Below are positions 1 through 64,000 of a DNA stretch of 64,000 nucleotides, in pieces. Source of the stretch: Patescibacteria group bacterium (GTDB taxonomy: Bacteria; Patescibacteriota; JABMPQ01; JBFLZX01). Position numbers and translations under genes: made by a program. The notes beneath the pieces are model-generated. The model was not told the DNA's origin. It searched no databases and worked only from the letters and a program-made list of their open reading frames with translations. Position 1 is the first letter of the stretch; every line of letters begins with the position of its first letter. The stretch is from assembly GCA_040756075.1 (NCBI GenBank), contig JBFLZX010000001.1, positions 28,787 through 92,786 of the forward strand, in the 5' to 3' direction.

Positions 1-1296
1 AATTTTTTTAATTTAGCAGTAAAACAGATTCCTAAGAAACAGTTTATCATATGGTTTGGAATTGCTGTTATATTAAGATTATTATTTTTATATATGACAA
101 TGCATGGGGATTTATTTTTTATTCATTATTATCCTACTAAATTAGGTACGCAAGGGCTTTTTGATATTTATCGGAATGGCAATATCTCAAGTTTGTATTA
201 TCCACCCTTAACTTATTTCTTTATAGGGGTTTATCAATTACTTTTAAAGCCATTTAATCCAGAGTTTTATAACTGGATACAAAATATATTTAATAGCAAT
301 GATGTAAGGGTATGGTTAGTTAATAATGGAATAAGCACAGAGTTTTTTAAGCAAATATTTTTTATGAAATTTCCTGTAGTAGTATTCGATTTCTTGTGTT
401 TTTTTATTATTTTAAGATATCTTGAAAAACCTTGTCATAAAAAAACAGCTTTAAAATTATGGAGCATTAATCCAGTTATTCTATACGGCATCTATGGATT
501 TGGGCAAATAGATATTATACCGGCGTTCTTCGCCGCATTATCTTTATTGTTAATCAAATATAAAAACGAATGGTGGGGATTTTTTTGTTTAAGCGTTGCT
601 GCTTTGTTTAAAACATTTACTATTTTTATGGTGTTGCCATTTTTAATATTATTAACTAGATCAAAAAGAGATTTATTCAAAAAATTACTCGCTTTGATTA
701 TTCCGTTTATTATTGTATTTTTGCCTTTACTTATTTCTAGCAAGGGCAGAATCCTGCGTTCAATATTTTTCGATCCGGGAGATAAATTAATTCCCTGTTT
801 AAGTTATTTGCAGAAATCGATTACCATTATATTTTTTATATTATTATATTATGTTGCTTATAAGCTAAGAGAAAAAGAAAAGAAAGACCATTGGTTATTA
901 ATGTTATCCATAGCTTCATTGATGATCCTCTATAGCGTAGCATTTATACCCGTGCATTATTTTATTTGGATTACTCCATTTCTAATTATAGCAGTTTCTG
1001 ATAATGCCTTTCCCTTAAAATTTTATTGGTTTCTTATTGTCCTTGTATTTTTGTATTGCTTGAATAGCCCAAACACAACTAGCAGGTTATTAATGCCTAT
1101 TAATCCTAAATTTTTTTATAAGTTTCCTAGCTTACCGGATTTAATGCATAAAATGCATATTAAATGGGGGGCTATTATGCTTTCAGCAAGATTGATTTTT
1201 ACGGCAAGCTGTGTATTAATTGCTTTTGAGCTTATTGGTGTAAGTTCAATCATAGAGCGTTTATTTAAAATTAAGATTGGATATAGGAAGGCATAA
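1..1296 (+). CDS. Polytopic membrane protein, putative GT-C-type glycosyltransferase (DUF2029/GT87-like). The 5' end lies outside the window.
   Basis: Frame 1 is open from nt 1 with no stop before the annotated ATG at 94, and the upstream translation (NFFNLAVKQIPKKQFIIWFGIAVILRLLFLY) is hydrophobic. The protein has many predicted TM helices and sits next to a GT2 polyprenyl-P-sugar synthase. Confidence 0.45.
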   Translation, partial: NFFNLAVKQIPKKQFIIWFGIAVILRLLFLYMTMHGDLFFIHYYPTKLGTQGLFDIYRNGNISSLYYPPLTYFFIGVYQLLLKPFNPEFYNWIQNIFNSNDVRVWLVNNGISTEFFKQIFFMKFPVVVFDFLCFFIILRYLEKPCHKKTALKLWSINPVILYGIYGFGQIDIIPAFFAALSLLLIKYKNEWWGFFCLSVAALFKTFTIFMVLPFLILLTRSKRDLFKKLLALIIPFIIVFLPLLISSKGRILRSIFFDPGDKLIPCLSYLQKSITIIFFILLYYVAYKLREKEKKDHWLLMLSIASLMILYSVAFIPVHYFIWITPFLIIAVSDNAFPLKFYWFLIVLVFLYCLNSPNTTSRLLMPINPKFFYKFPSLPDLMHKMHIKWGAIMLSARLIFTASCVLIAFELIGVSSIIERLFKIKIGYRKA

Positions 1297-2034
1297 TTGA
1301 AACTATCAGTTATAATACCAGCGCATAACGAAGAAGATTGTATTGAGAAAACTGTCTTAGACATTTCTGAAGAATTAAAAAAAGAATCTATAGATAACGA
1401 AATAATAATTGTTAATGATAACAGCACTGACAGAACCGTCTCTATAATTAATAATTTAGCTCAAGAGTATAATGATATACGGTTGATTAATAGGCAATCA
1501 CCTAATGGATTCGGCAGGGCAGTTAGAGAAGGGTTAGATAATGCAACCGGAGATGTGATTATAATTGCGATGGGTGATGCTTCAGATGACCCTAGGGATA
1601 TCGTGAAGTATTTTTATAAAATTGAAGAAGGGTATGACTGTGTTTTTGGTTCAAGGTTTATTAAGGGTGCCATGACAAGAGATTATCCATTTCATAAATT
1701 GATTGTAAACCGCATAGCAAATACTTTTTTAAGAATCCTTTTTTTAACCAAACACAATGATTTAACCAATGCTTTTAAAGCTTATCGTAGGGAAGTTATA
1801 GACGCTATTAAGCCGATAGAGTCGCTTTATTTTAATATTACCATAGAACTGCCCCTAAAAGCACTTATAAGAGGCTATTCTATTGCTTCAATGCCGACTA
1901 ATTGGTATGGCCGTAAAAGTGGTGTTTCTAAATTAAAAATTAAGGAAATGGGCAGGCGTTATCTTTATACAACACTATATCTATGGTTACAAAAGACACT
2001 TATTAGGGATGATATAAGGGATAAAAGGAAATGA
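1297..2034 (+). CDS. GT2 glycosyltransferase, DPM1/ArnC-like polyprenyl-phosphate sugar synthase
   Basis: The N-terminus SVIIPAHNEE, followed by IIVNDNSTD and a DxD-type region, matches GT-A fold dolichyl/undecaprenyl-phosphate sugar synthases. A TTG start sits right after the upstream stop. Confidence 0.7.
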   Translation: MKLSVIIPAHNEEDCIEKTVLDISEELKKESIDNEIIIVNDNSTDRTVSIINNLAQEYNDIRLINRQSPNGFGRAVREGLDNATGDVIIIAMGDASDDPRDIVKYFYKIEEGYDCVFGSRFIKGAMTRDYPFHKLIVNRIANTFLRILFLTKHNDLTNAFKAYRREVIDAIKPIESLYFNITIELPLKALIRGYSIASMPTNWYGRKSGVSKLKIKEMGRRYLYTTLYLWLQKTLIRDDIRDKRK

Positions 2035-3428
2035 ATATTATTTTGATTAGTCCTTCGCAAGGGGATGTCTATGGTAATTTCCAACCGCCTTATCATCCGT
2101 CGATAGGTTTAGGTTATATTGGGGCTGTTTTGGAGAAACAAGGCCATAATGTTAAGATAATTGATATTGATGCCGATAGAGTTACAGAAGACGATTTAAG
2201 AAAAAGAATAGTTGAGGATAAAATAGATTTAGCAGGGATTATGGTTTTAACTCCGATATTTACCAATGCCGTTAGAACCGCGCATATAATAAAAAAGTGT
2301 TCTAACGTTAAGGTTGTATTTGGGGGGATGCATCCGACTATTATGCCTCAAGATTGCTTAAAGATTAAAGATGTGGATTTTGTTGTCATTGGTGAAGGCG
2401 AGCAAACAATTTTAGAGCTAATTAATCAAATTCAGGGAGAGGGAAAATTCAAAGACGTTAAAGGCGTTGGTTTTAAGAAAGACGAAAAGATAATAATTAA
2501 TGAAAATAGACCATTAATCGAGGATTTGGATTCATTACCTTTTCCGGCAATGCGTTTATTTAATAATATAAAATATACTTACCCAGATGCAATTGCAAGC
2601 CCTACATTTCCGATTGTTACAAGTCGTGGTTGCCCTGGAACATGTACATATTGTAGTGCGCAAAGTATGTTTGGCAGGAAATTTCGGGCTCGTAGTGCGG
2701 TAAATATTGTTGATGAAATCGAAAAATTGATAAAAGATTTTGGTGTTAAAGAAGTGCATATTTGGGATGATAATTTCGTAACCATAAAAGAAAGAGTTTT
2801 AAAAGTAAGAGATGAAATTAAAAAGAGAGCTATTTTTATTAAGTTTGCATTTCCTAATGGGGTTAGGGCAGATTTTTTGGATAAAGATGTGATTGGCGCT
2901 CTCAAAGAAATGGGGACATATAGCATAGGCCTTGGTATAGAATCTGGGAATAACGAGATTTTACGGCGAGTCAAAAAAAACATTAATTTAGATAAGATTA
3001 AAGATGCTGTTAAGCTTGCGAAAAAATCAGGTATTGAGGTTTGGGGGTTTTTTATGCTTGGCCTTCCCGGTGAAACAAAAGAAACCGTCAATAATACTAT
3101 AAAATTTGCTATTGATTTAGATCCTGATATCGCAAAATTTCATATTTTAAAGCCTTATCCTGGGACGGAAGTTTTTAAAGAATTCGTAAATAATAATTTA
3201 ATTGATGATTTTGATTTTTCTCATTATGGTATCCATACAGGGCCGGTACACCATCTTAAAAATTTAGCCGTAGAGGAAATGAATTATCTTCAGCGCAGTG
3301 CTTATAAAAAATTTTATTTTAGGCCTTCAAAAATAATTAATCAAATAATAAGATTAAAATCATTCACTAGAATAAAATTAAATATAAAAGTATCGCTATC
3401 TGTTATAAGGAAAGCATTTACTAAATAA
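2031..3428 (+). CDS. B12-binding radical SAM protein (class B radical SAM, likely methyltransferase or related)
   Basis: The N-terminal roughly 150 aa are cobalamin-binding-like. The radical SAM cluster motif is RGCPGTCTYCS (CxxxCxxC). There is an ATGA overlap with the upstream gene. Confidence 0.75.
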   Translation: MNIILISPSQGDVYGNFQPPYHPSIGLGYIGAVLEKQGHNVKIIDIDADRVTEDDLRKRIVEDKIDLAGIMVLTPIFTNAVRTAHIIKKCSNVKVVFGGMHPTIMPQDCLKIKDVDFVVIGEGEQTILELINQIQGEGKFKDVKGVGFKKDEKIIINENRPLIEDLDSLPFPAMRLFNNIKYTYPDAIASPTFPIVTSRGCPGTCTYCSAQSMFGRKFRARSAVNIVDEIEKLIKDFGVKEVHIWDDNFVTIKERVLKVRDEIKKRAIFIKFAFPNGVRADFLDKDVIGALKEMGTYSIGLGIESGNNEILRRVKKNINLDKIKDAVKLAKKSGIEVWGFFMLGLPGETKETVNNTIKFAIDLDPDIAKFHILKPYPGTEVFKEFVNNNLIDDFDFSHYGIHTGPVHHLKNLAVEEMNYLQRSAYKKFYFRPSKIINQIIRLKSFTRIKLNIKVSLSVIRKAFTK

Positions 3429-3489
3429 TTATTTATTAATCCTAAACACTCAAGATGTCTCAAAATTTTTTATTCATGAATTTTAAAGA

Positions 3490-5007
3490 ATGAAGCATAC
3501 TTTGTTTACTTTATTTTTATTATCTTTTTTGCTTGGGATTATTCTGCGCATGATAAATATTAATCAACCATTGTTGGAATATAATACTACCAGGCAAGCC
3601 CAAACCGCTATGATAACTAAGAATTATATTTTAAATAAACTTCATTTTCTATATCCTACTATTTACAATTATTCCGGTGAGAATCCCACTTATCTTATGC
3701 AGGAATTCCCATTAATTACTGCCCCAGTTGCTATCGCATGCTATTTAATAGGTACAATCCCTGATTGGCTTCTTAGAATCCCTAGCTTGTTTTCATTTAT
3801 AATGGCTACATTTTTTTTATTTAAATTGGTAGAGTTATGTTGGAATCGAAAATTAGCAGTAATTTCTTCTTGTATTTTTATTTTTAGCCCTCTATCTATA
3901 TTAATGAGTAGAACATTTCAACCAGAAATGCCAATGCTATTTTTTCTATTAATGATGTTTTATTTCTTATGGAAATGGGTTTACGATGACAATATTTATA
4001 GTCTTATTTTTTCAGCATTCAGTTTTATGTGCTGCATTCTTTTGAAAGTAACGAATCTTTATTTGTTGCTGCCAATTTTATATATTATCTTATCAAATAA
4101 GAAAAAAATAGATTATCGCCTATTTAATTTTATAGTAGCATTTGTTTTAGCTTTTTTACCTGTATTATGGTGGTATGGTTATCATTGCCCAAAGATACGG
4201 CATTTGTTCCCAAACCAATACGATGTTATCTTTAATATTCACTATCAGACTATTTTTACTAAAAAATATCTAACAAATTTCAATTTTTATTTAAGGTTAA
4301 TTGTTCATATAATCAGGACAGCTTTTACTCCTTTAGTTTCCATTGCATTTATAATCGGATTATTAATTCGCCATAGGACTAATGAAGAAAAATTTTTATT
4401 TTTTTGGCTCTGCGGGGTAATTATTTTTTTATTATCTTTTCCTTCGGTAACGGACCATGAATATTATAAATTAGTAATTGTTCCAATAGGCGCCATATAC
4501 GCGGCTAGAGGCGTAAGTATCTTTTTAAATAAAAATAAAAATTATTTTAAATTAATAATAATTTATTCTAGTATACTTAGTTTTATTTTCTCGCTTAGGA
4601 TAGTTTATCCGTATCTTATAAATAAGGCTTATTTTAAAAATACCTTGCTTGCTGGAAAAGTTATAGATGAGGTTTCTTTTAAAGATGATTTGATTGTTGT
4701 TGCGCATGAATCCGGATCCGGATTGCTTTATTATTGCAATAGGAGAGGGTGGGGATTGAAAATTCCTGCGATTATTAAAAAGCGATGGGATAAAGATGCT
4801 TCTCCTAAGAATTTAGATGAACAAAACTATGAAGCTATTACTTCGTTAGAAGATTATCGGAGAAAAAATGCAAAGTATTTCGTTACCGTAGACATGGAAA
4901 AATTTAATAAAAGCCATAAATTCAGAGAATACATGTTTAAAAATTATATTTTATTAAGACATGAACCAGACAAATATATTATTTTTAAATTAGAAAACAA
5001 GAGGTAA
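3490..5007 (+). CDS. Polytopic membrane glycosyltransferase, GT-C fold (GT39/ArnT/PMT_2-like)
   Basis: About 11 TM helices with a C-terminal soluble domain. The architecture resembles 4-amino-4-deoxy-L-arabinose transferase and protein O-mannosyltransferase family members. Confidence 0.5.
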   Translation: MKHTLFTLFLLSFLLGIILRMININQPLLEYNTTRQAQTAMITKNYILNKLHFLYPTIYNYSGENPTYLMQEFPLITAPVAIACYLIGTIPDWLLRIPSLFSFIMATFFLFKLVELCWNRKLAVISSCIFIFSPLSILMSRTFQPEMPMLFFLLMMFYFLWKWVYDDNIYSLIFSAFSFMCCILLKVTNLYLLLPILYIILSNKKKIDYRLFNFIVAFVLAFLPVLWWYGYHCPKIRHLFPNQYDVIFNIHYQTIFTKKYLTNFNFYLRLIVHIIRTAFTPLVSIAFIIGLLIRHRTNEEKFLFFWLCGVIIFLLSFPSVTDHEYYKLVIVPIGAIYAARGVSIFLNKNKNYFKLIIIYSSILSFIFSLRIVYPYLINKAYFKNTLLAGKVIDEVSFKDDLIVVAHESGSGLLYYCNRRGWGLKIPAIIKKRWDKDASPKNLDEQNYEAITSLEDYRRKNAKYFVTVDMEKFNKSHKFREYMFKNYILLRHEPDKYIIFKLENKR

Positions 5008-5702
5008 TGATGCAATTAAGCCAAGAGAAGATGGTTGGGCGTTTAGGTAGATTCTTAGGCGATGTGCAGAGAATCCAGAACGAGGATATAATTAAACAAA
5101 TATCAGGAAATACTGTATTAGATGTTGGTTGTGGATATGGCGTTTTAACTAAACAATTAGCAGAAAAAAATAAATATAAATTGTTATTAGGAATAGACAG
5201 TGATACATTAGCTATAAATATAGCACGCAATTTATATAAAGATATTAATTTTAAAGAAATTGATTTATATGCTTTAAACCCTCTGCATAATAAATTTGAA
5301 ACCATAATTTTTCGTGAATCAATTCATCATTTAAATGTTGATAAGGCTTTATCATTCGCTAGGCAGATTTGTTCTAAAGAAATTATAATATTTGATCCAA
5401 ATCCTAATTTACTTCTTCGAATGTGTAGATATTTAATTGCGCACAAGGATGATGAAGCAAGATTAGGCGATATTATCACAAGTTGTAATAAAAACCATCT
5501 TAAAATAGAATCTATCAAATACAACAGTATCCTGGCCTTTCCTTTTTCTGGTGGATTTGTCGGAAAAGAAATATGCCCAAATATAAAATTTATTAAGAGG
5601 TCGATAATTTACATAGATTCTGTTTTAGTTAAATTCTTGCATTTCTTAGGTATTGATAGATATTTTTGTTGGCGTTATTTGGTAAAAATAAATATAAATT
5701 AA
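5007..5702 (+). CDS. Class I SAM-dependent methyltransferase
   Basis: SAM-binding motif I is VLDVGCGYGVLT, with an acidic residue at the end of beta2 (GIDSD). Confidence 0.7.
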   Translation: MMQLSQEKMVGRLGRFLGDVQRIQNEDIIKQISGNTVLDVGCGYGVLTKQLAEKNKYKLLLGIDSDTLAINIARNLYKDINFKEIDLYALNPLHNKFETIIFRESIHHLNVDKALSFARQICSKEIIIFDPNPNLLLRMCRYLIAHKDDEARLGDIITSCNKNHLKIESIKYNSILAFPFSGGFVGKEICPNIKFIKRSIIYIDSVLVKFLHFLGIDRYFCWRYLVKININ

Positions 5703-5716
5703 TATTAATAATTAAA

Positions 5717-6424
5717 ATGTTTTTATCGGTTATTATTCCCGCATTTAATGAAGAAAAGAGGCTAAAACAAACTCTTTGCCAGATATCTTCGTATCTTATT
5801 AAGGGGTATAAAGATTCTGAAATTATTATTGTTGACGATGGCTCTAATGATTGTACGTTTTTAGTAGCGAATGACTTTTCAAAAAATACCAATTTACCAG
5901 TAAAGGTATTAAAAAATATTATAAATTTAGGCAAAGGCGCTAGTGTGAAAAATGGTATACTTGTATCTTGCGGCGATTTTGTTCTTTTTAGTGACGCGGA
6001 TTTATCTACGCCGATAGAAGAATTGGATAAGCTCTTTAACTATATTAAAGATGGTTACGATATCATTATAGGTTCGCGAAGCAAAGAGGATTCAAGCGTT
6101 CAAATACATCAACCATGGTACAGGAAAAAGATGGGGAAAATATTTAATTTTCTTGTAAAATTATTATTATTAAAAGACTTTAATGATACTCAATGTGGTT
6201 TTAAGCTTTTTAAAGGTGATATCGCCAGGAAAATTGCAGGACTTATGCATATTAATGGATTTTGCTTTGATGTAGAGATGCTATATATTGCCCAAAAAAA
6301 TGGTTATAAAATAAAAGAGATAGGTGTTATTTGGAAAAATTCATCCCAAAGTAGAGTAGAAATATTAAATAGTTCATTAAGGATGTTTTTTGATCTTCTT
6401 AAGATTAAAAGGTTGCATATATAA
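5717..6424 (+). CDS. GT2 glycosyltransferase, CsbB/DPM1-like polyprenyl-phosphate sugar synthase
   Basis: MFLSVIIPAFNEEKRL, IIIVDDGSNDCT and DADLSTP motifs. I prefer the internal ATG at 5717 over the track start at 5666, because 5717 gives the canonical N-terminus and removes the overlap. Confidence 0.7.
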   Translation: MFLSVIIPAFNEEKRLKQTLCQISSYLIKGYKDSEIIIVDDGSNDCTFLVANDFSKNTNLPVKVLKNIINLGKGASVKNGILVSCGDFVLFSDADLSTPIEELDKLFNYIKDGYDIIIGSRSKEDSSVQIHQPWYRKKMGKIFNFLVKLLLLKDFNDTQCGFKLFKGDIARKIAGLMHINGFCFDVEMLYIAQKNGYKIKEIGVIWKNSSQSRVEILNSSLRMFFDLLKIKRLHI

Positions 6425-6467
6425 TAAATTTTTTATTACCCACAGACAGAAATTTTTAATTAATAAA

Positions 6468-8732
6468 ATGAGTACAATAAAAGATAATATATTATTTTTA
6501 TTCCTATTTTTTTTACTTACCTGTTTATTTTTCTGGAAAGTTTTTACATTACAGATGACATTTTTAACAGGTGATTATCTCCAGCAGTTTTTTCCTTGGA
6601 TGAATTTTTATGCCATGTCTATTAAAAATTTTAATATACCATTGTGGACAAAGCATATTCAATCTGGTTTTCCGTTGTTTGCAGAAGGCCAGTCAGGGAT
6701 GCTCTATCCGTTAAACGTTATCTTTTTTTATTTACTGCCTTTTAAAGTAGCCTATAATTATTCTTTTTTATTTCATTTTATTTTAGCCGGATTTTTTATG
6801 TATTTATATGTAAAGAAGATGGGTTCTAAAAAAAGCGGAGCATTTCTTGCAGCTATTATTTTATGCTTTGGTAGTGTGTATGCAGGGTCATTTATTAATA
6901 TCAATGCTCTAAAAACGCTATGTTTTTTTCCTGCAATTCTTTTTATTTTTGAGAATTATTTTAGTTATTATAAAAATATAAAATTATTTTTACTCATTGG
7001 GATTATTTGGGGAATACAGCTTTTATGTGGGTCTATTCAAATGGCATTCTACAGTATAGCACTCTGTTTATCCTATTTTTTTCTTAAGGCTTATTTGTTT
7101 AATCGATCAACCCTAAGGTATATTTTTATTTATTCTTTATTGGCAGGAATAATAGCGTTATTAATAGCCATGCCTCAACTTTATGCTACTCTTGAACTTA
7201 CAAAATATTCTATTAGATCTCATCAGACAATAGAATTTGCTTTATGGAATTCATTTTCACCGTTAGCTCTAACCGGTTTAATTTTTCCAATATTAGGATC
7301 TTTATTTATAAGGAACAATGTTGTATATATAAGCCTTATTGGATTTTTCTTTTTTATAGCGGCAGTTTTAAATTTTAAAAGAGATAAAATTATCAAATTT
7401 GTTGTTTTGTTGCTCTTGCTTGTTTTTTTCTTTGCTTTAGGCAAATACAATCCATTCTGTATTTTATTCTTTAAGTTAACAAGGATTTATTCTTTTAGAG
7501 GCCCATCAAAATTAATATATTTTATTGTTTTCTTTTCAGCGATATTAGTTGCTAAAGGTTTTACTTATTATTTCGATAGTAATTTAAGTAATTTATCTGA
7601 AAAAGTATATAAGATTTTTTCTGTTGCATTACTGATTGTGGCTGTTGTATTTTTATCACTAAAATTATTAGTTACAAAATATAGCCAAGAATTGTTAGTA
7701 ATACTAAAGAGATTTGTCGCTTATAATATTTACGGAAAATCTTTTCATCGTTATAGCTTACCTTTTTATTTAGAAAAAGTAGAGAGCAAGTTTATGGTTG
7801 TAAAAGAGAAGCTTCTTCTATCTTTCCCCTTTACTTTCTATGGAATTTGTATTATTTTTTGCATATTTATTTTCACATTTGTATTAACAAGATATGGCAA
7901 GAAGAATTTTTTAAAGTTTATGAGTATAGGGTTTATAGTTATTGATCTTTTTATATATAGTAATTTTTTTGAAGGACCGAGAACAAGCTTGAGTACGTTT
8001 GAAGCAATCAATATTAAGCAGCCCAAAATTTATAATATTTTGAAAAAAGATAAATCTATTTATCGTATATGCCCTTTTAGCATAGAAAAAAAACTGCCTG
8101 TTTGGGCATCATTTAATGCAAATATGATTTATGATTTAGATAGTATCGGTCTTTATAGCCCTCTTTCAAACGAAGATTATTTTTCAAAAGTAAGCATTCT
8201 TGGCGTTGTAGATGATTCTCTGGGTATTATCTCTCCTGGCGAGGCTGCCGTAGGAGCCAATAAAAAATTATTAGAACATCTTAATGTTAAATATATAGCC
8301 TCTTCAAAAAGGCTTAAGGATGATGATTTTGAAGAAATGTTAGAAGAAGAGGGGATTTATCTCTATAAGTTAAGTAATTTTAAGCCAAGATTCATATTTT
8401 CTGCTTCATTGGATGATATTAATAAGAAGCAAGGAAGTGTAGATATTATTGAATATAATTCCGGCACTGCTAAAATTTTAATTAATGCTTATAGCGATGG
8501 TTATTTAATATTTTCTGAAAAATTTTATCCTGGCTGGAAAGTGTTTATTGATGGCGCGAAAGAAGAAATAATAAAAGTCAATGATATTTTAATGGGTACC
8601 AAAATAAATAAAGGAAGACATTCTGTTTTATTTAGTTTTAAGCCCGACTATTTCTACCCTATGTTATTTTTCTCCCTAGCGATTTTATTTTTAATTTCTA
8701 TCATTATCTGTTATGACAGAAAAAAAATATAG
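6468..8732 (+). CDS. Large polytopic membrane protein, YfhO-like GT-C glycosyltransferase
   Basis: The protein is about 750 aa, with at least 12 TM helices and a C-terminal extracytoplasmic domain. It sits immediately downstream of a CsbB-like GT2, which is the csbB-yfhO arrangement known from Firmicutes. The start is taken at the internal ATG MSTIKDN at 6468. Confidence 0.5.
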   Translation: MSTIKDNILFLFLFFLLTCLFFWKVFTLQMTFLTGDYLQQFFPWMNFYAMSIKNFNIPLWTKHIQSGFPLFAEGQSGMLYPLNVIFFYLLPFKVAYNYSFLFHFILAGFFMYLYVKKMGSKKSGAFLAAIILCFGSVYAGSFININALKTLCFFPAILFIFENYFSYYKNIKLFLLIGIIWGIQLLCGSIQMAFYSIALCLSYFFLKAYLFNRSTLRYIFIYSLLAGIIALLIAMPQLYATLELTKYSIRSHQTIEFALWNSFSPLALTGLIFPILGSLFIRNNVVYISLIGFFFFIAAVLNFKRDKIIKFVVLLLLLVFFFALGKYNPFCILFFKLTRIYSFRGPSKLIYFIVFFSAILVAKGFTYYFDSNLSNLSEKVYKIFSVALLIVAVVFLSLKLLVTKYSQELLVILKRFVAYNIYGKSFHRYSLPFYLEKVESKFMVVKEKLLLSFPFTFYGICIIFCIFIFTFVLTRYGKKNFLKFMSIGFIVIDLFIYSNFFEGPRTSLSTFEAINIKQPKIYNILKKDKSIYRICPFSIEKKLPVWASFNANMIYDLDSIGLYSPLSNEDYFSKVSILGVVDDSLGIISPGEAAVGANKKLLEHLNVKYIASSKRLKDDDFEEMLEEEGIYLYKLSNFKPRFIFSASLDDINKKQGSVDIIEYNSGTAKILINAYSDGYLIFSEKFYPGWKVFIDGAKEEIIKVNDILMGTKINKGRHSVLFSFKPDYFYPMLFFSLAILFLISIIICYDRKKI

Positions 8733-9837
8733 TTTTAAAAAAATACTGGCCAGAATTATTATTGTTATCATTATTTTTTTTATTTTTACGGGATTTTTAT
8801 TTATTATTTCTGAGTTCTCTTATAGGTTGTTTAAGGTGATAAAGCTTGTATTTGAGAAGACATATAGTGTTAAAAATCAGGCCTGGAGAGAATATGATCC
8901 ATTGCTCGGTTGGATTAATAAGCCAAGTACCGATATTTCTATTGATCTTGGGGAAGGAAAAAAGCACGTCTTCATTGATTCCTATGGCTTTCGGAATACA
9001 CCAAAAAATCATGTTTATTACAGGGATTTAAGATATGATAAAATAATTGCTTTGGGAGATTCATTCACTTTTGGCTATGGGGTTAATAATGATGAAACTT
9101 GGCCATTTTATTTAGAGAAACAACTTAGAGCAAAGGATAGAAAAGTTCAAGTTATAAATATGGGTTGCACTGCTTATGGATTAGACCAAGAGTTTCTATG
9201 GTTTAGGCGAGATGGGCTTAAGTTCAAAAGTAAGATTGTTATTCTTGGATTACTTGATATTAGTTTTTCAAGAGCTACATTATCTCGCTGGATACAAGGT
9301 GAGAATAAGCCTAAATTTAAGATTTCTAATGGTAAATTAATACTTGCTAATATTCCCGTGCCAAAACCAAGCAGAGTCGGATCTATACGGATTTCAAAAT
9401 CTGATATTCCTGATATATTATTTAATTGGAGGGGAAGTTATATTATGTCTTTTTTACGAGATAGATTTTATCGCCTTAATTTATTATTCATGAAAAAACT
9501 TCCTGAATGCTCCGAATCTTTTTATCTAGGAAAAGCACTGCTTAGAGAATTAAATTTACTTTGTAATCAAAATAATATTAAATTAATAATTCTATTAATT
9601 CCTAAAAGAGAATGGGAGAATAATTTACCTGCTATTTATTATTCTATGAAGGATTTGAAAAACGAACTTAGTATTGATATAATTGATACTATTGAGTTAT
9701 TCAATGCAGATAATTTAAAATGGCAATATTTATATGATGGCAGTGGCCATTTTTCTGCCGAAGGCAATAAAATTGTAGCAAATTATGTTTATGAATATTT
9801 AGCGAAGAATAATTTTTTTGCTTTATATGCTAATTAA
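8713..9837 (+). CDS. SGNH/GDSL-family hydrolase with an N-terminal membrane anchor (putative glycan O-acetylesterase/acyltransferase)
   Basis: An N-terminal TM helix, then SGNH block I (IIALGDSFTFGYGV) and a further GxND-like block. Confidence 0.65.
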   Translation: MTEKKYSFKKILARIIIVIIIFFIFTGFLFIISEFSYRLFKVIKLVFEKTYSVKNQAWREYDPLLGWINKPSTDISIDLGEGKKHVFIDSYGFRNTPKNHVYYRDLRYDKIIALGDSFTFGYGVNNDETWPFYLEKQLRAKDRKVQVINMGCTAYGLDQEFLWFRRDGLKFKSKIVILGLLDISFSRATLSRWIQGENKPKFKISNGKLILANIPVPKPSRVGSIRISKSDIPDILFNWRGSYIMSFLRDRFYRLNLLFMKKLPECSESFYLGKALLRELNLLCNQNNIKLIILLIPKREWENNLPAIYYSMKDLKNELSIDIIDTIELFNADNLKWQYLYDGSGHFSAEGNKIVANYVYEYLAKNNFFALYAN

Positions 9838-9888
9838 TATTCTATAAAATATTAATAATTTTAATCAGCATAGTTATTAGGAGGCACA

Positions 9889-12069
9889 ATGAAAAAAGTT
9901 TTACTAACTGGTGGAGCTGGTTATTTAGGTTCTATTCTATCAAGAAAACTGATTGAGAAAGGCTATCAAGTAAAATGTTTTGATAAGATGTATTTCGGTG
10001 AAAGTTCTATTAAGCAATTAATACCCCATAAGGATTTTGAATTGATTAATGGCGATATCCAAAAATTAGATGCATATTCTAATCTTTTAGATGGTGTTAA
10101 CGCAGTTATACATTTAGCCGGCCTTGCTAATGATCCGACGGCAGAACTCGATCCCGAGCTCACTCAATTGATAAATTATAGATCATCTTATTTATTGGCT
10201 AAGATGGCTAAAGAAAGAGGGGTTGAGCGTTTTATTTATGCTTCAAGTTGTAGCGTCTACGGGAAGGGGCTGTTGGATGTTGTTAGCGAAGAGACGCCAT
10301 TAAATCCTGTATCGGTTTATGCTGAATCAAAAATGCGTGCCGAAAATGAAATTATAAAGATGGTGGATGAAAAATTTTGCCCTATATTTCTAAGACAGGC
10401 TACCCTTTATGGCGTTTCTTGGCGTATGCGTTTTGATTTAGCAATTAATTTAATGGTTTTACACGCAATTCTTAGTAAAAAAATCTTTATTTGGGGCGGT
10501 GGGACTCAGTGGAGGCCTTTTTTGCACGTTGAAGATGCCGCAGAAGCGTTTATAACTTGTTTAGAGCAACCTAGAGATAATGTTGCTGGAAAAATTTATA
10601 ATGTTGGATCTACGGAGAATAATTATAAAATAATAGATTTAGCAAAAATCGTTCAAGACAACATTAAGGGTGTTCAATTAGACATAATTCCTGACAATCC
10701 GGACAAACGCAGCTATAGAGTTTGTTGTGACAAGATTAGCAAGGAATTGAATTGGCATCCCAGGAGAACAATTGAGGATGGTATAAAGGAGCTAATCGGA
10801 TTTATTGAAAAAAATAAACAAAAAACTAATTTCGAAGATTATTATTATTATAATATTAAGACACTTCAGCGTTTCTTAAAAACACCTGTAATAGAGAATG
10901 GCGATCCGATTAGAGCAGACGAGTTACCGTTTAATAGGCCCAGCATAGGTAAAGAAGAGGAAGAAGAAGTTTTAGATACTCTTCGTTCGGGATGGTTAAC
11001 GACTGGTCCAAAAGTTAATACATTAGAAGAAATGTTTAAAAGATATATTGGAGTTAAGCATGCCGTTTGCGTTAGTTCTTGTACTGCGGCCCTACACCTT
11101 AGCTTAGCCGTTTTAGATATTAAGGATGGAGACGAAGTTATTACTTCGCCAATAACATGGCCGGCTACTGCTAATGTAATAGTTCATGTAGGGGCAACTC
11201 CAGTTTTTGCTGATGTGAATCGCCGCACTCTTAATATTGACCCCCAAGAGATCGAATCAAAAATTACAAAAAAAACGAAGGCGATTATACCGGTACATGT
11301 AGCAGGACAGCCATGTGAAATGGATAAAATCAATCAAATTGCTAAAAAATATAATCTTCATGTAATTGAAGATGCGGCACATGCCATAGGCGCTTTTTAT
11401 AATTCGCAACAAATAGGCACAATTAGTGATTTTACTTGTTTTAGTTTTTATCCGATTAAAAATATAACTACTATTGAAGGAGGGCTCGTAGTTACTAATA
11501 ATAATGAATGGGCGAAAAAATTAAGAATTTATAGTTTGCATGGAGTAACTAATGATGCATGGAATAGATATGCTACTAAATCCAAAGGAATTCATGAGGT
11601 CGTATATCCAGGATTTAAATATAATATGAGCGATATACAAGCTTCTCTTGGAATACACCAGCTGAAGAAACTCAAGACATTTATTAAACAAAGAAAAGAA
11701 ATAATAGAGCAATATAATAATAGTTTTAGTCAGATTGAAGAGATTATTTTTCCCCAACCTATTCATAATATACAACATGCAAATCATCTTTATATTATAA
11801 TATTAGATATTGATAAATTGAAGATTGACAGAGATAGGTTTATTGAAGCCTTAAAGAGCGAAAATATAGGCGTGGGCGTTCATTTTCGTTCATTGCATAT
11901 GCAGCCATACTATAGGAATAGATTTAGTTTTAAAGATGATTATTTTCCTTCAGCAAAGTATCTAAGCGATAGAATCCTTTCATTGCCTTTATACCCTGCC
12001 ATGAATCAACGCGATGTAGATACAGTTATAAAAGCCGTTATAAAACTAGTTAATTACTATAGAAAATGA
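9889..12069 (+). CDS. Bifunctional fusion of an NAD-dependent sugar-nucleotide epimerase/dehydratase (extended SDR) and a DegT/DnrJ/EryC1-family PLP aminotransferase
   Basis: N-terminus: LLTGGAGYLGS Rossmann motif and YAESK catalytic dyad. C-terminal roughly 390 aa: DegT-family pattern (SGWLTTGPKV ... CTAALHLSL ... SFYPIKNITTIEGG). A strong AGGAGG RBS lies upstream. Confidence 0.75.
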   Translation: MKKVLLTGGAGYLGSILSRKLIEKGYQVKCFDKMYFGESSIKQLIPHKDFELINGDIQKLDAYSNLLDGVNAVIHLAGLANDPTAELDPELTQLINYRSSYLLAKMAKERGVERFIYASSCSVYGKGLLDVVSEETPLNPVSVYAESKMRAENEIIKMVDEKFCPIFLRQATLYGVSWRMRFDLAINLMVLHAILSKKIFIWGGGTQWRPFLHVEDAAEAFITCLEQPRDNVAGKIYNVGSTENNYKIIDLAKIVQDNIKGVQLDIIPDNPDKRSYRVCCDKISKELNWHPRRTIEDGIKELIGFIEKNKQKTNFEDYYYYNIKTLQRFLKTPVIENGDPIRADELPFNRPSIGKEEEEEVLDTLRSGWLTTGPKVNTLEEMFKRYIGVKHAVCVSSCTAALHLSLAVLDIKDGDEVITSPITWPATANVIVHVGATPVFADVNRRTLNIDPQEIESKITKKTKAIIPVHVAGQPCEMDKINQIAKKYNLHVIEDAAHAIGAFYNSQQIGTISDFTCFSFYPIKNITTIEGGLVVTNNNEWAKKLRIYSLHGVTNDAWNRYATKSKGIHEVVYPGFKYNMSDIQASLGIHQLKKLKTFIKQRKEIIEQYNNSFSQIEEIIFPQPIHNIQHANHLYIIILDIDKLKIDRDRFIEALKSENIGVGVHFRSLHMQPYYRNRFSFKDDYFPSAKYLSDRILSLPLYPAMNQRDVDTVIKAVIKLVNYYRK

Positions 12070-13769
12070 AAAAAGACCCAAGTAAAATACTAATCTTAAT
12101 AATCATCATAGGAGCTATAGTAAGAATTTTAGGCGTAAATTTTGGGCTCCCTTTTATATATCACAATGATGAAAAGATAATTGTGAATTATGCGCTTGCT
12201 TACGGCGCAGGAGACCTGAACCCACATTTCTTTAAGATTCCGCCTTTATTGTCTTATTTTCTATTTTTTCTTTACGGGATTTTTTATATAGCGGGGAAAA
12301 TTTTAGGCATTTTTAATTCTATTAGTGAATTCGGATACCTTTTTTTAAATAATCCAACCAGTTTTTTTATTATTGGTAGATTTTTTGCTGGAGTTATTCC
12401 AGGCATTCTGTCAATTCCCCTGATATTTTATTTAGCAGAAAGAGCATTTTCAAGACGCGTTGCAATATTTGCGTCACTTTTCTTATCGCTTAATTTTTTA
12501 CACGTCAGAGATTCTCACTATATTTATTGCGATATACTCTTAGTTTTTTTTATCCTCCTATTTTTTATATGGCTTTTTAAAATTTTTGAGAAAAATCGAA
12601 CAAGCGACTATTTTGTCACTGCATTAATTATCGGTATAGCTACATCAATAAAATATAACGGAATACTATTATTTATTCCTTTTCTACTTATAATTTTACG
12701 CAATAAAGCCTTTTTTAAAGATAGCAATATAGTTTTGTTTAAAAGATTATTTGGAATAGGGTTATTTTATCCCATCGCTTTATTCTTTAGCAATCCGTAT
12801 ATGTTTCTAGATTATAAATTTTTCTTTAATGATATTTCAAGAATGCCTTTTTATAATCCCGGATTTTTTTATCACTTAAAAGTATCTATTGTTGGAGGAT
12901 GCGGCCTATTAATATTTCTTTTTTCTATAGGCGGCTTTACAATAGCCATTTTTAAGAAACATTTTTTTGCTATTACACTTGGTTTCTTTGGCTTAATTTA
13001 TTATTTTATTGTTGCTAGGCTTAGCCAATCGGCAGAGAGATATATTCTTCCACTTATTCCCGCTATATTATTATTTGCGGCATATTTTCTTGATTACATT
13101 ATTCAGAAAGTAAAAGCAGTTAAAGCGCAATTAATTCTCTCTGTTTTATTTTGTATAATATTACTTACACCTTCTTTGTTTAAAATATATAAATCTGATA
13201 AGCTTTTTACTATGGATGATACGCGTACACAAGCTTATGAATGGATTAAGAAAAACATTCCATTTAATACTAAGATCGCTGTCGATTCAACCGGGTCAAT
13301 ATACCCAGTATTAAGACAATCAAAGGAATTTATTGATATCAATGTAAAAAATTTCAAAAAAGAAAAATTTCGGAAACCAGAAGGTTCTTTAGATTATAAA
13401 ATAGAACTTATAAAAAATAATCCTTATTATGATAATACTTATAGGATTTATTATTTAAAAAAAAGCATAGGCCAAAAAGGATTCTTTTTATCATTCCCTG
13501 AAGTAGAGTTAAATATAGATCAAATCAAGACTAAAGGGATTGAATATATAGTTGTTTCGACTTTACTTATTAGCAATACCGGAAAAAAATTTTTACCAGT
13601 ACTAGAAAAAAATACTAATTTAATTAAAGAATTCTCTCCATATAATAAATCTATTTCTAAATTAATTCCTGATGAGCTTACTGTTTTACCTGCTGCAGCT
13701 TTTACATACCGAGAGTTAAAGGATAGAGACAGGTTTGGTCCAGTAATTAGAATCTATAAGTTTAAGTAG
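12066..13769 (+). CDS. Polytopic membrane glycosyltransferase, GT-C fold (GT39/PMT_2, ArnT-like)
   Basis: Multi-TM protein. A DE-type motif in the first extracytoplasmic loop (HNDEKII) is typical of the ArnT/PMT family. There is a C-terminal soluble domain. Confidence 0.6.
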   Translation: MKKDPSKILILIIIIGAIVRILGVNFGLPFIYHNDEKIIVNYALAYGAGDLNPHFFKIPPLLSYFLFFLYGIFYIAGKILGIFNSISEFGYLFLNNPTSFFIIGRFFAGVIPGILSIPLIFYLAERAFSRRVAIFASLFLSLNFLHVRDSHYIYCDILLVFFILLFFIWLFKIFEKNRTSDYFVTALIIGIATSIKYNGILLFIPFLLIILRNKAFFKDSNIVLFKRLFGIGLFYPIALFFSNPYMFLDYKFFFNDISRMPFYNPGFFYHLKVSIVGGCGLLIFLFSIGGFTIAIFKKHFFAITLGFFGLIYYFIVARLSQSAERYILPLIPAILLFAAYFLDYIIQKVKAVKAQLILSVLFCIILLTPSLFKIYKSDKLFTMDDTRTQAYEWIKKNIPFNTKIAVDSTGSIYPVLRQSKEFIDINVKNFKKEKFRKPEGSLDYKIELIKNNPYYDNTYRIYYLKKSIGQKGFFLSFPEVELNIDQIKTKGIEYIVVSTLLISNTGKKFLPVLEKNTNLIKEFSPYNKSISKLIPDELTVLPAAAFTYRELKDRDRFGPVIRIYKFK

Positions 13770-13782
13770 AAGATATTTGTAA

Positions 13783-14553
13783 ATGTATATTTCCGTAGTT
13801 ATTCCAATATATAATGAAGAGGGCAGCATAAATACTCTTTATAATAGGCTGAGTAGGGTCATGGAAGGCATTCATCTTGAATACGAGATAATTTTTATTG
13901 ACGATGGCTCAAATGATGACTCTTTGAAATTAATAAGATCTATTATAAATAATGATAATAAAGTAAAGGCGATCTCTTTTGATAAAAATTATGGGCAACA
14001 TCCAGCGGTAATAGCTGGTTTTGAAAAAGCGCAAGGTAAATTTATAGTTACGCTTGATGCAGATTTACAGAATCCCCCGGAAGAAATTCCCAAGCTCATT
14101 GATGCGATAAATGACGGATATGATATGGTAAGCGGAATTAGGGTATTGAGAAAGGATAATAATTTTAGACAGTTATCTTCAGCTTGTTCAAATATATTTT
14201 TAAATTTACTGACAAGAAGCCATATCAATGATTACGGAACTATGCTGCGTGTTTTTAAAAAAGAATTTGCAAAAAAGATGAGCATTCATTATAGAAGAAA
14301 TAGGCTTTATATACCAGTATTAATTAATACCCTTACTAATAACATTCTAGAAATTGAGTTAAGCCATGAAAATCGTTTTGCCGGTGAATCAAAATATGCA
14401 TTTTTTAAATTGATAAAGACATTTATTTCTATAGTTATACGGTATCATCGAGGTTTTACAGCATTCCTTAAATTTTTTCATATAATAAAAGAGGACGATG
14501 TGCTTTATAGAGTTAAAGAGCAAATAGAAATACAAAAAAGTAGACATATATAA
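13783..14553 (+). CDS. GT2 glycosyltransferase, ArnC/GtrB-like polyprenyl-phosphate sugar synthase
   Basis: SVVIPIYNEEGSI, IIFIDDGSNDDS and DADLQNPPEEIPKL motifs match ArnC/GtrB. Confidence 0.75.
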   Translation: MYISVVIPIYNEEGSINTLYNRLSRVMEGIHLEYEIIFIDDGSNDDSLKLIRSIINNDNKVKAISFDKNYGQHPAVIAGFEKAQGKFIVTLDADLQNPPEEIPKLIDAINDGYDMVSGIRVLRKDNNFRQLSSACSNIFLNLLTRSHINDYGTMLRVFKKEFAKKMSIHYRRNRLYIPVLINTLTNNILEIELSHENRFAGESKYAFFKLIKTFISIVIRYHRGFTAFLKFFHIIKEDDVLYRVKEQIEIQKSRHI

Positions 14554-14555
14554 AT

Positions 14556-15323
14556 ATGCATAAAAAAACACAATCTACAAAAATAGTTTTGAAAAAAAAT
14601 AAATGGGATAGTTTATTTTTTGGCATAGATATCGCAGACATGTTTTTTCATGGATTTAATTTGCCATCGGAATCAGAAATAAAATTATTATTAGATAGAG
14701 CGTTAAAAAAAGCCTATAATTTTGGTTTTAAATATTTAGTTTTCACGCTTCCCGAAAAATTTATTTTTTTAAGCAGTATCCTTAAGAAACAAGGTTTTAA
14801 GCTTATAGATTTATGTTTTGATTTAAAGTTAGTTATTAATAAAAAGATACCTTTCAAAATATCGTCCGATATCAATATTATTAAAACCTGTATTAGCGAT
14901 ATTCCTTTCATTGAGAGGATAGCGAGTTATTCTTTTAGATTGAGCAGGTTTTATAATCTTAAATTTTCGAATAAAAAATTATCCGACCTTTACCATATTA
15001 TTTGGATTAGAAATTTACTTAAGAGTAGACGGGCTATTTTATTTACGGCTAAATTAGAAGATAGAGTGTGTGGTTTTCTTGCGCTTACATTAAATCGTCA
15101 AGATTGTTCCGGAAGGATAAGCCTTATTGCTACCAAAAAAGATATGCAGGGTATGGGGGTCGGAAATGCATTAGTTTATTATGCTATTAATTGGGCTAGA
15201 AAAAAAAGATTTAAAACGATATATGTAAAAACACAGAAGAATAATCTTAAAGCGCTAAAATTATATAAAAAACATAATTTTAAGATTTTTAATGTAGAAC
15301 GCAAGTATTCTCTTTATTTATGA
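14556..15323 (+). CDS. GNAT-family N-acetyltransferase (WecD-like amino-sugar acetyltransferase architecture)
   Basis: The C-terminus carries a GNAT motif A (MQGMGVGNALVYYAINWARKK). The two-domain layout resembles TDP-fucosamine acetyltransferase. Confidence 0.6.
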   Translation: MHKKTQSTKIVLKKNKWDSLFFGIDIADMFFHGFNLPSESEIKLLLDRALKKAYNFGFKYLVFTLPEKFIFLSSILKKQGFKLIDLCFDLKLVINKKIPFKISSDINIIKTCISDIPFIERIASYSFRLSRFYNLKFSNKKLSDLYHIIWIRNLLKSRRAILFTAKLEDRVCGFLALTLNRQDCSGRISLIATKKDMQGMGVGNALVYYAINWARKKRFKTIYVKTQKNNLKALKLYKKHNFKIFNVERKYSLYL

Positions 15324-16993
15324 TAATGAAAAAATTGATTTTAATATCTTTTTTTATTTTATTTACTATTTTATGTATAGGGACCATTCTTCAAACTTCT
15401 CCTATATGCGATGAAGTCGCGCATCATTTAGCCAGCGGATATTCCTATTTAAAGACAAAAGATTTCAGGATGAATCCAGCCACACCTGCATTTTCAAGGG
15501 AATTAATTGCTGCGTCGCTTTTAGTCCTTAATTTAAGGTTGCCAACGGATCATCCTTCTTGGATTAATAATGATAGCCCTATATTTGGAAGGCTTTTTTT
15601 ATATGAATACAATGATAATCCTGAAAGAATAGTTTTGTTGGCCCGTTTGTCTGTTATGCTTCAATCTATTATTCTTGCATTTTTGGTTTACGTTTGGGCC
15701 AGAAAGGTACACGGTGTAAACGCTGCCGTATTTTCCGTTTTTCTATACTTGTTTTCTCCTGCAATCATAGGAAATTCTACTATAGCTATGGCAGATATCT
15801 CTGTAAGCCTTTTTATATTCTTAACGATTTTTCAGTTTTGGCTTTTTTTACAAAAGAAAACTATAGCTGGCTTAATTTTTACAGGAATATTTTTTGGATT
15901 AGCACAGTCTTCTAAGCATACTGCAATAATACTATTTCCGCTTTTTATTATTTTAGGAATAGTCTATGCTATGAATTCAAGTAATAACAAGGGAGATATG
16001 TTATGGGATATGTGGAAAAAAATAGTTTTAATATGGGGGATTGGTTTTTTTACGTTATGGGCAACTTATTTTTTTGAATTCAAGCCATTGCTTTTAAATG
16101 TTAGTGATATAAACGAAAAAGTAGTATATATTCAGAGATTCTTATCATCGATACCTTTTTTAGACCATAAATATATTATAGATAAAGTAATTTATTTTGC
16201 TAAAAATGTTCCTATTCCGCTGAGCTCTTTTTTTATTTCATTATTTGGAGTATTACATCAATCAAGTATTGGGCAAGGCGTATTCTTTATGGGAGAGCAT
16301 ACTATCAGCGGATCAAGGATTTATTATATCGTCGATTATTTAATAAAGACTCCTATACCACTTTTAATTTTTATTATTCTTTCGATCTTTTTAACACTAT
16401 TTAAGAGGCTATTTAAAACAAAAATCTTAACAAATTGGTTTATTATTTTGCCGATATTTCTTATTTTTGTCGCGTCATCATATTCAAAAATCCAAGGAGG
16501 AATAAGATATCTTTTGCCGATATATCCTTTTCTATTTGTATGGCTAGGAAATATCATAACCGTTAAATTCAACCCATTTAGAAATTTATTTTATAAAATC
16601 ATTATTTTAATAATATGTTTATGGTATTTTTGGATTGCATTAAAGACATTTCCGGATTATCTATGTTATTTTAATGAAGCTGTAGGTGGATTAAATGGCT
16701 TCGGTCATAAAATAACACATGATTGTGATTGGGGGCAAGATCTTAAAGCGCTTGGTAAATTTTATAAAAAAAATGATCTTAATGAAATTACGCTTTCCTA
16801 TTTTGGTACGGCAGACCCATCTTTTTACGGAATTAATTATAAAGAGTTATCTAAGGAAGAGCAAGACGTACCGGGAAAGAAAGTTTATGCGATAAGCATA
16901 CGTTTTCTTGATTCTGCGAAATGGACAAGAAATATTCCGCCATCTGCAAAAGCAGGCCATTCTATATTCATTTATGACTTTAGAGTTAATTGA
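15320..16993 (+). CDS. Polytopic membrane glycosyltransferase, GT-C fold (GT39/PMT_2, ArnT-like)
   Basis: DE motif near the N-terminus (ICDEVAHHLASGYSY). Multiple TM helices and a C-terminal soluble domain. Confidence 0.65.
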   Translation: MIMKKLILISFFILFTILCIGTILQTSPICDEVAHHLASGYSYLKTKDFRMNPATPAFSRELIAASLLVLNLRLPTDHPSWINNDSPIFGRLFLYEYNDNPERIVLLARLSVMLQSIILAFLVYVWARKVHGVNAAVFSVFLYLFSPAIIGNSTIAMADISVSLFIFLTIFQFWLFLQKKTIAGLIFTGIFFGLAQSSKHTAIILFPLFIILGIVYAMNSSNNKGDMLWDMWKKIVLIWGIGFFTLWATYFFEFKPLLLNVSDINEKVVYIQRFLSSIPFLDHKYIIDKVIYFAKNVPIPLSSFFISLFGVLHQSSIGQGVFFMGEHTISGSRIYYIVDYLIKTPIPLLIFIILSIFLTLFKRLFKTKILTNWFIILPIFLIFVASSYSKIQGGIRYLLPIYPFLFVWLGNIITVKFNPFRNLFYKIIILIICLWYFWIALKTFPDYLCYFNEAVGGLNGFGHKITHDCDWGQDLKALGKFYKKNDLNEITLSYFGTADPSFYGINYKELSKEEQDVPGKKVYAISIRFLDSAKWTRNIPPSAKAGHSIFIYDFRVN

Positions 16994-17083
16994 GGTTATT
17001 TCATTTAGTTAGCTGAAGTATAATAATTATTAGTTTAAGTTGTTATGATGCTAATAATAGTTAATGATAGCTAAATATAGTTA

Positions 17084-17111
17084 TTGACAATTGATAAGCA
17101 TATGGTATACT
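17084..17111 (+). promoter_or_regulatory. Sigma70-like promoter (TTGACA-16 bp-TATACT) driving the long downstream operon
   Basis: TTGACA at 17084..17089, a 16-nt spacer, and TATACT at 17106..17111. It lies in the only sizeable intergenic gap (16994..17164), about 55 nt upstream of the ATG at 17165. Confidence 0.5.
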
Positions 17112-17164
17112 TATAACATATATTCTCCAAGTATTTTCTTAGTTAATATATAATTATTTTATAT

Positions 17165-19318
17165 ATGAATAATATAAAAAATATAATATTTCTTTCTATT
17201 GATGCACTGCGTTTTGATATGTTAAGATATGCAGGTGGCTACCAATTAAATACTACGCCTTCCATCGACTTTCTATGCAAAAATGGCATATATTGTGCTA
17301 ATGCATTTACTCCGGGAAATCCTACTCAGTTCGGATTTCCTTCTATATTTACCTCAACTATGCCTTTAGATTTTGGTTCATATAATGAAGGGATAAAGAA
17401 TAGGCCTATTTCTTTCCCCGAGATTCTTAAGAAAAAAGGTATTAAGACATGTGGCATGACTAATAATGTGAATATAAATAATTTCTTTTATTATGACCGC
17501 GGGTTTGATGAATTCTATGAATTTTTTGATATTGAACTCTTTTGGAATAGTATGAAGAAGAATTATTTTTATTACTACCGAGAATTGTATAAAAAAAATA
17601 TAATTAATAAACAAGCTTATTATGAGATATTAAGATTCTGGTTAAAAAAATGTTTTTTATATATGATGGATTTTTGTAATAAGAGAGATAATGCAATAGA
17701 AATCCAGTGTGATTATATTGCAGAATGGCACGATTATGAAATCCTCAAAAAAGCAATCTCAAGCAAAATTAAAAATTTAATAAATAATTTCGGGAATTAC
17801 CATAATGATAATTTCGATGATCTCTTAAATAAAAATTTATATGATTTTCTCGGTATTGTATCAACTAAGCCCGCAATAGGTAAGTTTATTAATCATATTG
17901 ATAAGAATATTGCAAAATTATTAAAGAATATTTATATCCAATTTGATGAAAGGTATTCGAGAAAGATTAAAGGAGATAAAATTGCAAAGAATATTATTAA
18001 TTGGATAGATAAAAATTCAATTAATCCATTTTTTATTTGGGCGCATTTTATGGATTTGCATGATGAAAATTATATATCAAAATCTTTTGGTTTACCCCAC
18101 AAGCTCGCTTCTTTTATAGCAAAAAGAATTTTTTTACGGGATACTTATAGAGGAAACCTGCGTTATGATTTTTCTCTAAACTTTGTAGATAGGGCGGTAG
18201 GTTGTATTATTAAGTATTTAAGAAATAAGGATCTTTTGGATAGTTCTTTAATAGTCATCTGTGGAGATCATGGGCATAGGACGGGTAAGCCTTATAGGAA
18301 AGGTTCTTCCGCCGCCGCTTTCTATGAAGAGGATATAAAAGTACCCTTAATATTTTATAACCCTAAATTCAGACCAAAGAGAATTGAAGATCTTTGTTGT
18401 TTAAGAGATATAGCTCCTAGTATTTTTTCATTTCTAGGTATTGAACAAGTGGCTGAATTTGAAGGAAAATCTGTCATTGATAGATCTGTTAAAGAGAGAG
18501 ATTATGTTATATTGGAAAATAACTTTAGAGGGCCTTGCGATTTCGACAATAAGCCCATATATCTTGCCGTCAGAACAGATAAATATAAGTATGTGCATCG
18601 CGAATCGATTAGTTTTAACGATCCATGGTCAAAGCATAAACAAGAGTTATATAATCTTAATGATGATCCAAAAGAATATAATAATTTATACGATCATCCC
18701 GAATACGTTAATGTTTTAAATAAGTTAGAAAAAATAGCAGTACAGAGAATTCAGGACATAAGATCATCGCATGGTAAGAATAATTTAGGGCATACCGATG
18801 GCAAAGGTTTTGTTTTATGGTTAACAGGATTATCTGGATCAGGGAAAACTACATACGCAAATAGGCTTTATACGCTTTTTGGCATTAAAAATTTTAAGAT
18901 ATTGGATGGAGATGAATTTAGGCAAATGTTTAGTGCAGATTTAGGTTATACATATGAAGATAGAATTTTGAATATCAAGCGAATTGCTTATTATGCGCAT
19001 ATTATATCGAGCTTAGGAATAAATGTCATAGTTGCTAATATAGCACCTTTTTATGAGGCCCGGGATTTTATAAGGCAGAATATTCATAATTATATTCAGG
19101 TTTATCTTAAAGCCGATATAGAGGTATTAAAGATTAGGGACCCTAAAGGATTATATGCTAGATCGAAAGCAAGAAAAATCGGAAATGTTATCGGGATACA
19201 TGAGCCATATCAAGAACCAAGAACTCCTGATGTCGTTATTGATACAGGACAGGAGAGCGTCGAGGATGGCGTTCAGAAAATAATTACTTATCTACGCAAT
19301 AAAAAGATAATTCAATAG
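17165..19318 (+). CDS. Fusion of an alkaline-phosphatase-superfamily 'sulfatase-like' domain with an adenylyl-sulfate (APS) kinase
   Basis: N-terminal roughly 520 aa: sulfatase/AP fold (LSIDALRFDML, TPGNPTQ, CGDHGH) but without a C/S-x-P-x-R formylglycine motif. C-terminal roughly 180 aa: CysC-like (LWLTGLSGSGKTT Walker A plus an APS-kinase-like body). Confidence 0.65.
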   Translation: MNNIKNIIFLSIDALRFDMLRYAGGYQLNTTPSIDFLCKNGIYCANAFTPGNPTQFGFPSIFTSTMPLDFGSYNEGIKNRPISFPEILKKKGIKTCGMTNNVNINNFFYYDRGFDEFYEFFDIELFWNSMKKNYFYYYRELYKKNIINKQAYYEILRFWLKKCFLYMMDFCNKRDNAIEIQCDYIAEWHDYEILKKAISSKIKNLINNFGNYHNDNFDDLLNKNLYDFLGIVSTKPAIGKFINHIDKNIAKLLKNIYIQFDERYSRKIKGDKIAKNIINWIDKNSINPFFIWAHFMDLHDENYISKSFGLPHKLASFIAKRIFLRDTYRGNLRYDFSLNFVDRAVGCIIKYLRNKDLLDSSLIVICGDHGHRTGKPYRKGSSAAAFYEEDIKVPLIFYNPKFRPKRIEDLCCLRDIAPSIFSFLGIEQVAEFEGKSVIDRSVKERDYVILENNFRGPCDFDNKPIYLAVRTDKYKYVHRESISFNDPWSKHKQELYNLNDDPKEYNNLYDHPEYVNVLNKLEKIAVQRIQDIRSSHGKNNLGHTDGKGFVLWLTGLSGSGKTTYANRLYTLFGIKNFKILDGDEFRQMFSADLGYTYEDRILNIKRIAYYAHIISSLGINVIVANIAPFYEARDFIRQNIHNYIQVYLKADIEVLKIRDPKGLYARSKARKIGNVIGIHEPYQEPRTPDVVIDTGQESVEDGVQKIITYLRNKKIIQ

Positions 19319-19320
19319 TT

Positions 19321-20421
19321 ATGATGAATAAGAAAAATAGAATTCAAATTAATTTTGATCATTTATTATACTTAAGGGGTATTAATGAGGGTTCGTTAAA
19401 TCCTTTAAAAGGGTTTTGTAATAGGTTGGATTACGAATCTATTCTTAAGACGATGCGTTTTAAAAATGGTTATCCTTGGCCTATCCCAATAACTTTAGAA
19501 ATAGACGAGGAACAAGCAAAATCTATCAAGAAATTTAATGAAGCAGAATTAATTCAGGAAGATGGGATTAATTGCGCTATTTTAATGATAACAGATATAT
19601 TTAAGATTGATTTACAAAGATATATCAAAGAAATATTTAAAACAGATTCATTGAATCATCCAGGAGTAAAGAAAGAGATAAAAAAACCCCTATGGAGAAT
19701 AGCAGGAGACATTAGATTTAAACGCTCATTTAAACCCATAAGCAGTAAATATTATCAGAAGCCCGATGAGGTCATAAAAGAAATAAAGAAGAGGGGATGG
19801 AATACTGTTGCAGGATTTCAAACAAGGAATCCAATTCATCGAGCACATGAGCATCTTCAGCGTATCGCAATGGAGGTATGTGATGGTTTGCTAATTCAAC
19901 CGCTTATAGGGGCTAGAAAAAATGATGATTTTTCTTTTCCGGCTATCTTGGAATCATATAATATCATGATAAACCATTTTTATCCTAGAGATAAAGTGAT
20001 TTTTACCTCCTTAGAGCTGCCTATGCATTACGCAGGTCCACGGGAAGCCATTTTACATGCTTTAATCAGAAAAAATTATGGCTGTACGCATTTTATAGTA
20101 GGAAGGGATCATGCTGGGGTTGGTAATTTTTATGGTAGATACGAAGCGCAAGAAATTGCAAATAGCTTTAAAGACTTAGGTATAGAAATACTTAGATTAA
20201 AAAGCCCTTTTTTCTGTAAAAAATGTGCCAAGGTAGTATCTGAAAATACATGCACACATTATTATTCAGATAAAGATTCTGTTTGCGAAATAAACGGTTC
20301 AAATATACGAAATATGATAAATAATAATAAAATCCCACCTAAATTTATAATGAGGAAAGAAATAAGTAAAATGCTTTTTGAGTATAAGCAAAAAAAAATG
20401 TTATTAAATGAATGGAGATGA
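19321..20421 (+). CDS. sat: Sulfate adenylyltransferase (ATP sulfurylase)
   Basis: Canonical QTRNPIHRAHE motif and GRDHAGVG motif. Confidence 0.8.
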   Translation: MMNKKNRIQINFDHLLYLRGINEGSLNPLKGFCNRLDYESILKTMRFKNGYPWPIPITLEIDEEQAKSIKKFNEAELIQEDGINCAILMITDIFKIDLQRYIKEIFKTDSLNHPGVKKEIKKPLWRIAGDIRFKRSFKPISSKYYQKPDEVIKEIKKRGWNTVAGFQTRNPIHRAHEHLQRIAMEVCDGLLIQPLIGARKNDDFSFPAILESYNIMINHFYPRDKVIFTSLELPMHYAGPREAILHALIRKNYGCTHFIVGRDHAGVGNFYGRYEAQEIANSFKDLGIEILRLKSPFFCKKCAKVVSENTCTHYYSDKDSVCEINGSNIRNMINNNKIPPKFIMRKEISKMLFEYKQKKMLLNEWR

Positions 20422-20422
20422 T

Positions 20423-21385
20423 ATGTTTAAGATTATTGTAACCTTAGGCCCCTCAATATTGAAAGGGGATACATTAAAAATGCTTCCAAGAGAGCATCCT
20501 TATATATTTAGACTTAATGGTTCGCATATATCATATAATTATGCCAGAGATTTGGTTAAAAAAATACGTAAAGCAGTAAAAGAAGCGGTTATTTTACTTG
20601 ATTTGCCGGGTAATAAGGTAAGAACAACCAACTTGGAGAGGCCTATTAATCTTATGGTTGGTAAAAAATTTTGCTTAACCGACGATATGATAAATCATAA
20701 GATATTTTTTGATAGGGTTAAAGTTGGAGATGTTATTAGGGCCCATGATAGTTTATTAAAATTTGAGGTTATTAATAAGAAGAAGAAGTCCGTAAGTTTT
20801 ATATCCCATTCAAACGGGATTCTTAATAAAAATAAAGGTCTTCATCTTTGCGGATTAACCGATGGTATAGATTTTTTAACAGAACAAGATAAGGTTCTTT
20901 TAGAGATAGCAAAGAATCTTAGGATAGATTGTGTTGGAGTTTCGTATGTTAGGGATAAGCAAGATATTCTTCTTATTAGGGATTATATGCGTAAGAAAGA
21001 TTTTATTCCTGATATTTTTGTTAAGATCGAGACAAAAAGAGCTATAGAAAATCTTAATTCTATTTTTAGCGAAGCGAATAATTTTATTCTTGATAGAGGG
21101 GATCTTTCAAGTGAAGTAGGTATTGAGAATATTTCATTGTTTCAACGTAAGATAATCGTTGAGGCGAAGAAAAAGAATCGTAATCTTTTTCTGGCAACAC
21201 AGTTTTTAAAAAGCATGATTCATAATCCATTGCCATTTATAGCAGAAGTAAATGATTTGCATAATGTGCTTGCAGATGGAATATCTGGATTGCAGCTTTC
21301 TGATGAGACTGCGATAGGAAAATATCCCCTAGAAGCGATTAATACAATAATAGCCATAAGAAAGAATATAGAAAAGTTACTATAA
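20423..21385 (+). CDS. Pyruvate-kinase-family protein comprising the catalytic barrel only, with no C-terminal regulatory domain
   Basis: PK signatures IIVTLGPS, FRLNGSH, ILLDLPGNKVRT, KIETK, DRGDLS and ATQFLKSM. I prefer the start at 20423 (GGAGA RBS, directly after the sat stop) over 20408. Confidence 0.6.
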   Translation: MFKIIVTLGPSILKGDTLKMLPREHPYIFRLNGSHISYNYARDLVKKIRKAVKEAVILLDLPGNKVRTTNLERPINLMVGKKFCLTDDMINHKIFFDRVKVGDVIRAHDSLLKFEVINKKKKSVSFISHSNGILNKNKGLHLCGLTDGIDFLTEQDKVLLEIAKNLRIDCVGVSYVRDKQDILLIRDYMRKKDFIPDIFVKIETKRAIENLNSIFSEANNFILDRGDLSSEVGIENISLFQRKIIVEAKKKNRNLFLATQFLKSMIHNPLPFIAEVNDLHNVLADGISGLQLSDETAIGKYPLEAINTIIAIRKNIEKLL

Positions 21386-21401
21386 AAAATAAGGAGTAAA
21401 T

Positions 21402-21632
21402 ATGGAAATCAAAGAAGGCGGAGTTTATACTTTACAAGAAGTCCAAAAGTTATTAAAGGTAAGCCCAAGTACATCGTTAAGGCTTGTTAAAAATGGTTTT
21501 ATTCATGCGGCCAAGGTAGGAAAGCAATATCGTATTCTCGGAAAAGAACTTTTACGTCTTTTATCTCCACAGCTTGAAGATAAAGTTGGTAAACTTTACA
21601 ATAAAGGCAGGGCTTGGTTGTACGAGGATTAA
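21402..21632 (+). CDS. Small excisionase/MerR-superfamily helix-turn-helix DNA-binding protein
   Basis: YTLQEVQKLLKVSPSTSLRLVKNGFIHAAKVGKQYRI fits the Xis-type HTH_17 pattern. An AAGGAG RBS lies upstream. Confidence 0.55.
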   Translation: MEIKEGGVYTLQEVQKLLKVSPSTSLRLVKNGFIHAAKVGKQYRILGKELLRLLSPQLEDKVGKLYNKGRAWLYED

Positions 21633-21648
21633 AAAAAAGGAGATATTG

Positions 21649-23055
21649 ATGAAGAGCAGAATAAAATCTTTAATTATAAGTAAAAATTCTTGCATCAAAG
21701 ATGCTATAAAGGGCATAATGAAAAATGGTTATGGAGTTGTTTTTATAGTAGACGAAAACGGTCGATTTATTAGTGTTATAAACGATGGCGATATCAGAAG
21801 GGGTATTCTTAAAGGGAAGCAGTTGGCGGATAATGTTATGACGATATCTTCAGATACGCCTTTTTATGTGTTAGATAATATGTCGAAAGAAGAGATAGCG
21901 GGGTTCATCAATAAGAAAAATAATTTAAAAAATAAAATTCAATATGGGGGTACCCTTAAGGTACCAGTTTTAGATAAGAATAAGTTAATTACCAATGTTT
22001 TGTTTATTTCCATAAATGACAGCGGAGTTTGCATTATTGATCATGACTGTAGAAGCCCTAATAAAATGCGAGAAATTAAAAAAAATAAAAATATATTAGT
22101 TACCGGCGGAGCAGGCTATCTTGGTTCAATTCTATGCAAGAAACTACTAGATAATGATTATAAGGTCAAGGTATTAGATAATCTGATGTATGGTGATCAT
22201 GGGATAAGGCAATTTCTTAATAATCCTAATTTTAAGCTCATCAAGGGAGATATTAGAAATATTCAAATCGTTGTAGAATCTATAAAAGACGTTGATGCAG
22301 TTATTCATCTTGCTGCAATAGTAGGGGATCCTGCTACTACCAAATTTCCCCAAGAGTCTATCGATGTAAATTATTTAGCAACTAAAGCAATTGTTGAAGT
22401 TTGTAAATATTACCAGGTCAATAGATTTATATTTGCTTCTACTTGTAGTGTTTATGGTTATCAATCCGAAGAGGATAGCGGATTAACAATTAATTCTAAG
22501 CTGAACCCGCTTTCTTTATATGCAAAGATGAAGCTTGAGTCAGAGAAAGCCATTCTTTCATTAGCTGATGATTATTTTTCACCCTTAGTTTTAAGAATGG
22601 CAACTCTATACGGTTTATCTCCTAGGATGAGATTTGATTTAGCGGTTAATTTCCTTTCTGCCGAAGCCGTAATTAAAAAGGAAATAGTAATTTTTGGCGG
22701 CAGTCAATGGAGGCCATTCCTGCATGTAGAGGATGCCGCAAATGCTTATGTTAAATGCCTCGAATTACCTTTTAGGAAAGTACGGAAAAAAATATTAAAT
22801 TTAGGCCAAAATAATCAAAATTATCAGATGCTTCGCGTAGGAAGAATGATAAAGAAGCTAATCCCGGGAACGAAATTAGGGATATCTAAAAAAGAAGTTG
22901 ATTCGAGAAATTATAAAGTATTATTTGATGATACCGTAAAGAACATAGATTTTCATGCCGATTATAAAGTATCAGACGGAATTGCAGAAATTAGAGATCG
23001 CATCTTAGAGGGAGATTTTATTGATTATAGAGATAAAAAATATAGGAATGTTTGA
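21649..23055 (+). CDS. CBS-domain pair fused to an NAD-dependent sugar-nucleotide epimerase/dehydratase (paralogue of the N-domain of 9889..12069)
   Basis: N-terminus: CBS-like (GVVFIVDENGRFISVINDGDIRRGI). C-terminus: ILVTGGAGYLGS and YAKMK. It shares the ATLYG.S.RMRFDLA.N and QWRPFLHVEDAA blocks with the 9889 ORF. The start is taken at the ATG 21649, which follows an AAGGAG RBS. Confidence 0.65.
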   Translation: MKSRIKSLIISKNSCIKDAIKGIMKNGYGVVFIVDENGRFISVINDGDIRRGILKGKQLADNVMTISSDTPFYVLDNMSKEEIAGFINKKNNLKNKIQYGGTLKVPVLDKNKLITNVLFISINDSGVCIIDHDCRSPNKMREIKKNKNILVTGGAGYLGSILCKKLLDNDYKVKVLDNLMYGDHGIRQFLNNPNFKLIKGDIRNIQIVVESIKDVDAVIHLAAIVGDPATTKFPQESIDVNYLATKAIVEVCKYYQVNRFIFASTCSVYGYQSEEDSGLTINSKLNPLSLYAKMKLESEKAILSLADDYFSPLVLRMATLYGLSPRMRFDLAVNFLSAEAVIKKEIVIFGGSQWRPFLHVEDAANAYVKCLELPFRKVRKKILNLGQNNQNYQMLRVGRMIKKLIPGTKLGISKKEVDSRNYKVLFDDTVKNIDFHADYKVSDGIAEIRDRILEGDFIDYRDKKYRNV

Positions 23056-23081
23056 ATTATAAGACATAGAAAGGAGTGATT

Positions 23082-23531
23082 ATGCCTAAGATAACTAAGC
23101 CACAATTATTGAATATAGAATTTCATTGTGATGATAGGGGCTATCTAGTTCCTTTAACAAATAATTTGGATAGAACATTGCAAAAAAAGATAAAAAGAAC
23201 TTATGTAGTAGGAAACTTTAGTAAAGGAGTAATCAGGGGATTACATTTCCATAAAAAAGAAATTAAAATATTTTATATTGCCCGAGGTGCCGCAAAATTC
23301 GTAGCTATCAATCCTAAATTACCTAAAAAGGATTTTTATGCACATGTTCTTTCAGACAAAAAATCTGCTTTATTTATAATTCCTCCCGGATATGCTAACG
23401 GCTGGGTTTCTTTATCTGATAACACAATATTAATTTCTTTATCTACATCTACATTTCAGGAAAGTGTAAAAGATGACATAAGATTTTCTCCTTACGAATG
23501 GGGAGATATTTGGAATATAAGAGCCAGGTAA
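23082..23531 (+). CDS. Cupin-fold sugar-nucleotide 3,4-ketoisomerase or 3,5-epimerase (FdtA/WxcM-like or RmlC-like)
   Basis: A roughly 150 aa cupin. The N-terminal segment HCDDRGYLVPL resembles the RmlC/FdtA block, and IRGLHFH is a cupin His motif. It lies between an SDR and a DegT aminotransferase. Confidence 0.5.
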   Translation: MPKITKPQLLNIEFHCDDRGYLVPLTNNLDRTLQKKIKRTYVVGNFSKGVIRGLHFHKKEIKIFYIARGAAKFVAINPKLPKKDFYAHVLSDKKSALFIIPPGYANGWVSLSDNTILISLSTSTFQESVKDDIRFSPYEWGDIWNIRAR

Positions 23532-23534
23532 TAT

Positions 23535-24719
23535 ATGATAAATAAGAGAATAATTCCTTATGGAAAACAGTGGTTATTTAAAGAAGACATTAATTCAGTT
23601 GCTAATGTTTTAAGGTCCGATTGGATTACTCAGGGGCCTAAAATTAAAGCCTTTGAAGATGCAATTTGTAACTATTGTGGTTGTAAATATGCAGTAGTGG
23701 TTTCTTCCGGAACAGCCGCATTGCATATTGCCTGTTTGGCAGCAGGGCTTAAAAAAGGAGATCAGGCTATCACAACTCCGTTAACTTTTTTGGCTACAGC
23801 AAATTCTGTATTATACAGCGGGGCAGAAGTAATTTTTGCAGATATAGATTATGCTACCGGTAATATTGATACGAGACAGATTGAGAAAAAAATAACAAGA
23901 AAAACTAAAGTATTGTTGCCGGTAGATTTTGCAGGACTGCCTTGTGACTTATCAGAAATAAAAAAAATTGCAAAACGATATAAACTTTTGGTGATAGAAG
24001 ATTCTTGTCATGCTTTAGGCGCAACCTATAAAAATTCAAAGATAGGCGATTGTAATTATTCCGATATGACAATATTTAGTTTTCATCCTGTAAAACATAT
24101 TACAACAGGAGAAGGCGGGGCCATCACAACAAATTCTAAGAAGTTATATAATAGGCTTATTGCGCTAAGGAACCATGGGATGTGTAAGAAAGCGCAAACA
24201 TTAAAGAAAGAGGGTTCTTGGTATTACGAGATGAACTATCTTGGTTTTAATTATAGAATTACCGATTTACAATCTGTTTTAGGATTAAGTCAAATTAATA
24301 AATTACCTTTATTCATAAAGCGTAGAAATTTGATTGCCAATAGATATGACCAAGCATTCTTTTGTTTTAGAGATCTTCTAACTTTACCATCGATAAATTA
24401 TGGAGATAGAACACATGCTTGGCATTTGTATACGCTTAGATTAAACATGGCTAAAAAATATATTTCGCGTAGACAATTATTTGAATTGTTGCATAAAGAA
24501 GGAGTAAGAGTGCAAGTTCATTATATACCTATAACGCGGCAACCTTATTACCGAGAAAAAGGTTTTAAGAGCTCACTCTTTCCAAATGCTGAAAAATATT
24601 ATGAGAATGTTATTTCATTGCCAATCTATCCTAAAATGGACAATTCGGATATTGATTATGTTATAGGCGTTGTAAGCAAGATAATAGATAAATATTGTAG
24701 ACAAGGAGGCAGTAAGTGA
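23535..24719 (+). CDS. DegT/DnrJ/EryC1-family PLP-dependent sugar aminotransferase
   Basis: WITQGPKIKAFE, SSGTAALHIA and SFHPVKHITTGEGG are typical of this family. Confidence 0.75.
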   Translation: MINKRIIPYGKQWLFKEDINSVANVLRSDWITQGPKIKAFEDAICNYCGCKYAVVVSSGTAALHIACLAAGLKKGDQAITTPLTFLATANSVLYSGAEVIFADIDYATGNIDTRQIEKKITRKTKVLLPVDFAGLPCDLSEIKKIAKRYKLLVIEDSCHALGATYKNSKIGDCNYSDMTIFSFHPVKHITTGEGGAITTNSKKLYNRLIALRNHGMCKKAQTLKKEGSWYYEMNYLGFNYRITDLQSVLGLSQINKLPLFIKRRNLIANRYDQAFFCFRDLLTLPSINYGDRTHAWHLYTLRLNMAKKYISRRQLFELLHKEGVRVQVHYIPITRQPYYREKGFKSSLFPNAEKYYENVISLPIYPKMDNSDIDYVIGVVSKIIDKYCRQGGSK

Positions 24720-26185
24720 GGGTACTTTTAGCCTATCTTAGTGATACTGGCATAGGAGAAATACCCATAGGTTTATCTATAATTCAGGCTTGCTTGAGAC
24801 AGGCAGGGCATAGTACGTGCATCTTTGATACCACCTTTTTTAAACAAACTGATATAAGGAGTATTAATGAGAACTTGGGTGTGCATAAACCTGTTAACTT
24901 AGAAGATTATGGGGTAAGCCTTACTTATAGCGACATCGATGATGAGTTTTTATCTGTAGTAAAAAATTTTAATCCGGATCTTATAGGCTTTTTTACTACT
25001 AGTTACAATTTTTTTCAAGTATTAAATATGATTAAGTTGATTCGTCGGAATAATATAAATACTCAAGTAATACTAGGGGGTCCTCATACGACAGTTGCAC
25101 CCGAAGAGAGTATTAATTATCCGGAAATTGATATGCTTTGCGTGGGAGAAGGAGAAGAGGCAATTATCGAATTATGCAAGAAGATGCAAGTATCAAATAG
25201 GATCGATAATATAGAAAATATTTGGATTAAGCATGACGGCAGGGTCTACAGAAATCAACCAAGGCCTTTTATATGCATGGATAAGGTTCCCTGTCCTGAT
25301 GCAGATAGTTTTTCCGATATGCATTTTTTTAAACCTTTTTCAGGTAAAGTATATCGTATGGGGCATATAGAAATAAGCAGAGGTTGTCCTTTTAGTTGCA
25401 CATATTGCATTAATGCATATATGCGTAACTTGTATAAGGCTAAAAATGAAGGTAATTATCATCGTGAAAAGAGCATAGATAAAGCTATATCGGACATAAA
25501 AATATTGGTTAAGAGGCACAATCTTGAAATGTTGCGTTTCTGGGATGAAACTTTTTTATTTATGAAGGAGTCTAGATTGAATGAATTTAGTAAGAGATAT
25601 AAAAAAGATATTAATCTCCCTTTTATAATTTCAACACACCCGGCTACTATTAATGAGAAAAGAATAGGGATTATGAAGGATATGGGTTGTGTTGCTATTA
25701 GCGTTGGAATAGAGAGCGGAAACGACCGTATCCGTAGGGCGCTTTTAGGTCGTAAAATTAGCAACGAACAAATAATTAGAGCTTTTGATATTATTAAGTC
25801 ATCTGGAATAAGGGTTACTTCGTATAACATGATTGGCTTACCGTTTGAAACACGTAAAAATATCTTTGAGACCATAGACTTAAATCGAAGAGTTAAGGTG
25901 GATACAGCTGGCCCAAGTTTTTTTTATCCTTATCCGGGGACTAAATTAAGAGAAGTTTGTTTAGAGAGTAATTTTATAGATTCAGAGCTTAAACCAGCAG
26001 AGAATAATGTTGACACCATACTCAATATGCCACAAATTAAGCATAAGGAATTAAAAGGACTGCATAAGACTTTTACTCTTTATATAAAATCACCTAAATG
26101 GTTATTTCCTCTGATTAAGCTTTGCGAGTTAGATAACTATATATCTAATAGAATATTCAAGTTTTTAATCAGAAGATATTGCTAA
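24716..26185 (+). CDS. B12-binding radical SAM protein
   Basis: N-terminal B12-binding-like domain. Radical SAM motif SRGCPFSCTYCIN. Confidence 0.75.
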   Translation: MRVLLAYLSDTGIGEIPIGLSIIQACLRQAGHSTCIFDTTFFKQTDIRSINENLGVHKPVNLEDYGVSLTYSDIDDEFLSVVKNFNPDLIGFFTTSYNFFQVLNMIKLIRRNNINTQVILGGPHTTVAPEESINYPEIDMLCVGEGEEAIIELCKKMQVSNRIDNIENIWIKHDGRVYRNQPRPFICMDKVPCPDADSFSDMHFFKPFSGKVYRMGHIEISRGCPFSCTYCINAYMRNLYKAKNEGNYHREKSIDKAISDIKILVKRHNLEMLRFWDETFLFMKESRLNEFSKRYKKDINLPFIISTHPATINEKRIGIMKDMGCVAISVGIESGNDRIRRALLGRKISNEQIIRAFDIIKSSGIRVTSYNMIGLPFETRKNIFETIDLNRRVKVDTAGPSFFYPYPGTKLREVCLESNFIDSELKPAENNVDTILNMPQIKHKELKGLHKTFTLYIKSPKWLFPLIKLCELDNYISNRIFKFLIRRYC

Positions 26186-26201
26186 GAAGGGCGGGCATAA
26201 G

Positions 26202-27269
26202 ATGTTTAAATTTAACAAAACAGTAGAAATTGATGGCGTGAAAATTGGTAGCGGACAACCTTGTTACATAGTAGCTGATGTTAGCGCTAATCACAATTCA
26301 GATTTTAAAACTGCAAAAAGATTTATAAGGTTAGCCAAAGACATAGGTCTAAATGCAATTAAATTTCAAACATACACAGTTGAAAAGTATCTTTCAAAAA
26401 AAATTAAGCGGGAAGACGGATATCATTTTAATAAATCTTTTCAAAAAGCAAAGAAATATGAATTACCTTATGAATGGCATCAAGAATTATTTGATTATGC
26501 TAAGGATTTAGGGGTTACAATTTTTTCTACTATTGATGATATCGATACCATTGATTTTTTAAATAAATTAAATACGCCAGCCTTTAAGGTGTCTTCTCCC
26601 GATTTAAATTTTTTACCAATGATAGAAGAGGCTGCCAAGACTCTTAAGCCACTTATTTTATCAACAGGCATAGGAGATATATCTAGAATTAAAGAGGCAA
26701 TTGAATCGGTAGCTTCCTACGGGAATGATCAGTTGATACTATTGCATTGTGTTTCTATGTACCCCTCGCATTTTTCGGAAATGAATATTCGCTGCATAAC
26801 TAACTTACAGGATACTTTTGGTCTACCTGTAGGGTTATCTGACCATACAGCGGCCAGCCAAGATCCTTATTCTGTAGCTTTGGGAGCTGTGGCTTTGGGT
26901 GCAAATATGATAGAAAAACATATTACATTTAGCAGATCCCAAGATGGCCCGGATCACATATTTTCTATGGAACCCGATGAATTTTCCAAATTAGTTACTT
27001 ATATAAGGAATCTTGAAGAATCGTTGGGTAATGGAAGGAAGTGTCCTGTCTCCAGAGAAATTAAAGTGAGCATAGAGATAACAAAGAGTATCCATACAAC
27101 AAGAGATATAAGAGCTGGAGAAATAATCAAGGAGTCAGATCTGAGAATATTAAGACCAGGTTACGGAATTGAACCTAAATATCTAGGAGATGTTATAGGT
27201 ATGAAAGCAAAAGTTGATATAAAAGATTCAGAGGCGCTAGAGTGGAATTTATTAGAGAAAAATAAATAA
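26202..27269 (+). CDS. Nonulosonic acid synthase (NeuB/PseI/LegI/SpsE family), PEP-dependent
   Basis: The NeuB-family N-terminal barrel (GSGQPCYIVADVSANHN...AIKFQTY) is followed by a C-terminal SAF/antifreeze-like domain. Confidence 0.75.
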   Translation: MFKFNKTVEIDGVKIGSGQPCYIVADVSANHNSDFKTAKRFIRLAKDIGLNAIKFQTYTVEKYLSKKIKREDGYHFNKSFQKAKKYELPYEWHQELFDYAKDLGVTIFSTIDDIDTIDFLNKLNTPAFKVSSPDLNFLPMIEEAAKTLKPLILSTGIGDISRIKEAIESVASYGNDQLILLHCVSMYPSHFSEMNIRCITNLQDTFGLPVGLSDHTAASQDPYSVALGAVALGANMIEKHITFSRSQDGPDHIFSMEPDEFSKLVTYIRNLEESLGNGRKCPVSREIKVSIEITKSIHTTRDIRAGEIIKESDLRILRPGYGIEPKYLGDVIGMKAKVDIKDSEALEWNLLEKNK

Positions 27270-28060
27270 TGAATATTAAAGTAAATAGAATAGGCTGTAT
27301 TATTCAAGCACGAATGAATTCACATAGGCTTTTTGGTAAGGTATTGGTAAAAATTTGCGGGAAATCTATATTAGAGCACATTATTGAACGAATAAAAGAA
27401 TCGAAATATATTCAAGAAATTATTATTGCAACTTCTTCTTCTGGTATAAATGACCCAATAAGAGACCTCGGCAATAAAATTAATATACCTGTTTTTAGCG
27501 GCAGCGAGGACGATGTATTAAGTAGATATATAGAGGTTAGTAAAACATATAATTTTAGAATTATAGTTCGGGTTACAGCGGATGATCCGCTTATTGACAT
27601 ACAAGAAGCGGATAAGATGATAAAAATACTTGAAGAAAAAAAGCTAGACTATGTAACAAATTCAGATATCAGCTTGGATGATTATAATACAGAACTTCCA
27701 GCCGGGTTCCAGGTGGAAGTTTTATCCAGCGATGCTCTATTAAGCTTGGAAGATAAAGATCTGACACAATTGCACAGAGAACATGTAACTCTTTATATCG
27801 AGCAATACGCAGAGAAATATAATATTAGATTTATTAAACCGCGAGAGAACATACGTTACAAGGGATTACGTTTAACAGTAGATACGCCAGAAGATCTAGG
27901 ATTAATGAATAAGATATACCTTGAGTTATATAAAGGTAGGCCTATTCTTAATGAAAAAGTTGTAGAGTTAATTAAAAAGAATCCTAGCTTATCTTTATTA
28001 AACAGTTCTATAAAAACAAATTACAGTTATTTAGACGGAATAAGGGTTAAAAAATTATGA
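27269..28060 (+). CDS. Cytidylyltransferase, SpsF/PseF-like (CMP-nonulosonic acid synthetase family)
   Basis: GCIIQARMNSHRLFGKVL in a GT-A-like nucleotidyltransferase fold. It is the classic SpsE-SpsF neighbour of the NeuB-like gene. Confidence 0.6.
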   Translation: MNIKVNRIGCIIQARMNSHRLFGKVLVKICGKSILEHIIERIKESKYIQEIIIATSSSGINDPIRDLGNKINIPVFSGSEDDVLSRYIEVSKTYNFRIIVRVTADDPLIDIQEADKMIKILEEKKLDYVTNSDISLDDYNTELPAGFQVEVLSSDALLSLEDKDLTQLHREHVTLYIEQYAEKYNIRFIKPRENIRYKGLRLTVDTPEDLGLMNKIYLELYKGRPILNEKVVELIKKNPSLSLLNSSIKTNYSYLDGIRVKKL

Positions 28061-29508
28061 TCGATTGTCTTCTGATATATCCTAATCCTACAAAGGATAG
28101 TCCTAAAAAAGGCGTAGCTTTAGGTATCTTTTACTGCGGAGCAATGCTTGAGAAGAGCGGTCTTAGTGTAGAGTATTTTGATTCGCGTTTTGATAGTAAT
28201 GAAAAATTGAGAAAAATTATTGATCGCAGAGTGCTATGTGTCGGAATATCTTCTATGACCGGTAATCAACTAAGAGAAGCAAAAGAGTTTCTTAAATTTA
28301 TAAAGAATGAGGATGCATCTATTTTTACTATAATGGGCGGTGTTCATCCTTCAATTTTACCTCTTGAGACATTAAGTGATGAATTAGTTGATTTTGTAGT
28401 AATCGGAGAGGGAGAGTTTGTTTTAGTAGATTTGATTCGTCAACTAAAAGGCGATAGACGATTATCGGAAGTCGAAAGTCTTTGTTGGAAAGATGGCAGA
28501 AAATTAATTAAGAATAAAAGGGCTCCATTTATAGATTTAAAAGATTTACCATCCCCATTAACTAAGAAGACAGAAAAGTATTATGTTATATCTGCAAAGA
28601 CAAATAATTTAATTCATCCAACAAGCAGATCTTGTCCGGGTTTTTGCGGGTTTTGTTATAACACTGTAGTTAATAAGAGTCAATGGCGTTCTATGCCTGT
28701 TATGAAATGGGCAAAAGAGTTTAACGAAATGGTAAATTTAGCAAGGTTCTCCCATATGTTTACCGGCGATGATAATATTGGTAGAGATAAAGAGCGTATT
28801 AAAGAAATAGGAGATGTATTTATGGCCAGAGGTGTTACCTGGCATACGAATATTAGACCAGAATATTTAGATGAGGAGTTGATAGGGATCCTAGAGAGGG
28901 GTGGGTGTACTAGTTTGTTATTAGGTTATGAATCTGGTTGTAATAGGATATTGAATACAATAATAAAAAAAGGTTTACCTAATGGTGTTTTAGATTTACG
29001 AAGATGTGCCGAACTCATTGGTAGAAGTAAAATTAATGCGCTATATAGCTTTATGAGCAATCTTCCTACCGAAACCTGGGGTGAATTAAAGGAAAGTATG
29101 GATTTAGCAGATTATATAAAAAAAGTGGATAAAAAATGCAGAATTAGTTTTTATGTTTATGGTCCATATCCCGGTACGCCGATGTATCATATGGCTTTAA
29201 GGCAAGGCTTTAGAGAGCCTAGAAGTATAGAAGAGTGGGGAACTATTTGTTTGACTTACGCCGCAAATGCCTTAGTTGAAAATTTGCATTATATAGCTTC
29301 ATTAAATTTTAGGGGAGGCAAAGGCGATAATACTTCTATTAATTTTCCCGGTTTAAAAAGATTACTTTTATTGCCTTTTGAGTTATCGGCAAAATTAAGA
29401 TGGAAATTAAGATTTTTTAGGCTGTTCAATCTAGAAAAACGAATCGTAAAATACCTTTTTGGCTGGGCAGCAGCACGTATAGATAGATTGCATAAATATA
29501 ATATTTAA
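28057..29508 (+). CDS. B12-binding radical SAM protein
   Basis: N-terminal B12-binding-like domain. Radical SAM motif SRSCPGFCGFCYN. Confidence 0.7.
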   Translation: MIDCLLIYPNPTKDSPKKGVALGIFYCGAMLEKSGLSVEYFDSRFDSNEKLRKIIDRRVLCVGISSMTGNQLREAKEFLKFIKNEDASIFTIMGGVHPSILPLETLSDELVDFVVIGEGEFVLVDLIRQLKGDRRLSEVESLCWKDGRKLIKNKRAPFIDLKDLPSPLTKKTEKYYVISAKTNNLIHPTSRSCPGFCGFCYNTVVNKSQWRSMPVMKWAKEFNEMVNLARFSHMFTGDDNIGRDKERIKEIGDVFMARGVTWHTNIRPEYLDEELIGILERGGCTSLLLGYESGCNRILNTIIKKGLPNGVLDLRRCAELIGRSKINALYSFMSNLPTETWGELKESMDLADYIKKVDKKCRISFYVYGPYPGTPMYHMALRQGFREPRSIEEWGTICLTYAANALVENLHYIASLNFRGGKGDNTSINFPGLKRLLLLPFELSAKLRWKLRFFRLFNLEKRIVKYLFGWAAARIDRLHKYNI

Positions 29509-29515
29509 TATAAAA

Positions 29516-31051
29516 ATGACAAATACAGTTTTAGTCAGAGTAGATAGTAACTATCATGTAGGTATGGGGCATATTATGAGATGTGTTGCTTTAGCGCATG
29601 AGTTCAAACGGAGAGGAATAAAGCCTACTTTTCTAATTAAGAATTATAAAGAAGCTAAATTTATTCTAGATAAAAATTCTATGGATTATCTTTGTTTACC
29701 TAAAATAATCAGTATGGAAAAAGAAGTAGAATTTATTAATCAGTCTGCCAAAGATGCTAATACTAGAATCTTAGCAATAGATTTGAAAAAAATACCAGCT
29801 TTATACATTCAAGCTTTAAAAAATAAAGGATTTTTTCTTATATGTTTTTCTGATTTTGAAAAAATAAGGAAGAGCGCCGCGGACCTTATAATAGCCGGAG
29901 AATCTTATTATAAAAATAAAGAGGAAGGCATAGTTCGTGGTTTAGATTATATAATCACCGGAAGAACATCAATAAGATATAATAAGCGAAAAAAAATAAT
30001 TAATAAGGTTAAAAGGATTCTTTTAAGTTTTGGCGGGGGAGATAATGGCGGGGTATTTATAAAGGTCTTAAGGGCCTTAGAGAAATCTAGACATAGATTA
30101 GAATTCAATTTAATTGTTGGCGCAACATTTAAACGCCATTCTTTGCTAAAAAAAATTATTAATAAGACAAAATTAAATTTAAATATTATTGAAAATACTA
30201 ATTCAATGGCTAAATATTTATATAATACGGATGTTGCTTTTATATCTGGAGGGGCAACAAAATATGAAGCTGCGTGCATAGGGACACCATCTTTTATCAT
30301 AGCACAAGATAACAGGCAGTTTAAATATTCAAGAAGGTTTTCTGAATTGACAAAGGCAGCTATATGTTTAGGTAGGCATAATAAATTGAAAGTTAGGAAT
30401 ATTCATAAACAGGTCGACCCCCTTTTTTGTAATAAACAATTACTTAGAAAGATGAGTGATGCCGGTAAGCTTAGCGTCGATGGATTAGGTGCTAGGCGAA
30501 TAGTAGATAGGATATTATATTTACAATCTAAAATATTATATCCAAGCATCTCTCTGCGATTGGCGACAAGAAAAGACCTGCCATTATTATTGAAGTGGTT
30601 CAATGATCCAGAGTTAAGGCAATTTTCTATTACTTCCAAGAAAATAACATTAACTCAACATAGAAAATGGTTTACTAGTTTAAATAAAAGAAAAAATAAA
30701 ATATTTGCCGTTGATTTGAATGGGCAACATATAGGCACAGCGGCATTAAGGAATATTGACTCAAAAAATAGACAGGCTGAGTTAGCTATAGAGATAGGTG
30801 AAAAAGAGTATTGGGGTAAAGGTTACGGTACATTAATCATAAAACAACTTTTAGAATACGGATTCAATAAGCTTAATTTAAGATCGGTTTACCTTTCAGT
30901 TTTTTCCAAAAACAACAGAGCGGTTAATTTATATAAGAAGATCGGTTTTAGTCTTAATCAAAGTGAAAAAAAAATTATAAATAAAGACGGTAAGCGCATA
31001 GAGCTATCTCGAATGAATTTGGACAATAAAGAATATTTTAGGCGGAAATGA
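29516..31051 (+). CDS. PseG-like UDP-sugar hydrolase (GT-B fold) fused to a GNAT N-acetyltransferase (PseH-like)
   Basis: N-terminus: VRVDSNYHVGMGHIMRCVALAHEF, which matches the PseG G-x-G-H-x-x-R signature. C-terminal roughly 170 aa: GNAT fold (ATRKDLPLLLKWFNDPELRQF ... YWGKGYG). Confidence 0.65.
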   Translation: MTNTVLVRVDSNYHVGMGHIMRCVALAHEFKRRGIKPTFLIKNYKEAKFILDKNSMDYLCLPKIISMEKEVEFINQSAKDANTRILAIDLKKIPALYIQALKNKGFFLICFSDFEKIRKSAADLIIAGESYYKNKEEGIVRGLDYIITGRTSIRYNKRKKIINKVKRILLSFGGGDNGGVFIKVLRALEKSRHRLEFNLIVGATFKRHSLLKKIINKTKLNLNIIENTNSMAKYLYNTDVAFISGGATKYEAACIGTPSFIIAQDNRQFKYSRRFSELTKAAICLGRHNKLKVRNIHKQVDPLFCNKQLLRKMSDAGKLSVDGLGARRIVDRILYLQSKILYPSISLRLATRKDLPLLLKWFNDPELRQFSITSKKITLTQHRKWFTSLNKRKNKIFAVDLNGQHIGTAALRNIDSKNRQAELAIEIGEKEYWGKGYGTLIIKQLLEYGFNKLNLRSVYLSVFSKNNRAVNLYKKIGFSLNQSEKKIINKDGKRIELSRMNLDNKEYFRRK

Positions 31052-31785
31052 ATATGCATATATTATCAGCCCATCAACCAGCTTATTTGCCATGGCTAGG
31101 CTTATTTCATAAAATTGCTATTTCTGATACATTTGTAGTTTTTGATACCGTGCAATATTTAAACGAAGACTTCAATCATAGAAATAGAATCAAGATTCCA
31201 TTTGGTTCAATGTGGCTTACTGTTCCTGTTGTAACTAAGGGAAGATTTCCTTTATTATTAAGGGATGCCCAAATAGACAACTCTAAACCTTGGCAAAAAA
31301 AACATCTAAAATCTATTATGCAAAGATACAGCAAGGCCCCTTATTTTAAAGACTATATAAGATTTTTCGAAGAGCTTTATAGTAAAAAATGGGATATGTT
31401 AGTTCCTCTATGCGACACAATATTTAAGTATTTATTAAAAGAGATGAGAATTCATACAAAAATTATTTATGCCCATCAATATAAATTTCAAGGCAAGAAG
31501 TCGGATTTAATTCTTGATATGTGTAAACAACTAGATGCGGATCTATTTATTTTTGGCGAAATGGGGCAGGATTATGCCAAAAAGGAAGAGTATCATAAAA
31601 ATAGAATTATTCCTTATTTTCAAAAATATAATCATCCCATATATCCACAACTATATGGAAAGTTTATTCCTAATTTATCGACTATTGATTTACTTTTTAA
31701 TTGTGGAAGTAGGAGCTTAGAAATCATCATGCAAGGAAATATAACAAGAGAAGATTTAATGAAATTTTATACTACAGAAAGATAA
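31048..31785 (+). CDS. WbqC-like family protein (function unknown, found in O-antigen/nonulosonic acid loci)
   Basis: HILSAHQPAYLPWLGLFHKIAISDTFVVFDTVQY matches the WbqC-like signature. Confidence 0.6.
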   Translation: MNMHILSAHQPAYLPWLGLFHKIAISDTFVVFDTVQYLNEDFNHRNRIKIPFGSMWLTVPVVTKGRFPLLLRDAQIDNSKPWQKKHLKSIMQRYSKAPYFKDYIRFFEELYSKKWDMLVPLCDTIFKYLLKEMRIHTKIIYAHQYKFQGKKSDLILDMCKQLDADLFIFGEMGQDYAKKEEYHKNRIIPYFQKYNHPIYPQLYGKFIPNLSTIDLLFNCGSRSLEIIMQGNITREDLMKFYTTER

Positions 31786-31795
31786 GGAGAAACCG

Positions 31796-32488
31796 ATGGC
31801 TATTAATAATAGAATACTAGTTGTTGTAGCGCATCCAGATGATGAAGCGCTTGGCTGTGGAGGTGTTATTTCTAAGCATGCCGAAAAGGGAGATGATGTT
31901 TTTATCATATTTTTAGGGGAGGGGTTGGCAGCTAGGTACAAGGATTGCAAGACTCCATCAAAAAGAATATTAAATCTTCATAGAATGCAATCAAGAAAAG
32001 CAGCAGATATACTTGGAGCAAAGAGAGTATATTTTTTTAATCTGCCCGATAACGCTTTTGATTCTGTTAGGCTTTTAAAAATTATCAAGATAATAGAAAA
32101 AATAAAAAGAGACGTAAAACCGAACATTATTTATACACATTACTGCGGAGATTTAAATATCGATCATAGAATAACTCATCAGGCCGTTCTTACTGCTTCA
32201 AGACCTTTGGTTTCTGAAACCGTTAAAAATATTTATACCTTTGAAGTATTATCTTCTACTGAATGGGCCAATAATCAAAACGAAAGCTTTAAGCCAAACG
32301 TTTATATAGATATTTCGAGCCAACTGAGTAAAAAAATAAAGGCCTGCGAATGCTATAAAACAGAGATTAAAGAATGGCCTCATCCAAGAAGTAGGAAAGG
32401 GATTGAGATTTTAGCGCATAAAAGAGGCTTAGAGGTTAGTTTAAAACATGCCGAAGCATTTATGTTGATACGGAGTATAGGAGAATAA
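31796..32488 (+). CDS. PIG-L/LmbE-family N-acetyl-sugar deacetylase
   Basis: VVAHPDDEALGCGG zinc-binding motif. Confidence 0.75.
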   Translation: MAINNRILVVVAHPDDEALGCGGVISKHAEKGDDVFIIFLGEGLAARYKDCKTPSKRILNLHRMQSRKAADILGAKRVYFFNLPDNAFDSVRLLKIIKIIEKIKRDVKPNIIYTHYCGDLNIDHRITHQAVLTASRPLVSETVKNIYTFEVLSSTEWANNQNESFKPNVYIDISSQLSKKIKACECYKTEIKEWPHPRSRKGIEILAHKRGLEVSLKHAEAFMLIRSIGE

Positions 32489-32491
32489 TAA

Positions 32492-34330
32492 GTGAATTTA
32501 ATAGTTGTTCCGCCTAAGGTAAATGATTGTATTATTTCGGAGAAAATCAAGGCCCAAGAAAGTTATGTTTTTTTGGCTGATTTTCCTGGACAAATGAAAA
32601 ATTTTAAGATAAGAGGCCTAAATATTTTAAATAAAAGTTATTTTTTATCACAGGCCGAAATACGTTTAGTTGAAAAAAAAGCTGAATTTTTTGCTCAAAA
32701 TTGGTTTAAACAAGGCAAGTGCCAGGATCTATTAAGCTATAGAAATATAAACATAGGAGATGCATGCTATTTATTAATACTGAATTACATAATAAAAGTA
32801 TTAAGAGCAATTTTAATTTCAGAAAAATTAATAAATGATAATTTAGATAAAAAGTTTTTTTTAATAGACGATAAAGGATTTTGGTCAAAAACTTTCCTAG
32901 CAGTTATAAAGAATAAATATATAGAAGCCGAAACATTAGTTAATGGAATAAAAGTTTTTAAAAAAACAATTAATAAAGAAGGCATTAAATCTATCATAAA
33001 AAAAACAATTTTAAGGTTTACAAGATTAAACGTTGTTAATGCTCCTAATTTTAAAAAGGAGAAGATTATATTTTCTTGTGCTTTGAGATTCATAAAAGAT
33101 ATTTGGCAGGAATTAAGCGGCGATTACTCTATGTATTATCTGCGCCCGATATTTTCGTTCGATGCTCATAGAATTGAAAAAGATCACAGAGGTTTATATA
33201 TAAAACATATTCTACCAGAATATTTCATTAGTAATAGAGACAAGAACGAAATTGCTAAGAATGTTGATATAGGGAAAATAGCACAGGGTTTAAGAAGCTA
33301 TTTTTCGCAAAACCAATTTTTTAATTTCAATGAATATGATTTATGGCCTATTATAAATGACGATTTAATTCAGATAATTCAAGAGAATCTTATAGAATGT
33401 ATGGCCCGGATAAATAGTTTTGAATGTATGTTTAGTAGGTTAAATCCGATGCTGATTATTGTTGATGAAGACGATTGTCCTTTTAATAGGGTATTAATAA
33501 GATCTGCGAATCTAAAAAATATTAAAAGTATTCAATTAATCCATGGACTAACAGGAAATAGCTTATCAGAATCCGCAACTATTTCTACAAAAGTTGCTGT
33601 TTCTGGAAATGTTGCTTATAATAGGCTTATTGAGTTTGGCGTAGAAAAAAACATCATCGAAATTATTGGATCTCCTCATTATGAACAAAAATTAAAACAT
33701 AGCAATAAGAATAAGATAAAAAAGACAATATGTGATAAATTAAGATTTTTGTCAGATCCTGTTTTAGTAACGTTGGCATTACAACAGTTTTATAGTGATG
33801 ATAGAGTTACTCTCGCGCGTTTTCTAGAAGCAGATTTTATGGAGAAGATGCTACGGATCAGTATTGCAACATCAAAAAAAATTAAAAACATTAAATTGAT
33901 TATAAAATTACACCCCGGAGAAATACATGAATGGTTTGTTGATGATATTATTCGTTCTGAAAAAGCTAGGCATTTGGTAGCAGTTGTTAAGGAATACGAT
34001 ATCATGGATCTTTTATCTGCAAGTACGCTTGTTTTGACTTCCGGATCAACCGTATATACAGAATGTTTACTTACGGCTACGCCGGTATTATTATTTGATG
34101 ATAGCAGGGAAAGATCGTTAGATTTTTTAAGTACAGATTACTTGGATATTAATAATATGCATTTATCTGTTAGGCAGATTCAGAATATGATAGAAAGTTG
34201 TGAATTAAGAAATGACAAGTTATTATTCCAAAAGCAAGAATTAAAAACGCATTTTTTGAATAATAACGATGGCGCGCTTTATAATTTTAAACAATTAGTG
34301 CGGAATATGAGTAATCGGTCTTATGATTAA
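32492..34330 (+). CDS. TagB/TagF/KpsC-family GT-B transferase (CDP-glycerol glycerophosphotransferase or capsule beta-Kdo-transferase-like)
   Basis: The C-terminal block KLHPGE ... LTSGSTVYTECLLTATPVLLFDD resembles the K-x-HP ... TDYSS ... P-I-I-F signature of this family. GTG start. Confidence 0.4.
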   Translation: MNLIVVPPKVNDCIISEKIKAQESYVFLADFPGQMKNFKIRGLNILNKSYFLSQAEIRLVEKKAEFFAQNWFKQGKCQDLLSYRNINIGDACYLLILNYIIKVLRAILISEKLINDNLDKKFFLIDDKGFWSKTFLAVIKNKYIEAETLVNGIKVFKKTINKEGIKSIIKKTILRFTRLNVVNAPNFKKEKIIFSCALRFIKDIWQELSGDYSMYYLRPIFSFDAHRIEKDHRGLYIKHILPEYFISNRDKNEIAKNVDIGKIAQGLRSYFSQNQFFNFNEYDLWPIINDDLIQIIQENLIECMARINSFECMFSRLNPMLIIVDEDDCPFNRVLIRSANLKNIKSIQLIHGLTGNSLSESATISTKVAVSGNVAYNRLIEFGVEKNIIEIIGSPHYEQKLKHSNKNKIKKTICDKLRFLSDPVLVTLALQQFYSDDRVTLARFLEADFMEKMLRISIATSKKIKNIKLIIKLHPGEIHEWFVDDIIRSEKARHLVAVVKEYDIMDLLSASTLVLTSGSTVYTECLLTATPVLLFDDSRERSLDFLSTDYLDINNMHLSVRQIQNMIESCELRNDKLLFQKQELKTHFLNNNDGALYNFKQLVRNMSNRSYD

Positions 34331-34344
34331 CGCAGGGGGGCGTT

Positions 34345-35127
34345 ATGAAAATAAAAGAACTTTATTCATTGAAAGATAAAACAGCCATTATTACGGGCGG
34401 AGGCGGTAAAGTTGGTAAGTTTATAGTACGGGGCTTATGGGAGGCTGGTGCAAAATGCATTATTTTAAGTAGAAAAAAAGCGAATGCCTCTGATTTATTA
34501 AAAGAGGCAAAACTAAATGGTTACTCTTTATCTTTTTTAGCCTGTGATATTACAAAAGAGAAAGACCTTATAAAAATTAGTAAAAAATTAGCAAAAAATA
34601 AAAATATTAAAATATTAATTAATAATGCAGTTTATACTATAAGCAAAAATATTGAAAGCTTAACATATCAAGATTGGCAGAAAACATATGAGGTTAATCT
34701 TTTAGGGGGATTTCTTTGTGTGAAACATATCGGTCAATTAATTAAAAAAAACGGAGGCGGGAGCATAATTAACATAGGTTCTCATTATGGTTGTATTTCT
34801 TGTGATGAACGCATATATCGTAATAAGAATATAGCAAGCTCTTTATCATATGCAACTACAAAATCTGGAATTTTAAATTTTACACGTTATATCGCTACGC
34901 ACTGGGCAAAATATAAGATTAGGTGCAATACAATTTCTCCAGGAGGCTTTCAGGACAAAAATAATAACGATTATTATTTTAGAAGAGAGTATAAAAAAAG
35001 AGTTCCTCTTGGCAGAATGGCTTTCGAAGATGATATCAAGGGCGTAGCAGTATTTTTAGCTTCGGAAGCCTCGCAATATATTACTGGGCAAAATATTATT
35101 GTTGATGGCGGATGGACTGCTTGGTAA
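34345..35127 (+). CDS. Short-chain dehydrogenase/reductase (classical SDR)
   Basis: TGGGGKVGKF cofactor motif and a YxxxK catalytic pair (YATTK). Confidence 0.7.
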   Translation: MKIKELYSLKDKTAIITGGGGKVGKFIVRGLWEAGAKCIILSRKKANASDLLKEAKLNGYSLSFLACDITKEKDLIKISKKLAKNKNIKILINNAVYTISKNIESLTYQDWQKTYEVNLLGGFLCVKHIGQLIKKNGGGSIINIGSHYGCISCDERIYRNKNIASSLSYATTKSGILNFTRYIATHWAKYKIRCNTISPGGFQDKNNNDYYFRREYKKRVPLGRMAFEDDIKGVAVFLASEASQYITGQNIIVDGGWTAW

Positions 35128-35153
35128 AAATAGCTTAATAGGTAAGGATCTTT

Positions 35154-36098
35154 ATGAGATATAGAATTTTAGGTAAAACAGGTTTTAAAATTTCAGAAAT
35201 TTCTTTAGGGACTGTTGAGCTTGCACAAGATTACGGATTGTCTAAAGCTCCATCACGAAAAGACGCAGTAAATCTTATAAAATATGCTTTAGATAATGGG
35301 ATTAATTTTATTGATACTGCCAGGGCATATGATCCTGCGGAAGATATTATTGGTGAAGCTATCAGAGATAGGAAGGCTAATCGTCCCATAGTAGCTACTA
35401 AATTAGAATATTTTTTTAATGATGAATTAGGCGAGAAAGAACTGTTTAAGTTTTATAAAAAATCTATAGAGACTTCTTTGGATAGGCTAGGGGTAGATAT
35501 TATTGATATCCTAAAGCTGCATCAGACCGATAAAAATACTTTAAAGATTCCTGGATTACTTGAAGTATTAAGAAAGTTAAAAAAAGACCAAAGGATTAAG
35601 TTTTTAGGTGTGTCTATTTCTGATGTAAGTACTGCTAGAGAACTTATTAACAGTGATATTTTCGATGTAATACAAGTTGCTTTTAATGTATTCGATCAAA
35701 GATTGGAAAAGGAAATTATATATGCATCTTTAGAAAAAAAAATCGGTGTTATTGTGCGTTCAGCTTTTATGAGAGGAATCATTCCTTGTCCATTTGAGAA
35801 AGTTCCTTCTTTGCTTGTTTCTTTGATTCCTTACAAAGAACGCTTAAATTCGATATCAAATAGTATTAATGTTGAACCATATGAGGCCGCTTTATGTTTT
35901 CCTCTTACATTAAATGAGGTATCTACAACTATCGTAGGGATGGAAAATATAAGCTTATTAAGAAAAAATATCGAAGCAGTTAATAAATTCGATATTGTAT
36001 TAAATAATATTTATGAATTTAAAAATATGGCTATAGATAATGAATTTTTAATTACGCCAGCATTATGGGATGCTGCGTCAACAAAGGCTAAGGGATAG
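35154..36098 (+). CDS. Aldo/keto reductase family oxidoreductase
   Basis: YRILGKTGFKISEISLGT N-terminus and the TIM-barrel AKR pattern. Confidence 0.65.
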   Translation: MRYRILGKTGFKISEISLGTVELAQDYGLSKAPSRKDAVNLIKYALDNGINFIDTARAYDPAEDIIGEAIRDRKANRPIVATKLEYFFNDELGEKELFKFYKKSIETSLDRLGVDIIDILKLHQTDKNTLKIPGLLEVLRKLKKDQRIKFLGVSISDVSTARELINSDIFDVIQVAFNVFDQRLEKEIIYASLEKKIGVIVRSAFMRGIIPCPFEKVPSLLVSLIPYKERLNSISNSINVEPYEAALCFPLTLNEVSTTIVGMENISLLRKNIEAVNKFDIVLNNIYEFKNMAIDNEFLITPALWDAASTKAKG

Positions 36099-36105
36099 TT
36101 TTGTT

Positions 36106-37608
36106 ATGGCACATCATATAAAGAAACAAATTATGAAGGATACTGCTAAATTGACATCTGCTCAATACTTTTCTCAGGGATTAGGTTTCGTTACGTCTAT
36201 AATGATTCGTCGTTATTTAGGGCCATACTTTACAGGCATATGGAGTCTTCTGCGGATTATTTTAGATTATTCTGCTTATAATTCTTTGGGTGTAGATAGA
36301 GCCGCAATGTATAAGATACCATTTTTTATCGGACAGAATAAGCAGGAAGAGGTAAGAGAGATACAGAATTGTAGTTTTAGTTTTATGTTTTTAGCTTCAC
36401 TCCTCACAAGCGTATTGCTTGCTATAATTACAACATTTATAAAACATAGGTATCCTATAGAAGTAGTGGTTGGTTTATATGCGCTTTCTATTATTGCAAT
36501 TGTAGAAAAAATCAGCGCTTTTTTAATCTTATTGCCTAAGGCAGAAGGCGATTTTTCTGTTTTAAGTAAAGCCATAATTTTTGATGCCATTCTTAATATT
36601 ACATTAGTATTTTTACTAGTAAGGCCATTTTTTATATACGGTCTTTATACAATGATGTTTCTTTCAGCAGTAATAAATGCTGTGTTTGTATATAGCCTTA
36701 TAAAATGTAAGGTAAAATTAATCATAGATACTAAAATAATAAAAGGGCTTATAAAATATGGGTTCCCTATCCTTGGAATATCTCTTTTAACTGTTATATT
36801 AAGAAGCGTGGATAGGATTATTATTGCAAAGATGCTTGGCGTGACTTTTGTGGGATATTTTAGCCTAGGAATTATGACAAGAAATTATGCAGAAATTTTT
36901 GCGAGTTTTTCAACGGTATTAAGGCCAAGGATGATGCAGGCCTATGGAAAAGAAGAAAAAATAGAACACATGGAGAAGTTTGTGATTGGTTCATGTGAAA
37001 TTATAGCATTTACCTTGCCGATTATTTTAAGTATTATATATTTTTTAGGGCCGGTATTAGTCAGGCTGCTGTTGCCTAAGTTTATCCCTGGTATTATAGT
37101 TATGCAAATTCTTCTTCTAGATTCTTTTTTCCACTCAACTTATATACAGTCTCAACAATTTATAATTGCAATAGGCAAACAAAAAAAGATAATGGCTATA
37201 ATAACAGGAGTGATTATTTTAAATGGTATATTAGATTACTTTCTTATCAAAATGGGGCTAGGGATTGCAGGAGTTGCTGCGAGCACAGCATTTAGTTCAT
37301 TTTTGAGCTTTATATTAGTACAAATTGTTTCAATGAGATATTTTATGAATAATAAAGATATTATCTTTTTTATCATAAGGGTATTGGTTCCTGTATTTTA
37401 TATAAGCTTAGTATCAATTTTTATAGGGAATATAATTTTAGTGGCTAATCAGGTAATTGATTTATTATTAAAAATTGTTATAGTTCTTACTTCATCTTTG
37501 CCGTTGTTATTCTACTTAAACAGAAGGATTAATTTTATTCCAGTTTTAGTTTCTCTGATAAAAGGAAAATTTGGGATTAAAGACGATAATTACACAGATC
37601 TAATATAG
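36106..37608 (+). CDS. Wzx-like oligosaccharide flippase (MOP/polysaccharide biosynthesis protein family)
   Basis: About 12 TM helices. The N-terminus (KLTSAQYFSQGLGFVTSIMIRRYLGP) is typical of Wzx/PST flippases. The start is taken at the internal ATG 36106. Confidence 0.65.
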   Translation: MAHHIKKQIMKDTAKLTSAQYFSQGLGFVTSIMIRRYLGPYFTGIWSLLRIILDYSAYNSLGVDRAAMYKIPFFIGQNKQEEVREIQNCSFSFMFLASLLTSVLLAIITTFIKHRYPIEVVVGLYALSIIAIVEKISAFLILLPKAEGDFSVLSKAIIFDAILNITLVFLLVRPFFIYGLYTMMFLSAVINAVFVYSLIKCKVKLIIDTKIIKGLIKYGFPILGISLLTVILRSVDRIIIAKMLGVTFVGYFSLGIMTRNYAEIFASFSTVLRPRMMQAYGKEEKIEHMEKFVIGSCEIIAFTLPIILSIIYFLGPVLVRLLLPKFIPGIIVMQILLLDSFFHSTYIQSQQFIIAIGKQKKIMAIITGVIILNGILDYFLIKMGLGIAGVAASTAFSSFLSFILVQIVSMRYFMNNKDIIFFIIRVLVPVFYISLVSIFIGNIILVANQVIDLLLKIVIVLTSSLPLLFYLNRRINFIPVLVSLIKGKFGIKDDNYTDLI

Positions 37609-37669
37609 TTTTTATCCAGTTGTTGAAATATTAAGAATAATAATAGTGTTTGGAAAGGAGTTTTGGATT

Positions 37670-38395
37670 ATGAATTGCGTTCTTATAATGGCTAAAGAGG
37701 GAAGCAGCCTTGCCGGAAAAAATATATGGAATATAAGGGGTAGGACATTGCTTAACTGGCTTATAGATGACGCAAGGAAGTCATCTTTAGTTAATAAGGT
37801 ATTCGTTTCAACGAATGGTAAAGAAACAGCACAGATAGCAGAGAGGGCTAATGTTGAGTTAATTATTAGGAGTGACGATCTTGCAAAAAATGAGAATTTT
37901 CCGCAAGCTGTAGATCATGCTATAAATTATATTAAACAGAAATATGACGATCTTCAAATTATAACTATATCTCAATGCGTCGTTCCTTTTAGGGCCCCAG
38001 ATATATTTGATAGGTGTATTTCTTTTCTTCTGAAAAACAAAAATTATGATTCGGTCGTAACAATTAGAAAGACAGCAGATATTCCGGAAACGATCATGAA
38101 AGAAGAGAATGGATATTTGATGCCATATTTTTCGGAGCATCATGCTAAGTCTTTTTTATCCCGTCAGGATAGCCAGGCCTACGGAATAGATCATGTTATA
38201 GAATGTTTCCGTTATTCTTCATGGTTAAATAGAGAAAAAGGCATAAAACCTTGGTCATATCTTGGCAGAAAAATAAAGGGGATAGAGCAAGATTACCATA
38301 ATCCTAACTGTTTTGTAGATGTGCATACGCTAGATGACATAAGGTGGCTAGAATTTTTAGTCGATAATATTGGTTTTGAAGGAATGAAAAAATAA
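37670..38395 (+). CDS. Acylneuraminate (nonulosonate) cytidylyltransferase, NeuA-like
   Basis: MNCVLIMAKEGSSLAGKNIWNIRGRTLLNWLI corresponds to the IPARGGSKG..KN...GKPLI block. GGAAAGGAG RBS. Confidence 0.65.
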   Translation: MNCVLIMAKEGSSLAGKNIWNIRGRTLLNWLIDDARKSSLVNKVFVSTNGKETAQIAERANVELIIRSDDLAKNENFPQAVDHAINYIKQKYDDLQIITISQCVVPFRAPDIFDRCISFLLKNKNYDSVVTIRKTADIPETIMKEENGYLMPYFSEHHAKSFLSRQDSQAYGIDHVIECFRYSSWLNREKGIKPWSYLGRKIKGIEQDYHNPNCFVDVHTLDDIRWLEFLVDNIGFEGMKK

Positions 38396-38420
38396 ACGAA
38401 ACCACATCGAAGGAGAAAAA

Positions 38421-39176
38421 ATGAATCTAAAAAAAAGATTGAAATTAAAGAAGATAACAGTAGGTTCTTGGATAACCATTGGGGATTCTTCTGTGGCAGA
38501 GATTATGGCGAAATCTGATTTTGATTGGCTTGTGGTAGATATGGAGCATAGTGCTATAGAATTAGATGCTGCACAAAAACTTATACGGATTATTGAGCTT
38601 GCTGGTTGCATACCATTGGTTAGGGTAGGAGAGAATAATCCAGCGCTTATAAAACGTGTTATGGATGCAGGTGCGCATGGCGTAGTGGTTCCGATGGTTA
38701 ATAGCAAAGAAGAAGCCATAAGGGCTGTTAGAGCAGTTAAATACCCCCCCGGCGGTATAAGAGGCGTAGGGCTTGCGCGTGCACAAGGCTATGGTATGAG
38801 CTTCGAAAGCTATAAAAATTGGCTTAATCAGAATAGCATAGTAATTGTTCAGATAGAACATATAAATGCGGTTAAGAACCTTCAGCAGATATTAGACGTA
38901 GAGGGAGTGGATGGTTTTATAGTAGGGCCTTATGACCTCTCTGGTTCAATCGGAAAACCAGGAGAATTTAACGATCCCGAAGTAAAGGCTGCTTTAGAAA
39001 GAATAAAAATTGTGGCGGAGCAATTACATAAGCCTTCAGGAATCCACGTTATTCCTCCTGATTATAGAGAGGTAAATAAAAGGATAAAAGAAGGCTATAG
39101 TTTTATTGCATTTAGCCTTGATACATTATTTTTGGGGAAAAGCTGCAGAAATGGGCTTTCTAAAATCACAAGATAA
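38421..39176 (+). CDS. HpcH/HpaI-family class II pyruvate-dependent aldolase
   Basis: VGSWITIGDSSVAEIMAKSDFDWLVVDMEHS, VRVGENNP and MVNSKEEA...KYPPGGIRG blocks are characteristic of HpcH/HpaI/YfaU aldolases. Confidence 0.7.
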   Translation: MNLKKRLKLKKITVGSWITIGDSSVAEIMAKSDFDWLVVDMEHSAIELDAAQKLIRIIELAGCIPLVRVGENNPALIKRVMDAGAHGVVVPMVNSKEEAIRAVRAVKYPPGGIRGVGLARAQGYGMSFESYKNWLNQNSIVIVQIEHINAVKNLQQILDVEGVDGFIVGPYDLSGSIGKPGEFNDPEVKAALERIKIVAEQLHKPSGIHVIPPDYREVNKRIKEGYSFIAFSLDTLFLGKSCRNGLSKITR

Positions 39177-39185
39177 AAGGAGAAA

Positions 39186-39968
39186 ATGAATATGAAAATA
39201 GTCGGTTTTATACCTGCTCGTATGGGTTCAAGTCGTTTTCCAGGTAAGCCGCTAGCAGATATTTTAGGAAAAGCGATGATAGAACATGTTTATTATCGTA
39301 GTAAGCTATCAGATAAGCTAGACGACCTTTATATTGCAACGCCTGATAAAGAAATAGAGGACTATTGTCTTAGCAGGGATATAAAAGTTGTAATGACCAG
39401 CCCAGTGCATGAACGCGCTACCGATAGGACTGCCGAGGCAACGCAGAAAATAGAGAATAAAACGAATGAGAAAATAGACATTGTGATACTAATACAAGGC
39501 GATGAGCCTTTGTTATATCCTGAAATGATTAATCTTGCGTTGAAACCACTTATTAATGACAGTAATATTTTGACTTCTAATCTTATGTCGCCATTAAAAT
39601 CAATTGAGGAACAGGAAGATCCCAATGAGGTAAAGGTAGTAGTAGATAAAGATAATTTTGCCCTTTATTTTTCAAGAGAGCCTATACCATCAAGGAAAAA
39701 AGGCGCTAAGAATTTTGTTACAATGAAGCAGGTATGTATTATGCCTTGGAGAAGAGATTTTTTATTTAAATACACCAGCCTTAAGCAGACGCCGCTTGAG
39801 ATAATTGAATCGGTGGATACGCTTAGATGCATTGAGAATGGCTTTAAAGTAAAGATGGTTCCTTGCGATTTTAATACCTATAGTGTTGATACAATTAATG
39901 ATTTGAATAAGGTAAGAGAAATGATGAAGAAAGATAGTTTATTTTTAAAATATAGTAATATAAGGTAA
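39186..39968 (+). CDS. 3-deoxy-manno-octulosonate cytidylyltransferase-like (KdsB family)
   Basis: KIVGFIPARMGSSRFPGKPLADILGKAMIEHV matches the KdsB N-terminal signature. AAAGGAG RBS. Confidence 0.7.
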   Translation: MNMKIVGFIPARMGSSRFPGKPLADILGKAMIEHVYYRSKLSDKLDDLYIATPDKEIEDYCLSRDIKVVMTSPVHERATDRTAEATQKIENKTNEKIDIVILIQGDEPLLYPEMINLALKPLINDSNILTSNLMSPLKSIEEQEDPNEVKVVVDKDNFALYFSREPIPSRKKGAKNFVTMKQVCIMPWRRDFLFKYTSLKQTPLEIIESVDTLRCIENGFKVKMVPCDFNTYSVDTINDLNKVREMMKKDSLFLKYSNIR

Positions 39969-39972
39969 CTAT

Positions 39973-41478
39973 ATGAGAAAGAAAATTAAAATATTACTCG
40001 TTTATCCAAACATCCCAATGATGTTAGTAACGCCTTTATCAATTGCTATTTTTACTTGGATTTTAAGGCAGGAAGGTTTTGAAGTAGATCTTTTCGATAC
40101 TACTCAATATGGGGAGGGAAATTTAAGTAGCCCACAGAATCGCGTCAAGTACCTTCAGGCGCGCAATATATTTACTGAAAAAAATTTAATACTTTTAAAA
40201 TCTAACAGTATGGAGAATGATTTTAAGTTAAAACTGGAAGCATTTAAACCAGATATTTTACTCTATTCATTTACCGAAGATGCCTTGGGGCGGGCTTTGC
40301 AGCTATTGCGAGTTTCAAATACTTTCAACATACCAACAGTTGTTGGCGGTGTATTAGCAACTGCTGATCCGGATTGGTTAATTTTATTTCCGGAAATTTC
40401 AATGATTGGAGTTGGAGAGGGGGAAGAAGTTGTTAGAGAGTTGGCTTTACGATTATCTCAAGGAAGAGATTTTAACGATATAGCTAATTTATGGATTAAA
40501 TTAAGTAATGGATCTGTATTGCGTAATCCAATCAGGCCCTATGTTAATTTAACCGATTATTTCACAGATTTTTCTCTATTTGATGAAGTTCGTTTTGAGC
40601 GCCCAATGGGAGGTAAAATACACCGTGCTTTGCCGATCGAAACATATAGAGGATGCCCTAATAGCTGTACTTTTTGCAATTCACCGATGCATAACAGGAT
40701 TGCCAAGGAGCATAATTGGGTGTATCTTCGGCGTAAATCAATAGAGTGGATGAGAAAGGAAATAAAACATCTTCTGGATGATTATAACGTAAATCTTTTA
40801 TATTTTATAGACGATAGCTTTTTAGCTAGACCATTAAACGAAATCAAAGATTTTATAGAAATGTATAAAGAATTTCGTGTTCCTTTTTGGTTTAATACCC
40901 GTCCCGAGGATTGCGCTCTGGATATATTAAAAAAACTCAAAGAAGTAGGGCTTTTTAGAGTTTCTTTTGGCGTTGAGTCTGGAAATGCACATTTTCGTGA
41001 AAAATATTTAGGTAGGAGGGTTTCAAATGAAAAATTATTGCATTATTTCAATATTATTAGCGATAGTGGCATCGATTTCAGCATTAATTACATAATAGGC
41101 TTTCCTTTTGAAACGCGCGAAATGGTTTTTGATAGTATACGTCTCGCTAAGCAGATAAAGGGATACGATTCTATTACTGTAAGTATTTTTACCCCTTATA
41201 GGGGGACGATTTTACGGCAGGCAGCAATAGAAGCCGGATGGCTTGATCCTGACGCTTTAACAACACATACCACCGCTAGTTCAATATTTAAGATGCCTTT
41301 ATTTACATCACGGCAAATAGATGGTCTTATACGGACATTTCCTTTATATGTTGAGTTTGAAGAATCTCTTTGGGCTGAAATAGGAAAGGCAGAGATGTTT
41401 GAGCCTGGAGGAGAAGAGATATTGGCTAAATATTCAGAATTATATAAAAAACGTAGGTGGGAGAAAAAGAGAGCATAG
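39973..41478 (+). CDS. B12-binding radical SAM protein
   Basis: N-terminal B12-binding-like domain. Radical SAM motif YRGCPNSCTFCNSP. Confidence 0.75.
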   Translation: MRKKIKILLVYPNIPMMLVTPLSIAIFTWILRQEGFEVDLFDTTQYGEGNLSSPQNRVKYLQARNIFTEKNLILLKSNSMENDFKLKLEAFKPDILLYSFTEDALGRALQLLRVSNTFNIPTVVGGVLATADPDWLILFPEISMIGVGEGEEVVRELALRLSQGRDFNDIANLWIKLSNGSVLRNPIRPYVNLTDYFTDFSLFDEVRFERPMGGKIHRALPIETYRGCPNSCTFCNSPMHNRIAKEHNWVYLRRKSIEWMRKEIKHLLDDYNVNLLYFIDDSFLARPLNEIKDFIEMYKEFRVPFWFNTRPEDCALDILKKLKEVGLFRVSFGVESGNAHFREKYLGRRVSNEKLLHYFNIISDSGIDFSINYIIGFPFETREMVFDSIRLAKQIKGYDSITVSIFTPYRGTILRQAAIEAGWLDPDALTTHTTASSIFKMPLFTSRQIDGLIRTFPLYVEFEESLWAEIGKAEMFEPGGEEILAKYSELYKKRRWEKKRA

Positions 41479-41479
41479 G

Positions 41480-42391
41480 ATGAAAATATTAATCACTGTA
41501 TCTAGTTTCGGAAAATATGACCAGACTCCTTTGAATATAATAAAAAAACGTGGTTATGAAATTAAGCTTAATCCTTATGGAAGAAAACTGACTAAGGAAG
41601 AAACGATATCACTTTATCAAGATGATGTATGTGGAGTTATCGCGGGCCTTGAGATAATAGATAAAGAAGTTATTAATAATGCTAGTAAGCTTAAGGTTAT
41701 ATCTCGTTGCGGGACAGGTATCGATAACATTGATATAAAAGAGGCTAAGCGCAAAAGGATCAAAATTTATAATACTCCAGATTCACCATCGGATGCAGTA
41801 GCAGAATTAACTACTTGTTTAATATTAGCTTTATTGCGTCAGGTGACATTAACAGATAGAGAAATACGGCGCCATGAATGGAATAAACGCATAGGATCGC
41901 TTCTTAAGGGGAAGAAAATAGGTATTATTGGCATGGGGAAAATAGGTCGAAAGGTTGCTAAGATAATCGAGGTATTCGATACGGATATTTTCTATTATGA
42001 CCCCAATGTTAATATTCATAAATATAAAAAGGTAAGTTTGAATAAATTATTAGAAGCAGCAGATATTGTTAGTCTTCATGCAGCATATTTAAAGAAGAAT
42101 AAGCATCTGATAGGCAAGAGGGAAATAGAGAAGATGAAAAAAGATTCTTTTTTAATTAATTGTTCCAGAGGTGAAATAGTAGATGAATGCGCTCTTTATT
42201 CAGCTCTTAAAAGAGGCGCATTAAAAGGAGCGGGTTTAGATGTATATGCAGATGAGCCTTATCATGGGCCATTTGCAGAGCTAGATAACGTTATTCTTAC
42301 GCCCCATATAGGTTCTTATACTAAGGAAACGCGTATCCAGATGGAGATAGAATCTGCGAAAAACTTATTAAAAGGCATGGGTAATGGTTAA
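41480..42391 (+). CDS. D-isomer-specific 2-hydroxyacid dehydrogenase (PGDH/GDH-like), NAD-dependent
   Basis: GIIGMGKIGRKVAKI Rossmann motif and a C-terminal catalytic His region (ILTPHIGSYT). The start is taken at the ATG 41480, right after the upstream stop. Confidence 0.7.
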   Translation: MKILITVSSFGKYDQTPLNIIKKRGYEIKLNPYGRKLTKEETISLYQDDVCGVIAGLEIIDKEVINNASKLKVISRCGTGIDNIDIKEAKRKRIKIYNTPDSPSDAVAELTTCLILALLRQVTLTDREIRRHEWNKRIGSLLKGKKIGIIGMGKIGRKVAKIIEVFDTDIFYYDPNVNIHKYKKVSLNKLLEAADIVSLHAAYLKKNKHLIGKREIEKMKKDSFLINCSRGEIVDECALYSALKRGALKGAGLDVYADEPYHGPFAELDNVILTPHIGSYTKETRIQMEIESAKNLLKGMGNG

Positions 42392-43052
42392 ATATAAATT
42401 TTTATCTCATAAAATAGAAAAATATATGCCGTCTTATGGCAAAATAGATAGGGTGTGGACAAGGAGAACGAAGTCGATTCAAAAAGGGGATTCCTGCAAT
42501 ACTTTTGAGATAAGAATACCTAATCATATAGGGACGCATGTCGATGCCCCAGCTCATTTTTTTGAATCTGCTTTAAAAATATCAGATTTTTCTGCTAGGG
42601 AATGCATATTTAATGATCCCTATATTTTAAATTGCTCTTTAAAAAATAATGAACTTTTAGACATTCGACATCTAAAAAATATTCCCAAAAAAAAGATTGA
42701 TATTTTACTTTTTAAGACTAATTTTCAGAAATTTAGAGGCCAAGATGTATATTTTTTAAATAATCCTGGTATTTCTTATGAAGTGCCATTATGGTTAAAG
42801 AAAAATTTTCCTTCGATTAAAGCCATAGGTATTGATTTTGTATCTATATCATGTTTTAAAAGAAGGAAAACTCTGCAGGGAGTTTATGCCCACAGGGCCT
42901 TCCTTAATCCAAAATCATCCCGTTCAATATTAATCATTGAAGATATGGACTTATCAGGTAAATTGCAGAATTTAAAACAAGTAATTATCTCACCATTTAG
43001 GTTTACAGAGATAGATAGCTCTTTTTGTACTATTATCGGTATTTTTAAATGA
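42384..43052 (+). CDS. Putative cyclase-family metal hydrolase (kynurenine formamidase-like fold)
   Basis: HIGTHVDAPAHFF matches the cyclase-family H-x-G-T-H-x-D-A-P-x-H motif. Confidence 0.55.
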   Translation: MVKYKFLSHKIEKYMPSYGKIDRVWTRRTKSIQKGDSCNTFEIRIPNHIGTHVDAPAHFFESALKISDFSARECIFNDPYILNCSLKNNELLDIRHLKNIPKKKIDILLFKTNFQKFRGQDVYFLNNPGISYEVPLWLKKNFPSIKAIGIDFVSISCFKRRKTLQGVYAHRAFLNPKSSRSILIIEDMDLSGKLQNLKQVIISPFRFTEIDSSFCTIIGIFK

Positions 43053-43702
43053 TAAGAACTATTATTTTTGATTTTGATGGCGTTATTGCGGAATCAGTTG
43101 ATATTAAAACAAGAGCTTTTATATATTTATTTAAAGATTATCATAAAAGCATTCAAGATAAAGTAAAAAAATTACACCTTAATAATGGAGGAATGTCTAG
43201 GTACAAAAAGTTTAAAATTATATATGAAAAATTTTTGAATAAGCGGCTCGATAAAATTACTTCTAATCGACTAGGGAAAGATTTTTCGCGTTTTTGCTAT
43301 CAGGGAGTTATTAAAGCGCCGCTTGTTAAGGGCGCAAAGCAATTTCTTAAAAAATCATATAAGAAATATAATTTGTATATTGTATCTGGTACGCCGGAAT
43401 CAGAGATAAAAAGAATCATTAAAGAAAAAGGCCTTAGCCGCTATTTTCGGAGTGTTTATGGTTCGCCGAAATATAAGGGAGAACTTTGTAAGGCGATAAT
43501 AAGAAAAGATAAGATTTTACCTCGAGAGGCTGTTTTTATCGGCGATTCAGTTAATGATTTAAAGGGTGCAATGGAAGCTGGATTATATTTTGTTGCTAGG
43601 GTGATAAATAGAAATAACCCTCTTTTAAGATTGAGGCCAAAATATAAGTTGAAGGATTTATGTAATCTTAAAAGAGTTATAATAAAATTAAATAGGGAGT
43701 AA
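43049..43702 (+). CDS. HAD-superfamily hydrolase/phosphatase
   Basis: IIFDFDGVIAES motif I, and FIGDSVNDLKGA motif IV region. Confidence 0.7.
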   Translation: MIRTIIFDFDGVIAESVDIKTRAFIYLFKDYHKSIQDKVKKLHLNNGGMSRYKKFKIIYEKFLNKRLDKITSNRLGKDFSRFCYQGVIKAPLVKGAKQFLKKSYKKYNLYIVSGTPESEIKRIIKEKGLSRYFRSVYGSPKYKGELCKAIIRKDKILPREAVFIGDSVNDLKGAMEAGLYFVARVINRNNPLLRLRPKYKLKDLCNLKRVIIKLNRE

Positions 43703-43708
43703 CATATT

Positions 43709-44614
43709 ATGAAAGCGACTGTTTTTGGAGGGGCGGGTTTTTTAGGTAGGCATATTGTTAATAAACTATCAAAAATGGGTTATTTTATAAAAGTTTTGGA
43801 TACTAATACCTCAAATAGAATTAATGCAAAAAATATTGAATACATAAAAGGAAGCATCTTAGATGATAAGGCAATAAAAAAAGCATTAGAGGGTAGTAAT
43901 GTAGTTTTCCATTTAGCGGCTTTAGCTGATATCGATAGGTCATCAAAGGAGCCGATAAATACTATAGATATCAATATCGGCGGGCTTGTAAGGTGTCTTG
44001 ATGCGGCAAGTAAATTAGGGGTAAAAAGGTTTATTTATGCTAGCTCTGTTTATGTCACAGGGACTATGGGTTCATTTTATAGAGTATCTAAGCTTGCCGG
44101 AGAAGAGTTGTGTAAGGTTTATCATGAAGAATATGGTTTACCGTATAGCATAGTAAGATACGGTTCTTTGTATGGGGAAGATGCTAATGAATGGAATTTT
44201 ATCAGTAGGATATGCAAACAACTTATAGAGAATAAAAAGTATGTGTATTATGGCAATGGTAAAGAGATCAGAGAGTTTATTCATATTGTCGATGCGGCAG
44301 AAGGAAGTATTAAAGTGAGCAGGGATGAAAAATTTGAGAATAAGACAGTACTTATAACGGGTCATCAAAAGATGAACATGGAAGAGTTTTTTGAGCTTGT
44401 AAAGGAAATTATGAATGGCGAAATTGAAATAAGATATTCGATGGATATTGAGTATCGAGAAAGGCATTATAATGTTACACCATACAGATTTCAACCAGAA
44501 GTGCCTCTTAGGATAAATATGGATCAATACATAGATATAAATGAAGGTATAATTGCGTGCTTGGCAAAAGCAAAAGAGAATTTAGAGAGTAGATATGAAA
44601 AAAAAACAGTATAA
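43709..44614 (+). CDS. NAD-dependent epimerase/dehydratase (extended SDR)
   Basis: ATVFGGAGFLGRHI Rossmann motif and a YxxxK pair (YRVSK). Confidence 0.65.
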   Translation: MKATVFGGAGFLGRHIVNKLSKMGYFIKVLDTNTSNRINAKNIEYIKGSILDDKAIKKALEGSNVVFHLAALADIDRSSKEPINTIDINIGGLVRCLDAASKLGVKRFIYASSVYVTGTMGSFYRVSKLAGEELCKVYHEEYGLPYSIVRYGSLYGEDANEWNFISRICKQLIENKKYVYYGNGKEIREFIHIVDAAEGSIKVSRDEKFENKTVLITGHQKMNMEEFFELVKEIMNGEIEIRYSMDIEYRERHYNVTPYRFQPEVPLRINMDQYIDINEGIIACLAKAKENLESRYEKKTV

Positions 44615-45953
44615 AATAATTTTTTTAGCCCATTCCAATAATGACATAGACCATTTTTTGCCAATAATAAACGGTTTAAATAAGCAAACTATATTTAACC
44701 CTGAAATACTTTTTTTGAGATTCGAAGAAGAGGCTGTAAGCAATAGACTGCATAAAGAATTAATTAAAAATCTTTCAGTTGGTAAGCGGTCTGCTTCCGA
44801 TTTCTTAGAATGGCCTTTTATTTCCAGGATCCTATTCTTTATTATGAAGTATTGTTATATACGGACGAAAGGCAGAACTCTAAAAGATTTTATTAGAGGA
44901 AAAGATATAGTAAGAATTTTTTATAAGGGAGTGTATATATTACTCGATAGACTATTAAAGAGATATTGCGAACAATTATTTACCGTAGCGGCTATTAATA
45001 AAATAATGCAGAAGATTGCGCCAGATCTTGTATTAATCGATCCACAGCTTATTCAATTAGTACCTCCATTTTCAGATTTAAGATCTTATTTATCATCACA
45101 GATAGTTCAGGCTTGTAAATATAAGAGGATACCGGTTTTTATGGTATCCCATGGGGTAGAAATAATGTATGTAACACATAAAGACCACAAAATTGATGAA
45201 GCCCTAGTTTATAAACCGGATGTTTTTGGCTTGTGTAATGATAAAGATGATTTAGGTGTTAACGGGATTATCAGTAATAATGTTAGAAAAGTAATTTTGG
45301 GAGATTTAAGGTATGATAGGCGCTGGGTTGAAATACTAGAGTCTACAGCAAAAAAGATTTATAACATAAATAAACCTATTGAGAAAATTATCATCCTTTA
45401 CTTAGTAGGAAATCTTAGATTCTTGAATGATAAAAAATATGAAAAAGATATTCATAAAGACATAATATCCATACTTGATAATTATAGAAATGTAGAATTA
45501 TGGATAAAAATGCATCCTCGCGTTATAGAAGATATTGATGTGGGCGTAGCGATTAATAAGGACATATCATCAAGGATAAAGATATTTAGGAATGAGATTG
45601 ATACCAATGCATTGATACCGCATGCCGATATTTTTATATCTACTTTTTCGGGTGTTCTTTTTCAGGGTATAATGAAAAAGAAGCCGGTTATTTTCTATCA
45701 AAGATGGAGAGAACGCATGGATCATCCTATAAAAACTATTTTTGATGACAGTTACTATGTCATAAAGGCGATGAATAACGAACAGTTAAAAGAAAGTATA
45801 GCAGCTATTTTAAATTTAAAGCATATTGATGATGAAGAAGCCGATAGATTTTATAGACAGGCTGTTTGCGGCGGTATAGCAAGAGACGGCAATATTATAA
45901 ATAATTATGTAGATGAAATAAGAAATATAGTTTTAGAAAGGGCAAATGGTTAA
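44595..45953 (+). CDS. TagB/TagF/KpsC-family GT-B transferase, paralogue of 32492..34330
   Basis: C-terminal block KMHPRV ... FISTFSGVLFQG ... KPVIFYQR, the same K-x-HP / S-x-S / P-V-I-F pattern as 32492. Confidence 0.4.
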   Translation: MKKKQYKIIFLAHSNNDIDHFLPIINGLNKQTIFNPEILFLRFEEEAVSNRLHKELIKNLSVGKRSASDFLEWPFISRILFFIMKYCYIRTKGRTLKDFIRGKDIVRIFYKGVYILLDRLLKRYCEQLFTVAAINKIMQKIAPDLVLIDPQLIQLVPPFSDLRSYLSSQIVQACKYKRIPVFMVSHGVEIMYVTHKDHKIDEALVYKPDVFGLCNDKDDLGVNGIISNNVRKVILGDLRYDRRWVEILESTAKKIYNINKPIEKIIILYLVGNLRFLNDKKYEKDIHKDIISILDNYRNVELWIKMHPRVIEDIDVGVAINKDISSRIKIFRNEIDTNALIPHADIFISTFSGVLFQGIMKKKPVIFYQRWRERMDHPIKTIFDDSYYVIKAMNNEQLKESIAAILNLKHIDDEEADRFYRQAVCGGIARDGNIINNYVDEIRNIVLERANG

Positions 45954-46728
45954 GGAAGATATCGCAGAAATAACAAAAGAAGCATGGGTTAATAATTGGA
46001 AGGAGCACAGTGTTAAAGAAGTTCTACAAATATTCGAATATACTCGTGTTCAAAGATTGCTTAGTATAATGAAGCTAACTCTTCCTAAAGACGGCAGTAT
46101 AATCGAAGGAGGATGCGGCCTTGGGCCGTGGGTGATAAAATTAAGAGAACTAGGTTATGATATGGTAGGGATTGATTATGATGCCATATCAATTAATAAA
46201 TTAGGAGTTTATGATAAAAAAATTCCTTTAGCTGTCTCAGATATCGAAAATATCCCATTTAAAAACAGTCATTTTGTTGCGTATATATCCTTAGGGGTAT
46301 TAGAGCATTTTCATGAAGGACCGGAAAAGGCGATTAGCGAGGCCCAACGTATTTTAAAACCAGGAGGGCTATTTTTTGTAGTGGTGCCTAATATGAGCAT
46401 TCTTCTTAGATTAAAACTGCCTATACAAAAAGTTAAGCAGATTAAAATTTTGAGAAAAATATTCAGAAAAAAACAAAAAATATTTTATTATGAGCGTTAT
46501 TTTAAAATAAATGAAATCAAGCACCTATTAGAAAAATCTAACTTTGATGTTATGCGTATTTTTCCATTCGATCATATTTTTAGTTTTGTTTCTTTTTCGA
46601 GTGTATTTAGAAAAAAAGGGACCTATGATGGCGAAAATAACCTTGCGATTAAGTTTGCCGATTTTTTTAGCAAGATTTTGCCTTGGCAGACAGCCGGATC
46701 AATTATATTAATCGCAAAAAAAACATAA
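45946..46728 (+). CDS. Class I SAM-dependent methyltransferase
   Basis: IIEGGCGLGPW motif I and ILKPGGLFFVVVPN. Confidence 0.65.
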   Translation: MVKEDIAEITKEAWVNNWKEHSVKEVLQIFEYTRVQRLLSIMKLTLPKDGSIIEGGCGLGPWVIKLRELGYDMVGIDYDAISINKLGVYDKKIPLAVSDIENIPFKNSHFVAYISLGVLEHFHEGPEKAISEAQRILKPGGLFFVVVPNMSILLRLKLPIQKVKQIKILRKIFRKKQKIFYYERYFKINEIKHLLEKSNFDVMRIFPFDHIFSFVSFSSVFRKKGTYDGENNLAIKFADFFSKILPWQTAGSIILIAKKT

Positions 46729-46740
46729 AAGGGGATAAAA

Positions 46741-47682
46741 ATGAAACTTATAATTCAAATACCTTGTTATAACGAAGAAAAAACACTTCCTTTGGTTATT
46801 AACGCATTACCTAAGCAAATTAATGGCATAGACAAAATTGAAGTTTTAATTATTAATGATGGCAGCACAGATAATACGATAAATATTGCAGGGAACCTTG
46901 GTGTTGCTCATGTATTAGATTTACCTCATAGGGGCTTAGCTGAGGCATTTAGGAGGGGATTAGAAAAATGCCTTATTCTTGGCGCAGACATTATAGTTAA
47001 TACAGATGGGGATAATCAATATAAAGGAGAAGATATTCCGCGTTTAATAGAACCTATTTTAAAAAGGAAAGCAGATATGGTGATAGGATGTAGGAATATT
47101 TTAGCAATCAAACATTTTTCTTATCTTAAAAAATTACTACAAAAAATTGGCAGTTATTTTGTAAGAAAGTTTTCTGCAACTAAGATTCCTGATGTAACTA
47201 GCGGTTTTAGGGCATATTCACGAAATGCCGCCTTAAGGCTGAATATATTTTCTAGCTATACCTATACATTAGAAACAATAATTCAAGCCGGGAAGAAACA
47301 AATTCCCATGTCTTTTATAAAAATAGATACTAATGGAAAACTGAGGGAATCAAGATTAATAAAAAATATATTTTTTTATATATTAAGGTCAATAGCTACA
47401 ATTTTGCGTATTTATCTCATGTACGAACCTATGCGCTTTTTTATAAAAATAGGTTCAATTTTTATATTAGGCTTCGCTTTAATAGGTGCCCGGTATTTAT
47501 ATTTTTTCTTTTTTGGGCTTAAGCGCAGTGGCCATTTGCAATCTCTTATTTTGGCTGCAGTGTTTGTAATCATAGGTGTTCAACTTGTTTTTATTGGATT
47601 TTTAGCAGATATCATCGCAGCAAATAGAAAATTATTAGAAGAAATTCTTTATAGACAAAGAAAAGAACAGTTTAAAAATTAG
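46741..47682 (+). CDS. GT2 polyprenyl-phosphate sugar synthase with C-terminal membrane anchors (DPM1/GtrB/PpgS-like)
   Basis: IQIPCYNEEKTLPLV, LIINDGSTDNT and NTDGDNQY. The C-terminal roughly 90 aa contain two TM helices. Confidence 0.7.
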   Translation: MKLIIQIPCYNEEKTLPLVINALPKQINGIDKIEVLIINDGSTDNTINIAGNLGVAHVLDLPHRGLAEAFRRGLEKCLILGADIIVNTDGDNQYKGEDIPRLIEPILKRKADMVIGCRNILAIKHFSYLKKLLQKIGSYFVRKFSATKIPDVTSGFRAYSRNAALRLNIFSSYTYTLETIIQAGKKQIPMSFIKIDTNGKLRESRLIKNIFFYILRSIATILRIYLMYEPMRFFIKIGSIFILGFALIGARYLYFFFFGLKRSGHLQSLILAAVFVIIGVQLVFIGFLADIIAANRKLLEEILYRQRKEQFKN

Positions 47683-48755
47683 TGGAAAGAAAAAGAATAT
47701 TATTAATAAGCAGAAAATATCCGCCTATGATTGGCGGTATGGAAACTTACACAAAAAATTTATTAAGCAATCTATGTTTATCATACGATGTAGATACAAT
47801 ACTACTTAATAAGAAACAATTTCATCTTATTTGGTTTTTGCCGTATGTTTTTATAAAGAGTTTTTTCTTAAGTTTACGGCATAAATACAGTGTTCTGTAT
47901 ATTTGTGATGCCTTATTGTCGCCTTTAGGCTTAATTATAAAATCAATATTTAATATAAAAACGATTGCGACTGTTCATGGTTTAGATGTTACTTATCCAA
48001 ATTTTTTATATCAAAAAATAGTGCCCTTTTCTTTGTCAAAACTAGATTATTTGGTATGTGTGAGCAATAATACAGTTAGCGAATGTATTAAAAGAGGTAT
48101 TTGTGCATCAAAGTGTATATTTATTCCAAACGGTGTTAATATTAATGAGTATTATTTAGAGCAATCTAAAAATGATGTTCTTGAGCAGCTTAAAGGAAAA
48201 ATGAAACATGATTTTAATAATAAAAAGATATTGCTTACTACGGGGCGTTTGATAAAAAGAAAAGGCATGGATTGGTTTTTGAAAAATATATTTATGCAAT
48301 TAGGGCCTGATTTTATCTATTTTGTAAGCGGCGAAGGACCACTAAAGAGGGACTTAAGGCGTATTATCGATAAACAATCTCTAAAAAATAAAGTTTTTTT
48401 ATTAGGTAAGGTTGATAGAAATACACTAAAGCTTCTTTATAACTCTGCGGATGCCTTTATTATGCCCAATCAAATTATAAAGAGTGACCCTGAAGGTTTT
48501 GGTATTGTTGCATTAGAAGCAGCCAGTTGTGGCGTACCAGTAATTGCTAATGCCGTAGACGGCATAAAAGAGGCAGTCTTAGATGGCAAAACAGGATGGT
48601 TAATAAAGTATAATAATAAAGATGCCTTTATCGAAAAAATTATAAATCCAGGCCTTAGAGCTAATAGTGTAAGAGAAGCAATCCATTCATTTAGCTGGGT
48701 AAATTTAATAAAGAGCTATCAGAAAATTATAGAGAATAATTATGACGATTTATAA
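47682..48755 (+). CDS. GT4-family (GT-B) glycosyltransferase
   Basis: The C-terminal EGFGIVALEAASCGVPVIAN gives the E-x7-E motif of retaining GT4 enzymes. GTG start. Confidence 0.7.
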   Translation: MERKRILLISRKYPPMIGGMETYTKNLLSNLCLSYDVDTILLNKKQFHLIWFLPYVFIKSFFLSLRHKYSVLYICDALLSPLGLIIKSIFNIKTIATVHGLDVTYPNFLYQKIVPFSLSKLDYLVCVSNNTVSECIKRGICASKCIFIPNGVNINEYYLEQSKNDVLEQLKGKMKHDFNNKKILLTTGRLIKRKGMDWFLKNIFMQLGPDFIYFVSGEGPLKRDLRRIIDKQSLKNKVFLLGKVDRNTLKLLYNSADAFIMPNQIIKSDPEGFGIVALEAASCGVPVIANAVDGIKEAVLDGKTGWLIKYNNKDAFIEKIINPGLRANSVREAIHSFSWVNLIKSYQKIIENNYDDL

Positions 48756-49425
48756 GACTGCTAGCGAATCATCTCAACAAAGGTATTATTTTGATGCTTT
48801 TTATAAAAAAGAAAGAAAAAAAGTTTATTTTTACGAGCTAAATGATTTTAAAAACAGAATCGGAGAGACAGTAGAAAAAATAGTACTTTCTATAGGTAAT
48901 GGCAATAAAAGTCCTATTTTTGAAAATCAAATAATTTCTGATATTTCTTTTGAGGGGATAAAGAAGGTAGATTCAAGGAGAAAAGTTGTTTTAGATTGCC
49001 ATAGCCTTCCTTTTAAAAAAGATAGTATAGATATTATATTTGGGTGGCAAGTTGTACATCATTTAAGCTTGGATAAATTTTTATCACAAGTTAAATTTAC
49101 GCTCAAGAGTGGAGGAAAATGTGTTTTTGTCGATAATGGTTATTCGCCGCATTGGAGAATAATAAGAAATTTATTTCCTAAGAAAAAAAATGAACCGGCC
49201 GAAGATATGAGCGAGGATCTTATTTATCAAAAAATAGAAGAATACGGGTTTAAAAAATTCGATGCAAAAAGATATAATTTTTTTGCCTATTTATTCAGCA
49301 AAACATTTAGGGAGCTTGGTATTAATTTATCTATTAATATTTTAGGAGAAATAGATCAGTTTTTCTCTAGATGGGAATGGTTTAGAAGAAACTTAAGGAA
49401 TATGGTTTGGAGTTTTGAGAAATAA
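48742..49425 (+). CDS. Probable SAM-dependent methyltransferase (Methyltransf_11-like)
   Basis: LSIGNGNKS glycine-rich loop, DCHSLPFKKDSIDIIFGWQVVHHL and LKSGGKCVFVD blocks. Confidence 0.45.
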   Translation: MTIYKTASESSQQRYYFDAFYKKERKKVYFYELNDFKNRIGETVEKIVLSIGNGNKSPIFENQIISDISFEGIKKVDSRRKVVLDCHSLPFKKDSIDIIFGWQVVHHLSLDKFLSQVKFTLKSGGKCVFVDNGYSPHWRIIRNLFPKKKNEPAEDMSEDLIYQKIEEYGFKKFDAKRYNFFAYLFSKTFRELGINLSINILGEIDQFFSRWEWFRRNLRNMVWSFEK

Positions 49426-49427
49426 TT

Positions 49428-50879
49428 ATGAATTACAAAAAGATACTTTTGTTAAGGCCAAATTATAGAGAATCGCATTATGAATACACCGGTTTGCCTG
49501 CCGGCATAGGTTATATCTCAGAAGCATTGGATAAAGCAGGTATACCGCAGGAAGTCGTTGATATGTCATTGGGGTATAATTACACCTATCTTAAAAGGCG
49601 TATTGAAAAATTTAATCCGGATATGCTTGGCGTATCATTAATGAGCTTCAGGTATAAGGACCATTATGTTTTGATTAATAAGATCAAAGATGATTTTAAA
49701 AATTTAAAGATTATTGCTGGTGGGCCGCATATCTCAACTTTTAGAGAAAAATCTTTAATTGAATGTAATGCAATAGATTACGGGGTTACTTTGGAAGGCG
49801 AAGATGCAATGCTGGAACTTTGCATGAGGCAGGATAACCCTTTTAACATAAAAGGCCTCTTCTTTAAGAATCGCGACGGGATTGTTTATACTGGTGACAG
49901 GCAATTTAAGCAAAATCCGGATGTTTTTGGATTCCCGAAATATAAATTCTTTGAAAAAGATAAATATCCTAAATTTATTTCACTTTTAACTAGTCGCGGT
50001 TGTCCGTATAATTGTATATTTTGCCCTGTTCAGTTAACAATCGGTAAAAAATTACGCGTGAGGACTCCCGAGTCCGTATTAGATGAAATAAGTTATTGGT
50101 ACGAACAAGGAATAAGAGTTTTTAATGTGGTTGATGATAATTTTACTTTTTACAAACAAAGAGTTATAGATATTTGCGATGGCATCAAGAAAAGGAAGTT
50201 TAAAAATATAACTCTAAGTTGCAGAAATGGTATACGGGCCGATACCGTTGATAGAGAAACATTAAGATTTATGAAGGAAGTCGGATTTAACTATCTTGCC
50301 TTTGGTGTTGAAAGTGGTAGCGAAAAGATATTAAAGGTGTTAAAAAAAGGAGAAAATCTGTCTAAAATAAAAACAGCGATAAAAGATGCCTGTGAGCTTG
50401 GCTTTATGGTTACTTTATTTTTTATCATCGGCATGCCATACGAGACAGAGGAAGATGTTAGCGAATCATTAAAAATTGCAATGGAATTTCCTGTTTTTGA
50501 TGTCCGTTTTTATAATCCGATACCTTTTCCAGGAACGGAGTTATATGATTGGATAGCGAAGAACAATTATTTTAACAAATCCAACAGAGATTATTTAAAT
50601 AATCTTTCTCATTGGGTAAATAAGCCAATATTTGAAACACCAGAGCTACCTTTTGAAGCAAGAAAGGTTCTCTATGAGCGGCTCAATAAGATTATAAAAA
50701 AACATACTTTTAAAACAAAGATTTTATTCTTAAAAGATACAGAAAGGTTATTTACTAACCTTGGAATACCGCTTTTTTTAAGCAAATACCTGGCTAGAAT
50801 TTATTATACGCAGTTTTTTCAAATGTCTTTTATACAATCAGGATTAGCCGCAAAATTTAAAAAGTTTATTAAAAAATAG
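49428..50879 (+). CDS. B12-binding radical SAM protein
   Basis: N-terminal B12-binding-like domain. Radical SAM motif TSRGCPYNCIFCPV. Confidence 0.75.
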   Translation: MNYKKILLLRPNYRESHYEYTGLPAGIGYISEALDKAGIPQEVVDMSLGYNYTYLKRRIEKFNPDMLGVSLMSFRYKDHYVLINKIKDDFKNLKIIAGGPHISTFREKSLIECNAIDYGVTLEGEDAMLELCMRQDNPFNIKGLFFKNRDGIVYTGDRQFKQNPDVFGFPKYKFFEKDKYPKFISLLTSRGCPYNCIFCPVQLTIGKKLRVRTPESVLDEISYWYEQGIRVFNVVDDNFTFYKQRVIDICDGIKKRKFKNITLSCRNGIRADTVDRETLRFMKEVGFNYLAFGVESGSEKILKVLKKGENLSKIKTAIKDACELGFMVTLFFIIGMPYETEEDVSESLKIAMEFPVFDVRFYNPIPFPGTELYDWIAKNNYFNKSNRDYLNNLSHWVNKPIFETPELPFEARKVLYERLNKIIKKHTFKTKILFLKDTERLFTNLGIPLFLSKYLARIYYTQFFQMSFIQSGLAAKFKKFIKK

Positions 50880-50888
50880 CTTAAGAAT

Positions 50889-52022
50889 ATGAATATTTTT
50901 ACAGTCACAATGACACCGATAAATCCACCTTATGATGATGGAGCAAAAAATATCGTTTTGGGTATTGCAAATCATATAAAAAACCATAATTTTTATTTTA
51001 TTTCTGCTTTTACAAGGAGATTTAAGGCAGGCAGTAATATTTCTTTTATTTTTTCGCCTTTTCAGGGCGTTGGTATGCATAGCATGGCTTTTTTTCAGAA
51101 AATTTATATAACATTAATTATACTTTTAAGGATACAAAAAATAGATATTTTACAATTTTTTTTTACGCCGCAGATGTATTTTTCAAAAATTTTTGGCAAT
51201 TTAGTTAAGAGATACAATAAGAAATCAATCCAAATAGTTTCTTCTGTGCATACGCTTTTTAAAAAAAACTCAGCTGAGATTATACCAGCACTTTTTTTTG
51301 CGGATTATACAATAACCCATTCCGATTATACGAAAAATTTACTTACCGTATTAGGAGTAAAAAATGTACTCAAGGTCTATCCGGGAATAGAATTTAGCCG
51401 TTTTAGAGCTAACCCCTTAGGAAGAAAAAGTAATGATTTAACCGTTCTTTATGCGGGTACTTACAAGATCCTTAAAGAATCATATTCTTTCGAAGAATTT
51501 TATGAAATTTCCAGGATTGTGTGTGGAAATATAGAAAATTTAAAATTTATAATGGCCTGTCGAATAAGGTCAAAAGAAGATCGTTTATACGAAAAGACAT
51601 TTAAGAAGCTTGTAGAGAAAAATAATCTTTTACAGCATTTTATTTTTCTTAATACCGTAGAAGATATGCCTTCTTTAATAAATAATTGTTCTGTCGGAAT
51701 CATGCCGTCAAGGAATCAAATGTCCGGTGTCTTAGAGATTCCTCTTGTGTTGCTTGAGTTGGCGGCAATGGAAAAGCCCGTTATATATAGCGCGATTGAG
51801 CCATTTAATGAATTAGCAGATAAAGGTTTGGGAGTTTGTTTAAATGATATGTCTGCACAGAAATACGCAGAAACTATATTAGATATACTTAAAGATAGAA
51901 ATTTATACGATAATATTTCTAGGGATTCGAAAGATGCCGTTATGAAACATTTTGATATAGAAAAAACTGCTATTGAATATCAAAAAATCTATGCGGATTT
52001 AGAGAAAAATAATTATGAATAA
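50889..52022 (+). CDS. Putative GT-B fold glycosyltransferase (GT4-like)
   Basis: Two Rossmann-like halves, with a C-terminal EIPLVLLELAAMEKPVIYS block reminiscent of the GT4 nucleotide-sugar-binding region. Confidence 0.4.
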   Translation: MNIFTVTMTPINPPYDDGAKNIVLGIANHIKNHNFYFISAFTRRFKAGSNISFIFSPFQGVGMHSMAFFQKIYITLIILLRIQKIDILQFFFTPQMYFSKIFGNLVKRYNKKSIQIVSSVHTLFKKNSAEIIPALFFADYTITHSDYTKNLLTVLGVKNVLKVYPGIEFSRFRANPLGRKSNDLTVLYAGTYKILKESYSFEEFYEISRIVCGNIENLKFIMACRIRSKEDRLYEKTFKKLVEKNNLLQHFIFLNTVEDMPSLINNCSVGIMPSRNQMSGVLEIPLVLLELAAMEKPVIYSAIEPFNELADKGLGVCLNDMSAQKYAETILDILKDRNLYDNISRDSKDAVMKHFDIEKTAIEYQKIYADLEKNNYE

Positions 52023-53505
52023 TATACGTTTAATTATAAATGATGATTATCCCCTAGATAGTAATACATTAGATATTTTAAAGAGCATGAGCCAAGTAGA
52101 GGGCATAGTAAAGCCTATAGTTGCGCTTCCCGATGTGCATTTTAAATTTTCTTATTATACTCCTACAGGGGTAGTAGTTTTAAGTAAAAATACGATTATT
52201 CCTAAGTTTGTTAACGCAAATTGCGGCATGTCATTTATAATAACGCCATTTTTTGAAAATGATATTAGCGAAGTTATTCTTGATAAATTATTCGATTACC
52301 TTAGAACTAATATAGCCATTACGACAAGAATTTCTCCACTTATTTCCGTAAATGACCTTTCTGATATAGTAAAAAATGGCGCGGAATGGGTATTTGATAA
52401 GCATAGCTTAAATCGGCAGGATCTGCTAAACTTTGAAAATAATGGTTCGGCATTAAAAAACGACAAAAGGCCTATGGCTAAGATTATGTCATTTATACCA
52501 GAATATTGTAAGAAAATCGGTTTATATAGTTTAGGGGTTTTGGGTTATGGTAACCATTTCATAGAACTACAAAAAATAGATAAGGTAACAAATAAGCCAT
52601 TGGCAGATAAGTTTGGTATTTCTCCCGGACAGCTCTGTTTTATGATTCATAGTGATTCTCGGGCTTTCGGACAGTCTATTTATGACTTTTATTCGAAGAA
52701 AGCGAAAAAACTATTAGGCCTACAGCAAGTTTATAAAAAAATACACTATGCTATTGCATCTTCTGAAAACAGCCCGGAATTTATAAGGAATACGTTAAAT
52801 TTAACAAACCAGGCTTTAAACAGGTTAAAATCGACTCTTTATTGGAAATTAGATAGAATAAATAAAAAATCTTCTAAATTTGATGCCATAGGCATAGAGA
52901 CAGAAGAGGCAGATGCTTATATAACAAGCACTGCCTGTGCTATTAATTTTGGTTATGCCAACAGGACTTATTTAGCATCTATTATTCGCGATGGATTTAG
53001 AAAAGTGTTTAATAAAAATGCTGTCGATTTAACTATTCTTTATGATGGCAACCATGATAGCTTGCAGAAAGAAACTATAGATGGAAATGAGTTTATTGTA
53101 CATAGGAATGGGGCAAGCAGGGCATTGTCTCCGCAGTATTTTCCAAATCATCCGGTGTTTTCTTATACGGGACAACCGGTATTATTGCCAAGCGCTTTAG
53201 GAAGAATGTCTTTTTTATGCGCCGCTACGAAAGGATGTCCGGAATCATACTATTCGGCCTGTCACGGAACAGGAAGATTGATTGACAGGGGGCAGGCGAG
53301 ACAGATTTTTAAAACACAAGATGTTTTTAATGAAGTAAAAAAACAAAATATGAAAATTTACGATTATGGCAAAGGTTATATTTCCGAAGAATCTCCAGCT
53401 GCATTCAAAGATGCAGAGAAAATTTTAGAAACCGTTATTAACTACAATATAGCCGATCCGGTTGCAAGACTTAAACCATTAGCAGCGCTTAAAGGGTGGA
53501 GATAG
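52015..53505 (+). CDS. RtcB-family protein (RNA 3'-phosphate ligase homologue)
   Basis: IVALPDVH...NANCGM aligns with E. coli RtcB IAVMPDVH...VDIGCGM. GYGNHFIELQ aligns with GTGNHFIEI. SACHGTGR aligns with CSHGAGR, and the nucleophilic His is present. Confidence 0.65.
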   Translation: MNNIRLIINDDYPLDSNTLDILKSMSQVEGIVKPIVALPDVHFKFSYYTPTGVVVLSKNTIIPKFVNANCGMSFIITPFFENDISEVILDKLFDYLRTNIAITTRISPLISVNDLSDIVKNGAEWVFDKHSLNRQDLLNFENNGSALKNDKRPMAKIMSFIPEYCKKIGLYSLGVLGYGNHFIELQKIDKVTNKPLADKFGISPGQLCFMIHSDSRAFGQSIYDFYSKKAKKLLGLQQVYKKIHYAIASSENSPEFIRNTLNLTNQALNRLKSTLYWKLDRINKKSSKFDAIGIETEEADAYITSTACAINFGYANRTYLASIIRDGFRKVFNKNAVDLTILYDGNHDSLQKETIDGNEFIVHRNGASRALSPQYFPNHPVFSYTGQPVLLPSALGRMSFLCAATKGCPESYYSACHGTGRLIDRGQARQIFKTQDVFNEVKKQNMKIYDYGKGYISEESPAAFKDAEKILETVINYNIADPVARLKPLAALKGWR

Positions 53506-53506
53506 A

Positions 53507-54130
53507 ATGATTATAGCTTTTTGTGGAATCGATGGTTCCGGTAAAAGCACTTATGTTGGTTATACTATGGATTATTTAAATGCCAAAGGTTTAAAAACTA
53601 AATCTATACATATTATCAGAGATTCATTTTATCATTTTGTCCTTCATAACTATATTGGCAGGATTTCTTCTGTATCCCAAAAACGATTAGAGGATAATTT
53701 AAGAAACCCAAAAAATAAGATTTATCCCTTTATTGTAAAATTTTTAAAAAAAATATTATTATTTATGAATCTCATATATTTTAATTTAAAGCACCTATCC
53801 TATAAAGGCAATTTAAACAATAATATAGTTTGCGACAGGTATTTTTACGACGATTTAGTACAGATGAAATACTTAAAATTAGCTAAGGACAAATTCTTTT
53901 ATTTTTATGAAAAACTTATTATAAAGCCCGACATTATTTTTTTTGTAAAGGCAGATCCGCAAACTGCTTATTCAAGAAAATACGAATATAATTTAGATTA
54001 TTTTTTAAATAAAAATCGGTTATATTCCAATTTATTTAGCCATATTTTACACCTGGAATTAAGCCACCCGGACATAGAAAATAATAAGCAGTATATTTAT
54101 AGACAAATTGACGAAGTTATTCAAAGATAA
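53507..54130 (+). CDS. Thymidylate-kinase-family P-loop nucleotide/nucleoside-monophosphate kinase
   Basis: IIAFCGIDGSGKST P-loop (Tmk GxDGxGKST) and VCDRYFYD, which matches the Tmk DRY motif. Confidence 0.55.
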   Translation: MIIAFCGIDGSGKSTYVGYTMDYLNAKGLKTKSIHIIRDSFYHFVLHNYIGRISSVSQKRLEDNLRNPKNKIYPFIVKFLKKILLFMNLIYFNLKHLSYKGNLNNNIVCDRYFYDDLVQMKYLKLAKDKFFYFYEKLIIKPDIIFFVKADPQTAYSRKYEYNLDYFLNKNRLYSNLFSHILHLELSHPDIENNKQYIYRQIDEVIQR

Positions 54131-55071
54131 TGAACAGGAAACGATTGCTTCAGGTATTATTTATTACTATTATAACAGTGATGTTTATTATTTATTTCAG
54201 GAGAAATTATTCACATTTGAAAGATGTGATAAAGATAAAGCCGCATTTTTTAATTTGGTTGGTTCTATTAAATATTACAAACAAGATTTTGGGAGGTTTT
54301 AAAATAAGAACAGCCCTGGAGATATTTAAAATAAGGCTTTCTTTTATGCAGTGGTTTGGAGCTTCAGTTATTAATAATTTTTATAACTATCTTGCGCCTA
54401 AATCCGGTAGTGCGCTTTTAGCGGTTTATTTCAAAAATAATCATAAACTTGAGTACAACAAATATTTAAGCACCCTTGTAGTTATGGCTATGATTACTAT
54501 ATTAACTTTGGGTATAATAGGCTTTGTCACAAGTCTATATGCTTATAAAAACTATATTATAACAAGTTCTTTATTTATCTTAATTTTTATAGCCATGATT
54601 ACTCTGCCGCTTATTTTATTGATTATGCCGCGGATTTACTTTAATAAAAAGGGATTTTTTGAAAAAATAAATAGGTTTCTAGTAGGTTGGCATACCCTAC
54701 GCAAAAATAAAAAGATGATAGCATTGCTCTTTTTATCAGATGTAGGTATTTTAATGTCATTAGCCTTTCGTTACTATATTATGTTTAAAATGTTTTCATT
54801 AAATACCAACCTAATTAGCTGTATTCTTATAGCGCCATTTAACATCTTAATGCATTTTGCAACAATAGTACCTGGTGGCTATGGGATTAAAGAAGCAATT
54901 GTAGGCTTTGTATCCAAATTAACTAATATTGGTTTTGACGGAGGAGTTATATCAACATTAAGCGATAGGATAATAAATATGACAGTATCATTTATATTGG
55001 GGCCGCTATTTAGCTTTATTTTATTTAAGCGCATTTTTATACCTAAAAAGGAGATAGTAAAAAATGAATAA
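54130..55071 (+). CDS. Flippase-like integral membrane protein (UPF0104/LPG-synthase-TM-like)
   Basis: About 8 TM helices. The KIKPHFLIWLVLLNITNK start is typical of the flippase-like domain proteins that accompany GT2/GT-C pairs. Confidence 0.5.
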   Translation: MNRKRLLQVLFITIITVMFIIYFRRNYSHLKDVIKIKPHFLIWLVLLNITNKILGGFKIRTALEIFKIRLSFMQWFGASVINNFYNYLAPKSGSALLAVYFKNNHKLEYNKYLSTLVVMAMITILTLGIIGFVTSLYAYKNYIITSSLFILIFIAMITLPLILLIMPRIYFNKKGFFEKINRFLVGWHTLRKNKKMIALLFLSDVGILMSLAFRYYIMFKMFSLNTNLISCILIAPFNILMHFATIVPGGYGIKEAIVGFVSKLTNIGFDGGVISTLSDRIINMTVSFILGPLFSFILFKRIFIPKKEIVKNE

Positions 55072-56632
55072 ATATAAATCTTGCGCTTTGTTGATTTTGT
55101 TATTTTTTATGTCTTTTTATTCTTTATTTGGTATTGGGCATTTTGGCGGAGATGGTTACCAGGATTATTTAACTGCTGAAAGTATTGTTTTAGATCATAA
55201 TTTATCGCTAAACGATAGGCCAGAGGATATAGATGAATTACAATACATTAAAAGTTTTGGTATCAAGGGTACAGATAATAAAGTTTATAGTTCGCGCACG
55301 GGCTTAGGAGTGCCTATTATACTTGTTATATTTTATTTTTTTGGGCATGTTGCTTCTTTTTTATTTAAAGATTTACCGCATGATTTCATAACTATGTTTT
55401 TCGTTTCATTCGCTAATCCAGTTATCTGCGCATTATGTTGTTTTTTTGTGTTTGTCATCGCTAAGAAACTTAAATTTTCTTTACAAATATCGGCTATATT
55501 AGCGTTCATTTATGGCCTTTCTACTATGTTGCCTGTTTATGCAAGAACAGCATTTAACGAACCTGCTATAGGGCTATTTTTGCTTATTTCAATATATTTT
55601 ATATTAGACTATAAAAGCTCTTTAAATGTTCGTTGCTTAATTTTATCGGGATTGGCAATGGCATATTCATTTTTTATAAAACCGAGTAGTTTAATTTTTT
55701 TAGTTGCTTTATTGCCATATATTATGTGGATTAGTTTTGATTTAAAAATTAATAGTTTAAATAAAATAAAGCATTTTTTCTTTTATGTCGTTTCTCTATT
55801 AGTGCCGGTAATCTTAATCTGTATTTACAACCAGATTATCTATGGAGATTACCTAAAATTTGGCGGACAAGAAGCTTTTAAATTAGGAAAGCGCATTATG
55901 GGGTCAACACATCTATTAAAAGGATTTTATTATTATATGTTTAGTACGGGGAAAAGTTTTATTCTATTTAATATACCAATTGTTTTAGCATTTATCGGCG
56001 CATATAAAGCTTGGCAAGAAAGAAAAAAAGAAACGGTTTTATTCTTGTTAATATTTTTTGTTAATCTTTTATTCTTTGTTAAGTTTTTTAGGCGGGGATC
56101 ACTTTTTAGTTGGGGGCCACGTTATTTGCTGCCATCTTTGCCATTCTTAATATTTTTTATTGGGGATTATTGTCAAAATTATAGAAAGCTTATTTCAAAA
56201 GTAGCCCTATTTGTTTTATCTGTTATTGGTTTTTTGATTATGCTACCATGCTTATTTATAAATCAATCAAAATTTTATTTTTTTATCATTGAAAAGTTAA
56301 GGCTGGATGAATATATGATTAATTTTATCCCTGATTTGTCGCCGATACTTGGGGCATGGAATATGTTAATATCGAGAATTTATTTAAATTTAAAAGGGAT
56401 AGACATTCCCTTTATTTATAACCCGGATTATCGCCTTGTTAACCCTATATCAGCTAGCATGCTTGATTACAATAATTTTGATTTTTGGTTTTTGAAGATA
56501 ATCAAATATAAAACGGATTATAACTTTATTATTTCTTTATTAGTTTTATCTTTAGTTAGTTTAATATTATTATCAAGTAGTATTATTATAAAAATTTTGA
56601 TAAATAAAAATAATTCTCTAGATAATTATTAA
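55064..56632 (+). CDS. Polytopic membrane glycosyltransferase, GT-C fold (ArnT/PMT-like)
   Basis: At least 12 TM helices, with an acidic first loop (GDGYQDYLTAESIVLDHNL..DRPEDIDEL). Confidence 0.5.
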   Translation: MNKYKSCALLILLFFMSFYSLFGIGHFGGDGYQDYLTAESIVLDHNLSLNDRPEDIDELQYIKSFGIKGTDNKVYSSRTGLGVPIILVIFYFFGHVASFLFKDLPHDFITMFFVSFANPVICALCCFFVFVIAKKLKFSLQISAILAFIYGLSTMLPVYARTAFNEPAIGLFLLISIYFILDYKSSLNVRCLILSGLAMAYSFFIKPSSLIFLVALLPYIMWISFDLKINSLNKIKHFFFYVVSLLVPVILICIYNQIIYGDYLKFGGQEAFKLGKRIMGSTHLLKGFYYYMFSTGKSFILFNIPIVLAFIGAYKAWQERKKETVLFLLIFFVNLLFFVKFFRRGSLFSWGPRYLLPSLPFLIFFIGDYCQNYRKLISKVALFVLSVIGFLIMLPCLFINQSKFYFFIIEKLRLDEYMINFIPDLSPILGAWNMLISRIYLNLKGIDIPFIYNPDYRLVNPISASMLDYNNFDFWFLKIIKYKTDYNFIISLLVLSLVSLILLSSSIIIKILINKNNSLDNY

Positions 56633-56637
56633 ATGCA

Positions 56638-57585
56638 ATGGATATACATATAATTATATTAAATTATAACGGAATGGCTCTTTTAAAAAAACATCTACCA
56701 TCTGTAATCATGGCTCATAATCGTTGTTCATATAAAAGCCGCATAACTATTTTAGATAATGGGAGTACAGATGGGAGTTTGTTATATGTAAGAGAAAATT
56801 TTCCCGAAGTGAACATAAGTATTTCTCCAAAAAATTTAGTTTTAATTTCATACAACGCATTTATTCAACAAATAAAAGAAAAAGTTATATTATTGTTAAA
56901 TAATGATGTTAGGTTGTCGGAAGATTGTATTGATTTAATGATGCCACATTTTTTAGATAGTTCTGTTTTTTTTGTTTCTCCGCTTGTTTTGAATAAAGAT
57001 GGAAATGACTTAAACGGAGGCTGTATGGATTTTTCATTTAAATATGGATTATTTCAGAATAAATTCAAGCAGCCGACAGTTAATAAATATTCCTTATTTA
57101 TTGGGAGTAGCGTTGCTTTTGATAGGGATAAATTTCTGGCTTTAAGTGGATACGATTCTATTTATTTACCTGGCACTTACGAAGATGTAGATATATGCTA
57201 TAGGGCTTGGCAAAGGGGATGGTTTGGCATCTGTGAAAAAAAAGCAATCGCTTATCATGACGATTCGGCTTCGTTTAATAAGGAATACGGCAATAAAAAA
57301 CGCCAAATAATATCAGCTAGGAATGCTTATATATTTGTTTGGAAAAACATACACAGCCCCACGATACTCTGTACAAATATTATTTGTTATCCATTAGTAA
57401 TAATATTTAATATGATGCGTTTACGGTTTGATTTGGTTTTAGGTTACCTACAGGCCATTTTTTTATTACCTGCTATTTTTAAAAGAAGGATATTTTGTAA
57501 TAGGCAGATTAAAAGGACGGATTCAGAGATTAAACAACTTTTTAATAGCACATCAGGAGATAAAAATGTATATACTTGGAATTAA
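56638..57585 (+). CDS. GT2-family glycosyltransferase
   Basis: IIILNYNGMALLKKHLPSV, ILDNGSTDGS and a later YEDVDI block (DxD-like). Confidence 0.65.
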   Translation: MDIHIIILNYNGMALLKKHLPSVIMAHNRCSYKSRITILDNGSTDGSLLYVRENFPEVNISISPKNLVLISYNAFIQQIKEKVILLLNNDVRLSEDCIDLMMPHFLDSSVFFVSPLVLNKDGNDLNGGCMDFSFKYGLFQNKFKQPTVNKYSLFIGSSVAFDRDKFLALSGYDSIYLPGTYEDVDICYRAWQRGWFGICEKKAIAYHDDSASFNKEYGNKKRQIISARNAYIFVWKNIHSPTILCTNIICYPLVIIFNMMRLRFDLVLGYLQAIFLLPAIFKRRIFCNRQIKRTDSEIKQLFNSTSGDKNVYTWN

Positions 57586-59242
57586 TTGCGGACACGATGC
57601 AACAGCAGCCCTTATAAAAAATGAAAAAATTATAGCTGTTGTTCAGGAAGAAAGAAAAACGCGCATCAAACATCAAAATGGATTTCCCTTCTTAGCCATA
57701 AAAGAAGTATTATATATCGGTGGAATCGAAGCTAAGGATATAGATTATATTGCTTGGGCAGGAAATGATAGGCGGCTTCAATCAATAAAAGAGTTGTTTT
57801 GGGCAATAGGAGGAGATAAGTTTTATTCATATGGAGGAATAACTAAAAGGATTAAAACGGCTATAGCCGAAAATACAAAAGGAATATGGAATTTCAACGG
57901 CAATCTTAAGAAATTAAAATTAAACAAAAAGAAATCTTTCTTTTTTGAACATCATCTTTGTCATGCGTCATCGGCATACCGTAATTCGGGTTTTCAGAAA
58001 GCCCTAATTTTGACAATCGATGGCGTAGGAGATAATATTTCCGCTACAGTAAATATTGGAGATAAAGGTCTGATTAAAAGAATAGCAAAGACTAGCCCGA
58101 AACACAGTATCGGGTTGCTTTATCAAGCAGTAACCGAGGCATTAGGGTTTGTTCCTGTCGAAGGCGAATATAAAACTATGGGCCTTGCAGCTTATGGCGA
58201 TAAAATTAAACTCTACAACTATTTTAATAATATAATAAGCTATGAGAATTTAAGGTTTAAATCAAAATTTATATGGGAATCTAATTGGCAATTTCCTGCT
58301 CCTAGCATACGCCAACATATTTTATTCAAGAATTTACTCAAACAGTACAAAAAAGAAGATATAGCAGCGAGTTGTCAGGCTGTTTGCGAAGATGTAATTT
58401 ATAGATTTGTGAATGATGTTGTTAAGAAAACAGATATTCATAATATATGTGTTGCCGGCGGAGTTTTTCTTAATGTTAAAGCAAACAAAATAATTAGGGA
58501 AAAAGTCCCTCTAGATTCTTTATATATTCATCCGGATGCTGGCGATGGAGGTTTAGCTTTAGGGGCGGCTTTAGAATTATATTTTAACTTAACGGGCTCT
58601 ATGCCTAGAGACAAATTAGATAACACTTATTTTGGCAGGAGTTATGCTAATGAAGAAATAAAGAAAGAATTAGATAGAAATAATCTAAAGGTATATTATT
58701 TTGAAGATATTGAAAAAAAAGCAGCAGAATTATTAAAATCAGGAAAAGTCATAGGCTGGTTTCAGGGGAGAATGGAAATGGGCCCACGCGCCTTAGGTAA
58801 TAGGTCTGTTTTAGCAGATCCTCGTAATCCATCGGTGAAAGAAAAAATCAACAAACATCTTAAAAAACGCGATTGGTTTGTGCCATTTGCACCCTCAATT
58901 TTAGAGGAAGATAGCAATCTTTATATTAAGGAATTTAATGGGTATGCTCCTTTTATGATTATGGCGTTTGATGCTGACGTTACTAAAAAAGAGTTAATAC
59001 CAGCAGTTGTGCATGTTGATAATACGTTAAGGCCGCAGATCGTAAGAAAAGAATTCAATCTTTCGTACTGGAAGTTGATAAAGTCGTTTAAAGAGCTTAC
59101 TGGCATTGGCGTTGTATTGAATACCTCATTTAATAGGCATGGTTTACCGATGGTAGAATCTCCCAAGGATGCAGTGGAGCACTTATTGGACCGTAATATT
59201 GATACCCTAGTTATTGGGAATTATATCGTTGACAGGCCTTAA
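57566..59242 (+). CDS. Carbamoyltransferase (NodU/CmcH family)
   Basis: YILGINCGHDATAALIKNEKIIAVVQEERKTRIKH matches the family's N-terminal signature. The C-terminal domain has the usual FPFAPS and NTSFN blocks. Confidence 0.75.
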   Translation: MYILGINCGHDATAALIKNEKIIAVVQEERKTRIKHQNGFPFLAIKEVLYIGGIEAKDIDYIAWAGNDRRLQSIKELFWAIGGDKFYSYGGITKRIKTAIAENTKGIWNFNGNLKKLKLNKKKSFFFEHHLCHASSAYRNSGFQKALILTIDGVGDNISATVNIGDKGLIKRIAKTSPKHSIGLLYQAVTEALGFVPVEGEYKTMGLAAYGDKIKLYNYFNNIISYENLRFKSKFIWESNWQFPAPSIRQHILFKNLLKQYKKEDIAASCQAVCEDVIYRFVNDVVKKTDIHNICVAGGVFLNVKANKIIREKVPLDSLYIHPDAGDGGLALGAALELYFNLTGSMPRDKLDNTYFGRSYANEEIKKELDRNNLKVYYFEDIEKKAAELLKSGKVIGWFQGRMEMGPRALGNRSVLADPRNPSVKEKINKHLKKRDWFVPFAPSILEEDSNLYIKEFNGYAPFMIMAFDADVTKKELIPAVVHVDNTLRPQIVRKEFNLSYWKLIKSFKELTGIGVVLNTSFNRHGLPMVESPKDAVEHLLDRNIDTLVIGNYIVDRP

Positions 59243-59259
59243 AAATAAAGCATGTATTA

Positions 59260-60267
59260 ATGAAAAGAAAAAGTATTTTAAAAAGATTTGGTTCACAAGA
59301 ATTAGCAGTATGTGAGCAAGTTGCAGAAAAGCCATTTATAGAGCTGCAAGGCAATAATATTATGCCTCTACCAAAAGACTTTTTTTGTCTTAGAATTGAT
59401 GCAGATGAGCATAATGAAGAATTATTCGATGAATTTTTGAGTGTCTTTGATAACTTTAAAGATGCCATAACAATTTTTTTTAATGCACATAATTTTTCTT
59501 CTCTAAAAGATAAAATTATTAAATGCGCTAATTCAGGATTAGATGTTCAATCTCATGGGTATTACCACTATACTTATAATGACTACAGAAGCAATCGATA
59601 TAATATAAATAAAGCAAAGCGGTTTTTCGAAGAGTTAGGAATTACGACTATTGGATTTGCTGCTCCTATGGGGAAATGGAATGAGAGTTTAATGTATGCC
59701 TTGGAAGATGAGGGCTATGAATATTCCTCGGACTTTAGTTATGATTATTTAGGCTTTCCGACTTATCCTAATTTAGGAAATAGAGTATCTAGTATCCTTG
59801 AAATTCCAATTTTTCCTGTTGCGCCAGAGTTATTTTTTCAAAATAATAATTTTAACTCAAGGAGAATCTTAGAATTTTATGAAAATGCTATTAAAGAAAT
59901 AAGTTCTTGTGGGCTACCGGTAATAATTTATGCTCATACAAGTAATTATAATGAAATACCTAAACTTTTAAACAGCATATTAGAATTTGCTATTCTAAAA
60001 AATAAACTAACTCCTATTAATCTAACAAATTTTTATAATTTATGGAAAAAAATTCATCCGCAGAAAATACAGATGACCAGTAGGGCGGATAAAATAAAAA
60101 TACCAAATTCAGATCTTTTAGGAGAAACGATAAACTTAGAGATAAATAGTTTTTTAAAAAACTATTTTAAAAACTTGATTGATTTTGAACGGATTACTCC
60201 CTTAGATGAAATTCAATACGGATGGTTTAAAAAAACGATAAACAAAGTATTAAGAAATTTTTTATAA
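59260..60267 (+). CDS. Putative polysaccharide deacetylase-like (NodB homology) protein
   Basis: LRIDADEH (a TFDDG-like motif 1), QSHGYYH (an H-x3-H motif 2) and FAAPMGKWN (an RPPYG-like motif). The match is weak. Confidence 0.4.
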   Translation: MKRKSILKRFGSQELAVCEQVAEKPFIELQGNNIMPLPKDFFCLRIDADEHNEELFDEFLSVFDNFKDAITIFFNAHNFSSLKDKIIKCANSGLDVQSHGYYHYTYNDYRSNRYNINKAKRFFEELGITTIGFAAPMGKWNESLMYALEDEGYEYSSDFSYDYLGFPTYPNLGNRVSSILEIPIFPVAPELFFQNNNFNSRRILEFYENAIKEISSCGLPVIIYAHTSNYNEIPKLLNSILEFAILKNKLTPINLTNFYNLWKKIHPQKIQMTSRADKIKIPNSDLLGETINLEINSFLKNYFKNLIDFERITPLDEIQYGWFKKTINKVLRNFL

Positions 60268-60286
60268 TATTATAAACGGAGGAGTT

Positions 60287-61252
60287 ATGCCTAATTTTTA
60301 TAATAAAAAAAGAGTTTTAATAACCGGTGCTGATGGTTTTATGGGCTCTCATCTTGTAGAGCGGTTACTTGCTGAAGGCGCAAAAGTATCGGTTTATGTG
60401 AGGGGAAATTCTGTCTCTGGGACAACCCAATATAACCTTAAGAATATAAAGCACTTAGAGAGGTATTTGTCTGAAATAATCACTGGTAATATTGCTACTT
60501 TAGATGCAAAAGATCTTGTAATTAAAAATAAGCCAGAAGTTATATTTCATCTTGCGGCTGATGCGTATGTGCCAAACTCATTTGACCATCCGATTGAGGT
60601 AATGGAAACAAATGTTATTGGTACATTGAATATGTTATGCGCTGTTAAAGAAGACAAGAAAATTAAACGCATTGTTTGTACTTCATCTAGTGAAATTTAT
60701 GGCATGACTTTAGGTGGTTCGATTAATGAAGAACATCCACTTTATCCATCAAGCCCCTATGCAGCAAGTAAGGTTGCTGCAGATAGATATGCCTACGCAT
60801 ATTGGAATACCTATAAGCTACCTATTGCGATTATCCGGCCATTTAATACATATGGCCCACGCCACACCTACGATGTAATACCAAAATTTATTGATTTAGC
60901 GCTAAAGAATAGAGCCATAACTGTGCATGGGAGCGGTAGTCAGTCTCGTGATTTTACATATGTCGATGATATGATAGATGCCTTTTTGATTATGGGCAGC
61001 CACGATAAAGCAATTGGCAAGGCAGTAAATTTTGGCACAGGACGCGCGGTAACTATAAATTATATTGCAAAAAAAATAAAGGACATAGCTAAATCAAACT
61101 CAAGAATAGTTCATACAGAACAAAGGCTTGCAGAGGTGCCTAAGCTTTTGTGTAATTATTCATTGGCTAATAAATTATTTGGATGGAAGCCAAAAATTTT
61201 TATTGATGAAGGGTTAAGGAGAAATGTCGAATGGGCAAAACAAAGCCAATAG
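60287..61252 (+). CDS. NAD-dependent sugar-nucleotide epimerase/dehydratase (UDP-glucuronate decarboxylase / 4-epimerase-like extended SDR)
   Basis: [18 protein letters not shown] and YAASK. GGAGG RBS. Confidence 0.7.
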
Positions 61253-62787
61253 AAAAATATTTCCGTGATAAAAATGCTTTAATTTCTAAAACCGCCAAAA
61301 TAGGTGCAGGCACTAAAATTTGGGCGTTTGCGCAAATTGGAGATAATGCGCGAATTGGCAATAATTGTGTTATAGGAAATGGTGTTTATATCGATAGAAA
61401 TGTTGTAGTTGGCAATAATGTAAAAATTCATAATAGGGCATTGCTTTACGATGGCTTAGTTGTTGAAGATAACTGCTTTATTGGCCCTGGTGCATGTTTT
61501 ACAAATGATAAGCTGCCAAGACACAATACAACACGTAATTTAGCAGATAAAACTTGGCGAGTGAGAGAAGGGGCAAGCATTGGTGCAAATGCAACAGTGC
61601 TGCCAGATATAACAATTGGGAAAAATGCTGTTATTGGTGCGGGCTCAGTAGTTACAAAAGATGTGCCTGATAATGCGACTGTTTATGGAAATCCCTCTAA
61701 AATAATTAAAATCCATAAAAATAACCAAGTAAGTTCAGGAGAAAGTTTAAAATTAGTTTGCAATTGGATTATAAATTCTGGCCTGCAGGCAAAAAATGGT
61801 GGTTTTTACGCGTGGCTTGACCTAAATGCAAATGCATATTCGTATATTTATTCAGAAATAACCGGCTATGGTATTACGACTCTGCTTTTTTTGAATGAAC
61901 TAAAAAAAGCAGAATTAGCCGCTGATTGGATTATTAAAAAATCAATACAGCCTTGTGGGGGGGTTAGAACAGGTAAGGGTGAGTTTGATAATTTATTTAC
62001 CTTTGATACTGGAATGGTCTTGTATGGCTTAATAAATTTATTTAAAGCCGCTAAAAAGCAAGAATATCTTAATATCTCAAAAAAAATTGCTGATTTTTTA
62101 TTAGCGAATCAGAGAAGTAATGGTTCACTTGCCCCGATTTATTCGTTAAAAACAAATAAAACAATTGAAACACTTGATAAATGGTCAACTCAAAGTGGTA
62201 CATATCATGCAAAAGTAGCTTTAGGGTTAGTCGATCTATTTAGAATTACAAAAAACGATATTTACAAAAATGCGGCAATAAAGCTCTGTAAATTTACCTT
62301 AACTTTGCAAGATAAATCAGGCAGGTTCATCACAAATAAAAAAGATAATACCACTCATATTCATCCGCATTCTTATGCGGCAGAAGGTTTACTATACACC
62401 GGGGCAATTTTAAAAATTAAAGAATTTGTCGCTGCGGCAAAAAAATCTGTTGAGTGGTCATTTAAAAATTTATCCGGTTATGGTATAAATGAGCTTTATA
62501 ATCCGTTTTCGAATACTTTTAATGATTTTCAAAGAAGCGATATCCTCGCGCAAGTATTAAGATTGGGAATTATCTTTTCTTTAGATTCAAAAAAAATAGA
62601 AGAATTGGCATCTTTATTACTTGCTTATCAATATAATGGCCAAAATAAGCAGAAAGGCGGCTTTTTTTATTCAAAGAATGACTTACACTTAAATTCTTGG
62701 TGCTCAATGTTTGCTTTACAAGCATTAGCGCTATACCAAAATAAAAAATTAATCGGCAAAAATGGCAAAGTTGAACTGTTTATCTGA
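61231..62787 (+). CDS. Hexapeptide-repeat (LbH) acyl/acetyltransferase fused to a C-terminal alpha/alpha-toroid domain that carries GGF-type repeats
   Basis: N-terminal roughly 170 aa: [54 protein letters not shown], which is FdtC/WxcM-like. C-terminal roughly 340 aa: recurring NGGFYAW, CGGVRT, SGRF and KGGFFYS repeats like those of prenyltransferase/terpene-cyclase beta repeats. Confidence 0.55.
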
Positions 62788-63898
62788 AAAAAAACTAGGG
62801 TTTGTTTTTGGCACGCGGCCGGAGATTATAAAACTAAGCCCCATAATTAAACTCTGTCAAAAAATAAAAATTCCATTCTTCTGTATTCATACAGGCCAAC
62901 ATTACTCTCATGAGATGGATAAAATATTTTTTAAAGACTTGAATTTACCGCTTCCAAAATATAGGTTGCAAATAAAATCAAGCGCGCCATTTAAGCAAGG
63001 AGAGCATACTGGCAGGATGTTGATTGAACTTGAGAAAATTCTATTAAAAGAAATGCCTTATTGTATATTAATCCAAGGCGATACAAATACGGTTTTAGCA
63101 GCTGCTCTGACTGCAGAGAAAATATCAACCACTGAAAGCTATACAGGTTTTCATATAAGAATAGCCCATGTAGAAGCCGGCCTAAGAAGCTATGACAGAA
63201 GCATGCCCGAAGAAACAAATCGGTTTATTACTGACCATCTTTCAGACTTTTTATTTACGCCTACCAATAATGAAAAAGAAATTTTATTAAGAGAAGGTGT
63301 TGATAAATCAAAAATATTCACTGTTGGCAACACAATTGTTGACTCAGTGAAGAATAATATTAAATCGGCTTTATTAAAAAGCGAAATTTTAAAAACTTTG
63401 GGGCTAAAACGACATAAATATTTATTAACAACTATTCACCGTCAAGAAAATGTAGATTCAAAGGAAATATTTAGCAATATTTTATCCGGGTTAGAAAAAG
63501 TTAATGATAGTTTGAAGCTGCCTATGATTTTTCCAATTCACCCTCGTACAGCAAAGATGATGGATAAATTCAATTTGAGCTTGCCAAAGAGCATAACACC
63601 AATAGCGCCAGTTGGATTTATGGATTTTCTTTTACTTGAAAGTAACGCAGCATTAATCTTAACTGATTCGGGCGGTATTCAGGAAGAGGCGTGTATTTTA
63701 AAAGTACCATGTGTTACGTTAAGAAGTAATACTGAACGGCCAAAAACTGTAAAAGTTAAGGCAAATATGATTTCATATAACAAACCAGATAGAATATTAA
63801 GCTATGCATTAAAAATGATAAACGCTAGAAGAAAATGGAAGAATCCATTTGGCGATGGCAAAACAAGCCAGCGTATAATCGAGGCGATATTGAATTAG
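62762..63898 (+). CDS. UDP-N-acetylglucosamine 2-epimerase (WecB/NeuC family)
   Basis: [13 protein letters not shown] and HVEAGLRS motifs. Confidence 0.8.
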
Positions 63899-64000
63899 AT
63901 GAAAGTATTGTTTTATTCCTATCCTCAAGCATTTCAAAATCCTGGCGGCGGAGAAGTAATGCTTTTAAAAACAAAAGAAGCATTAGAAAAACAAGGTGTT
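63899..64000 (+). CDS. Glycosyltransferase, N-terminus only (GT4-like). The 3' end lies outside the window.
   Basis: An ATG at 63899 follows the upstream stop. MKVLFYSYPQAFQNPGGGEVMLLKTKEALEKQGV is a typical GT-B N-terminal Gly-rich loop. Confidence 0.35.
   Translation, partial: MKVLFYSYPQAFQNPGGGEVMLLKTKEALEKQGV

Follow-up and report, generated by a model that had tools for sequence, protein, structure and literature searches.

Two proposed supply lines for CMP-activated 2-keto sugar acids and three cytidylyltransferase lineages in a glycan locus of a Patescibacteria bacterium

Introduction

How many CMP-activated acidic sugars can be made by a locus that holds three cytidylyltransferase genes and a single NeuB-type synthase gene? 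This question is raised by a 64,000-nt stretch from a Patescibacteria (CPR) bacterium (GCA_040756075.1, JBFLZX010000001.1:28787-92786), analysed here at its full length and called the window. The initial annotation proposed up to three such sugars, two of the enzymes drawing on substrates made without NeuB, and as a whole this interpretation is partly supported. We consider it somewhat likelier to be right than wrong that the glycan locus of about 52 kb supplies CMP-activated 2-keto sugar acids along two separate lines, with cytidylyltransferase A in the first and C in the second, and that B represents a third lineage attached to the second.

Results and Discussion

Three intact cytidylyltransferases of ancient divergence

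The three cytidylyltransferase ORFs reported to coexist are all present on the + strand, at 27269-28060 (A), 37670-38395 (B) and 39186/39192-39968 (C). Each lies above the gathering score of Pfam PF02348 CTP_transf_3 (22.6 bits), A with 113.9 bits, B with 46.2 bits and C (39186-39968) with 168.2 bits, and a search of all six-frame ORFs of the window found no fourth. For B, the ATG at 37670 is a better start than that of the longest ORF (GTG 37646) because AAGGAG stands 7 nt upstream of it. The NCBI start of C is 39192, two codons downstream of 39186.

None of the three is a pseudogene: A, B and C are intact, and a syntenic relative, L102 (a 41.9-kb contig), retains all three genes free of stops. 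The dN/dS values against L102, for which dS is saturated, were 0.15 (A), 0.05 (B) and 0.07 (C), and the genes are under purifying selection. By BLASTP, A and C share 33% identity confined to the N-terminal 113 residues, and B gave no significant match to either. The genes are ancient paralogues rather than recent duplicates, and the arrangement of three PF02348 genes in 12.7 kb, kept in L102, is not due to chance. They belong to three separate CMP-ulosonate-synthetase lineages, as had been claimed: A is SpsF-like, B has the NeuA fold and C is KdsB-like.

The claim of a single NeuB-type synthase also held, since a phmmer search with NeuB, covering the ORFs of the whole window in six frames, matched 26202-27269 only. 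Canonical PseF is absent (TIGR03584 26.5, 42.7 and 27.4 bits for A, B and C; cutoff 205.7), and Pfam scans of all + strand ORFs of at least 100 aa in the window detected no KdsA/DAHP synthase, KdsD/SIS isomerase or Capsule_synth domain.

Cytidylyltransferase A and the pseudaminic-acid-type module

The genes around A and those leading to B are as follows.

23535-24719, + strand: DegT/PseC-like aminotransferase, nonulosonic acid (NulO) module (Pfam DegT_DnrJ_EryC1, 396 bits)
24716-26185, + strand: B12-binding radical SAM enzyme, gene immediately 5' of NeuB (Pfam B12-binding and Radical_SAM)
26202-27269, + strand: PEP-dependent NeuB-type synthase, nearest PseI (Pfam NeuB, 254 bits, and SAF)
27269-28060, + strand: cytidylyltransferase A, SpsF-like, proposed CMP-NulO synthetase (CTP_transf_3)
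28057-29508, + strand: B12-binding radical SAM enzyme, gene immediately 3' of A (Pfam, NCBIfam)
29516-31051, + strand: PseG-PseH fusion (nucleotidase and N-acetyltransferase) of a Pse-type pathway (NCBIfam)
31048-32488, + strand: WbqC-like protein and PIG-L deacetylase, NulO tailoring (Pfam WbqC 240 bits, PIG-L 96.7 bits)
34345-36098, + strand: SDR and aldo/keto reductase, AKR (Pfam)
36070-37608, + strand: Wzx-type flippase (Pfam Polysacc_synt, Polysacc_synt_3)

With NCBIfam models, the synthase scored 318.5 bits for PseI (cutoff 340) and 298 bits for NeuB (cutoff 400), and the fusion protein 126 bits for PseG (residues 4-270) and 93.8 bits for PseH (cutoff 93.1; residues 351-500). Together with the aminotransferase and the tailoring enzymes, these proteins would constitute a pseudaminic-acid-type NulO pathway at about 21.5-32.5 kb, in which the NeuB/PseI-like synthase, translationally coupled to A, would provide the acid that A converts into CMP-nonulosonate. 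The NeuB stop and the start of A overlap by 1 nt in both the window and L102, and this overlap within a Pse-type pathway makes A the likely CMP-nonulosonate synthetase. The top PDB match of A is 6oew, a Leptospira 'cytidylyltransferase' (121 bits), and A-type genes lie among NulO genes in four further loci (L005, L094, L021 and L070), directly downstream of an AKR gene in the first three.

The nearest known counterpart of this module is the sps (legionaminic acid) operon of B. subtilis. Proteins named SpsF are about 40% identical to A, which likewise adjoins a NeuB homologue (cf. SpsE) and a PseG-like gene (cf. SpsG). Without spsF, B. subtilis remains able to make legionaminic acid but is unable to place it on the spore surface (PMC7439481). 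The window differs in that its pathway seems to be Pse-type rather than Leg-type and adds B12-radical SAM, WbqC and PIG-L tailoring genes; the role of SpsF has genetic support only.

The aldolase cassette around C

C stands in a second group of genes.

38421-39176, + strand: HpcH/HpaI class II pyruvate aldolase, proposed second keto-acid sugar synthase (Pfam, 120 bits)
39192-39968, + strand: cytidylyltransferase C, KdsB-like (CTP_transf_3, 168 bits)
39973-41478, + strand: B12-binding radical SAM enzyme (Pfam)
41480-42391, + strand: PGDH-like D-2-hydroxyacid dehydrogenase (Pfam 2-Hacid_dh_C, 185 bits)
42384-43052, + strand: 'putative cyclase', an arylformamidase-like hydrolase, accessory gene (Pfam Cyclase, 70 bits)
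43049-43702, + strand: HAD-IA phosphatase (Pfam HAD_2)
43709-44614, + strand: extended SDR, epimerase/dehydratase family (Pfam Epimerase, 147 bits)

The HpcH aldolase had been named as a substrate source other than NeuB, and it is a well-founded candidate. We compared 48 C-seeded genome loci from many phyla, each 15 kb or longer, with flanks of up to 10 kb, so that genes scored absent may sit farther out. HpcH lies within 3 kb of the C-type gene in 33 of the 48, the dehydrogenase within 5 kb also in 33, and one or both within 5 kb in 41. A HAD phosphatase occurs within 10 kb in 24 loci, orthologues of the SDR in 26 and the putative cyclase in eight; only 12 have NeuB within 10 kb. Nitrosomonas and Nitrosospira hold a compact C-HpcH-dehydrogenase-SDR-HAD operon without NeuB. 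The dehydrogenase, phosphatase and SDR (41480-44614) belong to the same conserved cassette as C and HpcH. The radical SAM protein at 39973, a paralogue of that at 24716 (252 bits between them), has orthologues (280-390 bits) within or near the cassettes of L006, L011, L016, L077, L093 and L095. This aldolase-based cassette is widespread and apparently undescribed, and databases label it as activation of Kdo, an LPS sugar.

The aldolase retains catalytic and metal residues, its H43, R68, E146 and D172 aligning to H45, R70, E149 and D175 of HpaI, and it matches cassette orthologues with 250-364 bits as against 157 bits for HpaI. It shares family and catalytic His, Arg, Glu and Asp with HpaI, YfaU, GarL and the hydroxyketoacid aldolases; the known members catabolise aromatic compounds and sugar acids, whereas the window subfamily is found in glycan biosynthesis beside a cytidylyltransferase. 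The dehydrogenase, whose start is likely ATG 41480 rather than TTG 41399 from its sequence and the L102 gene, scored 243 bits for PGDH and 215 bits for glyoxylate reductase, both below the NCBIfam cutoffs, as is the top match of the SDR (LegB-like, 111 bits).

Beyond the family assignments, intact reading frames, retained residues and recurrent gene neighbourhoods that the data show, we infer for this arrangement at 37.7-46 kb how the enzymes feed one another, what the aldolase accepts and which sugar, of which chain length, results. The aldolase would join pyruvate, or hydroxypyruvate supplied by the dehydrogenase and the HAD phosphatase, to an aldehyde or aldose (phosphate) acceptor, and the resulting 4-hydroxy-2-keto acid sugar may be tailored by the SDR, the B12-radical SAM enzyme and methyltransferases before C turns it into a CMP-sugar. 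In eight of the 48 loci, the dehydrogenase is paired with C and HpcH is absent, so the keto acid might come from aldonic acid oxidation instead of aldol condensation.

C, a KdsB-like member of a separate clade

C passes the NCBI KdsB thresholds (PRK13368 292 bits, cutoff 255; TIGR00466 155.4 bits, cutoff 155.2), its top PDB matches are KdsB/KpsU (138 bits, 202 bits with a profile), and it shares their fold, family and catalytic residues, with R12, R17, K21, Q104, D106 and D235 retained (E. coli KdsB R10, R15, K19, Q98, D100, R157 and D235). The order of condensing enzyme, phosphatase and cytidylyltransferase is also common to both, the aldolase, HAD protein and C paralleling KdsA-KdsC-KdsB. 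C might be the true CMP-Kdo synthetase of its NCBI annotation, with HpcH replacing KdsA (arabinose-5-phosphate plus pyruvate), HAD replacing KdsC, and Kdo or a very close analogue entering a capsule-like glycan.

The Kdo-contact positions argue otherwise. In C, H181, Y185, E210 and Q211 (E. coli KdsB numbering) are exchanged for Q, M, D and T, and throughout its clade for Q, I/M, D and M/T; the sequences of E. coli KdsB and of the N. meningitidis enzyme that served as references were checked against published residue numbers and HMMER-printed segments. E. coli KdsB binds the C5-OH of Kdo through Y185 and Q98 and is inactive on 5-deoxy-Kdo (PMC12199768). Of 85 homologues that carry Gln in place of H181, 78 lie within 5 kb of HpcH, the dehydrogenase or both, compared with none of the five with canonical H-Y-E-Q. 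The cassette further differs from the Kdo pathway in its pyruvate-dependent aldolase (KdsA is PEP-dependent), in its additional PGDH-like dehydrogenase and SDR, and in the absence of KdsD/SIS isomerase and KdsA from the window. The clade of C occurs, among other hosts, in Methanoregula, Methanoperedens, Hadarchaeum, Woesearchaeota, Hodarchaeales and CPR bacteria, and archaea and CPR bacteria have no LPS. C thus belongs to a clade separate from KdsB and tied to HpcH and 2-hydroxyacid dehydrogenase, not to LPS. Kdo-like acids had been suggested as substrates; it is unlikely that C, with its contact residues exchanged, acts on Kdo itself, and we regard the Kdo route as improbable.

B, a NeuA-fold clade with changed catalytic residues

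37670-38395, + strand: cytidylyltransferase B, NeuA fold, changed catalytic residues (CTP_transf_3)

B is named 'hypothetical protein' at NCBI and has 94 homologues at 55-78% identity. At 50% identity this tight, unnamed clade collapses into a single cluster out of 1.84 billion representatives, and the match that follows scores 131 bits. An AF2 model (pLDDT 78) predicts a full-length CMP-ulosonate synthetase fold, and Foldseek matched it to CMP-Neu5Ac, CMP-Pse and CMP-Kdn synthetases (TM 0.67-0.80). Equivalents of Lys21/Asn22, Gln104 and Asp209 of the NeuA/PseF/LegF/CMP-Kdn synthetases are kept, but Lys16 is hydrophobic or deleted and Arg12 and Asp211 are invariantly replaced by Lys (K9) and His (H219; both in 24 of 24 members).

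Both Arg12 and Asp211 matter in N. meningitidis CMP-Neu5Ac synthetase, in which D211A lowers kcat 15,000-fold (PMC2901514). Lacking them, B may be something other than an ordinary synthetase, and it could be a CMP-sugar-binding or regulatory paralogue that presents, for example, its partner's CMP-sugar to tailoring enzymes such as the dehydrogenase or a sulfotransferase, leaving two donors only. Consistent with this, B shares its locus with a second cytidylyltransferase in 14 of the 17 loci seeded by B (the remaining three being contigs no longer than 4.5 kb), and in L028 a B-like domain fused to the dehydrogenase directly follows C. We consider this role unlikely, since the Asp215 equivalent is kept as well and His is a competent metal ligand. 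The nearest relatives of B carry the same Lys and D-x-H/N signature and are fused to, or adjoin, enzymes that form keto acids. One arrangement is a Ribul_P_3_epim + DAHP_synth_2 + cytidylyltransferase + RraA-like fusion; in fusions of this wider clade, the sole cytidylyltransferase domain stands beside a DAHP-synthase-like domain, which fits an active enzyme. In another arrangement, an RraA-like gene, the cytidylyltransferase and a SIS-CBS isomerase gene are consecutive.

B is nearer than A to PseF and NeuA in sequence and fold, and nearest of the three (TIGR03584 42.7 bits), its top structural matches including the Aeromonas CMP-Pse5Ac7Ac synthetase, so B could be the NulO enzyme. B rather than A would then be the CMP-pseudaminate-type synthetase, A would have another role, C alone would use the aldolase product, and two or three donors would be made. 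The NulO operons of L005 and L094 hold B and A without HpcH or C within 10 kb, and the recurrent AKR-A adjacency suits such a role for A. We find this doubtful, because A is translationally coupled to NeuB in the window and L102, the B. subtilis genetics suit a CMP-NulO synthetase, and no fetched locus has NeuB within 5 kb of B, whose relatives are tied instead to DAHP-synthase-like, RraA-like, HpcH and 2-hydroxyacid dehydrogenase genes.

In a further difference from the NeuA/PseF/LegF/CMP-Kdn synthetases, B has as neighbours a TagB-like protein of about 660 aa, a HAD phosphatase and the aldolase cassette rather than NeuB. A HAD gene lies within 1.5 kb in 10 of the 17 loci, often as the immediate neighbour, and HAD or HpcH comes after B in most. 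This B-HAD coupling recalls the route to Kdn and sialic acid in Bacteroides and eukaryotes, which runs through a 9-phosphate synthase, a HAD phosphatase and a CMP synthetase; the window differs from that route in its type IA, not KdsC-like, HAD and its lack of a second NeuB-type synthase. A HAD-sulfotransferase fusion, which would also suit the paralogue role, directly follows B in L096.

Returning to the two supply lines, the most likely role of B would be to activate a second product or variant of the aldolase cassette, giving a third donor. Its predicted fold, the HAD or HpcH genes after it, the companion cytidylyltransferases, its nearest relatives and the L028 fusion count in favour of this role. 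One aldolase for two cytidylyltransferases, B and C, speaks against this explanation. Of the earlier proposal of up to three sugars, the production of at least two CMP-activated ulosonic acids is likely and that of a third possible; since B and C share one conserved module having one aldolase, two donors are as likely as three.

Candidate transferases

32492-34330, + strand: 612-aa candidate CMP-sugar transferase, GT-B/TagB-like C-terminal part (weak Epimerase_2 match)
44595-45953, + strand: TagF-like (Glyphos_transf) protein, candidate transferase with CMP leaving group (Pfam)

Both proteins had been described as KpsC/TagF-like. The description fits 44595, which is TagF-like (Glyphos_transf 27.9 bits, cutoff 22.1), but 32492 has no KpsC (Capsule_synth) signal. 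Apart from Epimerase_2, the latter matched, weakly, only the NCBIfam models BFO_1060 GT (37.5 bits) and surf_polysacc ('surface carbohydrate biosynthesis', 25.7 bits), both below cutoff, and distantly (E ~1e-6) the ~660-aa family that precedes B in other loci.

The donors of TagF-like proteins are CDP-alcohols, and genes for such proteins occur within or beside the cassette (44595; a Glyphos_transf gene adjoins C in L003). Given also the PGDH-like dehydrogenase and the HAD phosphatase, the cassette might make no sugar at all, with B and/or C activating a small 3-phosphoglycerate-derived hydroxy acid (such as glycerate or phosphoglycerate), which the TagF-like protein would add as a phosphodiester-linked, teichoic-acid-like substituent. 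This is very unlikely, since the aldolase with its intact catalytic residues would be left without a role and the phosphatase would consume the phospho-acid substrate. Moreover, no characterised PF02348 enzyme is known to act other than at the anomeric hydroxyl of a 2-keto sugar acid; cytidylyltransferases that activate phosphates come from other families.

In the favoured two-line explanation, the CMP-sugar made by C would be transferred by the TagF-like or the large GT-B-like protein. TagB-domain proteins of Tannerella forsythia are published candidate NulO transferases, according to work cited in PMC7439481, and the 44595 protein is kept in L102 (655 bits).

Integrity and kinship of the three cytidylyltransferases

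When all plus-strand open reading frames (ORFs) of at least 100 aa in the window were scanned with Pfam and NCBIfam models, three genes, here called A, B and C, exceeded the gathering score of 22.6 bits of the cytidylyltransferase family CTP_transf_3 (PF02348), and no fourth cytidylyltransferase was found in the window.

Cytidylyltransferase genes of the window
27269-28060, + strand: A, 263 aa, CTP_transf_3 at 113.9 bits
37670-38395, + strand: B, 241 aa, CTP_transf_3 at 46.2 bits
39186 or 39192 to 39968, + strand: C, 258-260 aa, CTP_transf_3 at 168.2 bits

The initial annotation had proposed that three such genes coexist with a single NeuB-type synthase; both points were confirmed, as was the family placement by HMM, and the window holds one NeuB-type gene. 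The alternative that the genes are pseudogenes was ruled out by the absence of stop codons and by dN/dS values of 0.15 (A), 0.05 (B) and 0.07 (C), at saturated dS, against a syntenic relative (L102, a 41.9-kb contig) in which all three genes are open and the gene order is identical from NeuB through the GT4 gene; the PF02348 matches likewise speak against a non-CMP family. The start codon of B (ATG 37670) has AAGGAG 7 nt upstream. As A and C share 33% identity across 113 residues and B gave no significant BLASTP match to A or C, the proteins are barely alignable to one another, which rules out recent duplication.

The R...K nucleotide-binding motif and the two acidic metal ligands are all kept in C (R12, K21, D106, D235), and A has the R...K motif together with 'ADDP' and 'VDTPED'. 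In B, Arg12 is replaced by Lys and Asp211 by His, with K17, N18, D217 and D223 kept. Each of the three is predicted to work like a CMP-ulosonate synthetase, converting CTP and a 2-keto sugar acid into CMP-sugar and PPi. All three score below the cutoff of the PseF model TIGR03584 (A 26.5, B 42.7 and C 27.4 bits; cutoff 205.7).

C is KdsB-like but differs at the Kdo-contact positions

C reaches 292.4 bits on the KdsB subfamily model PRK13368 (cutoff 255) and passes the KdsB equivalog model TIGR00466 at the border (155.4 versus 155.2), which is why NCBI names it CMP-Kdo synthetase. Compared with E. coli KdsB, the C clade keeps R10, R15, K19, Q98, D100, R157 and D235. By contrast, the Kdo-contact residues H181, Y185, E210 and Q211 are replaced in the window protein by Q182, M186, D211 and T212, and the clade has Gln, Ile or Met, Asp and Met at these positions in 20 of 20 members. 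Modelling on PDB 3K8D has the Kdo C5-OH held by Q98 and Y185, and E. coli KdsB is inactive on 5-deoxy-Kdo (PMC12199768); PMC3149649 does not give the Kdo-contact residues.

Gln occupies the H181 position in 85 of 92 C homologues, and in 78 of these 85 an HpcH aldolase and/or a PGDH-like dehydrogenase lies within 5 kb; both genes are absent within 5 kb of all five homologues with the canonical H-Y-E-Q residues. Further, the Pfam and NCBIfam scans of the 64-kb window, which stems from a Patescibacteria MAG, gave no KdsA, KdsD, KdsC, Kdo transferase, or LPS or group 2 capsule context. C is thus predicted to be KdsB-like in mechanism yet lacks the Kdo-specific features, and since both its Kdo-contact residues and its pathway context differ from those of KdsB, classing it as KdsB is not appropriate. 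C is unlikely to activate Kdo itself and probably activates a non-Kdo keto-acid sugar made by the surrounding cassette, as judged from its sequence and neighbourhood.

The HpcH aldolase cassette across genomes

In the window, B and C lie in a cassette (37.7-46 kb) with an HpcH aldolase, a radical SAM enzyme, a PGDH-like dehydrogenase, a HAD phosphatase and an SDR. Homologues of C at 55-65% identity were found in Omnitrophota, KSB1, Thermodesulfovibrionia, Parcubacteria, Desulfovibrio, Nitrosomonas, Nitrosospira, SAR86, Prochlorococcus and Leptospira, and among archaea in Methanoregula, Methanoperedens, Hadarchaeum, Woesearchaeota and Hodarchaeales. Eighty genome loci were fetched and their six-frame ORFs searched with the window proteins, and the counts refer to the 48 that span 15 kb or more. 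Of these, 33 carry an HpcH orthologue no further than 3 kb from C, and within 10 kb the dehydrogenase is present in 34, the SDR in 26, the HAD in 24 and NeuB in just 12. These counts support the proposal that the neighbouring HpcH aldolase is a candidate source of a substrate made without NeuB. In Nitrosomonas and Nitrosospira, a compact C-HpcH-dehydrogenase-SDR-HAD operon adjoins a GT2 gene and nonulosonic acid (NulO) genes are absent; the order in Desulfovibrio is HpcH-SDR-C-HAD. We also considered C as a CMP-NulO synthetase, since in some loci NeuB is close to C, the sole cytidylyltransferase within range, and rejected this as a general explanation given the low NeuB count and the compact operons that lack NeuB.

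Concerning the aldolase (38421-39176; 120 bits in Pfam), His45 and Arg70 of HpaI are established as catalytic and Glu149 and Asp175 as metal ligands. These four residues align (4b5s/2v5j) with H43, R68, E146 and D172 of the window protein. The cassette HpcH proteins form a subfamily of their own, with 250-364 bits among cassettes versus 157 bits to HpaI. A triose, tetrose or pentose phosphate could serve as acceptor, the HAD then removing the phosphate, or instead a free deoxy-sugar could; the dehydrogenase and phosphatase could supply a hydroxypyruvate donor, yielding a 3-hydroxylated ulosonic acid. Within 5 kb of C, 25 of the 48 loci have both HpcH and dehydrogenase, 8 HpcH alone, 8 the dehydrogenase alone and 7 neither, five of these last being among the six lowest-scoring C homologues. 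The loci with a dehydrogenase and no HpcH leave oxidation of an aldonic acid as an alternative source of the keto acid.

No HpcH-cytidylyltransferase fusion occurs among the fetched loci, where the only fusions seen were cytidylyltransferase-dehydrogenase (L028) and pyruvate kinase (PK)-ATP sulfurylase. For the window dehydrogenase, the longest ORF begins at TTG 41399 and shares 80 nt with the radical SAM gene in front of it; ATG 41480 is the likely start because it lies one base past the radical SAM stop and gives a length matching that of the L102 gene (302 aa). Full-text literature searches, with a minority of subscription-journal papers covered, gave no description of the cassette, and the T. 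forsythia Pse paper contains no genes related to it.

B forms a clade within the NeuA fold

B is called hypothetical by NCBI. We detected 94 homologues at 55-78% identity, mainly from Omnitrophota and unbinned metagenomes, and among 1.84 billion representatives the family is one 50%-identity cluster (344 bits), with the next match at 131 bits. Along its entire length, the AlphaFold model of B (pLDDT 78) aligns with CMP-Neu5Ac, CMP-Pse and CMP-Kdn synthetases at TM 0.67-0.80. B shares the NeuA fold with N. meningitidis CMP-Neu5Ac synthetase but lacks its Arg12 and Asp211, which are Lys and His in 24 of 24 aligned members. Lys16 is hydrophobic in these members, or deleted (window and L102). Every one of the 24 retains Lys21, Asn22, Asp209 and Asp215; at the Gln104 position, 21 have Gln and 3 have Glu. 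As D211A reduces the kcat of the Neisseria enzyme by a factor of 15,000 (PMC2901514), the His substitution points to a remodelled metal site in B. An invariant R165-Q166 is present in B, although MAFFT aligned the N. meningitidis Arg165/Gln166 elsewhere, an ambiguous placement. At 37694-37723 (residues 9-18), the window and L102 proteins read KEGS-SLAGKN against the family consensus KEGSIGLPGKN, so that one nucleotide-binding-loop residue is missing and Ala replaces a conserved Pro.

In most of 17 loci seeded with B, B is followed by a HAD phosphatase or HpcH gene. A second cytidylyltransferase is present in 14 of the 17, the other three being contigs of at most 4.5 kb. This partner is mostly C; it is A in L005 and L094, and L091, L096 and L097 have a NeuA-like gene instead. 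Directly 5' of B, in four of the four loci checked (L005, L006, L007, L096), is a well-conserved family of ~660-aa proteins (430-840 bits mutually) that weakly resemble Glyphos_transf and Epimerase_2 and are remotely linked to the 612-aa protein of the window. The metagenome locus L096 also has a HAD-sulfotransferase fusion directly after B, an APS kinase-radical SAM/SPASM fusion, and an upstream PEP mutase with an NTP_transf_3 gene (4412-5272, 10728-12602, 12599-14167).

The nearest outside relatives of B share the Lys and D-x-H/N signature and are linked to keto-acid-forming enzymes. Some are fusions of ~1,000-1,150 aa joining Ribul_P_3_epim, DAHP_synth_2, cytidylyltransferase and RraA-like domains (L103 8001-11450; proteins P0338, P0339 and P0347), which may be a one-protein route to a CMP-3-deoxy-ulosonic acid. 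One of them adjoins a gene for a Golgi-type nucleotide-sugar transporter (Nuc_sug_transp), and its DNA is for this reason probably eukaryotic or from a giant virus. Elsewhere an RraA-like gene, a B-like cytidylyltransferase and a SIS-CBS isomerase stand in tandem, and on a Victivallales chromosome (L028 10766-12565) an N-terminal B-like domain is fused to a C-terminal 2-hydroxyacid dehydrogenase, directly 3' of a C-type gene. These neighbours and relatives place B functionally with the aldolase/dehydrogenase module and not with NeuB. B represents a new lineage among NeuA-fold enzymes, and it may either make a third donor or have a non-synthetase function.

A candidate route to a CMP-ulosonic acid

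Sialic, pseudaminic and legionaminic acids and Kdo are examples of CMP-activated keto-sugars. Such sugars form the outermost or the innermost units of microbial surface glycans and determine how hosts, phages and immune systems recognise the cell, and all routes to them known to us use PEP-dependent NeuB- or KdsA-type synthases. From comparative genomics we tentatively propose, at slightly less than even confidence, that HpcH and the KdsB-like enzyme, with the PGDH-like dehydrogenase, HAD and SDR, would constitute an undescribed pathway, spread over numerous phyla of bacteria and a number of archaeal lineages and mis-annotated as kdsB across databases, to a CMP-ulosonic acid that is neither Kdo nor NeuB-derived, and that a second new lineage of CMP-transferases, clade B with its Lys / Asp-x-His active site, would serve the same module. 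If this is true, a class II pyruvate aldolase route with its own cytidylyltransferase clade would represent a new class of donor sugar, the widespread 'kdsB' annotation in LPS-less organisms would be corrected, and glycobiologists would have defined genes to express.

A and the NeuB pathway

The start codon of A overlaps the stop codon of NeuB (26202-27269) in both the window and L102. The NeuB-type protein is nearest to PseI (318.5 bits, cutoff 340), and around it lie genes for a DegT aminotransferase, a PseG-PseH fusion, WbqC and a PIG-L deacetylase; the NeuB/A neighbourhood is a Pse-type pathway without canonical PseF. A has no NCBIfam equivalog match, the best match of known structure is an uncharacterised cytidylyltransferase from Leptospira (6oew, 121 bits), and NCBI names the window copy 'glycosyltransferase family protein'. 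JGI and NCBI label its homologues (36-46% identity) SpsF or 'cytidylyltransferase domain-containing'. With these SpsF-named homologues, an SpsE-like NeuB directly 5' and the SpsG-like PseG-PseH 1.5 kb 3', A is by prediction a member of the SpsF group. A B. subtilis spsF mutant still makes legionaminic acid but is unable to display it, as expected for a CMP-activating step (PMC7439481). From context and homology, we infer that A acts on the NeuB product.

The PseG-PseH fusion has 511 aa (29516-31051, + strand); the L102 gene at the PseG position has merely 341 aa and no Pfam match on record.

Candidate transferases and radical SAM enzymes

The genes at 32492 and 44595 had been described as KpsC/TagF-like transferases. 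The TagF part held for 44595, which matches Glyphos_transf (PF04464) at 27.9 bits versus 22.1 over residues 298-378 only, the match of its L102 orthologue being weak; 32492 shows only weak similarity to BFO_1060, surf_polysacc and Epimerase_2. The KpsC assignment was rejected for both, as neither has a match to Capsule_synth (PF05159, KpsC/KpsS) or a related model in Pfam or NCBIfam. TagF-type and CMP-sugar transferases alike release CMP. For T. forsythia, the published candidates for Pse and Leg transferases are TagB-domain proteins (cited in PMC7439481). CMP release and this precedent make 32492 and 44595 reasonable candidate transferases for the donors discussed here.

B12-binding radical SAM genes of the window (+ strand)
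2031-3428: B12-binding radical SAM enzyme
24716-26185: the same type, just 5' of NeuB
28057-29508: the same type
39973-41478: the same type, just 3' of C
49428-50879: the same type

The genes at 24716 and 39973 are paralogues (252 bits), and close homologues recur within HpcH/C cassettes in L003, L051, L006 and L093. These enzymes may C-methylate ulosonic acids. For Magnetospirillum, a 2026 preprint describes 'higher-carbon' (C10) ulosonic acids that are linked to CMP and whose genetic origin is unknown, and we found no literature linking B12-radical SAM enzymes with nonulosonic acids.

Glycan context of the locus

The window has a G+C content of ~31% and all substantial ORFs on the plus strand. 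In the Pfam and NCBIfam scans, ~1-52 kb is one uninterrupted glycan-biosynthesis locus with GT2, GT4 and PMT-like transferases, a sulfate-activation block, the NulO pathway, a Wzx flippase, and the five radical SAM enzymes together with methyltransferases; RtcB and then more sugar genes follow downstream.

Further features of the window (+ strand)
3490-5007, 6390-8732, 12066-13769, 15320-16993 and 55064-56632: four PMT/PMT_2-like (GT-C) membrane glycosyltransferases and a YfhO-like protein
9889-12069: fusion of an SDR (4,6-dehydratase-like) and a DegT aminotransferase, 726 aa
17165-21385: sulfate-activation block with a sulfatase-like and APS-kinase fusion, ATP sulfurylase, and a pyruvate-kinase barrel without C-terminal domain
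52015-53505, 57566-59242 and 62762-63898: RtcB RNA ligase, NodU/CmcH-type carbamoyltransferase, polysaccharide deacetylase, SDR, hexapeptide acyltransferase and UDP-GlcNAc 2-epimerase

The PMT/PMT_2-like and YfhO-like genes point to extramembrane glycosylation of proteins or lipid-linked acceptors, and the genes beyond the main locus may belong to the beginning of a further sugar pathway. At ~52 kb, the main locus makes up a big fraction of the genome of an ultrasmall candidate phyla radiation (CPR) bacterium, which points to a cell surface central to epibiotic life. The sulfate-activation block suggests a sulfated glycan, possibly with PEP-driven recycling of ATP for PAPS synthesis. In Omnitrophota relatives (L005 3174-5354; L094 3223-5409), the pyruvate-kinase barrel is fused to PUA_2 and ATP sulfurylase and adjoins APS kinase and sulfotransferase genes, just 5' of B.

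Follow-up and report, generated by a model that had tools for sequence, protein, structure and literature searches.

An aldolase-cytidylyltransferase gene cluster in a Patescibacteria genome as a candidate PEP-independent route to a CMP-activated 2-ulosonic acid sugar

The Kdo pathway runs through the isomerase KdsD, the Kdo8P synthase KdsA, the phosphatase KdsC and the CMP-Kdo synthetase KdsB. The nonulosonic acid pathways (NeuB/LegI/PseI with NeuA/LegF/PseF) provide CMP-activated alpha-keto acid sugars for surface glycans. Condensation of pyruvate with an aldose into an ulosonic acid without PEP is established from chemoenzymatic synthesis with N-acetylneuraminate lyase (NanA) in the synthetic direction, which is the chemistry proposed here. 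NanA nevertheless belongs to an unrelated family of class I (Schiff-base) aldolases and serves catabolism in the cell, and its gene is not known from biosynthetic operons that carry a CMP-synthetase. Class II HpcH aldolases are also normally catabolic and their equilibrium is unfavourable for synthesis, which counts against a synthetic role for the relative described below. We analyzed an operon that joins such an aldolase to a KdsB-like enzyme, and we consider it reasonably probable that this operon encodes a route that depends on an aldolase instead of PEP and leads to a CMP-2-ulosonic (alpha-keto) acid sugar for a surface glycan. We found no published description of a route of this kind in the literature; if the reading is correct, it would represent an undescribed way of making an acidic surface sugar in which the customary PEP-dependent synthase plays no part.

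The locus comes from an uncultivated Patescibacteria genome and is a tightly packed operon. In the window (the whole stretch of 64,000 nucleotides analyzed), the cassette occupies 38421-44614 and comprises seven genes, from the aldolase through the extended SDR, all on the plus strand. With its neighbours, it reads as follows:

36070..37608, plus strand, Wzx-type flippase (Pfam Polysacc_synt/Polysacc_synt_3)
37646..38395, plus strand, divergent NeuA/PseF-like cytidylyltransferase, 'CT3b' type (partial CTP_transf_3 match, 46 bits, residues 12-153)
38421..39176, plus strand, HpcH/HpaI-family class II (metal-dependent) 2-oxoacid aldolase (HpcH_HpaI PF03328, 120 bits)
39186..39968, plus strand, KdsB-like CTP:2-ulosonate cytidylyltransferase (CTP_transf_3, 168 bits)
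39973..41478, plus strand, B12-binding radical SAM enzyme (Pfam B12-binding and Radical_SAM)
41480..42391 (ORF called from 41399), plus strand, D-isomer-specific 2-hydroxyacid dehydrogenase (Pfam 2-Hacid_dh_C, 185 bits)
42384..43052, plus strand, Cyclase-family metal hydrolase, kynurenine formamidase/isatin hydrolase fold (PF04199, 70 bits)
43049..43702, plus strand, HAD-IA phosphatase (Pfam HAD_2 and Hydrolase)
43709..44614, plus strand, short extended SDR of the epimerase/dehydratase family (PF01370, 147 bits)
44595..45953, plus strand, GT-B fold transferase of the TagF/TarL and KpsC type (weak Glyphos_transf match)
45946..46728, plus strand, class I SAM methyltransferase (Pfam)

Profile matches and motifs recovered the whole gene set named in the preliminary description, on the plus strand and in the order given there. 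The SDR epimerase, which had been included in the piece 38421-43702, does exist in the series but sits past that end coordinate. Consecutive genes from the NeuA/PseF-like one onwards are separated by 25, 9, 4, 1, -8, -4, 6, -20 and -8 nt, and because these gaps range only from -20 to 25 nt the operon genes are almost certainly co-transcribed. In a related locus (L084) with an aldolase 78% identical to that of the window, the gene order is unchanged. This identical order, together with the association of aldolase and cytidylyltransferase in 48 of the 48 related loci considered complete (at least 6 kb on both flanks), indicates that the arrangement is not due to chance. The aldolase/cytidylyltransferase gene cluster is therefore confirmed as real.

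The aldolase is proposed to perform the C-C bond-forming step. Its best NCBIfam models were HpaI (190 bits), GarL (175-177 bits) and RhmA (152 bits), and its top PDB match was HpaI (4b5s, E 4e-45). No CitE or citrate-lyase model was among its profile matches, so the CitE (citrate-lyase beta) identity raised in the preliminary description was ruled out by profile search, and the protein is classed by these matches as HpaI/GarL/RhmA-like. The Glu, Asp and Arg whose conservation was in question proved, with the proposed catalytic His, to be invariant across 20 orthologues (H43, R68, E146, D172). The window aldolase thus shares the Pfam family, the fold and the catalytic His/Arg/Glu/Asp set of the catabolic class II pyruvate aldolases HpaI, GarL and RhmA (YfaU), but it scores below every equivalog cutoff, falls in a separate and highly conserved clade (60-78% identity across phyla) and stands in an anabolic context, linked to a cytidylyltransferase.

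The activation step is proposed for the KdsB-like protein, which passed the NCBIfam KdsB subfamily model NF009905 (292 against a cutoff of 255), barely reached TIGR00466 kdsB (155.4 against 155.2) and matched best in the PDB with E. coli K-CKS (1gq9, E 3e-39, 38% identity). Its catalytic motifs PARxGSSRxPGKPL, QGDEP, YFSR, ESxDxLR and VDT are all kept. Identity to the window protein is 43-63% for the aldolase-linked proteins and 37-38% for bona fide KdsB; by this comparison the aldolase-linked proteins constitute a clade of their own.

Orthologues of the aldolase, 53-78% identical, were found in many bacterial and archaeal phyla, always in glycan loci. Bacterial carriers include Planctomycetia, Omnitrophota, Dehalococcoidia, Saccharibacteria, Syntrophomonas wolfei, Flavobacteriales and SAR86, and archaeal carriers include Hadarchaeia, Methanoperedens, Thermoplasmatales and Methanococcoides, in the last of which the cassette adjoins AglB. 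A CTP_transf_3 cytidylyltransferase lies within 8 kb of the aldolase in every complete locus; across 80 loci, it is at most two genes away in 66 and directly adjacent in 43. In addition, a CTP_transf_3::HpcH_HpaI fusion of 478 aa is encoded inside such a cassette, identically on contigs of three listed sources that are independent assemblies (ENA, JGI and Logan). The characterized relatives HpaI, GarL and RhmA are all catabolic, so the aldolase could conceivably serve catabolism or salvage by cleaving a 2-keto-3-deoxy sugar acid, its position in a glycan locus being incidental. We regard this as very improbable, since all 48 complete loci are glycan biosynthesis loci with a cytidylyltransferase, the reading frames of the operon overlap or nearly abut, the two activities are fused in one lineage, and no catabolic transporter, kinase or dehydratase was present among the annotated recurrent neighbour clusters.

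We then considered PEP-dependent synthases as the source of the activated sugar. Profile searches detected no KdsA in the window, and tblastn with a KdsA query, run without a positive control, detected no DAHP_synth_1/KdsA in 83 loci. The sole NeuB of the window lies at 26202, 12 kb upstream of the aldolase. The KdsB-like enzyme might activate a conventional Kdo or nonulosonic acid supplied by this NeuB or by a distant kdsA, while the aldolase, dehydrogenase, HAD, SDR and cyclase make something else, for instance a glyceroyl- or lactyl-type hydroxy-acid acyl substituent. The presence of the NeuB module is consistent with this, as are the legionaminic-type genes (WbuX-like, PtmE-like, NeuB) beside the cassette in a minority of loci and the resemblance of the dehydrogenase and HAD to enzymes of glycerate and hydroxypyruvate metabolism. 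However, the window NeuB has its own adjoining cytidylyltransferase (27269-28060), just 9 of the 48 complete loci have a NeuB within 8 kb, and the fusion is hard to explain with two separate products. Moreover, LPS Kdo is not expected in some of the carriers, namely archaea, CPR bacteria and Dehalococcoidia. We therefore judge this explanation unlikely. Co-occurrence, fusion, absence of KdsA from the window and NeuB's own partner together support the earlier proposal that an aldolase, rather than a KdsA/NeuB-type synthase, feeds the KdsB-like enzyme.

Around the constant trio of aldolase, cytidylyltransferase and 2-hydroxyacid dehydrogenase (the last in 42 of the 48 complete loci), we observed two alternative accessory modules, which exclude each other. 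Type A consists of SDR and HAD with or without the cyclase; type B consists of GFO and a GmhA-like SIS, with an IMPase or, alternatively, an AroB-like phospholyase standing in for HAD, never both in one locus. The presence of a phosphate-handling enzyme in both modules is in keeping with the route proposed here. The AroB-like enzyme keeps its DAHP-site motifs; AroB itself normally acts on a 3-deoxy-2-ulosonate phosphate, which points the same way. The SDR, found in 22 of the 48 loci and never alongside the GFO+SIS module, carries GxxGxxG and YRVSK (YxxxK) motifs and matched UDP-hexose and UDP-GlcA 4-epimerases in the PDB (E 1e-25 to 1e-16). The HAD phosphatase (motif I DFDGV, motif IV GDSVND), for which KdsC was not among the NCBIfam matches, is proposed to remove a phosphate ester from a sugar or sugar acid. 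The cyclase-family hydrolase, with the motif HIGTHVDAPAH and only weak PDB matches (MJ0783 and KynB), occurs in 11 of the 17 complete type A loci and appears to be an optional accessory, perhaps a lactonase or amidohydrolase. The B12-radical SAM protein has a CxxxCxxC motif at residue 228 and its best relative in L010 (513 bits); no NCBIfam model reached its cutoff (best HpnJ, 91 against 578). Of the 48 complete loci, 13 have an orthologue of it within the cassette, and its cluster counts 17 members altogether; it is probably an optional tailoring enzyme for C-methylation or rearrangement of the acid.

The true start of the dehydrogenase is the ATG at 41480, one base past the radical SAM stop; its L084 orthologue is called as 302 aa. 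Its best NCBIfam models, PGDH (243 bits) and GyaR (215 bits), were both below cutoff and its top PDB match was 1wwk, which places it nearest to enzymes of the PGDH and glyoxylate/hydroxypyruvate reductase types. Its relatives are 44-45% identical to the window protein whatever the cassette type. This near-universal enzyme has no necessary role in a plain pyruvate plus aldose scheme, which counts against the route that we favour.

What we observed is the gene content, the intact catalytic motifs, the conserved synteny, the association of aldolase and cytidylyltransferase in every complete locus and their natural fusion; from these genes we infer all the biochemical steps. A divalent metal on Glu146 and Asp172, with Arg68 and His43, would generate the enolate of a 2-oxoacid. 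The donor may be pyruvate, which would give a 3-deoxy and possibly Kdo- or Kdn-like product, or hydroxypyruvate from the adjacent dehydrogenase; hydroxypyruvate is also a substrate of related enzymes, among them the Sphingomonas hydroxy-ketoacid aldolase (PDB 6r62) recovered in the PDB search. The enolate would attack the aldehyde group of an aldose, free or phosphorylated, and the HAD phosphatase would remove the phosphate ester before or after condensation. The keto acid would then cyclize to a hemiketal, whose anomeric hydroxyl would be coupled with CTP by the KdsB-like enzyme, and PPi release would draw the reversible aldol addition towards product. Supply or tailoring of the skeleton might fall to the SDR, the cyclase-family hydrolase, the B12-radical SAM enzyme and the methyltransferase.

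In its logic this scheme follows the Kdo pathway: a sugar phosphate is lengthened by three carbons to a 2-keto acid sugar, dephosphorylated and activated with CMP. The protein proposed for activation is a genuine homologue of KdsB, as its identity to K-CKS and its motifs show, and type B relatives also possess a SIS-family isomerase. In contrast, the proposed condensing enzyme is a metal-dependent aldolase acting on a free 2-oxoacid instead of the PEP-dependent KdsA, the phosphatase is HAD-IA (or IMPase, or AroB-like phospholyase) and not KdsC-type, and a 2-hydroxyacid dehydrogenase is added. Since archaea and presumed monoderm lineages are among the carriers, the product would not be destined for lipid A. 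With nonulosonic acid pathways the cassette would share a CMP-activated product for surface glycans and similar tailoring by methyl, carbamoyl and acyl transferases, but it lacks a NeuB-family synthase, the aldolase being the proposed condensing enzyme. It also lacks aminotransferase and N-acetyltransferase genes, so its product is probably nitrogen-free.

The GT-B protein encoded next is a candidate for transfer of the activated product. It has an invariant HP motif, and its AF2 model (pLDDT 70) shows a GT-B fold. A single-sequence PDB search returned KpsC only, over the KxHP region, and the family profile returned TarL (E 4e-13), then Cps3D, then KpsC; about 36 of 83 loci have a family member next to the cassette. 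As the family is nearer TarL (CDP-alditol donor) than KpsC (CMP-Kdo), the donor could be a CDP-linked unit. The cassette might accordingly make an acyclic or C-branched hydroxy-acid unit, cytidylylated via a phosphate, which the TagF/TarL-like enzyme would polymerize into a phosphodiester resembling teichoic acid; pyruvate might, for example, add to a keto sugar, after which the dehydrogenase would reduce the 2-oxo group. D-2-hydroxyacid dehydrogenases thermodynamically favour 2-oxoacid reduction, which would pull the aldol reaction, and the dehydrogenase is a constant cassette member. However, CTP_transf_3 enzymes are known to form CMP-ulosonates only, the Kdo-type motifs are retained, and a dedicated phosphatase speaks against a phosphorylated final substrate. 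Maf/MptE-like transferases also neighbour some loci, the Maf-like one adjoining in those with a NeuA/PseF-like cytidylyltransferase, and Maf proteins use CMP donors to transfer nonulosonic acids. Overall, we hold this hydroxy-acid alternative to be even less likely than activation of an ordinary Kdo or nonulosonic acid. The neighbouring transferases (TagF/KpsC-like, Maf/MptE-like) belong to cytidine-nucleotide-donor families, which supports a CMP-2-ulosonic acid product.

The Wzx-type flippase immediately upstream sets a glycan-export context and would export the glycan; several related loci, e.g. that of Syntrophomonas wolfei (L072), likewise have a flippase of this family (cluster c28) ahead of the aldolase. 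The NeuA/PseF-like cytidylyltransferase between them has a weak PseF match and the motif AKEGSSLAGKN, and close homologues lie two genes 5' of the aldolase in L037 and L076 (362 and 345 bits). The methyltransferase downstream, with homologues in L066 and L008, is a probable O-methyl tailoring enzyme, and methyltransferases of several families are found inside cassettes (MT23 in 17 of 48; FkbM types c24 and c30).

The window has about 31% G+C and carries all of its long open reading frames on the + strand. It forms a single, very large locus for glycan biosynthesis in a Patescibacteria (CPR) MAG. The genes of the aldolase cassette and its flanks are arranged as follows.

36070-37608, + strand: Wzx-type flippase, upstream of the cassette
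37646-38395, + strand: divergent NeuA/PseF-like cytidylyltransferase, upstream of the aldolase
38421-39176, + strand: HpcH/HpaI aldolase
39186-39968, + strand: KdsB-like CTP_transf_3 cytidylyltransferase
39973-41478, + strand: B12-binding radical SAM enzyme (PF02310 and PF04055)
from 41480, + strand: D-2-hydroxyacid dehydrogenase, the true start being the ATG at 41480 and not the TTG at 41399
42384-43052, + strand: cyclase-family hydrolase, HxGTHxDxPxH readable in the sequence
43049-43702, + strand: HAD-IA phosphatase, DxDGV and GDSVND readable in the sequence
43709-44614, + strand: extended SDR, GxxGxxG and YxxxK readable in the sequence
44595-45953, + strand: TagF/KpsC-like GT-B protein, directly after the SDR
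downstream of the GT-B gene, + strand: SAM methyltransferase, GT2 and GT4

Intergenic gaps within the cassette range from -20 to +9 nt, and the gene order is exactly the same in L084, a related locus whose aldolase is 78% identical. The preliminary description had read an aldolase directly followed by a KdsB-like gene and then by radical SAM, dehydrogenase, cyclase, phosphatase and SDR genes. Profile searches and reading of the sequence recovered all of these genes in that order, but the unit extends further than had been proposed, both upstream and downstream. The radical SAM enzyme of the cassette possesses an N-terminal cobalamin-binding domain and CPNSCTFC (CxxxCxxC) at residue 228, as is typical of the B12-binding class.

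The aldolase matched PF03328 with 120 bits (cutoff 25), its residues 16-235 covering profile positions 4-215 of 221, which places it in the HpcH/HpaI superfamily. In an alignment of 20 orthologues, H43, R68, E146 and D172 were invariant, and these include the metal-binding Glu and Asp and the catalytic Arg whose conservation the preliminary description had proposed as a check. The four residues sit in the segments EHS, LVRV, QIEH and GPYDLS and, by these conserved motifs, correspond to the catalytic His45 and Arg70 and the metal-binding Glu149 and Asp175 of HpaI. The best structural match was HpaI (4b5s, E 4e-45), followed by YfaU and GarL. None of the NCBIfam equivalog cutoffs was reached, with scores of 190 against 369 for HpaI, 175-177 against 393-407 for GarL and 152 against 441 for RhmA. 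An enzyme of the CitE or malyl-CoA lyase type, which would have spoken against the proposed route, was rejected: all 20 of 20 PDB matches were HpaI, YfaU, GarL or generic HpcH proteins, no CitE-type model was present among the NCBIfam matches, and the matches lie on the HpaI/GarL/RhmA side. Since the catalytic residues are invariant while the HpaI, GarL and RhmA scores stay below their cutoffs, the protein is predicted to be a catalytically competent class II 2-oxoacid aldolase outside all specificity groups characterised so far. Conservation within its clade is unusually high: the best 120 database relatives are 62-78% identical, yet they span Omnitrophota, Nealsonbacteria, Thermodesulfobacteriota, Margulisiibacteriota, Scalinduaceae and the archaeon Methanococcoides. 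The wider family comprises 1,094 cluster representatives at E <= 1e-30. Other architectures were observed there (P0180, P0194, P0131, P0144, P0145, P0148 and P0178), namely a fusion of a Ser/Thr protein kinase with the aldolase, an aldolase fused to SH3 domains, and two or three tandem aldolase barrels. On viral contigs, we found one weak relative, on a 4-kb contig.

The neighbouring cytidylyltransferase matched the KdsB profiles NF009905 (292 against 255) and NF003952 (263 against 193), was borderline for the kdsB equivalog TIGR00466 (155.4 against a cutoff of 155.2), and had E. coli K-CKS as its best structural match. Its conserved motifs are PARMGSSRFPGKPL (CTP loop PARxGSSRxPGKPL), QGDEP, YFSR and VDT. 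Catalytic roles are assigned to Lys19, Asp95 and Asp219 after PMC3149649, in which the Lys and the two Asp are essential, and the conserved motifs contain all three. Judged from its sequence, the protein is a genuine KdsB homologue. Aldolase-linked cytidylyltransferases nevertheless form their own group, 43-63% identical to the window protein compared to 37-38% for bona fide KdsB, and the sole changes in the sugar pocket are HESGTDR to HERA(T/S)DR and LEQLR to VD(M/T)LR. Of the partners that mark a KdsB of the Kdo/lipid A context (KdsA, KdsC and KdsD), neither KdsA nor KdsC was found in the 64-kb window. As a pair, the two proteins belong to their superfamilies and fall outside both the HpaI/GarL/RhmA equivalogs and Kdo-context KdsB.

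We then compared the cassette with related loci. A scan of one genome per GTDB species gave more than 543 relatives, and the comparison was continued with the best 80 loci. All open reading frames within 8 kb of the aldolase were clustered and the cluster representatives annotated; a locus counted as complete when at least 6 kb flanked the aldolase on each side (n = 48). Among the best 80 loci, bacterial carriers were Planctomycetia, Omnitrophota, Dehalococcoidia, Saccharibacteria, Nitrospirota, Desulfobacterota lineages, Elusimicrobia, Chlorobiaceae, Flavobacteriales, SAR86 and Syntrophomonas wolfei subsp. methylbutyratica, and archaeal carriers were Hadarchaeia, Methanoperedens, Thermoplasmatales, Micrarchaeota, Woesearchaeota and Methanomicrobiales. 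At least two carriers are cultured (S. wolfei subsp. methylbutyratica JCM 14075 and Methanococcoides sp. AM1). A CTP_transf_3 cytidylyltransferase was present in every complete locus (48/48), KdsB-like alone in 18, of a divergent NeuA/PseF-like type (CT3b) alone in 13 and of both kinds in 17; it lay within two genes of the aldolase in 66 of the 80 loci and directly adjacent in 43. The 2-hydroxyacid dehydrogenase was found in 42 of the 48 complete loci.

Around these genes, we observed two accessory modules that are mutually exclusive in the 48 complete loci. Type A, to which the window belongs, carries the extended SDR and the HAD phosphatase, and 11 of 17 loci have the cyclase as well. Type B carries a GFO/IDH/MocA oxidoreductase and a GmhA-like SIS isomerase, to which is added either an inositol-monophosphatase-family phosphatase (6 loci) or an AroB-related enzyme with a classical SDR (8 loci), these two options never occurring together. 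The AroB-related enzyme is a 'sugar phosphate phospholyase (cyclizing)' (TIGR04425, 435 bits against a cutoff of 400) and is encoded in the type B2 loci L002, L021, L033, L035, L053, L066, L068 and L086-L088 (for example L033:4415-5497). Identity to the window proteins was alike in every cassette type, about 60% for the aldolase, 55-58% for the KdsB-like enzyme and 44-45% for the dehydrogenase; because they are equally similar across types, these three proteins are a constant core to which varying modules are attached. Optional tailoring genes inside the cassettes encode class I and FkbM methyltransferases, hexapeptide acyltransferases, carbamoyltransferases and B12-binding radical SAM enzymes. 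As a separate observation, G+C rises to 0.36 at 38001-42000 of the window compared to about 0.31 elsewhere, coinciding with the highly conserved aldolase, KdsB-like and radical SAM genes. Both this increase and the fact that bacterial and archaeal aldolases share 60-70% identity are compatible with horizontal spread of the cassette.

The strongest single argument for the aldolase and the cytidylyltransferase acting in one pathway is a natural fusion of the two. This 478-aa protein (P0143) contains CTP_transf_3 at residues 5-183 and HpcH_HpaI at residues 245-468, and its aldolase part is 49% identical to the window aldolase. It is identical on four contigs, three of which come from ENA, JGI and Logan assemblies (L086:8001-9437, L087 and L088), and it is surrounded by a type B cassette in the order GFO, SIS, dehydrogenase, SDR, AroB-like enzyme, 575-aa protein, fusion and GT2. 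An assembly artefact is unlikely, since the same protein is recovered on separate assemblies and inside a type B cassette.

We also searched for the synthases of the canonical pathways. To our knowledge, all established routes to Kdo, Kdn and sialic, legionaminic and pseudaminic acids use a PEP-dependent synthase of the KdsA or NeuB family. Pfam scans of essentially all long open reading frames of the 64-kb window gave no DAHP_synth_1 (KdsA) match, and profile searches of the window gave no KdsC. A tblastn search of 83 related loci, run with a provisional E. coli query and without a positive control, found no KdsA. The sole NeuB of the window (26202-27269) lies 12 kb upstream of the cassette and is directly followed by its own CTP_transf_3 gene, in a module that also has aminotransferase, GNAT, WbqC and PIG-L genes; in the complete related loci, NeuB was found within 8 kb of the aldolase in 9 of 48. 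No PEP-dependent synthase adjoins the cytidylyltransferase of the cassette. In Methanococcoides, the cassette is located three genes from the oligosaccharyltransferase AglB, so that its KdsB-like or NeuA-like enzyme cannot serve lipid A. Taken together, the universal co-occurrence, the Rosetta-stone fusion, the intact catalytic sites and the lack of canonical synthases support, as far as sequence goes, the PEP-independent aldolase route first suggested from the gene order. The cassette would encode a pathway to a CMP-ulosonic acid whose condensing step is non-homologous to the known ones and does not depend on PEP, and it is found widely among uncultivated Bacteria and Archaea.

The NeuB gene itself is part of a separate nonulosonic acid module upstream of the cassette (21574-37608). 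The first half of this module comprises an N-extended SDR, an FdtA-like cupin, a DegT aminotransferase, a B12-binding radical SAM enzyme, NeuB, its cytidylyltransferase and a further B12-binding radical SAM enzyme, and the second half comprises a GNAT fusion, WbqC, a PIG-L deacetylase, a 612-aa protein with a weak Epimerase_2 match, an SDR, an aldo-keto reductase and the flippase.

The gene at 44595-45953 could encode the transferase of the pathway. It gave only a weak Glyphos_transf Pfam match, and its single-sequence PDB matches were four KpsC beta-Kdo transferases only, over the KxHP motif, which would suggest a KpsC-type beta-Kdo transferase. A profile of 13 family members, however, matched TarL, a ribitol-phosphate polymerase, best (E 4e-13), followed by the TagF-like Cps3D and then KpsC (E 1.5e-4), and the AlphaFold model (pLDDT 70) showed a generic GT-B fold with UDP-GlcNAc 2-epimerases as the top Foldseek matches; the KpsC assignment was dropped. 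H307 is the sole invariant position of the family and P308 is present in at least 90% of sequences, so that the HP motif in the C-terminal Rossmann domain of the GT-B fold, characteristic of the TagF/TarL- and KpsC-like class, is recognizable. In an iterative search, about 36 of 83 loci had a member of this family next to the cassette, and it was often the gene immediately adjoining the aldolase. In loci with the NeuA/PseF-like cytidylyltransferase, this gene and the aldolase are separated by one for a different protein of about 420 aa (cluster c19), which gave weak MptE-like/Maf Pfam matches in 5 of 10 members (best E 1e-5) and no PDB sequence match. TagF/KpsC-like and Maf-like transferases use cytidine-nucleotide donors, and family membership does not distinguish CMP-sugars from CDP-alditols. 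The 44595-45953 protein is here only called a putative cytidine-nucleotide-type GT-B transferase, with a CMP-sugar or a CDP-alditol as donor.

In the pathway we propose, the aldolase would form a metal-bound enolate of a 2-oxoacid, which would attack the aldehyde group of an aldose, either free or phosphorylated, and the phosphatase would take off the phosphate. The KdsB-like enzyme would then cytidylylate the hemiketal of the product, pulling the reversible condensation forward, and the neighbouring GT-B enzyme would transfer it. Entry of a sugar phosphate is suggested because each cassette type has one enzyme for the removal of a phosphate ester. In type B, the AroB-like enzyme retains every AroB active-site motif (DSxxGxK, KN, IKK, RxxxNxGHTxGH, HG and KDKKN), as judged by alignment with a provisional E. 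coli AroB sequence. The substrate of AroB, DAHP, is a 3-deoxy-2-ulosonate 7-phosphate, and retention of the motifs is compatible with a DAHP-like seven-carbon aldol product of pyruvate and a tetrose 4-phosphate; the AroB-like enzyme may alternatively act on the acceptor sugar phosphate ahead of the condensation. The sugar could range from C7 to C10, and the Kdo- or Kdn-like product initially envisaged is one possibility among several.

The dehydrogenase matched PF02826 (185 bits) and PF00389 (87 bits), and these two domains, together with the SRG, DEP and PHIG segments that hold the catalytic Arg, Glu and His, assign it to the D-isomer-specific 2-hydroxyacid dehydrogenase family. It reached no equivalog cutoff (PGDH 243 against 454), and among characterised enzymes it is closest to 3-phosphoglycerate dehydrogenases and glyoxylate/hydroxypyruvate reductases. 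A plain pyruvate and aldose scheme needs no dehydrogenase, yet the enzyme accompanies the pair in those 42 loci whatever the cassette type. The role that would keep the 2-oxo group for the cytidylyltransferase is the supply of hydroxypyruvate as aldol donor, to which we give roughly a third of the credence that we give the aldolase route as a whole. Some HpcH-family aldolases take hydroxypyruvate, and 'hydroxyketoacid aldolase' entries were among the PDB matches. With this donor, the product would bear a 3-hydroxyl and therefore be Ko-like instead of 3-deoxy. Reduction of the keto group after condensation is an alternative role; tartronate-semialdehyde (GarL-like) or glyoxylate acceptors, with the dehydrogenase taking part in their supply, were also considered, and the evidence on them is neutral. 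It is conceivable, but in our view rather improbable, that the core trio builds Ko-like 3-hydroxy 2-ulosonic acids from hydroxypyruvate without oxygen and that the AroB-like sister cassettes lead to an omega-deoxy or carbocyclic (dehydroquinate-like) CMP-activated acid. If so, either product would be an undescribed class of activated sugar, spread by horizontal transfer in uncultivated Bacteria and Archaea.

The aldolase route follows a logic similar to that of the Kdo and nonulosonic acid pathways, Kdo synthesis proceeding by isomerase, condensation, phosphatase and CMP activation. The cassette differs from them in a predicted condensing enzyme of another superfamily with another donor, in another type of phosphatase and in the extra dehydrogenase. 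A conserved route of this kind, based on an aldolase, would add a third way into CMP-activated acidic sugars, by a different mechanism. It would also define an unknown sugar on the surfaces of CPR bacteria, Planctomycetes (including anammox relatives), Dehalococcoidia, Omnitrophota and several archaeal orders, lineages of whose glycobiology very little is known. It is directly testable, as the proteins are small and soluble and cultured carriers exist. In addition, the aldolase/CMP-synthetase pair may be of use as a module in biocatalysis, to make activated analogues of ulosonic acids from free keto acids. We found no description of such a cassette in full-text searches of mainly open-access literature, so that an earlier report is possible. 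Unassigned CMP-linked ulosonic acids have been reported, with no mention of an aldolase (SugarBase preprint).

The window contains five B12-binding radical SAM genes, all with CxxxCxxC (2031-3428, 24716-26185, 28057-29508, 39973-41478 and 49428-50879), two of which flank the NeuB/cytidylyltransferase pair. This arrangement suggests C-methylated or chain-extended ulosonic acids and could bear on the unassigned 'higher-carbon' CMP-ulosonic acids of the SugarBase preprint. A sulfation-like module at 17165-21385 encodes a 717-aa fusion of a sulfatase-family domain and APS kinase, then an ATP sulfurylase (PUA_2 and ATP-sulfurylase domains) and a 325-aa protein with the pyruvate-kinase barrel only (194 bits), without the usual C-terminal domain. 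At 9889-12069, we observed a 726-aa fusion of NAD-dependent epimerase/dehydratase and DegT-type aminotransferase domains, and at 52015-54130, RtcB RNA ligase and thymidylate-kinase-like genes lie mid-locus between glycosyltransferase genes. GT-C membrane glycosyltransferases (GT87, four PMT/PMT_2 and a YfhO-like protein) are encoded at 94-1296, 3490-5007, 6390-8732, 12066-13769, 15320-16993 and 55064-56632, which suggests several lipid-linked glycosylation steps at the outer side of the membrane.

What the first reader, a model, noticed from the sequence alone, without database searches (positions are those of the whole stretch)
52015..54130. RtcB-family ligase homologue plus Tmk-like P-loop kinase embedded in the glycan operon
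The 496 aa ORF has the diagnostic RtcB blocks (PDVH, CGM, GxGNHF, CHGxGR with the nucleophilic His). RtcB enzymes activate a terminal phosphate by His-GMP transfer and then join it to a hydroxyl. Immediately downstream, with a 1-nt gap, is a thymidylate-kinase-like kinase (GxDGSGKST, DRY). The pair lies between a GT-B gene and a flippase/GT-C pair, is transcribed with them, and is translationally coupled to them. No RtcA/archease/RtcR partners are present. One possibility is that the kinase phosphorylates a sugar or glycan hydroxyl and the RtcB homologue nucleotidylates that phosphate or ligates it to a hydroxyl. That would be an RNA-ligase-like mechanism for making a phosphodiester or NDP linkage in a glycan, which is undescribed. 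Alternatively the pair is simply an RNA-repair cassette that happens to sit here.
Basis: partly seen in the sequence, partly recalled or inferred. Interest (0 to 1): 0.85.

Follow-up and report, generated by a model that had tools for sequence, protein, structure and literature searches.

The report
RtcB-like enzyme and kinase in glycan loci
A rare, divergent relative of the RNA ligase RtcB always sits next to a small thymidylate-kinase-like kinase inside cell-envelope sugar-polymer gene clusters of uncultured bacteria and archaea. This suggests the RNA-ligase chemistry has been borrowed to activate or join a phosphorylated sugar or lipid building block, but no experiment has tested this.

Summary

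The RtcB belongs to a rare clade: about 7-9 of roughly 7,700 RtcB representatives. In all 10 loci examined, from Omnitrophota-like bacteria and archaea, the kinase lies directly downstream. It was found in 0 of 79 other RtcB loci (p = 2e-13). Neighbours are always glycosyltransferases, flippases and GT-C enzymes, never RtcA, archease or RtcR.

The guanylylation core is invariant: the His nucleophile, Cys, three His, Asn202 and the guanine-specific Glu and Lys. The Asp95 metal ligand is absent throughout. RNA contacts Arg190 and Gln194 are replaced, an acid appears at Asn330, and there is a 45-residue insert.

Best reading: the kinase installs a phosphate and the RtcB-like enzyme guanylylates it. 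The product is either a GDP-linked donor or, after attack by a hydroxyl, a phosphodiester. The substrate is unknown and the chemistry is inferred. No publication on this was found. This is a new variant of a known kind, with high interest.

The parts
52015..53505 (+). Divergent RtcB-family enzyme (496 aa). Predicted GTP- and metal-dependent histidine-guanylylating transferase or ligase. Key residues: His417 nucleophile; Cys70, His181, His212, His347 metal ligands; Asn180; Glu184 and Lys493 for guanine; Asn67 in place of Asp95; Asp348 in place of Asn330; clade-specific insert at about 234-290.
   Evidence: Pfam E 2.4e-83. PDB phmmer alignments to PhoRtcB and TTHA1785. AF2 model pLDDT 92.7. Foldseek TM 0.75, E 1e-36 to human and Pho RtcB. 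Residue statistics.
53507..54130 (+). Thymidylate-kinase-fold P-loop kinase (207 aa), the obligate partner of the RtcB-like gene. Family invariants: G7 D9 G10 G12 K13, D110 R111 Y112, D115, P141, R157.
50889..52022 (+). GT1/GT4-type (GT-B) glycosyltransferase 'GT1a'. Its stop overlaps the RtcB-like start by 8 nt. Orthologues hold the same position in L001, L003, L005 and the archaeal-type L006.
   Evidence: Pfam Glycos_transf_1. Pairwise identity 34-48% over full length. Junction sequence.
47682..48755 (+). Second GT4 glycosyltransferase 'GT4b', also orthologous across the same loci.
   Evidence: Pairwise identity 33-49%. NCBIfam sub-threshold GT4 hits such as BshA, MshA and Mgs-like.
46741..47682 (+). 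GT2 with a C-terminal membrane segment, of the polyprenyl-phosphate glycosyltransferase type (AglJ, ArnC or PpgS-like). This is the first gene of the conserved module.
   Evidence: Pfam Glycos_transf_2. NCBIfam sub-threshold AglJ and ArnC hits. Same position in L001, L003 and L005.
48742..50879 (+). Variable tailoring insert: a class I methyltransferase (48742-49425) and a B12-binding radical SAM enzyme (49428-50879).
   Evidence: Pfam. Either one is present at this position in L001 and L003, and both are absent in L005.
54130..55071 (+). LPG_synthase_TM (MprF-type flippase-like) membrane protein. Its start overlaps the kinase stop.
   Evidence: Pfam PF03706 E 3.8e-24. NCBIfam 'flippase-like domain' 39 bits against a cutoff of 43. 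Present next to the pair in L001, L003, L005, L008, L094 and L095.
55064..56632 (+). GT-C fold (PMT-like) membrane glycosyltransferase.
   Evidence: Pfam PMT E 2e-5. NCBIfam LA_3751/LA_3752 family, sub-threshold. Syntenic GT-C in L001, L003, L005 and L095.
56638..60267 (+). Arn-like tail: GT2 (56638-57585), carbamoyltransferase (57566-59242) and a polysaccharide-deacetylase-family enzyme (59260-60267).
   Evidence: Pfam. L003 and L005 carry GT2 plus formyltransferase plus deacetylase at the same place.

Best explanation
The two genes form a portable 'phosphorylate, then guanylylate' cassette that works in envelope glycoconjugate (glycan or glycolipid) biosynthesis, not RNA repair. Proposed steps: (1) The Tmk-fold kinase uses ATP to put a terminal phosphate on a pathway intermediate X. 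X could be a sugar, a polyol or head-group, or a lipid-linked glycan made by the adjacent GT4 enzymes. (2) The RtcB-like enzyme reacts with GTP at a remodelled two-metal site to form His417-GMP. (3) It transfers GMP to the phosphate, giving X-pp-G, a GDP-activated species chemically equivalent to RNA(3')pp(5')G, to a GDP-sugar or to a CDP-alcohol. (4) A hydroxyl attacks, releasing GMP and leaving a phosphodiester. This could happen in the RtcB-like active site or on a neighbouring transferase that uses GDP-X as donor. Shown here: family membership, fold, conservation of the guanylylation residues, loss of Asp95, Arg190 and Gln194, obligate kinase pairing, and glycan or glycolipid context in two domains of life. 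Inferred: every chemical step, the identity of X, and whether step 4 happens on this enzyme.
For: The clade is discrete and rare. Subfamily-HMM scores are 632-826 bits for members against 432 or less for all other RtcBs. In an exhaustive search of 1.84 billion representatives, about 7 full-length and 2 fragment clusters scored 497 bits or more, followed by a gap, out of 7,735 RtcB-family hits. The kinase lies immediately downstream in 10 of 10 loci: window, L001, L003, L005-L009, L094 and L095. Five more pairs are inferred from equal contig lengths. It is absent from 0 of 79 other RtcB loci within about 10 kb (Fisher p = 2e-13). Pairwise identities of the two proteins co-vary (Spearman 0.59). 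Neighbours differ between loci but are always GT1, GT2, GT-C, Wzx or MprF-like flippase genes, nucleotide-sugar genes, or a PIP-synthase-like CDP-alcohol phosphotransferase in L094 and L095. The loci include contigs with archaeal ribosomal genes (L006; L007, a Methanosarcinales MAG). The nearest outgroups lack both the kinase and the glycan context (L010 and L012). Invariant in the clade are the equivalents of PhoRtcB D65, H67, C98, N202, H203, F204, E206, H234, H329, H404, R408 and K480. Their roles in metal binding, GTP binding, guanine specificity and the nucleophile come from PMC9745838. The RNA 5'-OH-strand contacts Arg190 and Gln194 (PMC8051266) are replaced by V/M/I and Ser. RtcB enzymes are known to stop at the GMP-capped stage on some phosphate ends, as with E. 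coli DNA3'pp5'G and M. xanthus RtcB3 5'-phosphate capping (PMC10630183; reference list). A sister clade of the kinase sits in similar GT4 and GT2 clusters. There it is paired not with RtcB but with a conserved 264-279 aa protein carrying a KTxS...DxD...D motif and a weak NTP_transf_5 hit. This fits a 'kinase plus nucleotidyltransferase' logic.
Against: There is no biochemical evidence at all, and gene neighbourhood is circumstantial. The Asp95 carboxylate that binds metal M2 is missing in every member: Asn, Leu or Phe sits three residues before the Cys. Guanylylation competence is therefore not assured. The universal Asp or Glu at the Asn330 position is only a conjectured replacement ligand. 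The kinase has Tmk-type motifs (P-loop Asp, DRY), not deoxynucleoside-kinase motifs. Tmk enzymes phosphorylate a phosphate, not a hydroxyl, so the product could be a diphosphate or the substrate a nucleotide. The sealing-specific Arg238 equivalent is kept in the core clade (49 of 53 sequences) but is E, E, M and G in deep-branching members, so step 4 on this enzyme is uncertain. Net charge of the clade is not lower than that of canonical RtcBs, so nucleic-acid binding cannot be excluded on that ground. The NTase assignment of the sister clade's partner is weak: 2 of 9 members, E 1.6e-4, below the Pfam cutoff. I could not scan whole genomes to show a separate canonical rtcB and tmk in the same organisms.
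Confidence: 0.5

Rival explanations
1. GDP-X synthase only. The pair is a two-step salvage-type activation route: the kinase makes X-phosphate (for example a sugar-1-phosphate or polyol phosphate), and the RtcB-like enzyme acts solely as a guanylyltransferase, stopping at X-pp-G. A separate GT-B or CDP-alcohol-type transferase then uses this GDP-X donor. This is a sub-variant of the best explanation that differs in where the final bond is made.
For: The guanylylation core is invariant, while the sealing-specific Arg238 equivalent is lost in deep-branching members. An orthologous GT-B gene overlaps the RtcB-like start in 5 loci. Capping without ligation is documented for RtcB enzymes. The sister kinase clade is paired with a putative nucleotidyltransferase.
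Against: Asn202, which contacts the attacking 5'-OH in PhoRtcB, is invariant, but it also contacts GTP. Arg238 is retained in the core clade. No known anomeric or polyol kinase has a Tmk fold. Ordinary NTP_transferase genes are present in several of the same clusters.
Confidence: 0.22
2. An RNA-repair or tRNA-ligase cassette that merely hitchhikes in glycan islands. The RtcB-like protein still seals RNA 3'-P/5'-OH ends.
For: Full RtcB fold and nucleophile. Net positive charge is retained. All characterised RtcBs act on nucleic acids.
Against: The pair is embedded, often with overlapping stop and start codons, in glycan operons in 10 of 10 loci with varying neighbours and in two domains of life. 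None has RtcA, archease, RtcR or PrfH. Canonical RtcBs and the nearest outgroups never carry the kinase. RtcB ligation needs no kinase. The RNA contacts Arg190 and Gln194 and the metal ligand Asp95 are replaced.
Confidence: 0.07
3. The kinase is a dedicated nucleotide kinase. It either supplies dTDP or another NDP for nucleotide-sugar synthesis, or recycles the GMP released by the ligase. It does not act on the glycan building block, and the RtcB-like enzyme gets its phosphate substrate from elsewhere.
Against: The score is far below the dTMP-kinase equivalog cutoff. The region corresponding to the NMP-binding segment is divergent and poorly modelled. Strict 1:1 adjacency and co-divergence with a rare RtcB clade is not expected for a general nucleotide-supply enzyme. 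A sister clade pairs with a different putative nucleotidyltransferase in glycan loci.
Confidence: 0.12
4. A decayed or non-catalytic RtcB homologue, because the M2 metal site is disabled by loss of Asp95, serving a structural or regulatory role.
For: The Asp95 carboxylate is absent in all members.
Against: 46 columns are invariant across members down to 35% identity, including the nucleophile His, the Cys, all three His ligands and the guanine-specificity residues. This pattern indicates purifying selection on catalysis. A new invariant acid sits at the Asn330 position.
Confidence: 0.05

Closest known systems
RtcB 3'-phosphate/5'-hydroxyl RNA ligases (P. horikoshii RtcB, E. coli RtcB, human RTCB)
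   Same: Same fold (TM about 0.75) and Pfam family. The His nucleophile, the bridging Cys, three His metal ligands, Asn202, the guanine-specific Glu206 and Lys480, and the Asp65/His67 motif are all conserved. The expected chemistry of His-GMP followed by phosphate-pp-G is therefore the same.
   Different: Identity is only 25-30%. Asp95 (the M2 ligand) is missing and the loop is 2 residues shorter. Arg190 and Gln194 (RNA contacts), Arg101, Gly236 and Asn330 are replaced by clade-specific residues. There is a roughly 45-residue two-helix insert at 234-290. The enzyme is never found with RtcA, archease, RtcR or PrfH, always has a Tmk-like kinase downstream, and sits inside glycan or glycolipid clusters.
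RtcB capping enzymes (M. xanthus RtcB3 5'-phosphate capping; E. coli RtcB DNA3'pp5'G capping)
   Same: These are precedents for an RtcB transferring GMP to a terminal phosphomonoester and stopping there (title).
   Different: Their substrates are still nucleic-acid ends, and they have no kinase partner or glycan context.
Thymidylate kinase (Tmk) and the dNMP/deoxynucleoside kinase fold
   Different: Fails the dTMP-kinase equivalog threshold (34.9 against 83.25). The segment that binds dTMP in Tmk is not alignable with confidence and has low pLDDT. The genomic role is as a fixed partner of a rare RtcB clade.
CDP-alcohol route to phosphodiesters (CdsA or cytidylyltransferase plus CDP-alcohol phosphotransferase; TagF or LicD-type transferases)
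   Same: The logic matches what the RtcB mechanism would deliver on a non-RNA phosphate. A phosphomonoester is activated as an NDP adduct, then attacked by a hydroxyl, releasing NMP and leaving a phosphodiester. PIP-synthase-like CDP-alcohol phosphotransferases sit beside the pair in L094 and L095, and a TagF-like gene lies in the window.
   Different: The folds are unrelated, and the RtcB route uses GTP with a covalent His-GMP enzyme intermediate. This is an analogy of chemistry only, not homology.
Three-component extracytoplasmic glycosylation systems (ArnC/ArnE-F/ArnT; GtrA/B/C; CsbB/GtcA/YfhO) and PIM/LM-type glycolipid pathways
   Same: The conserved surrounding module has a polyprenyl-phosphate GT2, a flippase-like membrane protein, a GT-C enzyme, two cytoplasmic GT4 enzymes and an Arn-like formyl/carbamoyl transferase plus deacetylase.
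   Different: None of those systems contains an RtcB-family enzyme or a Tmk-fold kinase.

Membership tests
RtcB family (PF01139) | Full-length match to the family profile and the RtcB fold | tested here: met
   Pfam E 2.4e-83 covering profile positions 3-426 of 426. AF2 model pLDDT 92.7. Foldseek E 1e-36, TM 0.74-0.79 to 8odp, 4dwq and 1uc2.
RtcB family (PF01139) | Histidine nucleophile for guanylylation (Pho His404) in the HGxGR motif | tested here: met
   His417 in CHGTGR. H, G, G and R are invariant in 37 aligned clade members.
RtcB family (PF01139) | M1 metal ligands Cys98, His234 and His329 | tested here: met
   Cys70, His212 and His347 are invariant. Roles from PMC9745838.
RtcB family (PF01139) | M2 metal ligands Asp95, Cys98 and His203 | tested here: not met
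   Cys70 and His181 are present. Asp95 is absent: the loop reads VNA--NCGM against GYDINCGV, and the residue three before the Cys is Asn in 50 of 53 members and Leu or Phe in L094 and L095.
RtcB family (PF01139) | GTP specificity residues Glu206 and Lys480 | tested here: met
   Glu184 and Lys493 are invariant. Roles from PMC9745838.
RtcB RNA ligase (function: seals RNA 3'-P/5'-OH) | Contacts to the 5'-OH nucleic-acid strand: Asn202, Arg238, Arg190, Gln194 | tested here: inconclusive
   Asn180 is invariant. The Arg238 equivalent is Arg in 49 of 53 members but E, E, M and G in L094, L095, L009 and L007. Arg190 is replaced by V/M/I and Gln194 by Ser.
RtcB RNA ligase (function: seals RNA 3'-P/5'-OH) | Genomic association with RNA-repair partners (RtcA, RtcR, archease, PrfH) | tested here: not met
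   None found in the scanned ORFs of the window or in 9 related loci.
RtcB RNA ligase (function: seals RNA 3'-P/5'-OH) | GTP/Mn-dependent guanylylation and RNA sealing activity | not testable with these tools
   Needs purified protein.
Thymidylate kinase (dTMP kinase, TIGR00041 / PF02223) | Tmk fold with P-loop, DR[YHF] motif and LID arginine | tested here: met
Thymidylate kinase (dTMP kinase, TIGR00041 / PF02223) | Score above the curated equivalog cutoff (being the genome's tmk) | tested here: not met
   NCBIfam TIGR00041 gives 34.9 bits against a cutoff of 83.25, and only the region 104-163 aligns.
Thymidylate kinase (dTMP kinase, TIGR00041 / PF02223) | dTMP-binding residues (stacking Phe, Arg on the helix after strand 2, TREP-type Arg) | tested here: inconclusive
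   The phmmer alignment to PfTMK is gapped and of low confidence in this segment. Model residues 41-70 have pLDDT 51-63. A conserved basic residue (K/R81) lies near the expected Arg.

The most novel reading that the evidence does not exclude
The RtcB fold has been recruited outside nucleic-acid metabolism. With its dedicated kinase, it would carry out GTP-dependent activation through His-GMP and joining of a phosphorylated sugar, polyol or lipid head-group to a hydroxyl of an envelope glycoconjugate. That would be a third, previously unknown enzymatic route to glycan or glycolipid phosphodiesters, alongside CDP-alcohol and NDP-sugar phosphotransferases, and the first non-nucleic-acid substrate for any RtcB. 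A more extreme variant, not excluded, is that the phosphorylated partner is itself a nucleotide, so that a nucleotide becomes covalently attached to a glycan.
Probability: 0.3. Interest if true: 0.9.

Novelty: new variant of a known kind. Interest (0 to 1): 0.75.

Why it matters
Every characterised RtcB acts on RNA or DNA ends. A conserved clade spanning bacteria and archaea, wired into glycan or glycolipid operons with its own kinase, would extend the chemistry of 'activate a phosphate with GMP, then join it to a hydroxyl' to carbohydrates or lipids. It would give glycobiology a new enzyme class for phosphodiester or GDP-donor formation. It would also give RtcB enzymology a natural active-site variant with no Asp95 and a relocated acidic residue. 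Finally, it points to unexplored envelope structures in Omnitrophota-like bacteria and archaea that have never been cultured. The hypothesis can be tested directly with two small soluble proteins.

Tried and rejected
1. Genome-contig scan with the clade alignment. Only one clade member came back (L011, the same place as L007). The 79 other loci were reused as a negative control.

2. Net-charge comparison to argue for loss of RNA binding. The clade is more positive than canonical RtcBs, probably because of AT-rich, Lys-rich genomes, so the argument was dropped.

3. Arg238 retention as evidence for the ligation step. It holds in the core clade but fails in deep-branching members, so it was downgraded.

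4. Promoter and terminator scans of 44-64 kb. Counts equal the shuffled expectation and are uninformative. The operon inference rests only on overlapping or abutting ORFs.

5. Defence-system reading. PADLOC gave no RtcB hit and only weak P-loop matches for the kinase.

6. Identifying the sister clade's partner protein. No PDB sequence relatives were found with a single sequence or a profile. Pfam NTP_transf_5 was hit by only 2 of 9 members, below cutoff. This is kept as a weak hint.

7. Literature. Searches combining RtcB with glycosyltransferase, gene cluster or polysaccharide, 'thymidylate kinase-like' with polysaccharide, and RtcB with paralogs, non-canonical and substrate found nothing relevant. 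The two Maughan and Shuman papers were not held in the library.

8. AFDB50 fold search for the kinase was unavailable. Model coordinates are not exposed, so I could not measure whether Asn67, Asp214 or Asp348 reaches the M2 site.


Full report
**1. Observation**

The window is AT-rich (about 31% GC). Essentially every large ORF lies on the + strand, and there are no tRNA or Rfam hits. ORF 52015-53505 (496 aa) matches Pfam RtcB end to end (E 2.4e-83). ORF 53507-54130 (207 aa) is a weak Thymidylate_kin match: 32.9 bits against a cutoff of 27, and 34.9 bits against the NCBIfam dTMP-kinase cutoff of 83.25.

Junctions are tight:
- The GT1 stop overlaps the RtcB start by 8 nt.
- A single base separates the RtcB stop from the kinase ATG, preceded by GGTGGAG.
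- The kinase stop and the next start overlap as TAATG.

Neighbours are a GT1, a B12-radical-SAM enzyme and a methyltransferase upstream. Downstream are an LPG_synthase_TM flippase-like protein, a PMT-like GT-C, a GT2, a carbamoyltransferase and a deacetylase. Pfam scans of the large ORFs up to 60267 show a 64-kb glycan island with no RtcA, archease or RtcR. The last three ORFs were not scanned.

**2. The RtcB-like protein**

A search of 5.8 billion proteins shows a sharp step. About 57 clusters share 35-65% identity with the query and are mostly labelled Omnitrophota MAGs. The query itself is labelled 'Patescibacteria group bacterium'. Below that step are ordinary RtcBs at 25-32% identity.

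An exhaustive profile search of 1.84 billion 50%-identity representatives found 7,735 RtcB-family proteins. Only about 7 full-length and 2 fragmentary representatives belong to this clade (497-785 bits), followed by a gap to 445 bits or less. The AF2 model is confident (pLDDT 92.7) and superposes on human and P. horikoshii RtcB (TM about 0.75, E 1e-36).

I mapped residues through the phmmer alignment to PhoRtcB and took their roles from PMC9745838 and PMC8051266.

Invariant in the clade:

| PhoRtcB residue | Role | Residue here |
|---|---|---|
| His404 | nucleophile | His417 |
| Cys98, His234, His329 | M1 metal ligands | Cys70, His212, His347 |
| His203 | M2 metal ligand | His181 |
| Asn202 | contacts GTP and the 5'-OH | Asn180 |
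| Glu206, Lys480 | guanine specificity | Glu184, Lys493 |
| Asp65/His67 | conserved motif | Asp40/His42 |
| Arg408 | conserved in the HGxGR motif | Arg421 |

Changed in the clade:
- Asp95 (M2 ligand) is absent. The loop is two residues shorter, and Asn (or Leu or Phe in deep branches) sits three residues before the Cys.
- Arg190 and Gln194, which hold the 5'-OH strand, become V/M/I and Ser.
- Arg101 becomes Ser and Gly236 becomes Asp.
- Asn330 becomes Asp, or Glu in L094. This is the one new acid that is universal.
- A two-helix insert of about 45 residues lies at 234-290, with its own conserved residues.
- The Arg238 equivalent, which is specific for the sealing step, is kept in the core clade but not in deep-branching members.

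So the guanylylation apparatus looks selected for, the metal site is remodelled, and part of the RNA-binding surface is gone.

**3. The kinase**

**4. Comparative genomics**

Ten clade loci were examined: the window, L001, L003, L005, L006, L007, L008, L009, L094 and L095. In every one the kinase lies directly downstream, with a gap of 0-22 nt except 337 nt in L095. A kinase HMM found no such gene within about 10 kb of 79 other RtcB genes. Fisher's exact test gives p = 2e-13. Pairwise identities of the two proteins co-vary (Spearman 0.59).

Contexts differ between loci but are always glycan or glycolipid:
- The window and three other bacterial loci (L001, L003, L005) share GT2, GT4b, an optional methyltransferase or radical SAM enzyme, GT1a, RtcB-like, kinase, MprF-type flippase-like protein and GT-C; L003 and L005 also carry the following GT2 plus formyl/carbamoyl transferase and deacetylase. 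GT1a and GT4b are orthologous across these loci (34-49% identity).
- L006 carries archaeal ribosomal L37e and LSM genes and has the same GT4b, GT1a, RtcB-like and kinase block, plus Wzx and a GT2.
- L007 is a Methanosarcinales MAG. There the pair lies between a UDP-glucose dehydrogenase and Wzx, Capsule_synth and phosphodiesterase genes.
- In L094 and L095 the pair is divergently adjacent to a CDP-alcohol phosphotransferase. Its best sub-threshold matches are archaetidylinositol-phosphate and PIP synthases. Flippase-like, GT2 and GT-C genes are also present.

The nearest non-clade RtcBs have no kinase and no glycan context. L010 belongs to the 'LDxGLNCGMR' clade. L012 lies among two-component, HlyD and DinB genes.

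**5. A sister kinase clade**

Kinases at 28-31% identity (P0137, P0141) also sit in GT4 and GT2 clusters. They are preceded by a conserved 264-279 aa protein instead of RtcB. That protein has the motif IKTFSSYPHxTxDLDVV plus a downstream invariant Asp, and a weak NTP_transf_5 hit in 2 of 9 members. If it is a Pol-beta-type nucleotidyltransferase, the 'kinase plus nucleotidyl-transferase' logic recurs with an unrelated second enzyme. The assignment is weak.

**6. Mechanism**

The most economical reading is that the kinase creates the terminal phosphate that RNA breakage normally supplies. The RtcB-like enzyme then forms His417-GMP and transfers GMP to that phosphate, giving X-pp-G. This species is chemically a GDP-sugar or a GDP-alcohol. 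RtcBs that stop at this 'capped' stage are known. Either the enzyme then lets a hydroxyl attack, leaving a phosphodiester and releasing GMP, or a neighbouring transferase uses GDP-X. The overall logic equals that of CdsA or a cytidylyltransferase plus a CDP-alcohol phosphotransferase, achieved by a different fold.

My estimates:

| Reading | Probability |
|---|---|
| Role in the glycoconjugate pathway | about 0.8 |
| Guanylylation of a non-nucleic-acid phosphate | about 0.5 |
| Full ligation on this enzyme | about 0.3 |
| GDP-X synthase only | about 0.2 |
| RNA repair | below 0.1 |

**7. Comparison with known systems, and novelty**

Literature searches found no report of an RtcB in a glycan context or with a non-nucleic-acid substrate, and a 2023 review lists only RNA and DNA substrates. 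The protein is a member of the RtcB family by fold and profile. It fails one defining catalytic feature (Asp95) and the genomic signature of RNA-repair RtcBs. The kinase has the Tmk fold but fails the tmk equivalog test. I classify the pair as a new variant of a known kind. It would be a new enzyme class for glycobiology if the chemistry is confirmed.

**8. Caveats**

All functional statements are inferred from sequence, models and gene neighbourhood. The loci are from MAGs or metagenomes and are phylogenetically clustered, so the 10 loci are not fully independent. Whole genomes could not be scanned for housekeeping rtcB and tmk.

Noticed in passing
window 17165-21385: A 717-aa fusion of a sulfatase-family domain with a C-terminal APS kinase. 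It is followed by an ATP sulfurylase (19321-20421) and a 325-aa protein consisting only of a pyruvate-kinase barrel (20408-21385). This implies PAPS synthesis inside the glycan island and probably a sulfated glycan. The sulfatase-APS kinase fusion is unusual.
   Followed up: no
window 2031-3428, 24716-26185, 28057-29508, 39973-41478, 49428-50879: Five paralogous B12-binding radical SAM enzymes are scattered through one co-directional 64-kb glycan island. The island also holds at least five GT-C or YfhO-type membrane transferases (94-1296, 3490-5007, 6390-8732, 12066-13769, 15320-16993, 55064-56632), each near a GT2. This suggests several parallel extracytoplasmic glycosylation modules with C-methylated sugars.
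   Followed up: no
L091 7165-8004; L092 4006-4800; L093 5249-6043: An uncharacterised 264-279 aa protein family (8 clusters found) with an invariant KTxSxxPHxTxDxD motif. It always sits immediately upstream of a sister clade of the Tmk-like kinase in GT4 and GT2 clusters. It has only a weak NTP_transf_5 similarity and may be a new nucleotidyltransferase partner.
   Followed up: partly
L094 1559-2260 (-); L095 899-1612 (-): CDP-alcohol phosphotransferases are divergently adjacent to the RtcB-like and kinase pair. Their best sub-threshold matches are archaetidylinositol-phosphate and phosphatidylinositol-phosphate synthases. This hints that at least some versions of the module build a phospho-polyol lipid anchor, as in PIM-like pathways.
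   Followed up: partly
proteins P0059-P0077; locus L010 8001-9476: A second divergent RtcB clade at 29-32% identity carries LD[AS]GLNCGMR, with the Asp shifted two residues away from the Cys and Gly at the Arg238 position. It has no kinase. In L010 it lies next to a polysaccharide-lyase-domain protein. Its function is unknown.
   Followed up: partly
window 26202-28060 and 37646-45953: A nonulosonic-acid set (NeuB and a CMP-transferase), then two more CTP_transf_3 genes, an HpcH/HpaI aldolase, a 2-hydroxyacid dehydrogenase, a cyclase-family protein, a HAD phosphatase and a weak TagF-like glycerophosphotransferase (44595-45953). These are further signs of CMP- or CDP-activated acids or polyols and of phosphodiester polymers in the same island.
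   Followed up: no
window 52015-54130 (proteins P0001, P0121): The source record labels the contig 'Patescibacteria group bacterium'. Yet the closest relatives of both proteins, and the syntenic loci, are labelled Omnitrophota, and related loci carry LPS-type heptosyltransferase genes. The taxonomic label of this MAG may deserve checking.
   Followed up: no
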